Origin: Somniosus microcephalus
Lineage: Eukaryota
Assembly (NCBI GenBank): GCA_052327205.1
Contig: CM126225.1
Span: 23,994,001-24,058,000 of the forward strand
Direction: 5' to 3'
DNA length: 64,000 nucleotides
The notes below the pieces were generated by a model. That model made no database searches. It was not told where the DNA came from and worked only from the letters and a program-made list of their open reading frames with translations. Positions 1 through 64,000 of the stretch are shown here, piece after piece. How positions within the stretch are numbered: the first letter of the stretch is position 1; each line of letters starts with the position of its first letter. A program made the position numbers and the translations under genes.

Positions 1-425
1 GGTCGCTGCGGGGTTTCCTTCTGGATTTGTCCAGTGGCACGGTGATCCCCAACATTCTGTATAACCATATCTTCATTCGATGCCCAGTTCGGGTTGGGCG
101 AGCAGGGCTGCTCCTTTGGTTCATTCTTCTGAAAAAAAACTTAAAAGGACATGCAGCCAGGTCTCTCACTGACCTGCTGACTTACGTGGAGACATGGTCG
201 GGTCCCTCGACCTCGGACCAAAATACCAACATTTGGCACACTTATGAACTTAAACTATAAACTTAAAACTACAAAACTAGTTATATCAAAACTTAAAATT
301 CACCTTAAAAGCACGCTATATTCAAACCAAAGCTATAATACAAATGCCACCCATCTCCGGCCAGGCTAATCTCTGGCACTGTCGCAGATTACTGCTGGCG
401 GCAGCGAAGCTGGACTACCTCCTGC

Positions 426-1674
426 TTAAGGTCCCTCGCAGCTTATGGCTGCTGGTTGGGGACCTCTGTTCTTTGGCTTCTCCCCGGTTCGGGAGCTTGC
501 TCTTTGTGGCAGGTACTCTGGTGACCATCTTCTCTTGGGCTTGCGGACCCGCTGAGACTTTCTGAGGGGCGTCTCTGTGGGGGAAACATTGGCTGGCAGA
601 CCCTGAGCCTGAGTCGCAGCCCTAGTTGGCTGGGAACCTTCACCCCCTGGTGCAAATAGCCCAGACTGTATAATATACCTGGCAGCCTGCCGGAACTCCG
701 GGTTTGTCTCCTTTTCCCTACCCACTCCTGTACTGGGGGCAGGTATTCCCTCACCACCCACTGCTGGTGGCTGGGAATCTTCCTCCCCATGTCCAAAACC
801 TGTTACCAGCTCCCCTGCAAGAGGAATTGCTATCCCTGCCTCCCCAGGGTCCCACATCATGGGGGGGACCACTCTAGAAGCGGGCTGGGAAGCTTGTTCC
901 TTTAAACAGGTGACTGCATCTGCGCGAATCTCCTCCCGAGTCCCTCAGCAGAGGCTGTGAAGCCTCTGTCTTCAAGCAGGCGACTGCGCCTGCGCAGGGA
1001 AACCGAAAAAGAGCCGCTGTGGTCCCACAGGCAACCGCGCCTGCGCATTCGGTTTCCTTAAAAAAGATAGGAAGAACCGCTGGGTCTTCCAAGCAGGCTA
1101 CTGCGTCTGCGCGTATAGATTGGGAAGCGGGGACCTTTAAATGGCCGACTGCGCCTGCGCGCTTGGCCTTACAGTGGACAGGAGCCGCTGGGGGTTCAAA
1201 GTTCGCGACTGCGCCTGCGCGAACCTGGTGTTGGCAAACCTCTCCCCTTAGGCGTGCGACTGCGCCTGCGCGGGAAAACTGAAGAGGAGCTGCTGGGAGT
1301 ATGGGCTGGGGAACCGCGCTTGCACGAGCAGTCTCTGTGAATGGATTGGCAGCAGCCTGCAGATTCCTAATCTCAGGTTGCTGTTTCTGTTTCTGAGCCA
1401 CATAACTTGTTCAAATTTAAACTTTGGCCAAAACTTAGTTTCCACTGGGGCAGGGAAGTGTCCTAATTTGTGGGCTGGACAACTTTTCCTGGAAACAAGC
1501 CACAGCGCCTGTCTTTACAGGCTGTGAACTTGAACTTGTCTTGTCAGATTTATACAATTTTCCCGAATTTCCCTGTGTCCCATCCCTGCCTGTAATCGCT
1601 GCCACTGGCCCAGACTCATATGGGTCCCAGAAAGTGCCTGCACGTGCACCCTCCTTGGCCTGCATACCGGCCAG
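426..1674 (-). pseudogene. Unknown ORF at the pol position, in frame after the gag TGA; AGAVA-repeat protein with integrase-tail-like LRKSQRVRKP end
   Basis: ORF pieces 1435-1665, ~1400-1445, 874-1401 and 426-872 join with about 3 single-base shifts; repeated (R/C)AGAVA motif; no pol catalytic motifs. Confidence 0.6.
910..1326. repeat. Degenerate dispersed repeat GACTGCGCCTGCGC x8 with variable spacers
   Basis: Motif starts at 912, 982, 1033, 1099, 1147, 1207, 1258, 1312 (weak copy at 1501); spacings 70,51,66,48,60,51,54. Confidence 0.85.
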
Positions 1675-3284
1675 TCATTGTGGGGAGGCAGAGGTGGGCG
1701 AGGGGGGTGCAGCACCACTGATGGCTGCCACCTTTCCCTGGTTGGTCAGGAGAGACCGCATTGCCTCCAGTAGTGACTCGACTGAGGCGGGGGAAGTTCC
1801 TGTCTCTACCCTTTGAGTTGGGGCTGCGGGGGTCCCGGCTTTATCGTCTCTCCCAGGCCTTTTACAATCCCTGCGCCAGTGGCCATCCTCCCCGCACCTG
1901 TAACAAGTGACCTTTTTCTGGGAGGGATGGCTCCCCTCCTGGCGCCACTCTTTCTTATATTGAGCCCCAGGTTTAACCTCGTGGACTTTACCCTTTTGCT
2001 GGGGGGTCTCACTATTCCTCCCGTTCCTATATGCTACCGTGAGCTGCCGGATTACAGTCTCTTCAGTTACTAGGGGTCTCGGTGGTCAAACCAAGTATCA
2101 GCTTTTACTTTTATCTGGGGTAGGCAATTGGACACCAGGCAACGAAGCCATTGGGTCCGCTGCCTCTCATTCAGGTGTGCCCTATTTTGTCCCCCTGTAC
2201 ACGCGCTGTTGTAGACTGGCCACAGCCTGTCTGCAAATGCCTGTGGGGGTCTCCTCTTCCTTCTGCAGGGTTTTCCTTACGCGATCGAACGGATTGCCGT
2301 CGTTCGCACGCATGGCTTCCAGTATTTCCTCCTTCAGGTCCTCAAAACCCTTCTGCCCTCTCTTCACCTCATCTGAAAGGGTCTGATAGAGCTTGCTATC
2401 CACAGAGAAAAGCAACATTTTGGCTTTCTCTTCATCATCACAGCCGTTAACACCGGCTGCCTGTTCTACTTGTTGGAAGTGCATTGAGGGGTCTCCCTTT
2501 TCAGAGAGCATGGGAATATGTTTCACCATGCCTCTGAACTGTTGGGTATCACAGGGTACCAGATAGGTATTTTGAACAGCCCCTGGGTTATTATCGCTCA
2601 CGGCCAGACCGTACCTCCGTTGTCGGAGGGGGTACACTGGTCCTGGTCCCGCCTGCCTAGCGGGACCTGCTGGCGTTCTCCTACCACCCCATTGTCCACC
2701 CCTTCTTGCTGACAGAGCTCCTCAAAACCCAGAGCTGTGGGCTGCTGTCTTGGGATCTCTAATTCCCTAGCCAGCCTTTCCCTGGGTGTTGCCTGTGGGG
2801 CGGTTTGATTTGGGCTGCTGGTAAAATCCAGCTGACCTGCCTTCGGGCCGATCAGGCAAATCATCCCCCTTGCTCCTTTTAAAGCCATGTTAAGGCTTTC
2901 TAACTCTGCCCTACAGGGGCCATGATCTGCTTCACTAAACCTTTGGTCGCAGGCCAGCTTATAAGTTGCTGTAACTTCTGAGATGAGGCGGACATTCTCT
3001 TCCCTCAGTCTCATCTCACTATCTCTGGCCTCAGTGACTTCCTGCATAAGGTGCTCTATCTCTGCCTGGCATTTTTCCAATTCTGGCTCCCGATTCTTGG
3101 TCTCTGTCACCTGCTCCTGCTTCCTCATCTCACCCTTCTTAACCCAGTCACCTATACTATAATAGGTCAGCTTACACACTGCCGCTAACATCTGCAGGAC
3201 TACCCACAGACTGAAAGCAAGAAAAGCAAGAGCCGATGCTTTCTCCAGATCCAGACCACTCATCATATCAAGAACTGCCTCCAT
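1675..3284 (-). pseudogene. gag: gag polyprotein (~536 aa reconstructed across 3 single-base frameshifts)
   Basis: ORFs 2598-3317 and 2182-2637 plus shifted frames give: hydrophobic N-terminus, coiled coil, capsid-like region with MHR-like QKEEETPQAFADRLW, zinc knuckle CYRCGEDGHWRRDC (1864-1905), stop TGA 1675-1677. Confidence 0.85.
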
Positions 3285-3301
3285 TCCTGCCGCGGTCGCC
3301 A
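3285..3301 (-). promoter_or_regulatory. Primer-binding site, tRNA-Arg(TCG) type
   Basis: TGGCGACCGCGGCAGGA is complementary to the 3' end (...TCCTGCCGCGGTCG-CCA) of vertebrate tRNA-Arg(TCG) as I recall it; gag ATG (3284) follows immediately. Confidence 0.85.
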
Positions 3302-3304
3302 ATT

Positions 3305-4445
3305 TGTAGGGGGGCATCTTTTTCGGGGTTTCCTTTACCTGGTTTACGGTAATTTACCTGGTCAAGCAGCTTTTTGCCACTGCACCTCTGACCAATCCCA
3401 AACAGTGGTCTCGAATCGCTAAACCCCACCTTCCAGTTCTGACTGGAGGACTTATAATTAATGATATATTAAAAACGGACAACTGGTCTGGATGTGAGAA
3501 AATCAACTTTTATTACACTAAAGAAAACTACACCACACGATTTTAGTAATCACTGTGCAATTGGTTAAATGGGGGAAGACAGATGGCAAAAACGAGGGAT
3601 AAATGGCTACAATGTTAATTAAACAATCTTAGCAATTTCCCTTAAATTACCACGCCCTTTAACTCCTTACGAGATTGCCTTGCTGAGGAGTCAGAAACCT
3701 GCTCACCTGTGGTCCAAGGAAGTAAGAGAGAGAGATAGCTTCTCAGGAGCTATCTTTATACCCTGCCAACTCCTGCTGTTTGGCGCTGAAAGGGTCTGTG
3801 TGCAAATTGGTGCCCAAAAGTTCAAATACACAAGAGAAAGGCTATGATTGGCTGATTCAGATTGGTTTGAATGTGTCTACATTCTGGGGCCAAAATGTTC
3901 CCGCCCACATCCGGAGTTTAATGGGTGATTCAAAAACCCATTCATTCCTTATCAAAGTCCTTTCCGTAGTTTTGATGTGTCCCATTATGTGTAAGTGGTG
4001 TTGAATGGGGTTGGATTTCTGTGTAAACAGAAGCCCTTTGTCTTGCGGTCAGTCTCAAGTGGTTTAATCCCTTATGTCAACATCCTGCAGTTTCTTGTAA
4101 ACAAACATTGCTTCTGTAGAGAAGGGAAACTCCCTGGTTTGATTGACAGGTCTGACTGCCACTGCTTGATCCTCCCACTTACACAGACACTTCGAGCTGC
4201 TTCTCTTGCCCTTTTTGGCCATGCTTTTCTGACGGCCATTTTCAGACCCCTCTGCAATTTACACAGTTCGAAACTCAGAGGTACCATTTTAATCTTAAAG
4301 TCCTGATGTTGTCCAAGAGTTCTGGGTATGCTTTTAAAACATTGTCCAACCCAGAGACAATTCAAATCACACAATTCTTCGTCCACGATGTGGACCAATA
4401 TTTTCCGATCTTCAGGGATTTATGGGATTTTTGCGAACCCCTACA
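3305..4445 (-). repeat. 5' LTR (1141 bp)
   Basis: Minus strand begins TGTAGGGG (4445) and ends CCCCTACA (3305), an 8-bp terminal inverted repeat. Two CCAAT boxes ~3846-3866, TATAAA 3755-3760, AATAAA 3509-3514, splice donor CAG|GTGAGC at 3706. PBS follows 3 nt after the end. Confidence 0.88.
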
Positions 4446-5055
4446 CGCCACTCCGCCATTTGCTTCACACAAATGGCATTTCGCCCTTAGCCTCCCCATT
4501 ATTTTTAAGAACTTGCTGGATTTGCACATTAATTGCCCATTAAACTCGCCACCACAAGTTAGGGCTGGTAAGTACCTTTTTAATTATATGATCATTGTAA
4601 ATGCAGAGCCAATCAACCTCAGAAATTAAATAATTTAAACTGTGGAGTCTCATTCCTTCAGGTGGTAAATTGTTCTTCGAGATTTAAAAAATGATAAATT
4701 TAAAAAAAAATTCTTACTTTCCCTTTCTGTCTTTTTTTCTCTCTCAATCAAAATCCTTTTCCCCCTCTCTTTATTTTTCTTTCTCTACCTGTTTTGACTC
4801 TAATTCACCCTATTTCCTTCTCGGTCATTCCTCTGTTTCTTTCACAATCCTTAAATCTCATTGGTGAAGGAGATAGACAGTTGGTCCCACCATTCACTGA
4901 GGCCCCAGATGCCCCGTTGCCCTCGCTGCACCGTTACCAACTCGCACTTCCAACAAGTTACGACACAAAGCCATTTTGAGCTGAAGGATGCAGAAAAAAG
5001 TCTAACTAACAGGGCACTCCACGGGATGCCCCCCTCTAGCAGGCGCCAGCCCATT
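4446..5055 (+). mobile_element. Non-autonomous DNA-transposon-like repeat (family A), truncated by the LTR element insertion
   Basis: Shares internal blocks (gtctcattcc, tttccctctctttatt, attggt.aaggagata.acag) with 5632-6329 and 25797-26496. Confidence 0.6.
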
Positions 5056-5631
5056 CTAATTCTCGTTTGGGTTTGGCTGTGTTTTTGCAGGTTTTGCCAT
5101 ATACTAAATCAAGCTGGGTCTGCCTAGATTACTGTATAACACTATAACAGAGGCTCCCAAACTTTTCCATGCTGAGCCTTCCTTTGGAGATTAATGTCCC
5201 ATTCACACCTCCCCCACTTTTTCTAAGAAGATGGCAGAGTTCAATCCGATTGGTTTCAAAAACTGTGAAAAAATTGAGAGAAGTTTAAAATGCTCACCCT
5301 GTTTTCAGCCGTGGTCTTCAAATAGCCAACTGCTTTAAGGATCTCTGCTTTCATGCAGCAACCAAGAGAGGCCACAGAAATGCCTTTCACTTTAACTGGT
5401 ATAGCCTCAGAGAGCCAGAAGAGGTGCATTATAGGGCGATATCTTAAAGGAGAACATCAGCATATTTTTAAATCTTCCTATTCAGTATGGTGCCTGCCAG
5501 TAAATATCCATCTCCTGTGGTGGCCATGACGATGAGCTGGGAACATTAAGCTATAACTTCTCCCAGTGCATTCTGGGTAATAGACAAGTATGCTTTACAG
5601 CTTTCCAAGCGCAATGTAGAAAAATACAGTC

Positions 5632-6329
5632 GGCCCAGATTTTGCAGCAAAGTAACAGTCAGGCTAATGGCACTAACCGTTATTTATGCGCAAATGGTAC
5701 AGCAAGTTCGGGCGAGGGAAAATGCACATTTAAAATCAAAAAGTTGCAGTCCGAGTTGCGCCGCTCTGGTGTTAGCTTCACGAAAACGAGATCTCACTGT
5801 CTGGCTCACCATTGACACGCATTGAATGGCGAGAAAATTGTTGTATTTGTGAGGTAGATAGAAACAGTTAATTGCTGCCAAACAACCTCTCTGGCATTGA
5901 AAATTACCTATTACCAGTGTGAAGTCTCATTCCATCAAGTTTTAATTGTTGTTAGAGATTTAAAAAATGTAAAATGTAAAATTTAATTTATTTTTACTTT
6001 TCCTTTCTGTCTTTTATTTCTCTCTCTCTTAATCCAATTTTTCTTTCCCTCTTTTTATTGCGCTTTCTGTACCTGATTTGACATTGAATTCCTCCACTTC
6101 CTTCTCAGTCCTTGCGCTGTTAATTTCACAATCTGATTGGTTAAGGAGATACACAGTTGCTTTCCCTGTTCACTCAGGTCCCTGATTCCCCGTTTCCCTC
6201 GCTGCAATGTTATCAGCTCACACTTTTAGCAGCTTGCCATGCAAAAAAATTAAAAATCTAAACATGCAAGGGGCAAGTTTAACTAACGGCAGATGCCATT
6301 AGATGATCTGCTACAGCAAATTATGGCCC
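5632..6329 (+). mobile_element. MITE-like repeat (family A)
   Basis: Imperfect TIRs GGCCCAGATTTTGC / GCAAATTATGGCCC; homologous to 4446-5055 and 25797-26496. Confidence 0.65.
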
Positions 6330-6604
6330 ATTAAAATGTTAATTTTTAATACATAACAAATACTATTTTTATTAAAAAGTTGACAGCCTGGGAGTCTTTT
6401 AAATGTCATTCATGCCATTGCAATGTTAGCACAGTGCTGCCCACCCAGTCAGTTCTACTCTAACATTAAAAAATTGGCATTTGGATGTGCACAATGCTCC
6501 GTTTTTCTTGGTCAAAGAACAATGTATAGCTAGTGGTATAACTCAGGTCCAGCAGGCCCTCACTCTAAATAGGTAATGATCTTAAAATGATACCTGTAGT
6601 ATAA

Positions 6605-6935
6605 TAAGGGGTTGGTTGTCTAGTGGTTATGGTACAGTAATAGCAACCCAGAGCACATAAATTCAAATTCCACCACGGCAAGTCATGAAAATTGAATTCA
6701 ATATATCTGGTAATTAGTGAGCTAAACTGATCATGAATGCAGCTTCATTGTCATAAAAGCCCAACTGGTTCACTAATTTCTGCAGGACTTGCCACTCCTA
6801 CCTGGTCTGGCCTACATGTGACTCCAGTCCCACACTGCATGATTGACTCTTAATGCCCTCGAGGCATTTAGAGATGAGCAAGTAATACTGCCCTGCCAGT
6901 GTTGGACATGTCCCAAGAACAAATGGAAACAAAAA
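6605..6935 (+). mobile_element. Degraded tRNA-headed SINE sharing its 3' tail with the LINE at 21985-24928
   Basis: Head tagtggtta...ttcaaattccc; tail ggcatttagagatgagcaa...gccagtg resembles the LINE 3' end; related copy at 60455-60790. Confidence 0.55.
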
Positions 6936-7316
6936 CATATTGCTCTCTAACTGACATGCACTGGGGTGTAGGTGAGTGGCCTTGGGTTTTGCCTACCTCC
7001 ATTTTTGAGAGGTGGTGCCTTACATTCGCTCAGCCTGAATTAATGATAGCTAACCAAGATTGGGAAAGCACCATGTGAGGAATTGGGGTTCAATTCCTGC
7101 ACCAACCAATCCAGGAATTTTGCATTGATATAACACCACGCCGTAACATTCGATCATTCATGTGCTGGATCTTTTTGACGTGTACTAAATTAACCAGGTA
7201 CACCATCAGTATGCAGTTCACATTCATAAACTGTTATTCTGGGTATGCCACGACTACAAAATATTATTGATTTATTGATTATGATTTCAATTGCCATAAG
7301 AAGTCCTACATTAAAA

Positions 7317-9130
7317 CATAAGAACACAGGAGTAAGCCATTCAGTTCCTCAAGCTTGTTTGACCATTCAATTAGATCATGGCTAATCTGTATCTTAATTC
7401 CATCTACCCGCCTTGGTTCTGCACCCCTTAATACCCTTGCCTAACAAAAATTTATCAATCTCAGTTTTGACATTTTCAATTGACCTCCAGCCTCAACAGC
7501 TTTTTGGGGGAGAGTGTTCCAGATTTCCACTAACCTATGTGTGAAGAAGTGCTTTCTGGCATCACCTCTGAATGGCCTGGCTCTCATTTTAAGGTTATGC
7601 CCCTTTGTTCTAGACTGCCCCACCAGTGGAAATCATTTCTCTCTAACTACCCCATTAACTCCTTTGATCATCTTAAACACCTCAATTAGGTCGCCACTTA
7701 ACCTTCTATATTCAAGGGAATACAAGCCTAGTCTATACAATCTAACCTCATAATGTATCCCTTTTAGCCCCGGTATCATTCTGGTGAATCTACACTGCAC
7801 CCTCTCCAAGGCCACTATATCTTTCCTGAGGTGCGGTGCCCAGAACGGAACACAGTGCTCCAAATGGTGTCTAACCAGAGCTCTGTACAGCTGGAACGTA
7901 ACTTCCACCCCTTTGTATTCCAGCCCTCTTGGGATAAAGGCAAACATTCCATTATCTGTCCACTAGCTTTACTGATTTCCATACTTGAAGCACTAAATCA
8001 CTCTGCTCATCCACAGTTCTTCGCTTCTCGCCATTTAGAAAATACGCTGATCTATCTTTCTTAGCTCCAAAGTGGATGACCTCACACTTTCCCACATTGA
8101 ACTCCATCTGCGACAGTTTTGCCCACTCACTTAATCTATCAATGTCCCTTTGCAACTTTCTGCTCCTGTCTACACTAGTTACTGTGCCACTAAACTTAGT
8201 GTTGTCAGCAAACTTGGATATACGGTTCCCTATTCCTTCACCCAAGTCATTTATACATAGAGTGAAAAGCTGTGGCCCCAGTACAGGTCCCTGGGGGACA
8301 CCACTAGTCACATCCTGCCAATTGGAGTACATACCCATCATCCCTACTCTCTGTCTCCTACCTCCTAACCAATTCCCTATCCAAGCCAATAGGTTGTCTC
8401 CAATTCCATGCAGTCTAATTTTTGTTAACAGTCTCTTAATTGGAACCTTGTCGAATGCCTTATCAATCCATATCAATAACGTCCACAGACACTTCCTTAT
8501 CTACCACGTTTGTTACCTCCTCAAAAAATTCAACTAAGTTCGTAAGACAGGACTTGCCCTTTACAAAACATGCTGGTTCTCTCTGATCAGCTCCTATTAT
8601 CCAAATGCTCAGTCACTCTGTCCCTAACTTCCCCACACCAGATGTTAGACTAATAGGCCTATAATTTCCGAGTTTATCTCTTCTACCCTTCTTAAATAAT
8701 GGAGTGACATTGGCAATTTTCCAATCAAAGGGGACAATTCCTGAATCGAGAGAGTTTTGGAAGATCATGACTAACTCATTAACAATTTCCTCACCTACTT
8801 CTGTTAATTCCATGGGGTGGTAACCATCAGACCCTGGAGATTTGTCTATCTTTAATCGCATTTGTTTCTCTATCACCAATTTGTTTTACTTATACCCCCT
8901 GTATTGAATCTAGTTAGTTCCTCCCTTTGATTTATTTTTAGCTTCCCTTGTATCTATGATACTTTATCCTCATCCTCTACTGTGAAGACCAATACAAAGT
9001 AAGTATTTAGTAAGTCTTCCATTTCCTAATTTCCAATTGCAATATTAGCTGCGTCTGTCATTAGTCTTAGCCATCCTTTCTCTTTTAGTGTTGTCCTTGC
9101 TATCCCTTGCATGTTTTTGCTCGTATTCCC
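7317..9130 (-). mobile_element. CR1 LINE, 3' part of ORF2 (RT) and 3' UTR, decayed
   Basis: ORF fragments with KSPGSDG, NYRPISLTS, KAFDKVP, VPQGPVLGP, KFADNTK, LRGDLIEVFK; CR1-type tail near 7317. Confidence 0.9.
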
Positions 9131-9259
9131 ATCTTGCAGTTCTAATTACTTTCTCTGTATCATAAAACTATCAAAAGCATTGGAGACAGATTTTAGTCTT
9201 TACTGTAATGGGATAGCTTACAAATTGATAAATAAAGACCCTGATCATTTCTGTGCTGC

Positions 9260-9618
9260 TGTAGGAATGGAGGTTCCTATCTGAATAATGGAGTTCGACT
9301 CAGTGAATCAAAATAACAAAGTTTAATAAACAAACAAGTTAACTGGTAAACTACAGGAGAAGGTTTACACAGGTCTGTCCAGCTTGCCCAGCCCTCCAAG
9401 ACTGCTGTAAGGTTCTGGAAGCTGATGTCATGACGTCATCACGTTCTCCGCGCCACTCGCAGTCACATGATCGGCGTCATGACGTCATCACGCAGAGTGC
9501 AAGAAAGTACATACAGTATAGTTAACAGACAGTTTAAAGGTGCAGTCCACAGCTGCACTACACTGTAGTTAAAGGGATTATTACTAATTGCCCTGAGTCT
9601 CTTGGTGGCTCCGCCACA
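9260..9618 (-). repeat. 3' LTR of a Gypsy element (359 bp)
   Basis: Minus strand TGTGGCGG...CCTACA, preceded by a G-rich PPT (9622-9629); ATTAAA ~9323; two ATGACGTCAT CRE palindromes (~9430, ~9479). Confidence 0.8.
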
Positions 9619-10525
9619 GGCGCCCCCCCAGAATTCTCTTTAACAGACAGTGTCAAACGAACAGGAGGTTTGATGATCCTGCCCGAACGACTACGAAACT
9701 CAGGCAGCAGCAGTGGAACGTTGGGAGACGAGCTGGTGCTTGGCTGTGTCTGAAGTGGCGCATCAGGCGTGGAGGAAACAGTAGTAGGAGGTGTGGGCGA
9801 GGATGAGGCAGAAGCAGGCGGTTCAATGGCGGGCTGTTGCATAACTGGTCTGGCGGTCAATGGTGGTCGTCCACGGCGAGGTGGCTGGGCAGCAACAACT
9901 GGTTCACTCCGATCTAGATGGGCTGGTTTAAGTCAGTCAATAGAGATGGTATCGGACTTGCCTCCCACTTCGACCGTGAAAATTTTTTCTCCCGATGAGA
10001 TGACACGAAACGGTCCAGCATAAGGCGGTCTGAGCGGATCTCTGTGAGCGTCCTGCCAAATAAAAACGTAATCGGAGCTCATGAATTCTGCCGGAACATG
10101 AGGCCTCTGTAGGCTGTGATGCGAGGTTGGAATAGGCAGGAAATTCTTTGCCGCCTCGTGATGCTGAAGGAGCTGCTGAGCTGGCGACCACGGTTCTGTA
10201 TGTGGAGGGAGGAAATCCCCTGGTACTCGAAGTGCTTGACCGTAGACTAACTCAGCCGATGAAGACTGGAGGTCATCTTTGGGGACTGTGTGGAGGCCTA
10301 GCATCATCCAGGGGAGTCTGTCCACCCAGTTGGGTCCACGCAAGCTGGCACGGAGGGGCGCCTTGAGAGACCGATAAGACCTCTCGCACAGGCCATTCGC
10401 CTGCGGATGGTAAGCGGTGGTATGGTGCAGCTTGGTACCCAAGCCCTGTGCAACTGCATTCCACAACTCTGACGTGAATTGTGGACCTCGGTCGGAAGAA
10501 ATGTCAGATGGCACCCCAAACCGAC
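9619..10525 (-). mobile_element. Gypsy internal fragment, integrase core and C-terminus
   Basis: SDRGPQFTS...TTAYHPQANGLCER (catalytic D..E), PPYAGPFRV (GPY/F), RSRSGRIIKPP tail; abruptly truncated upstream. Confidence 0.9.
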
Positions 10526-10867
10526 ATCTCTATGTTAAATGTTGAGTTAATCAGCAATGTTAACTGCATCTGTACACAGTATTGGCTAAAATTAATAATT
10601 TAAATTAATGGCAAATGCAAGGTTCCTATTGATTGCCACTTCACTTTGTTGGTTAGATAGAGGAAAATGCATTTTAAAATCATAGTTTGTACAATGGATT
10701 AAATGCAGAGCATAATTGCAATCAAGTGAAGTTATCAATAGAGGACTGCAATAAGCAGCAGTGAAGTGAGTTTAAGTCTTAGATCTGGAGGGGGGAGAAA
10801 GAGACTAGTGTAGAAGCACACCAACTCACCCTTGGTCACATGATAGTAAAACAAACTGCATTAGCGT

Positions 10868-11165
10868 TAGACCATGTGGAAGAGTCTAAAGCTAGGGCCC
10901 ATAAATATAAGATAGTCACCAATAAACCCAATAAGGAATTCAGGAGAAACTTTTTTACTCAGAGTGGTTAGAATGTGGAACCTACTACCACAGGGAGTAG
11001 TTGAGGCGATTGATGCATTTAAGGGGAAGCTAGTACATGAGGGAGAAATGAATTGAAGGATAGTTTGACAGGGTGGGACGAGGCTCTTGTGGAGCATAAA
11101 CACCAGCTTAAACCTGTTGGGCCAAAAGGCTTGTTTCTGTGCTGCAAATTCTATGTTCTATGCAA
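10868..11165 (+). mobile_element. CR1 3' fragment
   Basis: ggagaaac..ttttactcagagtggttagaatgtggaa; tail ttctatgttctatg. Confidence 0.7.
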
Positions 11166-11725
11166 TTTTATGATATTTCACATGATTGATTAATGGACTA
11201 ATAATAGGAAGACAACCAATTAAAATAGTGCATACCAACTGGAGAAGTGAACTGGCTCTCAAGTGGTGCTAACGTGTGTTGGTAAGATGTCGGCAAATAT
11301 GATTATTCACTCAGCAGTGAGTCGAACAAGAACCAGGAGCTGGCCGAATGTCTTTTGAAGGTTTGGAATAAGTTAACAATTTATTTATTTTATAGCTTTA
11401 AAATGACTTAGAAAAAGTTTATAATGCTCCTAAGTGTTGTATTACTTAGCTTCAGTTATGAGTGTTTGCAACTAGTACCAGAGGTGCTACCTTTTTGCTA
11501 AATCCAAAACTAGACAGGGAACGTGGTAAGGGAGAAGACAGGGGTGGGAGCATGGCTTGAATTTTCATGTTTGCACTGCTGCTGTCGTCATTTTTTTGTT
11601 GTTGGAATATACTAACAGACCTCCTTTTAGAAATGTGGATTTCTTTAAAGCTCTTCATAAAGACATTACGAAGAGCTGGAACAGTTGCTGTTATACCGTA
11701 CCAAATACAAGTTCCACATACCAAA

Positions 11726-12258
11726 TCTCTCTCTTAGGCAGTCCCTTGGAACCAAGGATGACTTGCTTCCACATTAAAAATGAGTTTGCAGGTGACTGAT
11801 GAGTCCAATGCGGGACCTACAGTCTCTGTCACAGGTGGGACAGATGGTGGTTGAAGGGGTGGGTGGGTGGGGTGCTTGGGTTGACGTGCGCTTCTTGCGC
11901 TTGACTACCGTTTCCTCCCGGCGAAGAGACTCGAGGTGTTCGGCGCCTTCCCGGATGCTTCTCCTCCACTTTGTGTGGTCTTGGTCCAGGGATTCCCAGG
12001 TGTCAGTGGGGATGTTGCACTTTTTCAAGGAGTGTCCTTGAAGCGTTTCCTCTGCCCACCTGGGGCTCTCTTGCCGTGTCAGAGCTCCGAGTAGAGCGCT
12101 TGTTTTGGGTGTCTCGTATCAGTCATGCAGACGATGTGACCCGTCCATTGGAGCTGATCGAGCGTGGTCAAAGCTTCGATGCTGGGGTTGTTGGCCTGAG
12201 CGAGAACACTGACGTTGGTGCGCCTATCCTGCCAATGGATTTGCAGGATATCCTGCAA
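11726..12258 (-). mobile_element. RTE-clade LINE 3' fragment
   Basis: ILQIHWQDRRTNVSVL, QLQWTGHI, PKQALYSEL, WESL..D..KWR and terminal CPTCDRDCRSRIGLISHLQTH zinc finger, typical of RTE ORF ends. Confidence 0.85.
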
Positions 12259-12749
12259 ATACCAAATAGAATGTCTCAGAGGCAAAGTGAAAAAGAAATT
12301 GCTTCTATACAAACTTTTGGACCTGGATTTTTCTCTGCTATCCTGCCCCAAATTGAGTATGGAAGCAGCAGAAGCAGCAAGGAATATTGGGTGGTGAGGC
12401 CTACTGTTGCTGATCTTAATTTTTCTCCCCTCCACTAGGCCATTGGCCGTCCCTTCCCTACCCACCAGATGCAAAAATCCAACAGGGGGGAGGGGGCCCA
12501 GGTTCTCGGCCCAATTCCCTCCCAACTGTTCCTATTACTGCCAATATCTGGGGTGGCAGGAGAAGCTTGGGGGTATTCCATGTGATAGCAGCAGGAAGTA
12601 CCTGAAGTTCTAAGATAGAGGAAGAAGTCTCCCTGTGCCTCCAATTTGGCCCCAAACACTTACCTTTGTAGGTCTTGGTCTTGCTTAGGACCTACAAAAA
12701 CTTTAGCTAAATTCTTCTTTGGGGTTCTTCTGCCCTTGTCGTTCTTCTT

Positions 12750-12872
12750 GCCCTACAACAGTGACTACACATTAAAAAAAAGTGCTTAATTGGCTGTAAA
12801 GCGCTTTGCGACATCCTGAATTTGTAAATGGCACTATATAAATGCATGCTCTTTCCTTCTTTCTTTCCTTCC
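12750..12872 (+). mobile_element. SINE/L2-type 3' tail fragment
   Basis: acaacagtgactacac...attggctgtaaagcgcttt...tatataaatgca; same tail as 46570-46672. Confidence 0.6.
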
Positions 12873-13943
12873 CACTGTAACACCACCAGGGGTTTTCGGA
12901 ATTGCAGCAGTGAGGTGGGAATGGGAGCTTGTCCTGTTTGTTAAGTGGCCCCAGACACAGGAAAGTGGTGTGGGGGTGGGCAGGCAGAAGTTGCCATTTT
13001 TACACACAATATTTTTTTGGTAGAGTTGGTGCAATCCAGGCATCTGTTGAGAAAGGCGCTTCAAGATTTCACTTAAGGCGCCATCTCTTCCTTAACCCAC
13101 TTATGGATCATGATTATTTAATCATTCCAGTGAGTGGGCTGTCAGTGGCCTTGCGCTGATAATAAGTTTAAACCCTGATATGGAGTTTAAAAAAAATAGA
13201 AGTTTAAAAGTCATAGGATATCACCATCATTGAAAAGAAACCAATCATTTACATGCCTCCCACCTCTGCCTCGTTGAAAGTTTGGGAAAGTCTGTGTTTG
13301 CTGCCCTTGCTTAGTGATGTGTAACTAATGCAGCATATTAATATAAACTCACATAGGTCTTCAAATTAGCATAATATGAGTGACATCTGTAAAAAAAAAC
13401 TCAGCAGGGAACTCGGTGCCAGTGGTTTATTGTGTTTTTTGTATTTGAAAGCTGTATTTGATTTTTACCTCAGTTTCAAATGATTCGAGACAAAAGGAAT
13501 GAAGACAGCTGGCATTGACAGTCCAGTTCCCTCTAGACATAAGTTCACAGTACACGCAAATGTACAACAAACTCTGCCCTTGAATCAACATCAAATGGTG
13601 CTCATGATGAGAGGATAAAGAATGTTAGAAATGTTCTGTGCCTAGCCTGGGAGTGCTCAGCACTGTTACTGAGTAGACATCACGATGTAGAGAAAAAACA
13701 ATTCTCCAACACATTAATCTCTGACCTTGATATGGAACAAAGATATTTATAATAATGATGAGTCTTTCATTTAAAAAGAAGCACCTACCATGCATTTTAA
13801 TTGCAACTGATTTGTCGAAAAATTAGCTGCTAAGTGAATTATTTAGGAATGATATTATCTTTCATTCTTGTTCTGATAGAAAACTCTGGCTGGGAGATAT
13901 GAGTGAACGTGGGTCAATATTAACAACCCAAAAACACACTCTG

Positions 13944-14547
13944 GGGGTGAAATTCATCTTGGGCCTAACGAAAAAATGGGCGATAGCGCATCGGCCGCCT
14001 GCTTTGCACTCCAACGATTTTCCTCGTTATTAAAGTCAACAGAAAAGAAACTCAGGCAGAGTGTTAAACGGGCTGCTGCTACACTACCGCCCGTGGTGCA
14101 CTACCTACCACCTTAAACATTCACTCCCTCCACCACCGGCATACAGGGGCTGCAGTGTGTGCCATCTACAAGATGCACTGCAGCAACTCGCCAAGACTTC
14201 TTCGGCAGTACCTCCCAAACCCGCGACCTCTTCCACCTAGAAGGACAAGGGCAGCAGGTGCATGGGAACACCACCACCTCCAAGATCCCCTCCAAGTCAC
14301 ACACCATCCTGACTTAGAAGTATATCGCCGATCCTTCATCGTCGCTGGGTCAAAATCCTGGAACTCCCTCCCCAACAGCACTGTGGGAGTACCTTCACCA
14401 CACGGACTGCAGCGCTTCAAGAAGGCGGCTCACCGCCACCTTCTCAAGGGCAATTAGGGATGGGCAATAAATGCTGGCCTTGCCAGCGACGCACACATCC
14501 CATAACCGAATTTTTAAAAAACTATCGCCCAGGATGAATTTCACCCC
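13944..14547. mobile_element. Harbinger-like MITE with nested LINE 3' fragment
   Basis: TIR GGGGTGAAATTCATC / GATGAATTTCACCCC, 3-bp TSD CTG; LINE fragment ~14105-14520 inside. Confidence 0.7.
14105..14520 (+). mobile_element. 3' fragment of CR1-group LINE (same family as 21985-24928)
   Basis: Near-identical to 24520-24920. Confidence 0.85.
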
Positions 14548-15104
14548 CTGCATCTCACCGAGCTTCACCAATGCTGGACGTCACACGTCAGGCTGCAGCA
14601 GCAGCTTCATAGAATCATAGAAAGTTACAGCACGGAAGGAGGCCATTTCGGCCCATTGTGTCCGCGCCGGCTTCAATTGGTAATGCTGAGAACATTTTCA
14701 AACGGTAGTTTTCATGCGCGACCTTCCTTAAGCAATGACATTTAAACACTCTCTGTTCCTTTCTGTGTGACCGGGAGTTTGAGTCACAGCGTGGGCAGAA
14801 ACCTCAGCCTGTTGTACCAATTTGCGTGTGAGGTATTGCTCGCCTGAACTGCTTCCTGGAGAGTTCCATTCTGAAGTCAGGCTCGGTTCTCATCATTTCA
14901 CCCACTGAAAAGGACGCAAGTCACACACCGTGGTGTCAAAGGCTGCAGGGGACTTCCTGACTCATTCAACTGCTCTCTGGTTGTGAGAACATGTCAAAGA
15001 CAGAGGCAATAATATGGAGAAGACAGCAAGTTGAAAACAGCAGCTAAATAAGAAAAAATTACCTTTTTGTTTAAATGTGACAATAGGCATTGTTAATTGA
15101 TAAT

Positions 15105-15190
15105 AAAAAATAAACAGAAAATGCTGGAAATACCCAGCAGGTCAGGCAGTATCTGTGGAGAGAGAAACAGAGTTAACGTTTCAAGTTCTG
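15105..15190 (-). mobile_element. Penelope-like element terminal fragment
   Basis: Reverse complement of 16515-16600 (gaaacgttaactctgtttctctctcc...ctgctg...tttccagca). Confidence 0.7.
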
Positions 15191-16144
15191 TTAATTGATG
15201 GCTGTTTATGAAGCAGGCAGATTTGGGGTCTGACATCAGCACTTGCACAAATCTTGTAGTTGCTCAAAGGTTGTGTTTGTGTCTTCACCATTCTGACCAT
15301 GCACTCTCCCAGATGTTGGACAGAGCTCCGTGGAGGGAACAAAGTCAAAATCACATTGTGGGTTAGAAGGGGTGAAGGGGGAGGAAGCTGAGAGCTCTCT
15401 TCACCCACAACCAGAATCAAATGGCAAGTGGTCCTGTCATCAGCCATTAATGTTGCTATTGTCAACATTTTGCTGCAGGAAACAAAACTACTCCATGAGG
15501 TAGAGTTACCTCCCTGTAATGTAAATAGGGTTTGATATAGTAGCACCAAGTGAAAAATTCCAGCACAGTCATAGGTCATGAACCCAAGATAATGCTCATC
15601 ACATATTCCGCACAACCCAACAAAAAGGCAAAGGATAGCAAGATACCATTTTACTCTCCACTTATTTTTAGTCATTGGGAATAATGTCTAAATGTATGCC
15701 TCAGCTTAATAAAACTGTCTATGTGTCATTCACAACAAGTTGCACTGCTGGTATGAAGTCTATCTGTAGCAGCACTAAACAGAGGTCTTGCAAATCCACA
15801 GGCTGCATTGCCAGCAGTGACTCGGGGATCGCACCCACTGGAGCCCTCCAGCGTTGGCCCCACAAGAGTTTGCACGGGGCTGGCAGATGCATGCGGCATT
15901 ATGGGCACATCTCCATAGCCCGCCTGCCCTGTGCAGCTGGAACATTAGGCGCCTGCCTGCCTGCCATTGAGGGCTATTGCTCAGGCTCCAACCCTCACCC
16001 CCTCCGAGACCCCAGACATCTCCCCTTCAGCCCTTTGAACAAGGGGGCTGATAGAATAAACATGAAAAAGATGACCATTTCTTTGGAGGTCCAGGTCACT
16101 TACTTGCTGCCCACCCAAACAGGAGCCAATTCCAGTTTGTTGTA

Positions 16145-16600
16145 CTTTTTGATTAGACACTCTACAGCCTTCTGGACTCAACATAGAGTTCAACAATTTC
16201 AGATCATAACCTCAGCCCATATCACTATATATATTCTCTCTTTTTAATCCACACTTTCGTCTGGGCTTTTTTCTGCCCTCCCACATGGCAGCTGTCCTTC
16301 ATTCTGCCAGCGCCATTCACACTTCATCTAGAGCCATCCTTTGTTCCTTGAATATCTCTTAATGTCTCTCAATGTCTCTTAATCTCTCCTGCTTTCTATC
16401 CTATCACTGACCTTCCCTTTTGTTCTTTCATCCCCTCCCCCTTTTCCCAGCCCCCCACTTGCTTTAAAATCTATCCCTTTTCCTGCTTTTTTTCCAGTTC
16501 TGACGAAGGGTCTTCGACCTGAAACGTTAACTCTGTTTCTCTCTCCACGGATGCTGCCCTGGCCTGCTGAGTTTTTCCAGCGTTTTCTGTTGTTATTTTT
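16145..16600 (+). mobile_element. Penelope-like element 3' end (endonuclease C-terminal remnant plus pLTR)
   Basis: Encodes TLQPSGLNIEFNNFRS*, typical of vertebrate PLE ORF ends; pLTR carries a hammerhead core. Confidence 0.75.
16496..16532 (+). ncRNA. Minimal type I hammerhead ribozyme (PLE type, probably dimeric)
   Basis: AGTT-CTGACGA-[AGGGTC TTC GACCT]-GAA-ACGT-T-AACT: stem I AGTT/AACT, CUGANGA and GAAA cores, palindromic ACGT stem III, GUU cleavage triplet. Confidence 0.7.
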
Positions 16601-16929
16601 GTATGCCTCATCTGACTCGATGTGTTGGTTCTACGCCAGGTGCCGACACAGCCGTCGAAGCGCAAATTAATTCAATTAAATCAAGGAAAAGGAAAATTGG
16701 GCATTGTCTATGATGGGGGTCCAACCTACAATGCTGACTTCACGCTACAGTGTGTGTTGTAGATTCCTCCCTAGGAATGCATATTTGGATTGTTTATCAG
16801 GTCTGCAGTGGAATTTTCAAAGAGTGATTCATAGGGGTTGAGACTTTGGGACCCTTCAGACGGTCAGCAGTACTCAAAATGAAGAGGTGGCTGCAATTCT
16901 GAAGCACCAGTCTCATTTCGGGTACCAAA

Positions 16930-17415
16930 GCATGGGAACACCACCACCTCCAAGTTCCCCTCCAAGTCATACACCATCCTGACTTAGAAGTATATCGCCG
17001 ATCCTTCATCGTCGCTGGGTCAAAATCCTGGAACTCCCTCGCCTAACAGCACTGTGGCAGCACCTTCACCACACGGACAGCAGCGGTTCAAGAAGGCGGC
17101 TCACCACCACCTTCTCAAGGGCAATTAGGGATGGGCAATAAATGCTGGCCTTGCCAGCGATGTCTGTTGAGTCTGTGTTTTCAAATGTAGTTATGCTGAA
17201 TAACAGGACACAGACTACAGAAGTAATTAAACAGGTCTTTAGTGATTGAGGGTCAGGGCTGAACCGGGATACACCTTGCTCCGCAGGGTCTATATACCGG
17301 TGTGGTCACCACCGGTACTACAATGTACAGGAGCCATCAAAAAGTAGTCCATCACCTTAAGGTATCCTCTTAAGGTGGTACAGGTTACATACACTACAAT
17401 GCCCACATCTCACAG
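16930..17415 (+). mobile_element. CR1-group LINE 3' end interrupted by a solo LTR
   Basis: Matches 24670-24915; tail is split at 17164/17399. Confidence 0.8.
17165..17398 (-). mobile_element. Solo LTR (234 bp)
   Basis: TGT...ACA termini, 5-bp TSD ATGTC/ATGCC, internal TATA (~17291); splits the LINE tail exactly. Confidence 0.75.
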
Positions 17416-17737
17416 AATCACAGAAGAATCACAGAAACCCCACAGTGCAGATAGAAGCCATTTCGGCCCATCGAGCCTGCACCGACACATATCCCACCCG
17501 ATCCCCGTAACCCCACGTATTTAATCCCCCTAACACTAAGGTTCAATTTATCATAGCCAATCATCCTAACCCGCACATCTTTGGACTGTGGGAGGAAACC
17601 GGAGCACCCGGAGGAAACCCATGCAAACACGGGGAGAATGTGCAAACTCCACACAGACAGTCACCCGAGCCGGATTCGAACCCGGGTCCCTGGCGCTGTG
17701 AGGCAACAGTGCTAACCACTATGCCACCGTGCTGCCG
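17415..17737 (-). mobile_element. HE1-type V-SINE (elasmobranch tRNA-derived SINE)
   Basis: Head GGCAGCACGGTGGCATAGTGGTTAGCACTG...GGTTCGAATCC, V-domain TGTGTGGAGTTTGCACATTCTCCCCGTG...GGTTTCCTCCGGGTGCTCCGG, CR1-derived tail. Confidence 0.88.
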
Positions 17738-18901
17738 TGAATTTTAAAAAACGGGCGCCCCAATTAATTAGGTTGAAGCCACATATGTTTATGGCGCTGC
17801 TGTGCCTGATAGGAAACAAGTCAAGACAAGAGCGCATTTCTCCTCCATCCGATGGGCAAATGCCACAATATTTGAGGCGCTTCATCTGTGTAGCTCTTGT
17901 CCTAACTCTGAGGTCTGGATGCCACGACCATTTGAGTGATAAGTCAGCTGCATAATCTGCTGGTTCACTTCACCATTAAAAATAGATATTTTCTAAACAG
18001 GGACAAGAAATTGCACTGCGGAAATATTGACAAGGGCCTGAGAGTCATCAGGACTGTCGAGTTGAGTCAAAATTGTGTGTTATTTTTTAAATTAAGCAAA
18101 AAAAGGTTCCCCTTTGATGCAGTTATATATAACTTTAGCAAGCACGTTGCAGGAGAAAGCCGTGCGCTTAGCACAGGGAAAAAGAGTGCTGTCATCTTCC
18201 GACGTTACAGCCTCCTCACATCTGCTGCAAAGCACAGGAAGTAAATGCTAATAGAGAATTCAGCACAAATTGGCTTGAATAAATACACATAATCTTCTGC
18301 TTTCAAGCCTTTGGGGTGTAAAGTGTCAGTCTAAACTTCAACCGGAAGACCAACAGCTTTGCCACAAAGCAGTTCCATGTGTGTTTGGTGGAACTGAAGG
18401 GCAGCAGGCCAAGGCTCCCCTAATTTGGGACAATACATCTAACATTAGACACCCTCGGTCAATTAAACAGTGTGTTAAGCATGATAGATGGTCCGGGGGA
18501 TACGTTTGTACAGCCAGCTGCCAGGCCGCCCTGGACTCCCTTTGTGATTAAACTCACGGTTATGATATTTGAATGGTTAAAGAGTTACTGTTATCAGTTG
18601 TTGGGTTTAGATCAGTGATAAATACAACAAAGTATTTTTCACTTCTCATCATTTTTATGTGAAAACGTATCTTTTCAGGAAGGTATATTGATAATAATAC
18701 TTAAATGCATTAATTGAGGTGCATTATTTTAAGGTGGAAGCCTGTTGATCGTTAGTTCCATCTGCTCGTGTGAATTATGTGGCTCTTCAAAGTAAGGAAA
18801 ACCTCAGTAATGAACTGCTACTGGTGAAAAATACTCTTTGATGACATGCTTATTACTGTCTAAATGTCTGGGGGGGGGAAAACCCACTTGTGTGTTCACT
18901 G

Positions 18902-19118
18902 TCATTGAGAAGAAAACTGGACCATTCTTTCCTTTAACAGCTTTAATCGTAGCGTATTGTTGACTGTTTCTGAGCTGCGTTCGGCTCCAGCATTTGTGTG
19001 CCTTTTATTCTTAGCGGCGAAAGGGTTTGTCGTGCTCCAAGAAAGCTGCTCCAGGTCTAATAAATCATCTTCATAAAAGTCGTCCTTTGCACAATAAAAG
19101 TCGTCCATTGCACAGCCG
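18902..19118 (-). CDS. Candidate alternative terminal exon (GCAMDDFYCAKDDFYEDDLLDLEQLSW...)
   Basis: AG at 19119-19120 with upstream CTAAC; about 71 open codons in phase 2; not repeat-like. Weak pyrimidine tract; no homology recognised. Confidence 0.3.
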
Positions 19119-19324
19119 CTTTAATAATGTTAGCGGGTCATGTGTAGAGTGTAGCATGTGACAAGGAGAGAGAAAATTACTATCTCATCTATGTATTACT
19201 TTTATTTTCATTGCTGTCAATCACTACTGGTAAGAATCAAGAAAATTACTGTAGTGAATGCTGAATTACTGTACTCTTTTGACTTTGATTACAGTTACAA
19301 ATTCTGATACTCTGATACAAATCC

Positions 19325-20140
19325 CATAAACTTGAGGTCATCCAGAATTCGGCTGCCCGTGTCCTAACTCGCACCAAGTCCCGTTCGCCCATCACCCCTT
19401 TGCTCGCTGACCTACTTTGGCTCCCGGTTAAGCAACGTCACGATTTTAAAATTCTCATCCTTATTTTCAAATCCTTCCATGACCTCGTCCCTCCCTATCT
19501 CTGTAATCTCCTCCAGCCCTACAACCCTCCAAGATATCTGCGCTCCTCCAATTCTGGCCTCTTGAGCATCCCAAATTTTATTTGCTCCACCATTGGTGGC
19601 TGTGCCTTCAGCTGCCAAGGCTCTAAGCTCTGGAATTCCCTCCCTAAACCTCACCACCTCCCTAAACCTCACCACCTCCCTAAACCTCTCCACCTCCCTA
19701 AACCTCTCCACCTCTCTAAACCTCACCACCTCCCTAAACCTCACCACCTCCCTAAACCTCTCCACCTCCCTAAACCTCTCCACCTCTCTAAACCTCACCA
19801 CCTCCCTAAACCTCACCACCTCCCTAAACCTCTCCACCTCTCTAAACCTCACCACCTCCCTAAACCTCACCACCTCCCTAAACCTCTCCACCTCTCTAAA
19901 CCTCACCACCTCCCTAAACCTCACCACCTCCCTAAACCTCTCCACCTCTCTAAACCTCACCACCTCCCTATACCTCTCCACCTCTCTATCCTCCTTCAAG
20001 ATGCTCCTTAAAACCTACCTATCTGCTCTAATATCTCCTTATGTGGCTCAGTGCCAAATTTTGTTTGATAACGCTCCTGTGAAGCACCTTGGGACAATTT
20101 ACTATGTTAAAGGCGCTATATAAATACAAGTTGTTGTTGA
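19325..20140 (+). mobile_element. L2 LINE 3' fragment with expanded minisatellite
   Basis: LLWLPVKQRHDFKIL, PPYLCNLL, GGCAFS...KLWNSLP; tail aaggcgctatataaatacaagttgttgttg. Confidence 0.85.
19640..19990. repeat. 18-bp minisatellite (C/T)CTAAACCTC(A/T)CCACCTC, about 19 copies
   Basis: Direct inspection; explains the LPKPHH/REVVRF/SLNLTT ORFs. Confidence 0.95.
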
Positions 20141-20372
20141 TGTTTTCAAACTAGAGGAAATAGCATTTCTCATATTAAATTTGCGAGAAAGCTGCAAATA
20201 GCTCACTCGTGACTGTTGCTGCTCATTAGGTTTACATTCATGTGAAACACAACAGAGTTGTGAAGTGGCAATTTCTTGGGAACCAGTCAAATCATGTGCT
20301 CATCATGTCAGGAAGTCTTCTAATGAGGATCGGTCTATTAGCGAAGCCACGCGAGAGAAGCTTGCACATTTA

Positions 20373-21052
20373 GGGGGAAAAATTCAGTATCGCCCCGTTT
20401 GGGGCGCCGTTATCAGCCGTGCGCAAAGTTTAGCGCCTGCCGCTAATTATCGCCTCCGACAGAAAACTTGGCTTTTGTCGCCCCCGGAGGTGATTGGAGC
20501 GCTAAATCAGGCGCTTCACACCTGTCTTAAGGCGCAAAGGCCGAGGAGCGAGGCGCTACCTCAGAGCGCAGGCGAAGCAAGGAAGGCCAAATCAAAATGA
20601 ACCTGCAAAGTGCTGCTCAGTACTCAAAACTCCTTCACACAGCGTTGAATCTCTCCAGAAGTCTCTCTCTCTCTCTCTCTCAGAATGCGCGGTGCAAAAA
20701 TGTCACCGACAAAAAAAGGCAGGAAGTGGTCGCCTTTAAATAGCGCTCCCCCAGTCCCTTTCTGACAGCATAACGCTCCCCTCAACCTGTCGTTGCTAGT
20801 GGCAGGCGGTAAGGCAGGGGGCGCCACTCAATCTCCGGTCTGGGGCGCTACCGGGGCGTTGCGCACTTGACTGACATCACGATCTGCCGGCGCAGGAGAT
20901 CATGGCGGTAGTGTTTAGCACCGCCGCAAAATGTCTAGTTAATTTCGCGAGCGGCGCAAACATCGCCGTGCCTGGGCGCTAGTTGCTTTGCGCCCCAATT
21001 AGCGCCCTCTTAAGGCGCTAACGGGAGCTGCAAACAACTGAATTTTTCCCTC
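20373..21052. mobile_element. PIF/Harbinger-type MITE, copy 1
   Basis: TIR GGGGGAAAAATTCAG / CTGAATTTTTCCCTC, TSD TTA on both sides; highly similar to 50705-51383. Confidence 0.85.
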
Positions 21053-21984
21053 TTAAATTTTGAAGTTCTATTGTGTGTGCAGTTCATTGAGCCTGCATTT
21101 TGATTTACAGCACTGACAGAATGTTTTAGTTTTTCAGATTGCTGCTTCCAGTGAAAGACTAGATTTTAAGTTTAGGAACTAAACATTCTACTTGCGTGTT
21201 GATTTACATTCTCCACCTTTTGCCTCTGGCTCCGGAGGGTGAAAAACATTCTTGAACACATCCATGGTACTATTGCGTCAGTGGTTGGCATAGGATGCCA
21301 CTCTGCCATCCATGCGCCCACATACATAAAACGGCCACATTTATGCAAATTTAAAACCAAAGTAAATATTGAAAAAATGTATTAAAATCAACAAAATACC
21401 TGGGCTTAAAATAATAAATGCTGTCACAATTGCGGTGGTTGTTACATAGATAGTTTTCTTGAGGCTAGTTCATCATACTCAGCAATCAAGGTTGCACTGT
21501 AATTTATCTTGTATTTGACAAAGAGAAATACAGCTCTTGGTACTACTTTGTCACAACACTGCCCTAACTAATGAAGCTAAACACCACAGTGCTAGAGGCA
21601 TGGAGATGTTATGACAAGATGTGCATATCTCAAAAAGAGCCTCTCAAGATATTCAATATTTCCCTGAAAATACAGACCCAGAGGTTCCTGGGGCTGAGGA
21701 GGGTGGTTGCATGGAGGGCGGCATGTGGAGGGGCCAGAATTTCAGGCGTAACTCAGATCGCCAGGGTTCTACCCTGCTCGGCCCAGTCAGAAATCCCGGC
21801 AGTTTTGGGGCAGGCTCATAATACACTGCTGACGTATTGCAATAGCATGTGAATGAGAAAAATACAGCGTATGACACCCCTCAGCAACGTTGGACGTCAG
21901 GGTAACACCTGTGAGTCCCTGGAGTCCAGCATTGGTAGGGATGCTTTGGGGCAAAATGTAAAATTCTGGTCTTCCAATACAACC

Positions 21985-24928
21985 GACCCACAGCAATGTG
22001 GTTGACTCTTAACTGCCCTCTGAAATGGCCGAGCAAGCCACTCAGTTGTAACAAACCGCTAGAGAAAATAACAATAATAAGAACAAAACTGGACGGACCA
22101 CCCGGCATCGACCTCATCACTGATTTCGGACATGACAACGGCACACCCAGCCCAGTCGACCCTGCAAAATCCTCCTCACTAACATCTGGGCACTTGTGTC
22201 AAAATTTGGAGAGCTGTCACACAGACTAATCAAGCAACAGCCTGACACAGTCATACAGAATCATACCTTTCAGCCAATGTCTCAAATTCCTCCATCACCA
22301 TCCTGGGTATGTCCCGTCCCATCGGCAGGACAGACCCACCAGAGGTGGTGGCACAGTGGTATACAGTCAGGAGGGAGTGGCCCTGGGAGTCCTCAAAATT
22401 GACTCTGGATACCATGTTGAACACCACTAGAAGAAGCACTGAGGGTAGCAAGGGCACAGAATGTACTCTGGGTGGGGTACTTCAATGTCCATCACCAAGA
22501 GTGTCTCGGTAGCACCACTACTGACCGAGCTGGCCGAGTCCTGAAGGACATAGCTACCAGACTGGGCCTGCTGCAGCTGGTGAGAGAACCAACAGTAGGG
22601 AAAAACCTACTTGACCTTCTCCTCACCAATCTACCTGTCGCAGATGTATCTATCTATGACAGCATTGGTAGCAGTGACCACCGCACAGTCCTTGCGCAGA
22701 CGAAGACCCATCTTCACACTGAGGACACCCTCCATCGTGTTGTGTGGCATTACCACCATGCTAAATGGGATAGATTCAGAACAGATCTAGCAGCTCAACA
22801 CTGGGCATCCATGAGGCACTGTGGGCCATCAGCAGCAGCAGAATTTTACTCCACCACAATCTGTAACCTCATGGTCCGGCATATCCTTCACGCTACCATT
22901 ATCATCAAGCCAGGGGACCAACCCTGGTTCAATGAGGAGTGTAGAAGAGCATGCCAGGAGCAGCACCAGGCGTACCTAAACATGAGGTGCCAACCTTGGG
23001 AAGCTGCAACACAGGACTACATGCATGCTAAACAGCAGAAGCAGCATGCTATAGATAGGGCTAAGCGATCCCACAATCAACAGATCAGATCAAAGCTCTG
23101 CAGTCCTATCACATACAGTCATGAATGGTGGTGGACCATTAAACAACTAACGGGAGGAGGAGGCTCCATGAATATCCCCATCCTCAATGAAGGCGGAGCC
23201 CAGCACGTGAGTGCAAAAGACAAGGCTGAAGTGTTTGCAATCATCTTCAGCCAGAAGTGCCGAGAGGTGATCCATATCGGCCTCCTCCTGAGGTCCCCAC
23301 CATCACAGAAGCCAGTCTTCAGCCAAGTCGATTCACTCCACGTGATATCAAGAAACGGCTGAGCGCACTGGATACAGCAAAGGCTATGGGCCCTCACAAC
23401 ATCACAGCTGTCATGCTGAAGAATTGTGCTCCAGAACTAGCCGTGCCTCTAGCCAAGCTGTTCTAGTACAGCTACAACACTGGCATCTACCCGACAATGT
23501 GGAAAACTGCCCGGGTATGTCCTATCCACAAAAAGCAGGACAAATCCAACCTGGCCAATTACCGCCCCATCACTCTACTCTCAATCATCAGCAAAGTGAT
23601 GGAAGGTGTCATCGACAGTGCTATCAAGCGGCACTTACCAATAACCTGCTCACCGGTGCCCAATTTAGGTTCCGCCAGGACGACTTGGCTCCAGACTTTA
23701 TTGCAGCCTTGGTCCAAACATGGACAAAAGAGCTGAATTCCAGAGGTGAGGTGAGAGTGACTGCCCTTGGCATCAAGGCAGCATTTAACCGAGTGTGGCA
23801 TCAAGTAGCCCTAGTAAAATTGAAGTCAATGGGAATCGAGGGGAAAACTCTCCACTGGCTGGAGTCATACCCAGCACAAAGGAAGATGGTTTTGGTTGTA
23901 TGGAGGTCCAGCATCATGCCCAGGGCATCACTGCAGTAGTTCTTCAGGGCAGTGTCCTCGGCCGAACCATCTACCGCTACTTCATCAATGACCTTCCCTC
24001 CATCATAAAGTCAGAAGTGGTGATGTTCACTGATGATTGCACAGTGTTCCGTTTCATTTGCAACTCCTCAGATAATGAAGCAGTTCTTGCCCGAATGCAG
24101 CAAAACCTGGACGACATTTAGGCTTGGGCTGATAAGTGGCAAGTAACATTTGCACCACACAAGTGCCAGGCAATGTCTATCTCCAACAAGAGAGTGTCCA
24201 ACCACTGCCCCTTGATATTCAACAGCATTATCATTGCTGAATCCCCCACCATCAACATCCTGGGGGTCATCATTGACCAGAAACTTAACTGGACCAGCCA
24301 CATAAATACTGTGGCTACAAGAGCAGGTCAGAGGCTGGGTATTCTGTGGTAAGTGTCTCACCTCCTGACTCCCCAAAGCCTTTCCACCATCTACAAGGCA
24401 CAAGTCAGGAGTGTGATGGAATACTCTCCACTTGCCTGGATGAATGCAGCTCCAACAACACTCAAGAGGCTTGACACCATCCAGGACAAAGCAGCCCACT
24501 TGATTGGCACCCCATCGACCACCTTAAACATTCACTCCCTCCACCACCGGCGTACCATGGCTGCAGTGTGTACCATCTACAAGATGCACTGCAGCAACTT
24601 GCCAAGGCTTCTTCGGCAGCACCTCCCAAACCCATGACCTCTATCACCTAAAAGGACAAGGGCAGCAGGCGCATGGGAATATTATCTCCTGAAAGTTCCC
24701 TTCCAAGTTACACAACATCCTGATTTGGAAATATATCGCTGTTCCTTCATCGCCGCTGGGTAAAAATCCTAGAACTCCCTCCCTAACAGCACTCTGGGCG
24801 TACATTCACCACATGGACTGCAGTGGTTCAAGAAGGCGGCTCACCACCACCTTCTCAAGGGCAATTAGGGATGGGCAATAAATGCTGGCCTTGCCAGTGA
24901 TGCCCCCATCCCAGGAACGAAAAAAAAA
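21985..24928 (+). mobile_element. Near full-length CR1-group LINE (APE endonuclease + RT), disrupted
   Basis: GYFNVHH, LLDLLLTN, SSDH (APE); NYRPITLLS, QGSVLG, MFTDD (RT); AATAAA and A-rich tail; multiple stops and frameshifts. Confidence 0.9.
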
Positions 24929-25559
24929 TCATTTTGCCAAAACCAGAAGACAGACAGTTTTTGAAATCTTTATGAAATGGTTCTGTAGTCTCATGGAATC
25001 CCCCCCACCCCCGAGGCTGGAAATTCCCCATCCTAAGATATGTTAATTAACCTGATCCCAGGATTTTCAATGGGGTCAGGGTCATTCACATTGTGCACCT
25101 GGAAGTGCAACTCCGCAGCAAATCTGTATCCCCGGGAATTTTAGGGCCATGGTCTGTACGGTTACAAAGTCCAACTGAATCCATGGCTGTGCACTCAGTC
25201 AATACTAAATTTGCAGTCGCTGGAATGGTCACCTTTCGATTCGGCACTTAAGCCAGTTTGAAATGGTGACTTGCAGTCTGGAATGCATGTGCCTAAAAAC
25301 AATACGAATTGCACTTACACGTCACTGTAATACAGCTTGGAATCTGTATTAGTGAGTGCGTCTTAAACCGTACATCTTACATGTTGTAGTGAGGGGCTGG
25401 GCGGGGGGAGGGGGTGTGGGGGGGTAGGTGGTGGCGAAGCGGTGGGGTGACGGAAGGTATATAAATACAAGTTGTTGTTGTCAACTCGATGCGAGTCCAT
25501 CAACTGCATAGTGACTCTCTGGGTTTTGTACAAAGTGTGAATGTAAGAAAACTCAATGG

Positions 25560-25792
25560 GCCAGAGTTTACTCAGAGACTGGTTGGAATGTGGAACTTGT
25601 GGTTGAGGCAAAGAGCTTAGATACTTTCAAAAGGAAACTAGACGAGTACATGAGAGAAAAGGGAATAGAAATATATGATGAAAGGTTGAGATGAAGTAGA
25701 TGGAATGGGAGGAGACTCGTGTGGAGTATAAGCACCAATACAGACTAGTTGGGCCGACTGGCCTCTTTCTGTGCTGTATATTCTATGTAATA
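25560..25792 (+). mobile_element. CR1 3' fragment
   Basis: tttactcagag...gaatgtggaac...ctgtgctgtatattctatg; same family as 10868-11165. Confidence 0.65.
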
Positions 25793-25796
25793 TACT

Positions 25797-26496
25797 GTAG
25801 CTGGCGAATGCCCTTGCCCGTCTCATTTCTATGAGCTTTTGCACAGCAAGTTGCTGTAAGTGGGAGAGGGAAACAGTGCGGCGCCCTCTACAGGGCATCT
25901 GGGACCTGTGTGAACAGGGCTAGCAACTGTGCAGCTCCTTAACCAATCAGATTGAAGGATTGCTAATGAGCAGTGCAGAGTCTGAACCAGGAAGTGTAAG
26001 TTGGATTAGTGAATTCAATGTCAAATCAGGTACAGAAAGCAAAATAAAGTGAGGGGAAGAAAGATTGGATTGAGAGAGAGTAAAAAGAGATAGAAAGGAA
26101 AAGTAAAAACATAATTTCATTTTTTTCAAATCTCCAACAATTAAAAGCTGAAGGAATGAGATTCCACACTTATAAAAGTAAATTTTCAGTGCCAGAGAGG
26201 TTATTTTGCAGTAATTAAGACTTACCACACTGTTAAAAAGGGTACTTAGACTGAATTGGACAAGTCCTAACTTTCTGTGGATAGTTTAGCCATTCAACCC
26301 ATTTCAATGGTGAGGCAGACAGCGAGATGTCGTATTTGGGAAGCTAACAGTCGAGCGGCGCGTCTCGGACAGCAACTTTTGGATTTTCATGTTTAACCGT
26401 ACATCTGCCCCTCGCCTGAAGTTGCTGTGCGATTTGCGCATAAATATTGGTGAGCGCCATTAACCTAGCCATTATTTTGACAGTAAATTCTGGCCC
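25797..26496 (-). mobile_element. MITE-like repeat family A, inverted copy
   Basis: Reverse-complement homology to 5632-6329; ends AAATTCTGGCCC. Confidence 0.65.
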
Positions 26497-26699
26497 AATG
26501 TCAACTATTTCTCTCCAGCCTGACCTGGGACATCACCGTATTGAAGTGCCTGCAACAACCAGTTGGTGTGTGACTTGGTAACTGTGCAGTAATAATAGGC
26601 TGCACAGAAAGGATACTGGGATAAAATGACATTAACTATCAATATATGCAGTGCTCCTTCAAATTTAGAATGCAATTTAGGTATAATAGAAAGATGGAA

Positions 26700-27490
26700 A
26701 ATCTCAAGGCTGGAAAAGGCCGCAGGTCCACCCTCCTGTTGTCCTAACAGTTGTATCTAACGGTGCATTTTTGTACAAGATACTTGTACAATTTAATCTT
26801 AAGTAGATCTAAGCTACTTGCCTGACAACCTTCCAGGTAGCTATTCCAGCATACAATTGCCCTCACAATGAAATTATGCTTTCTTACATCCTCCCATAAT
26901 CTATCCCTTTTTAGCTCATTCTTGTGTCCTCTTTCTCTGCTATCCTGTACTAAGTCCAATATCCTTGATTGATCCTCTAAATCCTTCAGCCATATTAATT
27001 TGAATATTCCTCCCCATACTTCTCTCCAACAAGGCTACAGGTTCGGTGATGTAATTCTCATGTTTTATTCTCTAGTCTCCTAATCATTAACCCAGCTCTG
27101 CTCTGCATTTTTTTCAGTTCAGCTCCATCCTTTCTATAATGAGGTTTCCAGGTACTGTCTGACCAACATTCTATACAGTGGCAGGATAACCTCTTTTCAT
27201 TTGCACTTTATTCTGCTCTTAAACAGCCAGATATTCCATTTGCTTTCCTGATGGCAGTCAAATGTAGGCTCAATGTAACAAGGGATTTATCTATCATCCC
27301 TTCTAGATCCTCTTCTTGATTCATCTTTGTCAGTATTTTCCCATCAATCCTATAATCCCTCTGCTAATTTTGTTTCCCTAAGTTCATGACTTTACACTTA
27401 CATCTGCCAATGGTCTGCCCAACTCCCCAGTCTAAGTGCCCCACTGTAGTAATCACCCCCTGCTATTTTGGTGTCATTCGCAAACTTTGA
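26700..27490 (-). mobile_element. Old degraded CR1 fragment
   Basis: Residual RERGHK..L, WNS and tttgcgaatgacaccaaaat (FADDTK-like) motifs. Confidence 0.55.
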
Positions 27491-27584
27491 GTGAAAATAT
27501 GTGATCATACACCAAATATATAGAACATATTATGGATAGAATTGTCCTTTTTCCAGTGATAGTTATAACAATACATTATCAAGG

Positions 27585-27960
27585 CTCCTCAATGGCTCAG
27601 TGGGTTTATCCAGTGTGTATCTGAGCAAAACAGTCCAGAAAGATCCCAGATTCGATCCCTAATCTCTGGTGAATCAGCTGATCTTTGCTGGGTTGGTGGT
27701 AGGGGCACTACAATTGGCCTCAGTGTCCCTGGGCTGTAGAGGTGGAAAAGTCAGCCAATTTTCCCGTTGCTGATCAGTATCCAGTGACCCTTACTACAAG
27801 TGTGTGTGCTACAGGCTTGGCTGTGATACCCTGACAGTGAATAGCTTGCTCAATGAGTAACAGTCACTCGGGTGAGGAACAGGAAAACAACTGCCACTCA
27901 GAGAACTGCGCCCCAGCAAGAGTGAGCACCCTTCAGGAGAGGTGAGAATATTGCAAAGGA
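27585..27960 (+). mobile_element. tRNA-derived SINE (LF-SINE-like)
   Basis: TGGCTCAGTGG A-box, ATTCGATCCC B-box, body ctacaattggcctcagtgtccctgggct; related inverted remnants ~39270-40075. Confidence 0.55.
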
Positions 27961-28300
27961 ACAAAAACATCTATATTAAACTCAGGGATTGGGAAGACGG
28001 GTAAGAAGGTGCTCCTGGTAGCCCCGCAACACCGCCACCCCCCACCCCCATTTCCTCCTTTGTTTGGTGTTGGTACTGTTAGCAAGGATAATAAAGTTTT
28101 ATCCTCACAAAACTTTGGAGGCAGTCAGGTCCTAGGTACTAGTCGCCCAGTCAATGGAAATTCTAGGACATGTTTTTGAAGAAGCCATAATGAAACCGCT
28201 GACTTATCTGCTTGCCAAAGTGCTTCTGCACGGAGCTAAGTGGTGGTAAAAGGGATTATATTAATAAGCAGAAGATATACATTAGGATTATGAATTATAT

Positions 28301-31300
28301 TTTATTCAAATTTGCTACAAAGCTTCTGCTGACCTTTCCACTCAAACTAAGGGCTTCTGCAGTGCAGATAAAGCACAAAACCCAGATCAATCAAGTTTTA
28401 TCATTTTATATTAGACTCCAACACAAATTACAATATACAGAGTTGCAACAGAGAAAAAAACGGTATTAATGAATAAACATGCTATCATCACCCACAGCTA
28501 CAGCAATGCTTATTTTTCACAAAAATTGTACAATACAGTCAAGTGTTAAATGCTTTAGCATCGTTAGTAGTGAATATGAATTTTAACAATGGAAGCCCAA
28601 ATATATGTACAGCACATGGAATGGAGAGCAACAGATTAAAGAGCTAAAACAATGTGAGACAGAATGTTTGAACTTATTGTAGTGATAGAAGGATGTACCT
28701 TCAACAATATTGCAATTTGGGGAAGAAAAAAGAGCCTCTTTTCAAAAACTCAAAAATATAAAGCAGAACAGTATTTTTTTTTAAAGAAAAACAGGAAACC
28801 GAAATTGATCTGGTTTCCAGGATTTAATTCAAATCCGCAGACCTGAGCTGCTGAATGTACACTGCATGACTAAGACAGTACATGAAAACACGCACCGTCA
28901 ACACTGTGAGTGCCTTTTGTAAGGACTCCTCTGATGCTTTGCAACAGCGATTTGTAAGCCTGATAGTGCTGGAGCCAGAGGATCAATTCAAGAAAGGTCT
29001 CTCTTAATGTAAGTATGCCGCTACAATTAGAAAAAATGTCCCGATGTTAACAGGGAAAGTGAACGCTCTTCAGTTGTGAGTGCATTTTCCAGTGACCCCT
29101 CTGCTCATTGAGAGCATTGTTTGATATTAGAAATGTTATGACAGAAGGCCTTTTAGAACTGCATATTCATAGCTTTCGCAGGGATTATTACAATTCAAAC
29201 AGCCAGTGAACTTCTGAGGTTTAATTACAAGCAGGACTAGTAAAAAGATAATTTACAATTTTTATCAAAGGGGTTAAACAATTCAAGCCTTTCAGAACGC
29301 AAGCCCTGTCCCCGTCAGACAGCAATACAGGCTTCTGTGGAGGCCTTTAAAAAGGCACTAGGGGGAGAAAGGATAACATTTGGGGCTGCTCGGTGTATTT
29401 CGATGTCTGCAGTGCTCAGTGAAAGGCTGGAATCAGAGACTGGGGACTGGATGCAGCATTGAAAGCACTATCAGGAAAAATACTGCAGCTGAACAATTTC
29501 TCTCATCGTTATGTGTTAGCGACAGCGTGACCGGCTTACCATTTCTAGAGAAATCAAAAAACAGGCTTGCATTTCCACGAATATTGACCACAGGAAATCC
29601 TCCCACTTATGTTTACGATGTCATTAACACACATCAATCAGATGCTCACGGTATTTTCGAAGTTAAAACATTTTTGCACATCAAAAGTCGTCACAAGAAG
29701 TACATTTATTTTGTCATCGCCTTACTTGACCACCGCTTCAAGTGAAGATCACAAGATAAATTCAGACAATTCACCAACCCATTTGATCTCCTTTACGAGT
29801 AACCGAGGTCAGGACGGCACCGAATTAATTAGCATGCTCAAGTGTTCACAAGATACAAACTTGCATTTGGAGACTGAGCTGCTCTTTCGAAGAATAAACA
29901 CTGAAAAGATCCAGGGGACACGGGGCTATGCTGAATGACCAGCACAGCGTAAGATTTCCCCACAACAGCAATGGATATTTAAGGTACTTCCTTATTCCAG
30001 AAATTCACACTGTAAAGCAACTCATGAAATAAAGTTTCCACAGACACATAAAATTCAGTACAACCAGCTTAAACAAATGCACATCAAACGACAGAGTCAA
30101 AAAGAGTATCTGCACATTTGCAATTTTGCTGTAAAATGCAAATTTACACACGCAAAGAAATTGCAGGCCAGCTGCAAATTGTGATTTGCTAAATTGCAAG
30201 TTATTATAGTTTGCAGACAAACATTGTATAGGCCACACCACCGTGATGTGTAGGGTTATTTTACTGCTGGGTCCAATGCCATTTCATTATTATTCATCAT
30301 TTCTTTAAATGTATGCTTCAAGTGTTTGGTGCTGCATTAATGAATTCTAGCATTTGATGTTGTGGACTTTTACTTTTCGGTTACTACTGATATTTCCGCT
30401 TCCAGTAAAACAAAGCAAGTTACATTTCATCAGACACCCACTAAGTAAGGAATATATCAAATGGCAGGCTGACTAAAGGGTTAATCCTTTGAGTACTACC
30501 ATTTCTCATGCAGATTTGGAAATAGACACAAGTAGTGATACAGTATATATGTATACACAAAGCAGGTTTTTTTTATCATAGACTTTGATGATTAATATTA
30601 AGAAGCTCTGGAAATATACATGTCTTCATTGATAATACGTTTCAAATACACTGAATTATAAATGCTATAGATCTCAAAGGGTTAAGCTCCGGGAAGCAAT
30701 ATAATCTTAGTAATTTTGATGCTTTATACTGTAAATAATCACCCAAACTGTAAAGGAGTCAAACCTAAATACTCAAGCCAGCCTTCATTTCTTATAAACT
30801 GAATTGACAAATATGAAGAGAGTATCTGAGCAGTCAGTTAGCTGGCCAACAAGTGGAAGCTTTTGGAAACAGTGCAGTCACCATGAACCTGGCAGCACAA
30901 TGCTTGAGCCACGGAGAAAGACGAAACCTTCCGACGTTTGCAAATTTCTTTTTGTGCAAATGCGTTGGATGCTACAGAAGTGTACCATTCCCCTTTCAAT
31001 ACGCCCGCGGTATATTGTGCTGCAGGTGCACATTATGTGAGATAAGAAATCAGTGCTCTGCAGCATTACATTTCCATAAACAATCCATTAAATTGCTAAA
31101 TCATTTCAAGCCTTTTTGATGGGACTGCGACTACTTACAAAATGTTTAAAGCAAAATCTAGTGAGTGTAAGACTATCATCACTTTGGCACTTCTTGTAGC
31201 ACCTTCTCTAACACAGTTAACACACAAACATTTTGTTAATTAAAGAAAAAGGTTTGATGAGCTTTAACTTATTGTTGCTTACATTTGAATTGCTTTTTCA

Positions 31301-31605
31301 ATCTTTTATTTATTTAAATCTCGCCTCCCCCCTGCCAGTTAGGAAAGCTGTTAAAAGAACTTCAGTGCTGGTATGCCCATGTGTGCTAGTTGGTAAAAGG
31401 TCTTGCTCTCCCAGAGCTGATGTGTGTGATCTGGATTCTTTCCATATTTCCACAGTAATCCAGCACAGAAGCTCCGTTAGACATATTTGGCAGCGTGAAG
31501 TCCTTCCACCAAGACTTCTATCCGTGGCCAATGGAACAGTGAATCGCAAGCCTTCCTGCTATACTACCAGGTCCCTTTTGCTGGAAAAGCTTCTAAAGTA
31601 ATTGT
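28301..31605 (-). other. Candidate distal terminal exon with long 3' UTR (codes only ..RQLL*)
   Basis: Acceptor tttttgcacctttgctAG (31606-31607); ~3.3 kb TE-free AT-rich tract; AATAAA at 28301-28306; TGTACATA Pumilio-type element ~28604-28611. Confidence 0.4.
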
Positions 31606-32439
31606 CTAGCAAAGGTGCAAAAACCATTCGAAAATCAGCTTTTTCATCCGGTTGCTCAGTAACGAATTAATTATTAAAGAAACATAAAGTACTTTTTGTT
31701 TTGCCAGGTTAAAAAAAGGTTTTAATTATTGATCAAATTTTATTAACCGTTAACAACTGTAAATTGCAACAATGAAGCAAAATTAGATTTGTAGTAATTA
31801 ATATCTTTCACAAGGCTAAACGAATAGGAATGTTCTGGGGTTTTGGACAGTTAAAATGAATGATAAGGAAATAAAGTGCATTACCTCTAAATCCAGATTC
31901 TTAAAGAGGCCTCATCGTTATTGAAAAGTGGCAAACCTTTTCTCTTTATTTGCCAAACTCGCAATTTAGTGGTGTGATTCAAGGCAAATACATCACTGTA
32001 TTGTGAAAATATTATCGTATTGCTTGTGTGTGATATCCTCCTCCCCAGAAATGGCAGAAATTCCACTTTAAAATGAAGCCCATTTCAGCCATTTTGCATT
32101 TACTTTTACGATTAGAACACTTAACATCCCAGAGTACGATATGGTGATAATACGGCGATCATCCATAACTGACTATGTCTGTGCATTAAAGAACCAAACT
32201 ATACCCTGCTTGGGTTAAATAGGTCGAAATCAGGAACATGTTGCTCATGAAAACAGTTGCACTAAGCAAAATATTTTCCGCACCTACATTTAAAGGAAAT
32301 TACATTGTCATTGAGAAAACCTTTGTGCGTTCTAGAATGAACAATCTCCTTCAATTTCCAGATTATACATAATCATGTCTGTAGGTTATATATCTCAGCT
32401 GTAGGTTACTTTACTTGAAAACCACAAGATCTTGATAAC

Positions 32440-35400
32440 ATAAAGAGTGCTTTCCACACAATTGAAATAGGGAATGCCTAGGAATGAGTTTAATGGTTTA
32501 TGAAATAATGCCTACTGATAAATGCATATCCAAGCTCAACAAGTATAGACTCAGAAAACATGACCTCAAATGGATGGACAAGACAAGCAGAAGTGAAATA
32601 GTCAAGAAAAATGAACTTCTCAAAGAGAGTACAGGGGAATGGGAAGGGATCACTGGGAAGATTACAAGGAATTTCAGAGGCATGTCAAAGGGGTAATCAG
32701 AGAGGAAAAAGGAGAATTGGAAATGATTGTCACTGCAGATAGTAAACACAACAGACAGAAATCCTTCTGGCACTGTAACTATATGAGGACAGCACAGGAG
32801 GGAAGAAGTGAAAACCCTTTAAAAAATGCTATGGGAATTGAAACTGAAAAATAGTGCAGAATAGTCAATATACTCAATGAGTATTTTCTTGACGTGTTCA
32901 CAAGAGAAGACTACAGTAACATGTACTGCATTAATTGAAATAATCCATGCCCATTTATGTGAGCGAGTGGTAAATCTATGGAACAAGCTCCCTAGGGAGA
33001 TGGTGGAAGCATATAGTGTTGATTCAAATGCAAAAATAATTATTGGGATACAGTATATGAGTAATTTGAGACATGACACATGATAAGTATAACATACTTG
33101 GAGGAACAGGTCACTTTGGATCTATGGTTCCCAAAGCTTTCCGCTACTGGGGGGGGGGGGGTTCTCGCCTCATGTCTGGGTCTGTTGTAGACTGATTGAT
33201 AGAAGTTTATTGCCATGATTAGTCAACAACTCCATTATTGTGGTATCATGCGACTACAAGGATGGTAGAAGATGAACTAGACCTGGCTTTTTTCATCTAG
33301 CAATTCCAATGTTCCTATCGGCTTTGACGTCAGAGACAAGGGATGAAATTTGTGAAATGCTGACAATCTTCATGAGGGAGTCACTACATAATGGGAGGTC
33401 CCGTTAAATTGGAAACAAGCTAATGAAGTACCCACATTCAAGAGAGGGCAACCATAGAGCCATCAATATCTGGTAAAATAATGGAATTATCAATCGAAAA
33501 CTACCTGTTGGAGAATAATCTGATAAATAACAGCTAAGGTGGCTACAGAGGGGAAAATTCTGCCTAATTAACCTCCTTGACTTTTTTTTTGCAGAAGTGC
33601 AATCCCAAGTGGATAATGACAAAGCATATGATTTGGTGTACTTAGCCTTTGAAACACTTTCTCACAAAAAGGCTGCTACTGAAATGGAAGGCAGTAGAAA
33701 TTCAAGGTGAAATCTAGATGTGGATAAAGAGTTGGCTGAAGGAAAGGCAGCAGTGAGTGCTTGTTAGGAGAGTGTAAGAATCCTGAAAAATCTCCATTTC
33801 AGATAACTAACATGGACGAAATGAAATAAGCATTATTAGTTATAGGTTTAATTTTGATTTATGTAACTGTTAGTCAATGCACGCTGATTCTTGAATAATC
33901 ATGCTTTTAAACTAGTGTAATATGCCTTGGGTAGACCCGGTTAGATTTTAAAATGGAAGAAAGAGGCATTGGGCCTGCTTGACCAAGTATTAAAAATGCT
34001 GACTTCAACAAGCCTCGTTAGCAAAGCAACAGTCAGTCTTTGAGAAAAGCTGAGAGAATTCATGGAATTTCAGAGACTGAGATAAGAGGCAGGGACCGTA
34101 AGATTGTTATGAATTACATATTAGTTGTTTCTTTTGAATACTTGTTTTAATACCTTATAACCATTAATATCTTATTAGATCAGTAATAAATCTATAATCA
34201 TGTGTAAGGATTAAATGTAGAAGTTTGTAATCATCAACTGCATGCAATGATAACCTGAATTGTGTACAACATGTAACCCTTTATCTTATGTTGGAAAGTC
34301 TGTGAGTAAGCTGGGGTGAGAAAGAGATTGCCACGGTCGAATAGACTGCAGTTAGCCTGGGAGCCAAGGTTAGGTGCAGTTACCATTTTGCTGGAGTGTT
34401 ATAACATCCACCGTGAATTATAAAAACAAAGGCCAAGAGCAAGGGGCGTATCTCAACCTATGGAGACATCTTCCTTTTGTATTGCCATAACTACCCCAGA
34501 TGCTGTAAGTGTCATAAGACTAAAAACCTGCGTAAGCCAGGGTGCTACGAATGTGGCATTTTTAAGATTGGATTTTGTGTTTGGGTGTTAGCCAGTGTTT
34601 AGTTCAGGAGGACTCCATAGGTTTTGAATGAGAGTAAGTGTATAAGAAGGGGTCTTAAGAGCCACAAAGTGTAGAAGATTTCAGGAGTAGAAGATTACAG
34701 GATGAATCAAGGAGACACCAGGGAGACGGAGAGGGAGAGACAAAAGACATAAGCAGCAGTCTACTCACGGTTGCGGCTTCTACCCAGAATATATGTGGTA
34801 ATATAAGTCTCAATTATACTCTGTAAACTGCTGCGGAAATACTGTAATGTATTATGTCTTGCTTGTGCTGAATAAAGTTAAATTGCTGTCCCCAATACGG
34901 GTCAACCTCGAATCATTTGGAGCCAGGGTCCCTCTGGGATCTTGTAAGAGTGATGTCAGGGTGGGGCAAGAAGTATTAAGTGGCGTGCTCCAAGAATACG
35001 TGCCTGGGTCCCCTACATTTCTCTCGACGTTGACTTGGATTCAGGAACCCAGTGCAAGCTGGTCAAATGTGCAGATCATACTAAACTGAGATGGAGAGGG
35101 CAGCATGCGAGTTGGAGGAAGCAGCAAGGGGCCTCAAAATAAAATCTGCACAAGGGCAAATCAGCAGCAGGTGACATTCAATACGGATAAGTGCAAAGAA
35201 GTACACGTTGGAAAGGAAAATGGAGCCCACAAATAGAAATAGCTAAAGATGAAGTAGAAAGTGATTTGGGGGTGATAATAGGTTCAACATTTAACATGTT
35301 AAATCACTGCTGTGCTGCAAAAAGCAAAGTGAACAATCTGCCAAATTATACTGCTAGGTCGCTGAATACAAGTGAGATGAGTCCTCTGGTCAGACCACAC

Positions 35401-35810
35401 CTTGTATACTTTGTTCAGTTTTGGTTACCAAGATACAAGAAAAATGTCCAAGCCAGTGAGAAGGTGCAGAGAAGAGCCAAACACCTGTCAAAGGAGTGAG
35501 CTACGACGAAACACTGGAGAAGCTGGGTTTTTTTTACTCTTAAAAGGAATTGACTGAGAGAGGAGCCCATACAAGTGTACAAGATATTAGATGGCAGAGA
35601 TAAGGTAGAGATAGAGCACTCCTTCAAGGTATGCCAGGGTACAAGAACAGAGAGGCATAGGTTAAACCGCCGAAAAGACAATTTAGAACAGATGTCAGGA
35701 AGAATTTCTTGATGCAGAGTGATCAATTCTTTGAATAGTCTCCCAGATAGGGGAGTGGGTGTAAAAACTGCAGATTCATTCAATAGACAGACGACATGAT
35801 GTGGGGAAGG
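32440..35810 (+). mobile_element. Old, fragmented CR1 LINE(s) interrupted by a solo LTR
   Basis: Residual RVVNLWNKLP, LVRPHL.Y.VQFW.P, EKVQRRA motifs; split at 33772/34947. Confidence 0.7.
33773..34946 (+). mobile_element. Solo LTR, ERV-like (1174 bp)
   Basis: Starts TGTAAGAATCC, ends GGATCTTGTA (degenerate inverted terminus), 4-bp TSD AGAG on both sides, TATAAG ~34641, AATAAA 34871-34876. Confidence 0.75.
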
Positions 35811-36139
35811 AGGCTGATGTCTCCCAGAAATAATGTGTGTGACCCAAGCTGGGAAAGTGGTACAGGCCATGAGGTGAAGGCTCTGTATCTGATTGTTGCT
35901 GAAGTGGTTGGCTAAACAATTATTCAGGGGGTTGTTCTACTGTTCTTCTGCATTAAGTTACTACTCCCTCTTGTGGTAGAGCCGAGAGTAAAGGCAAACC
36001 CACTCGACTGATGCAGGTGCACACAAATAACAAGCAGCACTCGGACCTCAGCTCACAGCCTAAGGGTAAGCAAAATACCCAATTCCTTGAGCTACTGGTC
36101 TCCTCCTCTCAGTAAACTTGATCTGAATGTGGAATCACT

Positions 36140-36941
36140 GGGCAGGATTTTCATTGAGCCGTGGAGGCAGGATTGGTGACGTGTGGGGGGTTAAAATCCC
36201 AAAGTTGGGGGGCACGAACCCATCCCGCCTCCAACTCGCCTCCATGCCCGTTTCCCAGGAGGTGGGTACCCGATCCACGCTGGGACCCGCCTCCCCGAGA
36301 CGGGAAGGGGATTAGTGCCAATTAACTGCCTGTTAACAGGTAGTTAACAGGCAGTTTTTAACCTAATCCCTATTTTCATAGCTGAAGTGTGGGATTCCCG
36401 ATGGCTCCAAACCACGCCAAGTTAGCGAGGCGGGCTGTCAGGCTTGGAGGGGTCGAGATGTCCGGTGTTCAGGTGAGTGATGGGTGAATGAGTGAAGAGG
36501 TAATTGTGTTTGGTGTGTTTAAAGTGTTTAAAGAAGTTTTACTTACCTTTACAGCCTTCCTTCCTTCAGGTCTCGGGAGTCCCTCATCTCACCGGCACAG
36601 AAAGCAGAATGGCCGTGATCTGTCAAAAATTGCAGCATTCAGCTTTCTGTTTTGGGGAGATCTCTAAATCATCCTGAGAGGAAGGAATTAACTTAGAGTA
36701 CAGATTGTCAGTGTTTGACAGCTCAAACAGCTGTGAAACGCTGATATTTCATCTGTCAAAAAGTCTTGACAGATGAAATGTCAATCTGTGACGTCACCTG
36801 TTGCCGGGTGGCCCTTAATTGGCCTGCGCGGGCTCAACAAGGTCAATCAAGTCAAAATCGTGTGGGTTGGCTAGAACTCGATGGAGGCGGGACTACAACC
36901 CCTAAAGTTGTAGTCCCGCCTCCTCAATGAAAATCCAGCCC
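36140..36941. mobile_element. Harbinger-like MITE
   Basis: TIR GGGCAGGATTTTCATTGAG / CTCAATGAAAATCCAGCCC, 3-bp TSD ACT. Confidence 0.8.
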
Positions 36942-37519
36942 ACTGTTTAAGTGCACAGCACTGAGGCTCTTGAGGATTATACTACAGCATCACATTATCA
37001 CAGGTGACGTTCCATTTACACTCACCTACACCAGCTTTAATGCTTTCTCGTCTATGTATTTTATATTCTACTCACTGAGGCATCTGTAGGACACCTTATT
37101 TAAAAGTTCTATTGGTTTTATATATCGGGATTTAAAAAAATAAATATTCATGAAAAATATATAGGAATAAACCCTGTAAGATACCAGGAAGAATTTTAAC
37201 TTTAGAACTGCAGTATATTTGCAAGATTAGAAGTGTAAAATTAACGTTTTTCCACAGAATAGACTCTTTATTCAACAGAAGCATAAGCGTGTCTCCTCCA
37301 CATAGCAGCACAACAAAACAAAGTGGATTCAAATAAGTGTCAGTTGGTGGGGTGCTGGCTTTTCTAAAGGTAAGGAATAGGAACAGAATGAACACCCTGG
37401 CCATATAAAGTATTCCCAGGTCAGCTGTAACACTGAGATATTCTACATCACCCAGACAAGTGTACTTCAATCACAAGGTCAAGCCAGCACCTTCGACCCC
37501 CAAAGGATCACATTTCCAT

Positions 37520-37935
37520 TTAGTCAAAACTGCCCAACGCATTACCGGCACCCGGCTACCGACCATAGAGAACATCTACCAGAAACGCTGTTTACGGAGG
37601 TCACTGACCATCATCAAAGACCCTACCCACCCCAGCCACAGTCTGTTCGCCCTCCTGCCATCTGGGAGACGCTACAGATGCATTCGCACCCGAACGACCA
37701 GATTTAGGAACAGCTTCTTTCCCAGGGCTGTCATCCTACTGAACTCCACAAATAAACTCTAAAGCCTGCACATCTGCCAATGCACTTTATTATGTTTATG
37801 TTAATGTATTACAAGCCAAATGAATGTTGAATGTCTTAATCAAAATGTACACTCTTGGGAGCCGCAAGCCTACATTTCGTTGTACTGCACTTGTGCACTA
37901 ACAATGACAATAAAGTTGATTATGATTATGATATT
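37520..37935 (+). mobile_element. Rex1/Babar LINE 3' fragment
   Basis: VKTAQRITGTRLP...IIKDPTHPSHSLFALLPSGRRYR...RFRNSFFP; AATAAA plus (GATTAT)n tail. Confidence 0.85.
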
Positions 37936-38678
37936 GTGTCCATATCGCCTCTTGCAACCAAATTATTGTTGCCAAATGTGAAGTCAGGATTTTGCTGCAG
38001 TTTTTCATACTTACTGGCAAACTAACAGATTCCCCCTAACTTATTCAACTCTTAATTTTAATGAGGTCCAAAAGGACTCATCGCCATACTGCCCTCACCT
38101 GGCTGGAAGTGCATCAGTGTCTGATAATTATCAAAAGTGTCTGCAATATCCATTATATTGACACGTGTTAGATTAATACAGACAAAAAGCCGAGTTTCAA
38201 CTCCAGCTAATTATGAACTTGGGATCAATTGAACTTAAAAACGAGTGTCACGCATGTCCACGGTTTTTAAACTTTACTGCAATGTCATATACAATAGCAA
38301 TAGTAAAAGGTGGAGCTACTGTGTCACAATTTGTTTAGGAACACAGAGTCATTAATCAATAGCGTTATTTGCTCAGCACCATAACATGATTGATTAGGAA
38401 TATCATCAAACAGCAAGAATAACATATACATTGGGACATCATTGGCTCAATGAAGTATTCAGGCTCCCATGTAACTAGAGCACAGACTAGCTTGTTTCAT
38501 GATCAGACTGATGAAATAGAAACTCTAGCTGGCTTCATATGCAAACTGCATTATTGACATGCATATTTACAGGGTAGTGCTTCCTAGAATTTCATCAGTT
38601 GTTTTGTCAAGTACTTTGTCACAATTAAGTAGCCTGCGTTCCGCTCCAGTTGCGAACGTTATCAGTAATTATCTTTAC

Positions 38679-38744
38679 CTGATTTTTACTCCATTTGAAC
38701 CAGTCAACTGTCCATCCTTTGCAGCACTTTGATCCTCAGAACAA
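38679..38744 (-). CDS. Candidate 66-bp cassette exon (CSEDQSAAKDGQLTGSNGVKI)
   Basis: CTAAC branch point, ttctcAG acceptor, CAG|GTAAAG donor, length a multiple of 3, only the phase-2 frame is open. Confidence 0.45.
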
Positions 38745-40496
38745 CTGAGAACGCCAAGATGTGGTTAGTTCAAGTTTACAGTATCACAAATTGATATAAA
38801 ATACACTTATAATTACACACTATTTCTTGTTTAAGGCTCCATTTTGCATCTTGATACTTCATAGGCTGTAGTGAGAAAAAGGTAACGAAATACTGATGAA
38901 TCTCCAATGATGTTGAACCCATCCAGAAGCTCTATTTCCAGTTTTCTGACATAGGCAAATTGTTGTCTATCTTTTAAATATTTCTACATTGTTATAGTAA
39001 ATAAGGTTTAGACTAAGGTACAAAAATGCCGACCATTTATTCACTGGCTGCATTCACAGACTTCACTAACAGCTGAAACCTTCTTGGAGTTGTCAAATGT
39101 TGCTGCAAAAACAGTAAATCCAAGTCCTTAACGGATTAAGTGCCCAAAAAGAAATAGGCAGGGGAGGACTGACAATGTGTTTTTCTTCAGATGACGAAAA
39201 GCAACAGCACTCCATTTAAACCAAGGATTTCAATGATGGTTTGGAGGAACAATGCTACATTTCTTTGTATTTATTGACCTTCGCCACCCACCACCGATTT
39301 TCTCCTGTTTTCATGCCTCTTTTCCTGAAGTTGCTGACTCATGCCGGGGTACGTTTCCATGGCTGTCGGCAACCCATCTGTACCGAGCTCAAGTGGCCGT
39401 TCTTTTGGAGTTAGTCGAAACAATGAATAGTGAGAGGCTATTGTTTCCATCGGGGCAGCACAGCCGAGCCTGATCCTGTCCTCACTGGATATCCTCACTG
39501 ACGCACTTTCCTATAGAAGTCGCTGGATAGTGATTTGTAGGATGACTTTGTCTAATTTCTAAGTCTATTGGAGTTATAAGCAGATGTGGGTGGAGTTCCT
39601 CTGGTCGCCATTTTTAATTATATTATAAACCCTTTCATAAATCATTCTTTTATGGTTTTGCTACAAATTAGCCACTAGAAAAAGTGGGTGGACACCAATA
39701 CTGCAAAACGGGCTGACAGCGAATCGGCAGCCTCTTTTAAACAGCGCCCACTGGAAAAGAAAATCGGGCTGCCAATTCTCTGTCCGCCATTGGTGTACAC
39801 CAATTTCGCCACCAAGGAGTTAGACAGAGTCTTATGACGTTGATACACATAAAGACAAGAGAAAGTCATCTTTGCAGGAGCAGGAAACCCTGATTGTGTT
39901 TTAGTTCCCTCCCTAGCCCAGGAACACCAGCCAATTACTGTGCACCCACCCTAATGCTGGCAGGGATCAGCTAACTCTGTACAGACCCAGCACTGAATTC
40001 TGGCATTCGCCCAATCGGTGTCGCTCAATACCACTCCAGGTAGCACATTTACCCGATGAGCCATCAGCAAAGCTCTTTGTTGTCATATGTGCGAGGTATT
40101 TTTTTGGTTCCCCCCCCCTCCCCATACCACAGGCCATTTGCTGACTGGAGGGTGAGGTGATCTACATGTAGGCCTCTCCCTACGCTGCTCTTCAGCAGAC
40201 CCTGAGGTCGGGCACTCGGGCAAGGCAAGGTGAGCTGACCTCAGTTTGCCCCTCCTTCCGTCAGCGCAGCACTGTTCAGGGCCTCTCCTATGACCTCGCT
40301 GACACTGTGTGGGGATTTACAGCTCCCTCACATTTTAATGTGCATGGTGCAAAAAAAAAATTAAAAATCCAGGTCTTAACGTTAGTAAAATGACCTTACT
40401 GAACACGTCACTTCCTGCAAATAATGAAACCTGAATAAGGACAAAATATATATATAAACTTAAAAGGGCACATCCTACAAAAGTGGTATTGTCAAC

Positions 40497-43400
40497 TTTA
40501 TTCTGTGTTGTTTGAATTCATGCTACACTTCATTAGAAGATATGATAAAAATGAGTTCAGATATGTTCACTATACATTCAAAATAAAGTAAGTTTTGAGA
40601 GATGACAATCAATTTTAACACTGGGCGGAACATTATGAGGAGCCTACCTATCATTAGCAAGACATCCTATAAAACATTAAGAACTCATTAGTTCCTATCA
40701 TATTCTTGAAACAAACTTTATATGATCCTCGCTATACTACTTAAGAATCTATTGGACAAGTTTAATCATATTAAAAAGAAACAAGAAGGTTAATAATTTC
40801 ATATAAGCTAGATAATACCTTTTAACAGGAAATTTAATCAACATTCAGCTAACATGGTTGAAACCCATAAAAGAAACAATTTAACTTTTCTGAAGTTGTA
40901 TACATTTCACCAAATACAATTATCACATATACACAAGTGAAATCAATCAATTGCAATACAATCTCAAACAGTGGGCACAAGGCTTACGCAAACCAGCTGG
41001 CTGTTGAAACCTCTAAACTGTAACAATCTGCAGCAAAAAGCATCCGTGTACGCATTTATCAAAAGCCAAATATGGCTCAGTGTTTTCTACCTCTCTCCCC
41101 AACTGAAGGAGTAACTGGCAGGTCTAAACAAGAGTCTGAATTGAGTTAGACACGTAGCTTGCTGCTTAAGCTCAACATTTCAAACCGCTTGTCTGCGAAT
41201 GTTCAGTAAAATTAAGAGGCATTTTTGTGCTCATCAAGGTAAGGGATGTCAGTGCCAGGGATGTGGAATATTTTACTACTTTTTGCACCCTGTATTAACA
41301 TGAAGCACTCCCAGGACATGAATAAGATGCGGAGTAATGCTTCCTCTACACCGTTACCATAATGTCCCTTAACCATGCTGTCACCTTCTACATAAGCTAT
41401 CCTATGACCTATCGCTGAGTGTGATTTGTTATTGAATGTTAATTATTGCTGAAAAATAGCCAGCTTTGTGCAACTGGCTCCTGCTTACCGGGAATTGGGC
41501 TCAGAATGCCCAAAGTCATCTCACTTTAGACCCTTAGAGACAGGGAAAGGAGATTTTCATTCTATCAGGCTGGGCAAGATTCAAAGATCAGGTTCCTGAG
41601 GTGAAAGGATAGTGTGTTATCACAATGCACCACCCAGTCCCTTCTAAAATATTACTGACTGCTTCACTGCAGGTGGAAAATCACAATTTATAAGTAACAG
41701 CACTTAATAAATGTTCTGTTTCTAAAAAAAAATACCCACTGCTCTCTATCTGCAAGCTGCCTTCTTTGTCTCAAAGGATCAAGCAGGTTGGGGTGGAACT
41801 AGTGGTGCTAGCGCCCCTTCGCTGAGGAGTATTGATAGACTGCAAGGTGCTTCCTCCAGTGGCTCAGCTGACCACCCAGAAAACTCAATCACTGAGTGCA
41901 ACAAAATTCAAATACGAGCAATCGCCTGACAGTGGAGACTGTGATTTGAACTTGGGCTTTCGATGGGTGTCCAGTGCTCTACCCCAAGAGCTACTGCCTG
42001 CCTTTTTATTCTGAGGTTTCAATTGGCCTCGAGGGACAGCGAACACTTTGGGACCAATATTACAACCCCAAAGAGCTGACCTTGCCGGTAAATGTTAGAT
42101 CATTTACATAAGCTTCTGGGACTCTGAGCATGTTGCTTATGATGTGCCAGGGCCAGAGTTTAGGGCACCAGCAGCCAGTGAAGGGCTGTATCGCGCGGCG
42201 TGGATGGAGAAGGCTGAGGGGCACAGAAAGGGGACAGAGCTGATGGGCACAGGTTGGGAAAACCACCTGGTAGGGGTATCAGGGTTTAAAAAAACAAATG
42301 GTGTCTTCCCTTCAGTGCTCATTCCCAATGGGGTGGATGCCTAATTTGGATCATTTCTGGGGCCTAATGAACCTTGCGCACCGTTTGTGTGCAGGCTCAC
42401 AGCACCCTTTGCACAGGCCACCTGCACCGAGGTATGCTGGGTACCTCGGGAGCGCTGTAGGCCTCAGGCCTTCGTGCCCAATAATAAAGGGAGCAGGTGG
42501 CTTGCCATCGGATTTTCAGCCCCTACATCTTCAGTGCTAGTTACATATCAAGTGCTAGTTACATACAAGGGTATCTAACCTTTTTCATTTAAATGATCGT
42601 AGCAATTTCTGCACAGTCTGGTCGTCTAAAACATTTTGGTTCAGATCTTATTTCAATTTTTATCCATCTGGTAACCCTCTAAAACAGTTTCTCATTACCT
42701 CGCGTTGTTGCATTCAGTGATGATCCCTCATGCTATAAAAAGAATAAATACAGTACACAGTTGAGTATAAGAAGATTGATTACTGAGCGTTAGCTGTCGG
42801 CACTCAACAGTTTTATTATCAATAATTAATGTGGAACTCAACTATGTACAGTACTTGTTGGGTAACGGGAGACCGCCCATGTGTATCTGGTGGTGTGAAC
42901 AACATGTAGATAGTGTCTAAAATGTCAGCTCCTAAATGTGCAGCCTATACATTTGGTAGGCTGGGCAAAGCTGAATGTTCAGAATATCACAGTAGCTGGT
43001 ACTGATACTGGGATGAACTGTGCTGGTAATGGATGGAATGGTATCCCATCTGTTTAGCATTTCAGACAGGTCTAGCAGCTGTACAAATGGCACATCCTCC
43101 CATACAAACTGCAGCAATGCACATTCACACCATGCTATATGCACTCCAGTGTTCAATTCAATGTGTGCTCTTATCTTCACTCTTGCTGGCATGGTAACAA
43201 GCAGGAAACAGAACTCTTTCGCACATCTGAGTGTTATTAAGCTCTCTGAAGAGTCATGCATTCCTCCTCCCTTTTCATGTGACTCAAGCCATCAGTTTTT
43301 GTCTAGCTTACGGAGTTACCTCCACCCCATTTGAACTTGGTAAACAAATGGCCATAGTCATTTAGCAGTTGACAGGCAAGCTGGAGAATTGCTTTTCTCC

Positions 43401-44777
43401 AGGGCATGAACCTGTGACGATAAATGGGTAGAGCGAGTTACACTTCATTCTAAAAAATATTCTATGCCGGAATGGTTTAATAAGTATATTCCTTGCACTA
43501 CCATCCTCCACCCTGTGGAGAAGTCATTCAATCATAATATCAGACTCTTTAACGTCTGTAATACACAGCTCTAGAAACTGATCCAACCATGTAACATCCT
43601 TTTTTTTTTTTACAGTGCATCTCTTTTTTTTGTTCTTATATTTTATACTACAAATTACATGGACTTCAGCTATACATCTACACAAACACCCAGCTTCGTT
43701 TCTGTACATATGTAATGACAATAAGTGAGAAGATCTACCAAATATGGCACAATGAATAACAATAGGAATGAATGATAAAGCTTGGTAGACCCAAGTAGAT
43801 AAGTGTGGCAAAAAGAAGCAAATACATTAAAAAAACAGCCAAATACCATTAATGCAATATTTTCAGTATCTTTAACTTAGCAACCATTTACTTCATTAGT
43901 CCATTACAGTGACCACTATCCAACTTTACATTCCAAGTTTACCATACACTTTGTTTAATTCCGCTTCATATTCACTTGTTCAGTAACAAATTAATGAAAT
44001 TTGGTTTATTTTTTTTAAATGATATATCTAATAACAATCTTTGTTAAGACAGGTACTGGTACCTTCATACTATGCATACATAAAATGACACCATCACTGT
44101 AGTGAAAATATCATTGTTAATATGATGCCATAATGCTTTTCATTACAGAATGAAAAACATTAAAATGAACAGATAAAAGAATTATGGTTTACATTGATCT
44201 GTGAAAAGAAATCACACATGTAATAAGAAAAAACACACTGCTGGTTTAACCTGACTTTGATTTCAGTCACAAGAAAGACTTGTGCATTAAATGGCCCTTC
44301 TCACTCGTGACATAATGGCAGGTTACACCTCTTGGTACTCTCAAAGTAATAGGTCACCAAAGACTTGTGATGAACAGCAACCTTGCAATTTGCTTTTGTA
44401 ATGGTGATGCCCTCGGTGAACATTCATTTGTTAGAGCCTTTTGATATTTTTTTTTATAAACTAAATAAACCGAATGGGAAATTACTAGTTCTGTGGCTTG
44501 AGAAGCAAGTCCAATCTAGTGCAGACCAGTTCATTGCAGCCCATTCCTACTTCACTGAACAACTCTGATTTGGCCATCTGTTTGAAAGTGACTTGGCAAA
44601 TTGTTATATGTAAGACAATAATGCAAAAATTCCCTTAAACACAATCTCTTGCACTGAGTGCAACTGGTACAAACCTTCCAGAGGAAATCAAACAGGAAAA
44701 TGTCAATTTTTCAAGGCCTGTTGATCCTGCATGAAGGTTTTGTTTAAAGTACAGGTGATGTAAAGCCATCTTCTCAT
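40497..44777 (-). other. PPP1R9B: Probable PPP1R9B 3' UTR (end uncertain)
   Basis: AT-rich, largely TE-free tract after the stop codon; AATAAA candidates at 44005-44010, 42812-42817 and 40497-40502. Confidence 0.5.
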
Positions 44778-44831
44778 CTAAATTGCATTGGAATTTTTCA
44801 GTGACTCTAGACTTGTCTCCAGTTCTGTAAC
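44778..44831 (-). CDS. PPP1R9B: Spinophilin/neurabin-2 last coding exon (VTELETSLESLKNSNAI*)
   Basis: ttttcacAG acceptor; matches the mammalian C-terminus ISELEGNLQTLRNSNST; TAG at 44778-44780; phase 0 fits the upstream donor. Confidence 0.9.
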   Translation of the reverse strand, partial: VTELETSLESLKNSNAI

Positions 44832-45019
44832 CTGTGAAAAAGGCATGAATTGGAAAATATTCACGTAAGAGAAATGATAAGAATATGCAAATATATACAA
44901 AAACTCTTTTAACTATATATCGGTGACCCGATCCCAGTCCTTTGCCTATGCCATCCTCTAACTGGCTGTTAGGGGGTACACGTGTGCAGGATAATTTGCT
45001 CTACTCTTGTTGGCAAATA

Positions 45020-45590
45020 TAGGAACTTAGGTAGGCCCTTCAGCCCCTCAAGCCTGTCCCGCCATTTAATTAGATCATCGTTGATATCTGCATCTTAGCT
45101 CCTTTTACCCTCCTTGGTTCTATATCCCTCAATACTCTTACCAGGATTACACTACCCTTTGGGTGAAGAAGTGCTTCCTGACTTCATCCCTGAACGGCCT
45201 AGCTCTAATTTTAAGGTTATGACTCCTTGTTGGGGACTCCCCACCAGAGGAAATAGTTTCTCTCTATCTACCTTAGCAAATCCTTTAATCATCTTAAACA
45301 CCTCAATTAGATCACCCCTTTGATCTTCTATACTCAAAGGAATACAAGCCTTGTCTATGCAGCCTGTCCTTTTAGCCCCGGTATCATTCTGGTGAATCTG
45401 CACTGCACCCCCTCCAAGCCCAATATACCGATCCTGAGGTGCGGTGCCCAGAACGGAATGCAGTACTCCTGATTTGGCCTAACCAGAGCTTTATACAGCA
45501 CCAGCATAAATTCCACCCCTTTGTATTCCAGCCCCCTCAAGATCAAGGCTAACATTCCATTAGCTTTTTTTGACTACTTTTTGCACCTGG
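45020..45590 (-). mobile_element. CR1 3' fragment
   Basis: LYKALVRP..EYC..FWAP, GDLIEVFKMIKG; same family as 7317-9130. Confidence 0.85.
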
Positions 45591-45719
45591 AAATGAAATA
45601 AGAAATGAAATGATTTGGACTTTGCCAGGGACAAAAGAAACAAATAACACTGTGATGTTGCTCCAACAACTGTAACTCCAGTTATAAAGTAAATTTTCTT
45701 TCTAATGAACGACATTTGT

Positions 45720-46672
45720 GTCAGTGTGGCTCCGTTGGTAGCACCCTCACCTCGGAGTCATGAAGGTTGTGGGTTCAAGTCCCACTCCAGGAACTTGAGC
45801 ACAAAAATCTGGGCTGACACTCCAGTGGAGTGCAGTGCTGAGGGAGGTGCTGCACTGTCGGAGGTGCCATCTTTCGCATCGTTCACTCAGTTGATTCCGG
45901 AGATGAGGGGGTTGACTTATGAGGAAAGGTTGAATAGGTTGGGCCTCTACTCATTGGAATTCAGAAGAATGAGAGGCGATCTTATCGAAACATATAAGAT
46001 TGTGAGGGGGATTGATCGAGTGGATGCGGTGAGGATGTTTCCACTGATGGGTGAGACTAGAACTAGGGGGCATAATCTTAGAATAAGGGGCTGCCGTTTC
46101 AAAACTGAGATGAGGAGAAACTTCTTCACTCAGAGGGTGGTAAATCTATGGAATTTGCTACCTCAGAGAGCTGTGGAAGCTACATCATTAAATAAATTTA
46201 AAACGGAGATAGACAGTTTCCTAGCTGATAAGGGAATTAGGGGTTACGGGGAGCGGGCAGGGCAGTGGACGTGAGTCTAGGTTCGGATCAGCCATGATCC
46301 TATTGAATGGTGGAGCAGGCCCGAGGGGCCGTATGGCCTACTCTTGCTCCTACTTCTTATGAGATGTTAAACCGAGGCTCCATCTGCTCTCTCAAGTGGA
46401 CGTAAAAGATCCCATGGCACCATTTCGAAGAAGAGCAGGGGAGTTCTCCCCGGTGTCCTGGCCAATATTTATCCCTCAATCAACATCACTAAAAGAGATT
46501 ATCTGGTCATTACCACATTGCTGTTTGTGGGAGCTTGTTGTGCGCAAATTGGCTGCTGCGTTTCCTACATTACAACAGTGAGCACACTTCAGAAAGTATC
46601 TCATTGGCTGTAAAGCGCTTTGGGATGGCGGGTGGGCATGAAAGGCACTATCTAAATGCAAGTCTTTCTTTT
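45720..46672 (+). mobile_element. SacSINE1-like (Deu-domain) tRNA SINE with nested CR1 fragment
   Basis: Head TGGCTCCGTTGGTAGC...GGTTCAAGTCCC; body resumes at ~46361 (gagatgttaaaccgaggc); L2-like tail. Confidence 0.75.
45880..46361 (+). mobile_element. Young CR1 3' fragment nested in the SINE
   Basis: Open frame LTYEERLNRLGLYSLEFRRMRGDLIETYKI...FFTQRVVNLWN. Confidence 0.9.
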
Positions 46673-49000
46673 TATGACCTCAGGATGTCCCAAAGTGCTT
46701 TGTAGCCAATTAAGTACTTTTTTAAAGTGTAGTCACTGTTGCAACATAAGAACTACAAGAATTGCTCCAATTGTATACTTTGCCTGAATCAGCCCATTTG
46801 CAGGCCACAATTTACACACTTGCCTAACCCCAGTTGTTACTTGTGGCTATTGCCGTAATTCAATTTGAGCGCACTTCCTTGTAGCTGGCAGAAAAATGAC
46901 AGAGAGTTTAGCAGGTTGGAATAGGCTGGTCACCACCAAGATGTAGGCCTGTGATTTGCTGAAGTGTATGATGATATGGTGAGAGCTGTGCTGACTCACT
47001 ACCTGCCTCTCTCATGGAGTCAAACCCCGTAAGAGCATAAATCTCTTAAGAAGTGCTGTATTTGATTTCCATTTAGAACTGGTATATAAATAGAAAGAGC
47101 TAAGTCAGAAATTTCATTTGCATCTCGAATTTTTAACTTGGCTCTTACCATTCAGACACATATTAAAACATGCAAAGGTTGTGACTAAATGGTCCGAATT
47201 ATTAAAGGATTTGTCTGAAAGATAATGTACTGGTAGTAAGCACCTTATTTCGAGGGCAAACCTGAGGAGATCAAATGTGAAAAGTTAAATAGAAATCAAA
47301 AGGCTCTGAGAAATTAATTCAGTGGGTTGAATTCCAAGTCTTATCAGGACTGAAGTAATAGTTAATTATGTATTAAACTGGATAATGCAAATTAATTTAC
47401 GTGCAAGGGAATCAAAGGCTAACTAATTAAGGAGATGCCAGGTAGGCACTGGTATAACGTAATGCAAATCACAGAGCATGGCGCCTGGTAAGCACTAGCT
47501 GAGCATGAGGAACATGTGCCACAGAAGAAGGTGGGTATGGTAGTGTGCCAGCAAGCACCAAAAGAGACTGGACAGCTTGTCCCAGGACCAAGAGGTTTCT
47601 GGCTTTTGGGAACAGGGCTACGGCACACCAGCTGAAAAAAAAACTCTTCAAGACCCTCGCAGTGGACCATTACATGGTGCAGAAACAGGAGAGCACGAGA
47701 GAAACACATTTATAGCTTGTGAGAGTTCTCCTGATTGTCTGCCGTAACCTCCCGCCCAAACTCCGGCGAAACAGCACAAACAGCTGTTTCCCTGGGATCT
47801 CTGAAGATCTTCCACTGAAATTATGGCGGATAACTGGGAGGAACCCCCCCGCCCTCCCCACACGGAAATTCCAGGTGTATATATTTAAATATCCCTGTCA
47901 ATATATATTCATGAACAATTATTTTGTTCAAGCATTTTTGAAATTTTGCATGTCCTAATCCCTCTGATTTATACCATCTCATGCCACACCTATGAATGGC
48001 TGGGGTAGATATCTCATTATAAACCTTTTTCTCTGAATGTACTCTGGGGAAGTACGGTATAATACTACAGTAGACAGTAGATCGTTGCTGTCCTCTGCAA
48101 TTAGCTGGACGTTAGATCTTTTCCCTTACAGTTTATCCCTCTCGTTTCCTGGGAATTGAAATCTTTTATTTATTTTTTTAAAAACAGGGAACTGTACACA
48201 TTGTCCCCTCACACAGGATCCAATATTGGTTTATTCTACTGCACCATCACTTTTCTTCACCAATAATCTTAACAAAACATTAAATAGCTGCAAAACAAAA
48301 GGAGACATTGCCCTGTTATTCAGCAGCCGGGTGGGGGAATGGATCTGTGCAACTGGCATAAAAAAATTATTAGTAATAATAAAAGCATTCACTTAGAAAG
48401 AGAGTAGAGTTGAGCCTGCGGCATAGAGATTCGAGGAGTCGTTTTATGAGATTCCAGTACTGGATGCGTATTGACAAAAAGGTATTTAAATATACAACCT
48501 ACAGAATATATGTAACCTTGCTAATGGCACATGTGGGTTGGAGAATCGGAGCTGTAACGTTATATTGTTATAATGTAACACTATCCTGGTGTTGCAGCCT
48601 CAGAAATGGCCCCGTCTCCACAAATATAAAATAGGTTTGATTTTGCATGTTTTGTCATTTGAAACTTAAAAAAACACTAATTATGTTAAAGCGCCCAGTT
48701 GGTCCCCTAGAATGGACAGCGTGCGTCCCTGTTTATTTAACACAGTAACATAGTAACGATATACTGAATTTATCCCGAGGCACCCTGCAGCTGTCCAGAC
48801 CCTATGCTACTTTGTTACTGCTTTGCCAACCAGTGGAGCCAATCTTTCAGTTTACTCTGTTAAAAAATATTTTAATGATTTTGAAAACTCTGTTAGATCC
48901 CTGCTTAACCTTCTCTGTTCCAGCTTTTCTTCATAACTATAAACTTTCACTCCTGCTGTTATTCCAGTCAATCTTCACTCTACCCCTTCCCTAGTTCTAA

Positions 49001-49090
49001 CAGCGTTCCTATGATGGACAAACACTGGTTGGGGTGTACAGTGAGCGTTCCTATGATGGACAAACACTGGTTGGGGTGTACAGCGAGCGC
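49001..49090. repeat. 42-bp tandem duplication
   Basis: agcgttcctatgatggacaaacactggttggggtgtacag(t/c)g x2. Confidence 0.9.
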
Positions 49091-50529
49091 CTGATCCAGT
49101 CATATCAACACCATGGCTAGAAGAGCAGGACAGAGGTACTAGTCTGGTTTAGCTGAGGTCCGCTGCTCATCCTAGAACTTGTATTTGCATCACTGTTTAC
49201 TCATGTCAACTTTTTGGTTTCATTAGCGAAGAGGAAGATACGGCCTTGGTGCCTTTTAGCGTCTTTCTGATAATTCATAGCTTAGAAATGAATATTGCTA
49301 ATATCAGTGGATGAATGCTTAGTACGTTCATATGACATTCCTCCGCTAGTTTATGCAGCTGTTAAACCATTTATTTTAAATGGTTTGATCTTTCTGCTGA
49401 AATGGCAAAGGAATGTCGCACAAATGCATTAAGTGCTCATCTTCAAATATTACCAGCAGTAGATTCTAGATTAATAACCTTTTGTATGTGCAAATCCCTA
49501 AAGCAAAATTTCCTTGCTCTTTATAAAAAGGGGAAGGTTCTGTCTGCTAGATAGTGTGTATACCACAATCACTGAGTGGTGTCACAAACACTGTGTAACA
49601 CTCCCGAGGTCCAAACACCCTCTGAAGTTTCAAAATCTGTATGGGTTTTCTATCATTAAGCATTTAGTTAATTCGCTGCTTTGGAAAATGACTAATGTGG
49701 ACATTGTGATGAAACTTGGTGTAGTGACAGAACCCCTGCTGGGATCACAGCCTTGCTGAACTTATCCATAGTGTAGTCCTGTTATACTTATTATTTTAGA
49801 AGTAGAAAACATTCCGCTTCAGAATTTGAGGTGTGTGAACGATATCAGGGTGTTTGCAACTCTCCTGGGTCACGCTGACAATATTGAGTTAATTGCTTAT
49901 GGTTCTGTGTACTGCTCTAGCTGAAGTTGCTAGTATTAAATGTGCATGGAGACACAGGCGTATGTGTATCTTGAATGCTGACCAAGTGTCTTTCAGTTCT
50001 GAAAGGGATAAGTATCAGAAGTTAACCAAACACAAATTATTGCTCAGCCGAGAGTGGGTTTGCAGGATCACACCCGTGAGCAGTTTGCACATTGTCAGAC
50101 AAATCATTTTATTTGTTGGCATTGTCTGTTTATAATTTACAACCATATGGTCTGTGCTTTCTATGGGTGTCTAGGGAAGTACTTTTGAATTGTAATTAAA
50201 CGATTCTACTTTAGCAAAGCAGAGATGAATGGAATATGTAAGATCCAAAAAGCATACAGCTGTGTAAACAGTTAACTGTATCTCAGAGGCAAGAGCGCCC
50301 TCCAGTGGACACACTTTCCCAAAACCAAGCATTCCCTTTATAGGTTGAAGAGTGAGTTTCACCGTCAGCATCCTTGCTTTAATCAGTTTCAACATAGGTA
50401 CAATGGATTGTGCATGTTAGAGCCCTGACATGCTGTGCCATAGAACTGAATATCAAGCGGGGCGCATAACAGGTGGCCAATGCGATAACACCCGATATGC
50501 GCTACAAACTTCCACCCCAAAGAGTGAAT

Positions 50530-51675
50530 CCTCCCGGGATGAGAGGGCTGCCCTATGAGGAGATTGAGTAGAATGGCCTACATTCTCCAGGGATTAGAAG
50601 AATGAGAGGCGAGACCTGGACGTATAAAATTCTTACAGGGCTTGACAGGGTAGATGCCGAGAGGCTATTTCCCCAGGCTGGGGAGTCTAGAAACAGGGGA
50701 CATTGGGGGAAAAATTCAGTATCGCCCCGTTTGGGGCGCCATTATCGGCCGTGCGCAAAGTTTAGCGCCTGGCGCTAATTATCGCCTCCGACAGCAAACT
50801 TGGCTTTTATCGCCCCTGGAGGTGATTGGAGCGCTAAATCAGGCGCTTCACACCTGTCTTAAGGCGCAAAGGCCGAGAAGCGAGGCGCTACCTCAGAGCG
50901 CTGGCGAAGCAAGGAAGGGCAAATCAAAATGAACCTGCAAAGTGCTGCTCAGTACCCAAAACTCCTTCACACAGCGTTGAATCTCTCCAGAAGTCTCTCT
51001 CTCTCTCTCTCTCAGAATGCGTGGTGCAAAAATGTCACCGACAAAAAAAGGCAGGAAGCGGTCGCCTTTAACTAGCGCTCCCCCAGTCCCTTTCTGACTG
51101 CAAAACGCTCCCCTCAACCTGTCGTTGCTAGCGGCAGGTGGCAAGGCAGGGGGCGCCACTCAATATCCGGTCCGGGGCGCTACCGGGGCGTTGCGCACTC
51201 GACTGACATCATAATCTGCCGGCGCAGGAGATCGTGGCGGTAGTGTTTAGCGCCGCCACAAAATGTCTAGTTAATTTTGCGAGCGGCGCAAACATCGCCG
51301 CGCACGGGCACTAGTTGCTTTGCGCCCCATTAGCGCCCTCTTAAGGCGCTAACGGGAGGCGCAAACAACTGAATTTTTCCCCCATAGTCTCAGGATAAGG
51401 GCTCGGCCATTTAGGACTGAGATGAGGAGAAATTTCTTTACTCAGAGGGTTGTGAATCTTTGGAATTCTCTACCCCAGAGGGCTGTGGATTCTCAGTCGA
51501 TGGGTAATTCAAGACAGAGAGCGATAAATTTTTGGGCACTAGGGGAATTAAGGGATATGGAGATCGGGCGGGAAAGTGGGGCTGATGTAGAAGATCAGCC
51601 ATGATCTTATTGAATGGCGGAGCAGGCTCGAGGGGCCGTATGGCCTACTCCTGCTCCTATTTCTTATGTTCTTGA
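50530..51675 (+). mobile_element. CR1 3' fragment interrupted by a MITE
   Basis: CR1 sequence is continuous across 50704/51384. Confidence 0.85.
50705..51383. mobile_element. PIF/Harbinger-type MITE, copy 2
   Basis: Perfect TIR GGGGGAAAAATTCAG / CTGAATTTTTCCCCC; flanks ATT/ATA; near-identical to 20373-21052. Confidence 0.85.
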
Positions 51676-51844
51676 AGTACTTTAAACTTAATTAGAACTT
51701 TATAAAAGGGATATGTGAGGTATACAATATTGAGTTATATCACTAAGGTATAAAAATGATGTATTCACATTGAGATTTTGATCTGATTAGATATGTTACA
51801 AATGTCACTAGTAATATTCTACTTTCGGCAGTCTTTAGCCATAC

Positions 51845-51941
51845 CTTGCTCTGAAGTTTCTCAATCTCTTCTTTATGTGAATTTTCAGTTTCTTCTAATG
51901 TTCTCCTTTGAGCGGTTTCTTTTTTCAGAAATTCTATTTCC
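51845..51941 (-). CDS. PPP1R9B: Spinophilin/neurabin-2 penultimate exon (EIEFLKKETAQRRTLEETENSHKEEIEKLQSK)
   Basis: ttcttttAG acceptor, AAG|GTATGG donor, 97 bp; matches mammalian EIEFLKKETAQRRVLEESE. Confidence 0.95.
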
Positions 51942-52437
51942 CTAAAAGAAAGTTTAAAAAGCCATAAAACAGAAATTAAAACATCCCAACTTGAGATTCC
52001 CAGACAAAGTATGAGTTTCTTTTATCCACATAATAATGGGGTTAAAAACTCCAATTGGCAAAGTTGGCATACAAACCTTTAATGTGCTCATATTACATTC
52101 CTGTGTGTGCTATTGTTTTGTAGGTGTTATTTTAGAATAAATTGATTAATGCTTGCCTAAAAATAGTGCACGCAGGATCGTAGTTTGAGTGCATTAAATG
52201 ATCGGAAGCAAACTTCGCAGATTGAAAGTCTTTTCCTAGCGTCTGTTCATACTATATTCCTTTAAATATTTTTCAACAGGAATGACTTATAATAAACACC
52301 CATTATTGCACAAGCTCAAATAATTGCCTGAGTTGGACTATTAAATTATATGCAATTATTATCTATTCAGTAAAAGGTCCTACAGCAAATGCCATCCCTA
52401 TATACAGAGATCAGATATTGGCAGGTTTTTAGTAATA

Positions 52438-52772
52438 CAGGAAACTTTGTGCTATCCGGAGGTGAGCTATCCGGCAATCTGGAGCCACCGGCAAAAATCA
52501 GCAGCCGTTTTTTTATTCTTTTTGTTTGTTTTTTTTTGCTTTGTTTGAACAGTCAAGCTGTGCAAGGTCTGTAGCTATAGCAACAGCTTCAGCTACAGAG
52601 CTTTAGGGCCACACCCGAGTGTTTAGAAGCTGTTGCTAAGCAACAGTGTTTGTTGTCAAATACGGAGATAAGAATCTCTGTATCTCTCAACATTAACTCT
52701 GGAGAGTACGGCACTTTTTAGGCAACGGCAGCAGCTCAGTCCCGTGGGTGCCGGATAGCACAAAGTTTCCTG
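52438..52772. mobile_element. Tc1/mariner-type MITE (family B)
   Basis: Perfect 22-bp TIR CAGGAAACTTTGTGCTATCCGG, TA TSD. Confidence 0.8.
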
Positions 52773-52984
52773 TACTAAAGTCTGAAACTAGCCTAAAATC
52801 GACCAACAGATTGACCCCAACAAAGGATGTTGCAGATTTAATTTTGGTGTTCATCTGTACCTTTTCCAAGCATTTTCAGAGATTTTGCTGACAGTTAATG
52901 CATTATAGCTAAAAAAGAAAGACTTGCATTTATATAGTGCCTTTCACAACCTTAGGACGTCCCAAAGCGCTTTACGTTTGAAGT

Positions 52985-53880
52985 GTTTTTTTTTTAATTC
53001 GTTCATGGGATGTGGGCGTCGCTGGCAAGGCCAGCATTTATTGCCCATCCCTAATTGCCCTCGAGAAGGTGGTAGTGAGCCGGCTTCTTGAACCGCTGCA
53101 GTCCGTGAGGTGAAGGTACTCCTACAGTGCTGTTAGGGAGGGAGTTCCATTTGACCCAGCGATGATGAAGGAACGGCGATATACTTCCAAGTCAGGATGG
53201 TGTGTGACTTGGAGGGGAACTTGGAGGTGGTGGTGTTCCCATGCACCTGCTGCCCTTGTCTTTCTAGGTGGTAGAGGTCGTGGGTTTGGGAAGTGCTGCC
53301 GAAGAAGCCTTGGCGAGTTGCTGCAGCGCATCTTGTAGATGGTACACACTGCAGCCACGGTACTCCAGTGGCGGAGGGAGTGAATGTTTAAGGTGGTGGA
53401 TGGGGTGTCAATCAAGCGGGATGCTTTGTCCTGGATGGTGTTGAGCTTCTTGAGTGCTGTTGGAGCTGCACTCATCCAGGCAAGTGGAGAGTATTCCATC
53501 ACACTCCTTACTTGTGCCTTGTAGATAGTGGAAAGGCTTTGGGGAGTCAGGAGGTGAGACACTCGCCGCAGAATACCCAGCCTCTGACCTGCTCTTGGTG
53601 CCACAGTATTTATGCGGCTGGTCCAGTTAAGTTTCTGGTCAATGGTGACCCCCCAGGATGTTGATGGTGGGGGATTTGGCGATGGTAATGCCGGTGAATG
53701 TCAAGGGGCGGTGGTTAGACGCTCGCTTGTTGGAGATAGTCATTGCCTGGCACTTCTGTGGCGCGAATGTTACCTGCCACTTATCAGCCCAAGCCTGAAT
53801 GTCGTCCAAGTCTTGTTGCATGCTGGCATGGACTGCTTCATTATCTGTGGAGCTGCGAATGGCACTGAACACTGTGCAGT
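52985..53880 (-). mobile_element. CR1-group LINE 3' fragment (family of 21985-24928)
   Basis: QQDLDDIQAWADKWQVTF, IYKAQVRSVMEYSPLAW; A-tail at ~52985-52995. Confidence 0.9.
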
Positions 53881-54825
53881 CACTGTTGTAATGCAGGGAT
53901 TACACTGTTTTAATGTAGCTAAATCCTGTCAATGCACAAAATATTAGACAGGGTCACATTTGAACTGGACCTCCTGGAAATCTGTGCCTGGATTAGTTAT
54001 GTGTTTACCTAGAATGGTGGTGGGGGGCAGGGGGGAAGGGAATGGGATTGGTTTTGAGCAAATTACCAGTTGGAAGTTGTTTGAAAGATGACAGTGAAGC
54101 AGGATTGATCAGGTGGAAGGACGCTTACCCTAGCTGGGTTCCTTCACTGCAGGACCGTGAGATACACTCAACCATTCACTTGGTTGTCCACTGCTTAGCC
54201 ACTGGCTTGCCTTGGATACTTGCACCATAGAAAATGACTAACTGATAGGATTGTCTAAATTGCTCTTTGTGGGGGGCATTATAGCTTAAGACTCTGCAAG
54301 CATCTACATAGTGAAATCATGATTCCACTATTGACTTGTGTGGTGACAGAATTGCCTGATCCAAATAAAAGTGGGAAATGACATTATGCAACACCTAAAG
54401 GTGATTCCTTGGACCACCCTACCAGAACCTGGAATCAATTATGGCTGATCTACAATAAGAACTTGCAGTTCACTGGAACTAATGCAAACAACAGCACAGG
54501 TTTCCATGTAAGAGACTTAAACTCACATTTTCAGAGGATCAAACGATGGTACTTTAGCTTGAGAACAATTAAGTGAAGATCCCAAATGGGAACCAGCGAG
54601 AATTTGTGTCCAATTGCCAAATAGTTTGCACTAAACAGGTGATCTCTAATGATCTAAAAAGCAAACAGGTCACTTGTCACGTTTCAGAATTTTTGACTAT
54701 TTGGCACAGGAGGAATTTCGGATTAATTTATATGCTACTAAATTAAATTCAGCTCACAAAGGATTAAATCCACACAACATAGCCTGCTTCTGGGAATGCA
54801 AATTAAATTCAAATGAAATACCTGT

Positions 54826-54882
54826 CCAGGATGGTCATTCTTCAGTACCATATCAGGATGGTCGTTCTTCAGTACCATATCA
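54826..54882. repeat. 27-bp tandem duplication
   Basis: caggatggtc(a/g)ttcttcagtaccatat x2. Confidence 0.85.
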
Positions 54883-55311
54883 GTTTGAAACAATTTAGGT
54901 TTGTTAAGACATTCCAGTGACATTAACACCTAATATGTTGGAATGTCTTTATTCATTTGAGCCTAGCAGAGAGTAGCTGCCTTGATTGGCAGCTTAGCTG
55001 ATCAATCCCTAGGCATGGAGCGCTGAGGGAGTGTCCAAACTCAATTGTTTGGCTTGCTGTCTAGCTGGGACACAACTCAATCTGTAGAAATTTGGATGAA
55101 GACAGTAAGAGATGCAGAGGACTCTCTTCTTTTTAAGCGTACAGCCAGTCAATTCAGTGACTTGTAAAAGTGAAGCTAAGCCTGTATCAGGAGCTAACTG
55201 TGCATAATTTGTTATTTTCCATGTTATAAGGAGTGATAGTGATTACAACAACACAAACTCGCATTTATATAGTGGTTTAACGTAGAAAAACGTCTCAGAC
55301 CGCTTCAAAGA

Positions 55312-55720
55312 AGAGTTTAGAAGAATGAGAGGGGATCTCATTGAAAGGTATAAAATTCTGACAGGGCTAGACAGACTGGACGCAGGGAGGATGTTTCCCC
55401 TGGCTAGGGGGTCTAGAACGAAGGGTCACAGTCTCAGCATACGGGGAAGGACATTTAGGACTGAGATGAGGAGACATTTCTTCACTCAGAGGGTGGTGAC
55501 CTCTGTGGAATTCTCTACCACAGAAAGCTGAGGAGTCCAAGTCACTGAATATATTTAAGAACGAGATAGATAGATTTCTAGACACAAAAGGCATCAAGGG
55601 GTATGGGGAGAGAGCAGGAATATGGTATTGAGATAGAGGATCAGCCATGATCATATTGAATGGCGGAGCAGGCTCGAATGGCCTACTCCTGCTCCTATTT
55701 TTCTGTTTCTATGTTTCTAA
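55312..55720 (+). mobile_element. CR1 3' fragment inserted in an L2 tail
   Basis: MRGDLIE.YKILTGLDRLDAGRMFPL; tail tttctatgtttct. Confidence 0.85.
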
Positions 55721-56470
55721 GAATGCTAAACAAAAATAAAGGACACTGATATTAGCAGTGTTGGTGAAAAGCTTGGTCAAATAGGTGGATTTTAAGCAGG
55801 ACCTTAAAGGAAAGGAGGGAGGTGGAGAGGCTGAGGGGTTTAGTGAAGGAATTCCTGAGCTCGGGGCTTAGGAGGTGGAAGGTACAGCCCCCAATGTTGG
55901 AGTGAAAGGTGGAGGTGGTGGTGGGGGGGGACGTGGGAGAGGATGCACAAGAGACCAGAGTCAGAGGAACGGAAAGTTCGTGGGGGTGGGGAGGTTGTAT
56001 GGCTGGAGAAGGTTACAGAGATGGCAAAGTGGGAAGCCATGAAGGGATGATAATATTAAAATTTGAGGCGTATGGGATCTAATGTATGTCACCAAGGACA
56101 CGGTTAATGGGTGAGTGGAACTTATTGCGGGATAGGATACGGGCAGCAGAGACTTAGATGAACTTATATCTATGGAGGGTGGAGGATGGAGGATGGGAGA
56201 GAGGCCAGAAAAGCGTTGGAATAGTCGAGTCTGGAATTGGCAAAATCATAGATGAAAGTTTCAGAAGCATATGTTCTGAGGTAAGGGCAGCGGTGGGCAA
56301 AGTTCTAAAGGTGGAATCTTTGTGAAAGAGAGGCTATTGGGTTGTAAATTCAGCCCGGGGTCGAATAGGATGCTGAGGTTGTGAACAGCCTGGTTCTGCC
56401 TGAGACAGTGGCTGGGGAGGGGGAGAGAATCGATGGCAAGGATAGAACGTTTGTGGCAGTGACCGAAGAT
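55720..56470 (-). mobile_element. Degraded L2 fragment
   Basis: Reverse similarity to the L2 at 19325-20140; L2 tail remnant at ~55245-55310. Confidence 0.6.
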
Positions 56471-57152
56471 GATTTAGTTTCACTGAAAGCTATATTCTTT
56501 TCATTCATATTTCCAGTTTATTGGTTTATAATTGGCCTCATCACTAGAGTGTTCATCAGTCCACCTTCAGTAAGATAAGAGAAGTGCACACAAGGGCATG
56601 TGTGAGATTAATGATCTAGTTTGCAACAATAAGGGTATTAATTGTTATGATTGGTCATGCTATCTTTATGACTAGATATTGGGCAGTAAAGGTAAACTCC
56701 TGATCGTAGGGGATACGGGGTCTACTTAACTTGGCAGAATATCTAGCGTACTCGAAACTTATTAAAAGTCATGAAAATAGAGCTCGGTTTTAAACTAATG
56801 TTGAAGAGATTCTGGAGTGTCTTTGGAATATGTGGGCCATCACATGAGATAGAACTAAACGACTTGGTAGTACACAACTAAAAAACACTATTTGGTATAT
56901 AAGTTCTATTAGTGAACGCTGTGTGAACCACATAAGGGCCTAACATTGGGGACGGGAGATACTCAGATAGCAATCGTACAACAATATATCGGTTCCAATA
57001 TTCCCCCTCCCCCTCCAAACTGTGGAAGGGCTTCCCTCCCACAAGGCAATGGGATCATGTCCTCTACCCATTGCCATTGTTCCAGCTGAATATATCTTCT
57101 GACCTTCTCATGTGATCAGAGGAAACAGATACAGAAACCTTCTTGTTCCACA

Positions 57153-57411
57153 TTAACATAGCCTTTCCCTCGAGGAGAAACACAGGAATGGATGGCTGTC
57201 TGGAGAGGTGAGCAAGTCCACCTCTGGAACTGGCCACTCCCAAAAATCCAGGTGCACTAATGCGAACAAACTGTAAGATGACTCAGAGTGTCTGCCATTG
57301 AATGTTGCTGGTGTGTATTCAGGGTCACCCAACAGGGAACTAATGGATTGTTTAGACTTAATGTGATCTATCTTGTTCTGAGTAATGTCAAAAACATGGC
57401 TCATCTGTTCC
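57153..57411 (-). CDS. Candidate intronic alternative terminal exon (EQMSHVFDITQNK...)
   Basis: cacAG|G GAA acceptor context like the true next exon; about 85 open codons in phase with the 59935 donor; weak pyrimidine tract. Confidence 0.25.
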
Positions 57412-57939
57412 CTGTGGGTATGTTTTGCAAACCTAAAGCAAATTTGGCAAGCTAAGGCATCTTAATTAGGTGGCATTTTATTCAATGATCAAATGAGTCA
57501 GCAATTGCGAATGGACAGTTACATTTTGCACAGCACAAACCCTTTGGTAGATGTTGGTGCAGATATGTCACCCGAACTATGAAGGCACTTCACTTGTTTC
57601 GATGCAGGTGAAGTTAATACATGGGTCAGCGCTGAAGGAGGTACCATATGAGCATAGCCTGTGGGTCACGCTCTCTGTGCTCCATGTAAAATTCCAATTT
57701 GTGCCTCAGCCACTTGGATGCTAATTCTCCATTTGTTTTTTGCTTACTTAATTTGGTCCATGTCGGGGAAGATTTCTCCTGTGTACTATACGCAGCCAAA
57801 TCAGAAATGAGTTTGATATACACAGGGCAAAAAGAAAATCCTTCCCCTATATTGCTGTCTTGGAACAAAAGACTGATTGTTTGCGTTACTACAATACCTA
57901 AAGAGTGCAAAAGCCAGGTGCAGCCACTCATCACGACGA

Positions 57940-58135
57940 TAGCAGAATACTGCGGATGCTGGAGATCCGAAATAACAACAGAAAAATGCTGGAAAAACTC
58001 AGCAGGCCAAGGTAGCATCCGTGGAGAGAGAAACAGAGTTAATGTTTCAGGACCTGAAACGTTAACTCCGTTTCTCTCTCTACGGATGCTGCCCTGGCTT
58101 GCTGAGTTTTTCCCGCGTTTTCCGTTGTTATTTGC
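57940..58135. mobile_element. Inverted Penelope pLTR pair forming a ~164-bp palindrome
   Basis: Arms 57970-58051 and 58053-58133 are reverse complements; homologous to 16515-16600. Confidence 0.8.
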
Positions 58136-58973
58136 AGCCACTCACCAGTTGGTCCACCAACATGAAGCACCACGTAAGGAGCAAAGAACTTTAGCTGGGC
58201 GAAAACTAAAGCAATGGTGCCGGTCCTGGGGCTTTATTTGTCACAGGTGTAGAAGATCATAACCTAGAAATTACTCTTGGCAATATTAGATGAACACATT
58301 GCATTTGTATGCAATTTATGTGTCCGCTTATTTAACAGGTTAGCACCTCTGCTAAATTAGCAGACAGAGGAATGTGATATGAATGGTCTGCTTATAACCC
58401 TAATAGTGTCTATGCTCCTGTGCGGCACAGCTTATCTGCTATGTTCTCACAATATTTTCACGATTTTGCTCAGCATGTGATTTCCCAAGGACCCATCACG
58501 CTAAGCTCTATTTCTATTGTGTAGAATCAATACATTTTGTATGTGTTCATAAAATGGGATTAATGCCAAACAGAACATTTTTCGCAACTTAATAGGTGTC
58601 AACGAGCTAGTGATCAAAAATATGGACACTGCACCCTCAGTTGCTCAATCTTCATCAGAATTGATCTTTCCTCTTTAGACAATGCTGTGCAGTTCCATCC
58701 TTTCCTGTCTTTATTTAAAATTTCCAGCATTTGGCAATTTTTTTTAATCATGTAACTGCCATTCTCTGTGTATGACAGAGTAAATTTCACGTCCCTACTC
58801 ATGACTCTGATTGAGGTCTGTTGAATAATTTAATCCACTTGGTTTTGAAAATTACTGACTTGTGCCATGGTTTGTGTTTTTTGTAGCTGTTGATAAAACC
58901 ATATGAGCAGGACAGCATGAAATGCTCCTGTAAATAGTTGTTTCACCATAGGCTACAATTGGTGTATGTAATA

Positions 58974-59308
58974 CAGGAAACTTTGGTTTATTCAGAGGTT
59001 GTATGTCCGGAAACCTCGATCTACTGGCAGAAATCAGGAGCCGTTCTGTCTGGTTGTTTTTCTTCTCGTGGCTTTTTTTTCCCCAACAGTCAGGCTTTGG
59101 AAAGTCTCTCTGAAGCTGTTGCTAAGCTACAGAGACGCTTCCAAGGTACGGGCCGACTGTTTGAAGCTGTTGCTAAGCAACAGTGTTTGTTGTCAGATAC
59201 GGAGATGAAAACCTCCGTATGCTTCAACATTAACTTTGTATGTCCGGCAGTTTTGATAGATCGGCAACAGCTCGGTCCCGTCGGTGCCGGATATAACAAA
59301 GTTTCCTG
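58974..59308. mobile_element. Tc1/mariner-type MITE (family B)
   Basis: CAGGAAACTTTG / CAAAGTTTCCTG termini, TA TSD; homologous to 52438-52772. Confidence 0.75.
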
Positions 59309-59934
59309 TAAGCAGAATACTCGGCATTATGGGCACCAGCTAACGCAGGGTACACTGCGTTCCCTACACATCATTTTTATTTGAGTCAATCAGAACAAAG
59401 AGCGCTACAGGGATGCCCAATACACAGCAGCAATAGCCGACCTTTGCGGGTTCGAGCTCATTCGTTGCATGGTTAGCAGCTTAAAAAGCAGCTCCGGAGC
59501 ACTGTTGCAGGTTTGTTCAGATCGGCTCTCCATTGCAGTAATTGTTATAAAGCATGCGAGCTCATGGAAAGCGCACAGAGTAACATAGCATTTTCCTGCA
59601 AGTGTGCTTAAAAAGGAGGAACATTTTAACCTCCATTTAAAGCATTCTTCAGGCATTAAGAACAATTTTCACCCCTTTGATAACTATAGTACTCTCTATG
59701 CTTGATTCATACTATAAAGAGCTAATGGGATAGATTTTTGTCTTCACTGCCTGGGCAGTAATCTGGTGGAGGGGGTCACTTGCTCGATAAAGAACCCACT
59801 TGACTTTCATTCTATTTATCGAAAACCAAGCATGTTTTGCAATGGGCAGGCGATCCCCTCCAGCAGATCACTGCCCAGGTGGTGAAGACAAAAATCTCCC
59901 CTATTGTGAACATACAGGAAGGGGCATTTCTTAC

Positions 59935-60164
59935 TTCTGCTGGTATTCCTTAATCAAGCGCTTTGCTTTGCTGTACTTTCTCTCCAAGGCCTGGTACTGA
60001 GCCTGCGTCTCTTTCAGATGTTCATCCACCGCCTGACAGAGAGTCTGGGCTTCCATCCAGTAACTCTCCAGCTTCTCCATACGCTCCTTGTTTTCCTCAA
60101 CGCTTTGCTCAAGCTGAGCCTTTTCCATTCGCCAACGCATTTTTTCCTGTTCTGTTGAATGAAG
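59935..60164 (-). CDS. PPP1R9B: Spinophilin/neurabin-2 coiled-coil exon
   Basis: [77 protein letters not shown] is near-identical to mammalian spinophilin; gttcAG acceptor, AA|GTAAG donor, 230 bp. Confidence 0.96.
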
Positions 60165-60454
60165 CTGAACAGAGACAAAAAAACAGGGGGGGGGGGGGGA
60201 AATAAACATGCGGTTTAGTCAGAAGCACCATGAAGTACGGTAACTACTGAACAAAGCTGCTCTCACAGTCACATAAAATTTAAAGGGTAGAGTCAATCTA
60301 CATTAAAGGTGCCCAGTATTCAATCACTTACATAAGGTTAGCATATGGAGAAATCAATGTGGAATTTAAGTTCCTCTGTGCACTAATTTTAGAATATTGG
60401 TTAATTTGTGTGCAAATTCTCAACTGAACTATTTTGATAAATCCATTCAATTTT

Positions 60455-60790
60455 TTTAAAATTCCTTCATGGGATGTGGGCATCGCTAGCAAGGTCAGCA
60501 TTTATTGCCCATCCCTAACTGCCCTTGAGAAGCCGCCTTCTAGAATACAACTGAGTAGCTTGCTAGGCCCTTTCAGAGGGGCAGTTAAGAGGCAACCACA
60601 TTGCTGTGGGTCTAGAGTCACAGACCAGGTGAGGACGGCAGATTTCCTTCCCCAAAGGACATTAGTGAACCAGATGGGTTTTTACGACAATCCAGTAGTT
60701 TCATGGTCACCATTACTGATGCTGGTTTTTTATTCCAGATTTATTTAATTAACTGAATTTAAATTCTGCAGCTGCCGTGGTGGAATCGCT
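60455..60790 (-). mobile_element. Short non-autonomous retroposon (LINE 5' block joined to LINE 3' tail)
   Basis: 60546-60612 matches LINE 21985-22050; 60465-60540 matches the LINE tail 24830-24915. Confidence 0.75.
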
Positions 60791-60884
60791 TAAAATAAGC
60801 AGATTAAAGATTTTGACCCATTTGACACAAATGTATTAAATCAGTAAGGTAAAAACAGCACACGGAGGAAATTCAACACCTTTT

Positions 60885-61123
60885 TTCTTTTTGTTGCTTC
60901 TTTTCTCCAGTCCTGGCTCTGCAAGCGTCTCTGTAGCTAAGCAACAGCTTCAGCTAGACGCTTGCAAGCTGCGCCGACTGTTTTGAAGCTGTTGCTAAGC
61001 AACAGGGTTTGTTGCTTCACACGGAGCTCTGTATGTTTTAACATTAGCGCTGGTTTCTACGGCAGTTTTGATCTAACGGCACCAGCTCGGTCCCGTCGGT
61101 GCCGGATAGCAGAAAGTTTCCTG
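60885..61123. mobile_element. Truncated MITE family B copy
   Basis: Right TIR ccggatagcagaaagtttcctg+TA; internal gaagctgttgctaagcaacag block. Confidence 0.65.
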
Positions 61124-61283
61124 TACATTAAAATCCTGAATTCTGAGAACACACTCAAAAGACCAAGAGTGTTCTAAAACGAGAACTACTGTCCTATCTA
61201 ACGACTAATAATTATACTGAATATGCTGGTATTTTTAGTCTGGAAGAGGGACAACAAGCTAACTAAAGCATGAGATGCAGCTC

Positions 61284-62039
61284 AGCCCCGAACTTCGGGT
61301 CCCCGCGGGTGAGTACGCACGGGGTACTCACGCGTAGGCCCAACGAAAGTGCCGGTTTCGTGCATGCGCGGGAAACCAGAACTTCCGTTCCCTTAAAGGA
61401 AGGGGTTCGCAGGTCGAACGCGTGCGCCGGAGAGGCAGCGCATATGCCTGGAACTTCCGTTTTTTTTTTTGCAGGTTTCTCCGGGAGGGTAAGTCTCCAG
61501 GAGCTACGCTTGTAAAAAGCAGTCGCAAGGCCTGCTTTTAAAAAGGTAAGTGGTGAATTAAGTTAAATTAAAACATTTTTTCCACAGTTTTATTATTTTT
61601 AAATACTTTAAAGAAAGGTAAGTTTATTTTTAGCCCTGTTAGAAACTGTAATTATTTTTTTCAAAAATTTAAATTATTGTTTAAAATAGTTATTTTATGT
61701 AATTTATAGTTATTTTAAAAATGTGATTAAAAAAAAAAATTTATTTGAAGTTTTAGTTATGTTTTGGGGCTGAATTGTATTCATAGATTTGACAGGTCTT
61801 CCTGTCAAATCTATGAATACAGATTCCCTGCTACCATTGGCTCTCCATGGCCCACGTGATCCCAGGTGACGCTTCAAACTAACTGCGCTCCTGGGATACG
61901 CAAGCACTGCGCGCCGGCAGCTGGAGTAGGCTCAGGATCGGAATCCCACGCGGGCCCACAGCCCAACGGCCGGCGCGCTAGTTAAGTGCAGGTCGGAGGC
62001 TTGCACCCGCGGGAAGCCTCCGACCCGAATTTCTGGGCC
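61284..62039. mobile_element. GC-rich MITE-like element with central AT block and perfect hairpin
   Basis: Imperfect TIRs gccccgaacttcgggtc / gacccgaatttctgggcc; hairpin 61776-61821. Confidence 0.6.
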
Positions 62040-62977
62040 ATTATCCCAGGACAAATGTCCTAACTACTGATACTTCAGCTCCTTCCCAGCCTTTCTCTTA
62101 TCTTTACAGTTATCTTTCTAGCTATCTTCCAACCTGTTCTATCATAACCCAAACGTACCAAGCAGTGGCTGCAAGTGACAAGTCCTGCAGTTTTAGGGAA
62201 GGATGTTACTTATCACTAGATTGTAGCTTTAGTACTCAACGGCATTGAAATGTGAATATTAGCACACGGAAGCTTATTGCATTCATCTTTGCGGCGCTAA
62301 GCCATAATTTACTGCAAATATTTATATTTTGGCAGAAGTGCAGTGGTACCCGACAGAACCCAGTGATGAGGTCGGATTCCTGGTATTGCTATATTATGTT
62401 GCTACGGGTCATTACTACCCCATGAGGTGGAAAATCACACTGCTCGTGGGGCCACTCAGTGTGCGAAAGTTGGTTTACAATGACAGTTTAGTCAAATTAA
62501 TATTTTTTTGACTTTGCACACAGGATGAAATTTTCTGTGGCCCCAGGTCACAGGCGGGGTCGTCCACACAGCAAAGCAAGGGGCCTCTTGGAAAATTGCA
62601 GGTGCCTGTGATTTACTGCCTATTGATTTCATTGGTGGGCCAACTGGCCTGTCATTCTGCCGTAACACTATATGATTCTAACAGAATATATTGCATAGAA
62701 TGTTTAGCACCATCTGAATAGTTTCCGCCACCCCCCCCCCCCCCCGCCCAAGTCTGTCTTTGAAAGAAGGAGCAAATGCACAAATTGTGGAGTCCCACCT
62801 CACTCCTGGCACATAATTATCATGTCAGTGCTTCTTAACTCATTCCAGGGGCACAAACAGGAGCCGATGCTGACATCACTTTTCATTTGTATATAAACAG
62901 ATTTGAAACAAAAGCTTCGTTGTTTCTAATCTTTTCATTTGCACGTAAGTGTGATTTGTTTGCACAGATCTGCATCT

Positions 62978-64000
62978 AGAATCATAGAAATTTACGGCAC
63001 AGAAGGAGACCATTCGGCCCATCGTGTCTGTGCCGGCCGACAAAGAGCTCTCCAGCCTAATCCCACTTTCCAGCAGTTGGTCTGTAGCCCTGTAGGTTAC
63101 GGCACTTTAAGTGTATATCCAATTATTTTTAAATGCGATAAGGGTTTCTGCCTCTACCACCCTTTCAGGCAGTGAGTTCCAGACCCCCACCTCCCTCTGG
63201 GTGAAAAAAGTTCTCCTCAACTCCCCTCGAATCCTTCTACCAATTACTTTAAATCTATGCCCCCTGGTTATTGACCTCTCTGCTAAGGGAAATAGGTCCT
63301 TCCTATCCACTCTATCTAGGCCCCTCATTATTTTATACACCTCAATCAAGTCTCCCCTCAGCCTCCTCTGTTCAAAGGAAAACAACCCCAGCCTATCCAA
63401 TCTTTCCTCATAGCTAAGATTCTCTACTCCCGGCAACATCCTTGTAAATCTCCTCTGTACCCTCTCTAGTGCAGTCATATCTTTCCTGTAATGTGGTGAC
63501 CAGAACTGTACAAGAAGAAGAAGACGACACAGTACTCTAACTGTGGCCTAACTAGTGTTTTATACAGTTCAAGCATAACCTCCGCGCTCTTATATTCTAT
63601 GCCTCAGCTAATAAAGGAAAGTATCCAATTTGCCCTCTGAACCACCTTATCTACCTATCCTGCTACCTTCAGGGATCTGTGGACATGTACTCCAAGGTCC
63701 CTCTGTTCCTCTACACCTCTCAGTATCCTACCATTTATTGTGTATTCCCTTGCCTTGTTACCCCTCCCCAAATGCATTAACACACACTTCTCCGGATTGA
63801 ATTCCATTTGCCACTTTTCTGTCCACCTGACCAGTCCATTGATATCTTCCTCCAGTCTGCAGCTTTCTTCCTCACTATCAACCACACAGCCAATTTTTGT
63901 ATTATCTGCAAACTTCTTAATCACGCCCCTTACATTGAAGTTTAAATCATTGATATATACCACAAAAAGCAGGGGACCTAGTACTGAGCCCTGCGGAACC
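62978..64000 (-). mobile_element. CR1 LINE 3' part (RT C-terminus), continues beyond window
   Basis: PQGSVLGP at the window edge, YINDL, KFADNTK, WQMEFN, LSYEERLDRLGLFS, RGDLIEVYK; tail at ~62978. Confidence 0.9.

Follow-up and report, generated by a model that had tools for sequence, protein, structure and literature searches.

The window analysed here, a stretch of 64,000 nucleotides from Somniosus microcephalus contig CM126225.1, holds near its beginning the 5' part of an LTR retroelement that lies on the minus strand, as do all features given below. Its 5' LTR (3305..4445, 1141 bp, ends TG...CA) contains a TATA-like word near 3755-3760 and an AATAAA near 3509-3514, both read by eye, and is flanked by a 4-bp target-site duplication (4446..4449). 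The identical four bases occur beyond the 3' LTR, outside the window, and 4-bp duplications were also present in five of the eight other copies compared. The intact LTR termini described in the initial annotation, which was made from the letters alone, are indeed found at 4445 and 3305, but this is the single LTR inside the window. The 3' LTR lies ~1110-2270 bases past window base 1 (98.0% identity to the 5' LTR over aligned bases, 96.7% by BLAST with gaps), and the whole element reaches ~2.3 kb beyond that base. The primer-binding site (3284..3301) matches the 3' end of tRNA-Arg(TCG) at 17 of 18 positions, in line with the Arg site that had been proposed, and a gene for this tRNA was found in the same genome.

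The gag gene (1675..3284, from an inferred start codon) encodes a hydrophobic N-terminus (3159..3233, Kyte-Doolittle 19-mer maximum 2.29), a coiled coil, a capsid and one CCHC zinc knuckle typical of nucleocapsid (1861..1908, Pfam zf-CCHC 2.5e-07). It ends at CAA-TGA-CTG (1672..1680; wider context CCA-CAA-TGA-CTG at 1683-1672), a stop that is predicted to be leaky and is followed in the same frame by LAGMQAKEG, a continuation read correctly from the outset. The frame behind the stop, henceforth ORF-X, comprises ~37 codons (1561..1670) and a longer tail (426..1560). Within the tail lie seven repeat cores (910..1271) at a spacing of 48-70 nt, which encode GAVAC and read on the plus strand as GCGCCTGCGC, a site of the NRF1 type, an array that Tandem Repeats Finder did not report, and close to its end a basic motif, LRKSQRVRKPKRRWSP (519..566). 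Other copies continue ~20 codons past 426, where the end had first been placed, and the tail frame of the family ends near 363. The 3' internal region (1..362) starts there and extends beyond the window edge.

This copy is dead. Three frameshifts near 2650, 2249 and 2076 interrupt gag and had been overlooked, although the CCHC part of the original gag assignment stands, and the Gag of a sister copy is predicted to fold like a capsid (see below); about three further breaks, near 1489, 1388 and 948, interrupt ORF-X at the number of single-base shifts already noted. With its gag frameshifted, the window copy cannot make the capsid that had been attributed to it. It is one more decayed insertion of the usual kind and gives no hint of host function or co-option.

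Origin of the frame behind gag

In pol-bearing sister copies a single frame runs gag-TGA-PR-RT-tether-RNase H-IN-tail and ends in the same repeat tail as the window copy. The first codons of ORF-X match, in a sister pol, the final helix of RNase H together with the linker that leads to integrase (E 4e-18), and the next part matches the stretch immediately behind the C-terminal domain of integrase (E 3e-14). The first remnant is joined to the gag stop by an in-frame deletion of 2349 nt, which removes pol from codon 2 up to the RNase H end that remains, and the second by a 1200-nt in-frame deletion of the integrase. We are therefore nearly certain that ORF-X is a deleted pol produced by two deletions; the integrase was probably lost first, since one copy carries that deletion alone. 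The window copy has its breakpoints in common with 16 of 19 copies chosen for likeness of their gag, and among the fetched copies 36 have them besides the window. The exact deletion junction has 392 matches in the genome, and the junction of the stop into protease has 566.

The initial annotation had read these data as the replacement of the pol interior by a repeat protein, novel and of unrelated origin, under selection as a protein. It is true that a Pfam scan of ORF-X in three pieces found no family, and that the tail, predicted with a mean pLDDT of 40.7, found no match in a structural search, as such a protein might. However, the junctions fall at exact pol positions, the tail is shared with pol-bearing and env-bearing copies, in which it ends the pol frame, and amino-acid change in it is neutral (see below), all of which makes a novel protein extremely improbable. 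The segment 426-1674 is deleted pol, an outcome that the annotation itself had named as its refutation, its repeat region being the normal Pol C-terminal tail of the sisters, and the reported lack of pol motifs is right as far as Pfam families go but misses the RNase H end and the post-integrase tail. A nested insertion was ruled out as the source of ORF-X, because its junctions are positions within pol that are found again in other copies. Splicing was likewise rejected as the origin of the deletions: GT-AG pairs were absent at the 10 junctions inspected, several of which show short microhomology.

What does survive of the earlier proposal is a non-autonomous, pol-defective family with a kept read-through context, CAA-TGA-CTG being retained in frame with pol in 17 of the 19 gag-picked copies, and the existence of autonomous partners. 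Two pol-bearing copies (L013 and L017) are ~89% alike to the LTR and gag of the window copy over 2.6 kb, and a third (L035) shares its Arg primer-binding site.

The parent lineage and its relatives

Gag, pol and env lie between two LTRs in six of the seven sister loci whose 3' part was fetched, and this env-bearing lineage resides in the same genome as the window lineage, of which only a decayed env remnant is left (~140-520 bases past window base 1). The hydrophobic Gag N-terminus of the window copy stands where the env-bearing sisters have a matrix-like start. Structure prediction gave a capsid model for a sister copy (pLDDT 73) whose best Foldseek hits were to MLV CA (E 1.1e-3, no hit reaching E 0.001; probability 1.0; CTD TM 0.76). 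Lokiretroviruses themselves are marked by a capsid resembling those of MLV and Ty3, a second RNase H next to a Ty3-like tether, an RT in a clade that is sister to the sampled retroviruses, an integrase nearest to CGIN1/NYNRIN and an env similar to paramyxovirus/pneumovirus F (PF00523). A pol-bearing copy carries a dual RNase H, with RT_RNaseH_2 (1.3e-20, tether) followed by RNase_H (2.6e-18). In a quick RT tree that held no labelled lokiretrovirus or foamy virus rows, the sequences grouped with frog and coelacanth pols (SH-aLRT 96) and outside the class I/III clade (91). The nearest named relatives were also from frogs and coelacanth (50-55% RT identity), foamy virus being the closest to the RT among solved structures. 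As to the integrase, the nearest named homologues were labelled NYNRIN-like, a label also borne by other ERV proteins. Compared with the coelacanth pol protein, the Pol described here has an extra tail of ~250 (env-bearing) to 500 (env-less) codons past the point where that protein ends.

By eye, the sister env shows an RQRR site, a hydrophobic peptide, a heptad region and a C-terminal hydrophobic span. PF00523 had no match in five env pieces, a search of env against solved structures found none either, and a genome-wide profile search with PF00523 was uninformative, as its control matched nothing either. Because env failed the PF00523 test, we call the parent lokiretrovirus-like and not a member of the group. 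With lokiretroviruses as described by Wang and Han (2021) in the available part of PMC7947760 it has in common the LTR-gag-pol-env order (in the sisters), an MLV-like capsid and the tether plus RNase H; it differs in its host, a cartilaginous fish, a class absent from the host list given there, and in its env without a PF00523 match, and gag read-through is not a topic of that part of the source.

The family is transcribed somewhere, as RNA reads from two runs labelled as the same species match it, at low depth, on both strands and mostly with 90-95% likeness, and a few of them cross the integrase-deletion and protease-to-integrase junctions.

Among known non-autonomous elements, two invite comparison. 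IAPs are class II ERVs, betaretrovirus-like. The mouse IAP 1Δ1 subtype (PMC6466679, available part) is similarly env-less with an in-frame internal deletion and receives its enzymes in trans, the fusion frame being needed in cis in IAP; the features by which it is recognised, namely an amplified fixed deletion, a pol-bearing partner with the same LTR and primer-binding site and a kept fusion frame, are all seen here. In our family, by contrast, gag is whole, the fusion is reached only via a leaky stop, and several independent deletion families follow the same frame rule. Zebrafish BHIKHARI (PMC12067270, available part) is lokiretrovirus-related, expresses Gag with an N-terminal coiled coil, is defective in pol and env and depends on a partner. 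It consists of one ORF with no pol component, whereas the elements described here retain in-frame pol remnants, have a CCHC knuckle and not a glycine-rich patch, and share the genome with their partner. A search for Gag homologues found one protein among 8000 candidates scored, and none named BHIKHARI. Literature searches, with Repbase and subscription journals outside their scope, gave no match for in-frame deletion combined with nonsense-mediated decay (NMD) in non-autonomous LTR elements or for an IAP signal peptide, and no lokiretrovirus report from sharks among the matches listed.

Tests for selection on the frame and on its sequence

Deletion junctions present in at least two copies were in frame in nine of nine cases (2349, 1200, 1209 in two forms, 3177, 3183, 3192 and 3198 nt, and loss of the repeat array), those of single-copy deletions in 10 of 20. 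The nine amplified junctions are not fully independent and some may derive from one another. What fills the frame is variable, a stub of either RNase H or protease and 0 to 14 repeat cores. ORF-X also lacks a fixed start codon, as no more than 24 of 37 copies have ATG at codon 4.

Substitutions tell of the same constraint. In the tail of the deletion family of the window (family A), stops account for 2 of 460 shared changes versus 27 of 636 singletons (p 3e-5), and for 2 of 223 A-private variants, i.e. those absent from every pol-bearing and family B copy (p 0.016; 0.006 without CpG codons). The depletion reaches the last 170 codons (1/151 shared versus 11/220, p 0.03) and was not found in the two shifted frames of the A tail (p 0.9 and 0.69), in the A 3' UTR (p 0.87) or in A gag (4/170 versus 7/301). 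For missense relative to silent changes, shared versus singleton, the ratio of ratios in the tail was 0.91 (p 0.54), compared with 0.52 (p 0.002) for the CA-NC part of gag in A, 0.34 (p 0.003) for A-private variants of the latter, 0.24 for RT and 0.36 for IN; in family B the value for gag was not significant (0.83, p 0.54). Judged by these ratios, gag is under purifying selection in the deleted family, in which the amino-acid sequence of ORF-X evolves neutrally. Since stops are depleted and missense changes are not, it is the open frame that matters and not most of its sequence.

Could chance have produced the pattern, with a few founder deletions that happened to be in frame and recombination with pol-bearing copies refreshing the tail? 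Family A rests on two founder junctions, which would both be in frame by chance in 1 of 9 cases, LTR and gag variants are mixed among copies in a manner that suggests recombination, and repeat spacings are already multiples of three (443/455). Set against this, all nine amplified junctions are in frame and the depletion of stops persists among A-private variants, which makes such hitch-hiking unlikely. Selection has very probably kept the frame behind the gag stop open.

Read-through and possible reasons for an open frame

The single gag-pol frame, with a stop placed after the CCHC knuckle and ahead of the protease DTG, is the arrangement of gamma- and epsilonretroviral read-through, and some retroviruses of fish and frogs have UGA at this junction (PMC13517186, available part). 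The context differs: UGA-CUG resembles the alphavirus UGA-CUA type and no stable hairpin or pseudoknot follows, folding of ten copies giving no structure beyond that of shuffled sequences (z -1.15 to +0.41). UGA-CUG is one base off the UGA-CUA type listed in the same source; programmed read-through of that type has UGA followed by CUA or CGG, in frame with a downstream gene without a conserved start codon. This distance and the missing structure weigh somewhat against read-through. In full-length copies pol codon 24 is an ATG that precedes the protease motif, and a spliced or internal pol start may be used in them.

In reporters, NMD is inhibited by 1-5% read-through, the unprotected control being a construct with a second in-frame stop (PMC5360307, available part). 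We propose that the frame owes its retention to a similar effect. The deletions in pol of a lokiretrovirus-like parent gave a family that now occupies 392 or more loci and whose gag is under purifying selection. This implies that its RNA was translated and that its own Gag likely packaged it, while the pol-bearing sisters would supply the enzymes. With the gag stop ~3.7 kb ahead of the poly(A) signal, this RNA would have a decay-prone layout; rare read-through ribosomes that reach the end of the Pol tail would shield it from NMD, and an out-of-frame junction would halt them immediately and forfeit the protection. Such a role would need codons to stay open and not to spell anything in particular, as seen in the junctions, stops and missense changes of the tail. 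We put the probability that RNA protection is the main reason for the open frame at about 0.5, on comparative sequence evidence. Two observations run the other way: ~2.4 kb of untranslated RNA still follows the stop of the tail itself, and stops are depleted even in the last 170 codons, where the length of the UTR hardly changes.

On a broader and more tentative view, somewhat short of even odds, a lokiretrovirus-like lineage of cartilaginous fish became an intracellular transposon by losing env, replacing its matrix, on two occasions, by a hydrophobic anchor on Gag and giving rise to several independent pol-deleted families, all with a sequence-indifferent frame behind a leaky stop. If true, this would be genomic evidence that read-through itself was selected as a device for RNA survival, apart from making Pol. 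The protection of viral RNA from NMD by read-through rests on reporters, and in intact retroviruses it is confounded with the demand for Pol. The families described here have lost Pol and yet independently retain an open frame whose sequence is free to change, which would separate the two needs and provide a natural series of constructs for testing. The range of lokiretrovirus-like elements would likewise grow by a vertebrate class that the cited papers do not list for them, with env-bearing, env-less and pol-less stages coexisting in a single genome.

The tail might instead act in cis as part of a Gag-tail fusion protein, its basic motif aiding, for example, nuclear entry, chromatin tethering or RNA packaging. 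The RNase H/integrase linker, at which a protease would be expected to cut, is kept in family A, and the C-terminal part of the tail is present in every deletion class, including those without repeats. Between env-bearing and env-less lineages this part has a dN/dS of ~0.5 with RRS, WSP and RGPQ-AA-SC kept (the first two lying in the basic motif), a value that is biased down by protein-guided alignment and reflects pol-bearing lineages. This weak conservation and the retention in all classes favour a protein role, as does the reach of stop depletion into the C-terminal part, and the gag-pol fusion of IAP 1Δ1 sets a precedent (PMC6466679, available part). But no part of the tail shows missense depletion within A, the basic motif included (0.81, p 0.79, at low power), and the tail lacks a confident fold. 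By analogy a cis-acting fusion is possible, and we hold it to be the less probable reason when set beside RNA protection.

Finally, the tail may have been kept as DNA or RNA, the tandem NRF1-type sites forming an internal enhancer and the open frame being a by-product of 3n duplication. Against 1.5 expected, the window has 17 matches like GCGCCTGCGC, of which 14 fall at 980-1271, and the motif has demonstrated function in human cells (PMC10810270). Four-fold degenerate positions of the core are 0.95-0.99 conserved among 534 units with variable flanks, a figure inflated by the gathering of units by likeness to the core, and env-bearing copies have one core compared with up to 14 in env-less ones. 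This account leaves the in-frame junctions and the stop depletion outside the repeats unexplained, the array is altogether absent from five copies that belong to a single amplified class, and we regard the account as very unlikely to be why the frame is open. An enhancer role of the array could nevertheless coexist with protection of the RNA by read-through.

The window copy and its deleted pol

The genome searched for copies comprises 6.4 Gb in 2112 contigs; its many chromosomes of graded size and its LINE and SINE tails may point to a shark or another cartilaginous fish. The window element lies on the minus strand, with its 5′ LTR at 4445-3305 and, at 3301-3284, a primer binding site that matches tRNA-Arg(TCG) at 17 of 18 bases, in line with the Arg-tRNA site of the initial annotation. 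Gene status of this tRNA was confirmed at two of three scanned loci and its 3′ end has 347 matches across the genome, so the primer is likely abundant; a long array of 1.6-kb period (G000:C35:1579240-4390569) bears the same 3′ end. The LTR termini reported earlier hold for the one LTR in the window, the second lying beyond the window edge, ~1.1-2.3 kb past base 1; over aligned bases the pair shares 98.0% identity, and the insertion is flanked by a 4-bp target duplication. Gag carries a CCHC knuckle and stops at CAA-TGA-CTG (1680-1672, minus strand). Its frame is broken near 2650, 2249 and 2076, and that of ORF-X, the frame behind the stop (~426-1674), near 1489, 1388 and 948, in agreement with the roughly three shifts first counted. 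Since both are broken, the window copy is inactive.

ORF-X had been read as a novel repeat protein standing in place of pol, and comparison with 19 further copies chosen by gag similarity overturned this. In three, pol reads on from the identical stop, and one of these has a 1279-codon frame with protease motif, tether, RNase H, integrase zinc finger, core and SH3, followed by the same GAVAC repeats. The window and 16 of the 19 have two breakpoints in common, a loss of 2349 nt that brings codon 2 up against the last RNase H helix and a loss of 1200 nt that joins the RNase H/integrase linker to the integrase end; codons 1-79 of the window ORF-X align to both pol places (E 4e-18 and 3e-14). One copy with only the integrase deletion is a likely intermediate. 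The tail, i.e. the post-integrase part of Pol with the repeat cores, gave no Pfam match, confident fold or structural match.

By exact pattern, the deleted junction (family A) occurs genome-wide at 392 loci, and at 566 others the stop leads into protease. In 24 family A copies the two LTRs share 94.8-99.2% identity (median 97.1). Sixty protease-start loci, taken in even steps through the first 100 among the matches listed, comprised 19 in which ~80 protease codons are joined to the integrase C-terminal domain (family B), 6 with the RT region joined to the integrase end and 15 with pol covered without large deletion, the remainder being interrupted, truncated at the edge of the stretch or otherwise deleted. 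Many different deletions (loci L032-L108, pol codons ~1129-1148) end within the same 60-base zone just ahead of the integrase C-terminal domain, as might be expected if recombination favours this zone or if the domain is being retained. At L036 (G000:C1:195375874-195388557) three family B junctions spaced 6.3 kb apart indicate that deleted proviruses stand there in a tandem array. At L021, L027, L044, L048 and L119, pol frames of other LTR retrotransposons lie within or beside family copies.

Selection on residues and on the open frame

We contrasted changes present in at least two copies (shared, propagated) with those in one copy (singletons, mostly post-insertion decay). Missense/silent counts in gag CA-NC of 33 A copies were 99/67 shared versus 217/77 singleton (p 0.002), and 18/19 for A-private changes (p 0.003); those of RT were 66/160 versus 236/138, and of integrase 62/106 versus 175/108. 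Two results weigh against selection: that on family B gag was not significant, and stops in family A gag were not depleted. In the tail of 36 A copies shared and singleton changes were alike (323/135 versus 441/168, p 0.54), so its residues are neutral, while stops were depleted (2/460 shared versus 27/636 singleton, p 3e-5). Stop depletion persisted when a second reference was used, when CpG codons were left out and among A-private variants, and was not found in shifted frames or in the 3′ UTR.

All 9 deletion junctions present in at least two copies are in frame versus 10 of 20 single-copy deletions, although 20 A copies were selected via the first junction, and that junction can be scored as a single event only. 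Of the net indels present in at least three copies, 5 of 6 in the non-repeat tail preserve the frame, compared with 6 of 24 in the 3′ UTR. Between the stop and an anchor downstream of the repeats lie 201 to 1285 nt in A copies, a length divisible by three in 24 of 37 of them.

By analogy with IAP 1Δ1, a non-autonomous mouse subtype for which passages of PMC6466679 report a cis-acting fusion, a Gag-tail fusion might itself act in cis. The C-terminal part of the tail is kept in every deletion class, stops are depleted near its end and its dN/dS between deep lineages is ~0.5 (capsid 0.21-0.30, RT ~0.09), all in favour of such a role, which we nevertheless rate as less likely than the RNA protection discussed below. 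The repeat core is an NRF1-type DNA site as well, and might in addition serve in regulation.

Inferred read-through and possible RNA protection

Read-through and non-autonomy, both proposed at the outset, we continue to infer. Family A RNA was translated into Gag, which likely packaged it, and enzymes would be supplied in trans by pol-bearing sisters. From the gag stop to the poly(A) signal is ~3.7 kb. In the reporter experiments described in PMC5360307, 1-5% read-through inhibits nonsense-mediated decay, and RNAs with longer translated extensions gain less protection at low read-through; short in-frame deletion forms would thus give the most stable RNA. Such a gain would be independent of what the frame encodes, and RNA protection by read-through, to which we give about an even chance (0.5), is consistent with selection on the frame where residues are neutral and content varies freely. 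RNA protection and a cis-acting fusion are not exclusive. RNA reads show low family transcription, on both strands.

Deleted helper-dependent ERVs and gag-only lokiretroviruses have already been described (PMC6466679, PMC12067270). In the open literature searched, we found neither lokiretroviruses in cartilaginous fish nor, for deleted elements, selection on the frame alone downstream of a leaky stop.

Parent lineage and surroundings

Among solved structures the RT is closest to foamy virus (161 bits; MLV 118, Ty3 94), and the named proteins nearest to it come from frogs and coelacanth and carry the label NYNRIN-like; both hosts figure in a lokiretrovirus host list within PMC7947760. The predicted capsid model is similar to MLV CA. 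The genome also contains a divergent sister lineage in which env lies between tail and 3′ LTR (6 of 7 loci examined), the tail is short with a single repeat core, and Gag has a matrix-like start. Because this env gave no match to PF00523, we describe the parent as lokiretrovirus-like and do not assign it to the lokiretroviruses.

The window lineage retains an env remnant only (27% identity over 130 residues, E 8e-4), its repeat core is expanded up to 14 times and its Gag starts with a hydrophobic stretch. Loss of env is accompanied by a hydrophobic start of Gag (window 3159-3233; L050; L039, L116-L118): the window type was seen at 49 loci and a differing one at one further env-less locus, and the matrix-like start at 6 sister-lineage loci, 5 with env sequence downstream. 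IAP Gag has an ER-targeting signal, which the hydrophobic start calls to mind. The sister env (L113 1824-4166) has a weak Ig-domain match near its start (E 0.038), and the frog relative P0056 an Ig V-set-like module directly after pol (residues 1195-1331, Atlas 0.94).

About 1 kb past the 3′ LTR at L011, amid CR1/L2-like LINE fragments, lies a 308-codon transposase frame (5361-6287) that we take from its motifs to be Harbinger-like. The window also holds dispersed LINE and SINE fragments (7441-8537; 14094-17160; 24034-24928; 45141-55714), among them RT-like frames at 7633-8500 and an inverted pair of 504 bases (24262-24765 with 53150-53653), and a tandem array of 18-base period and strong GC skew (19567-20060).
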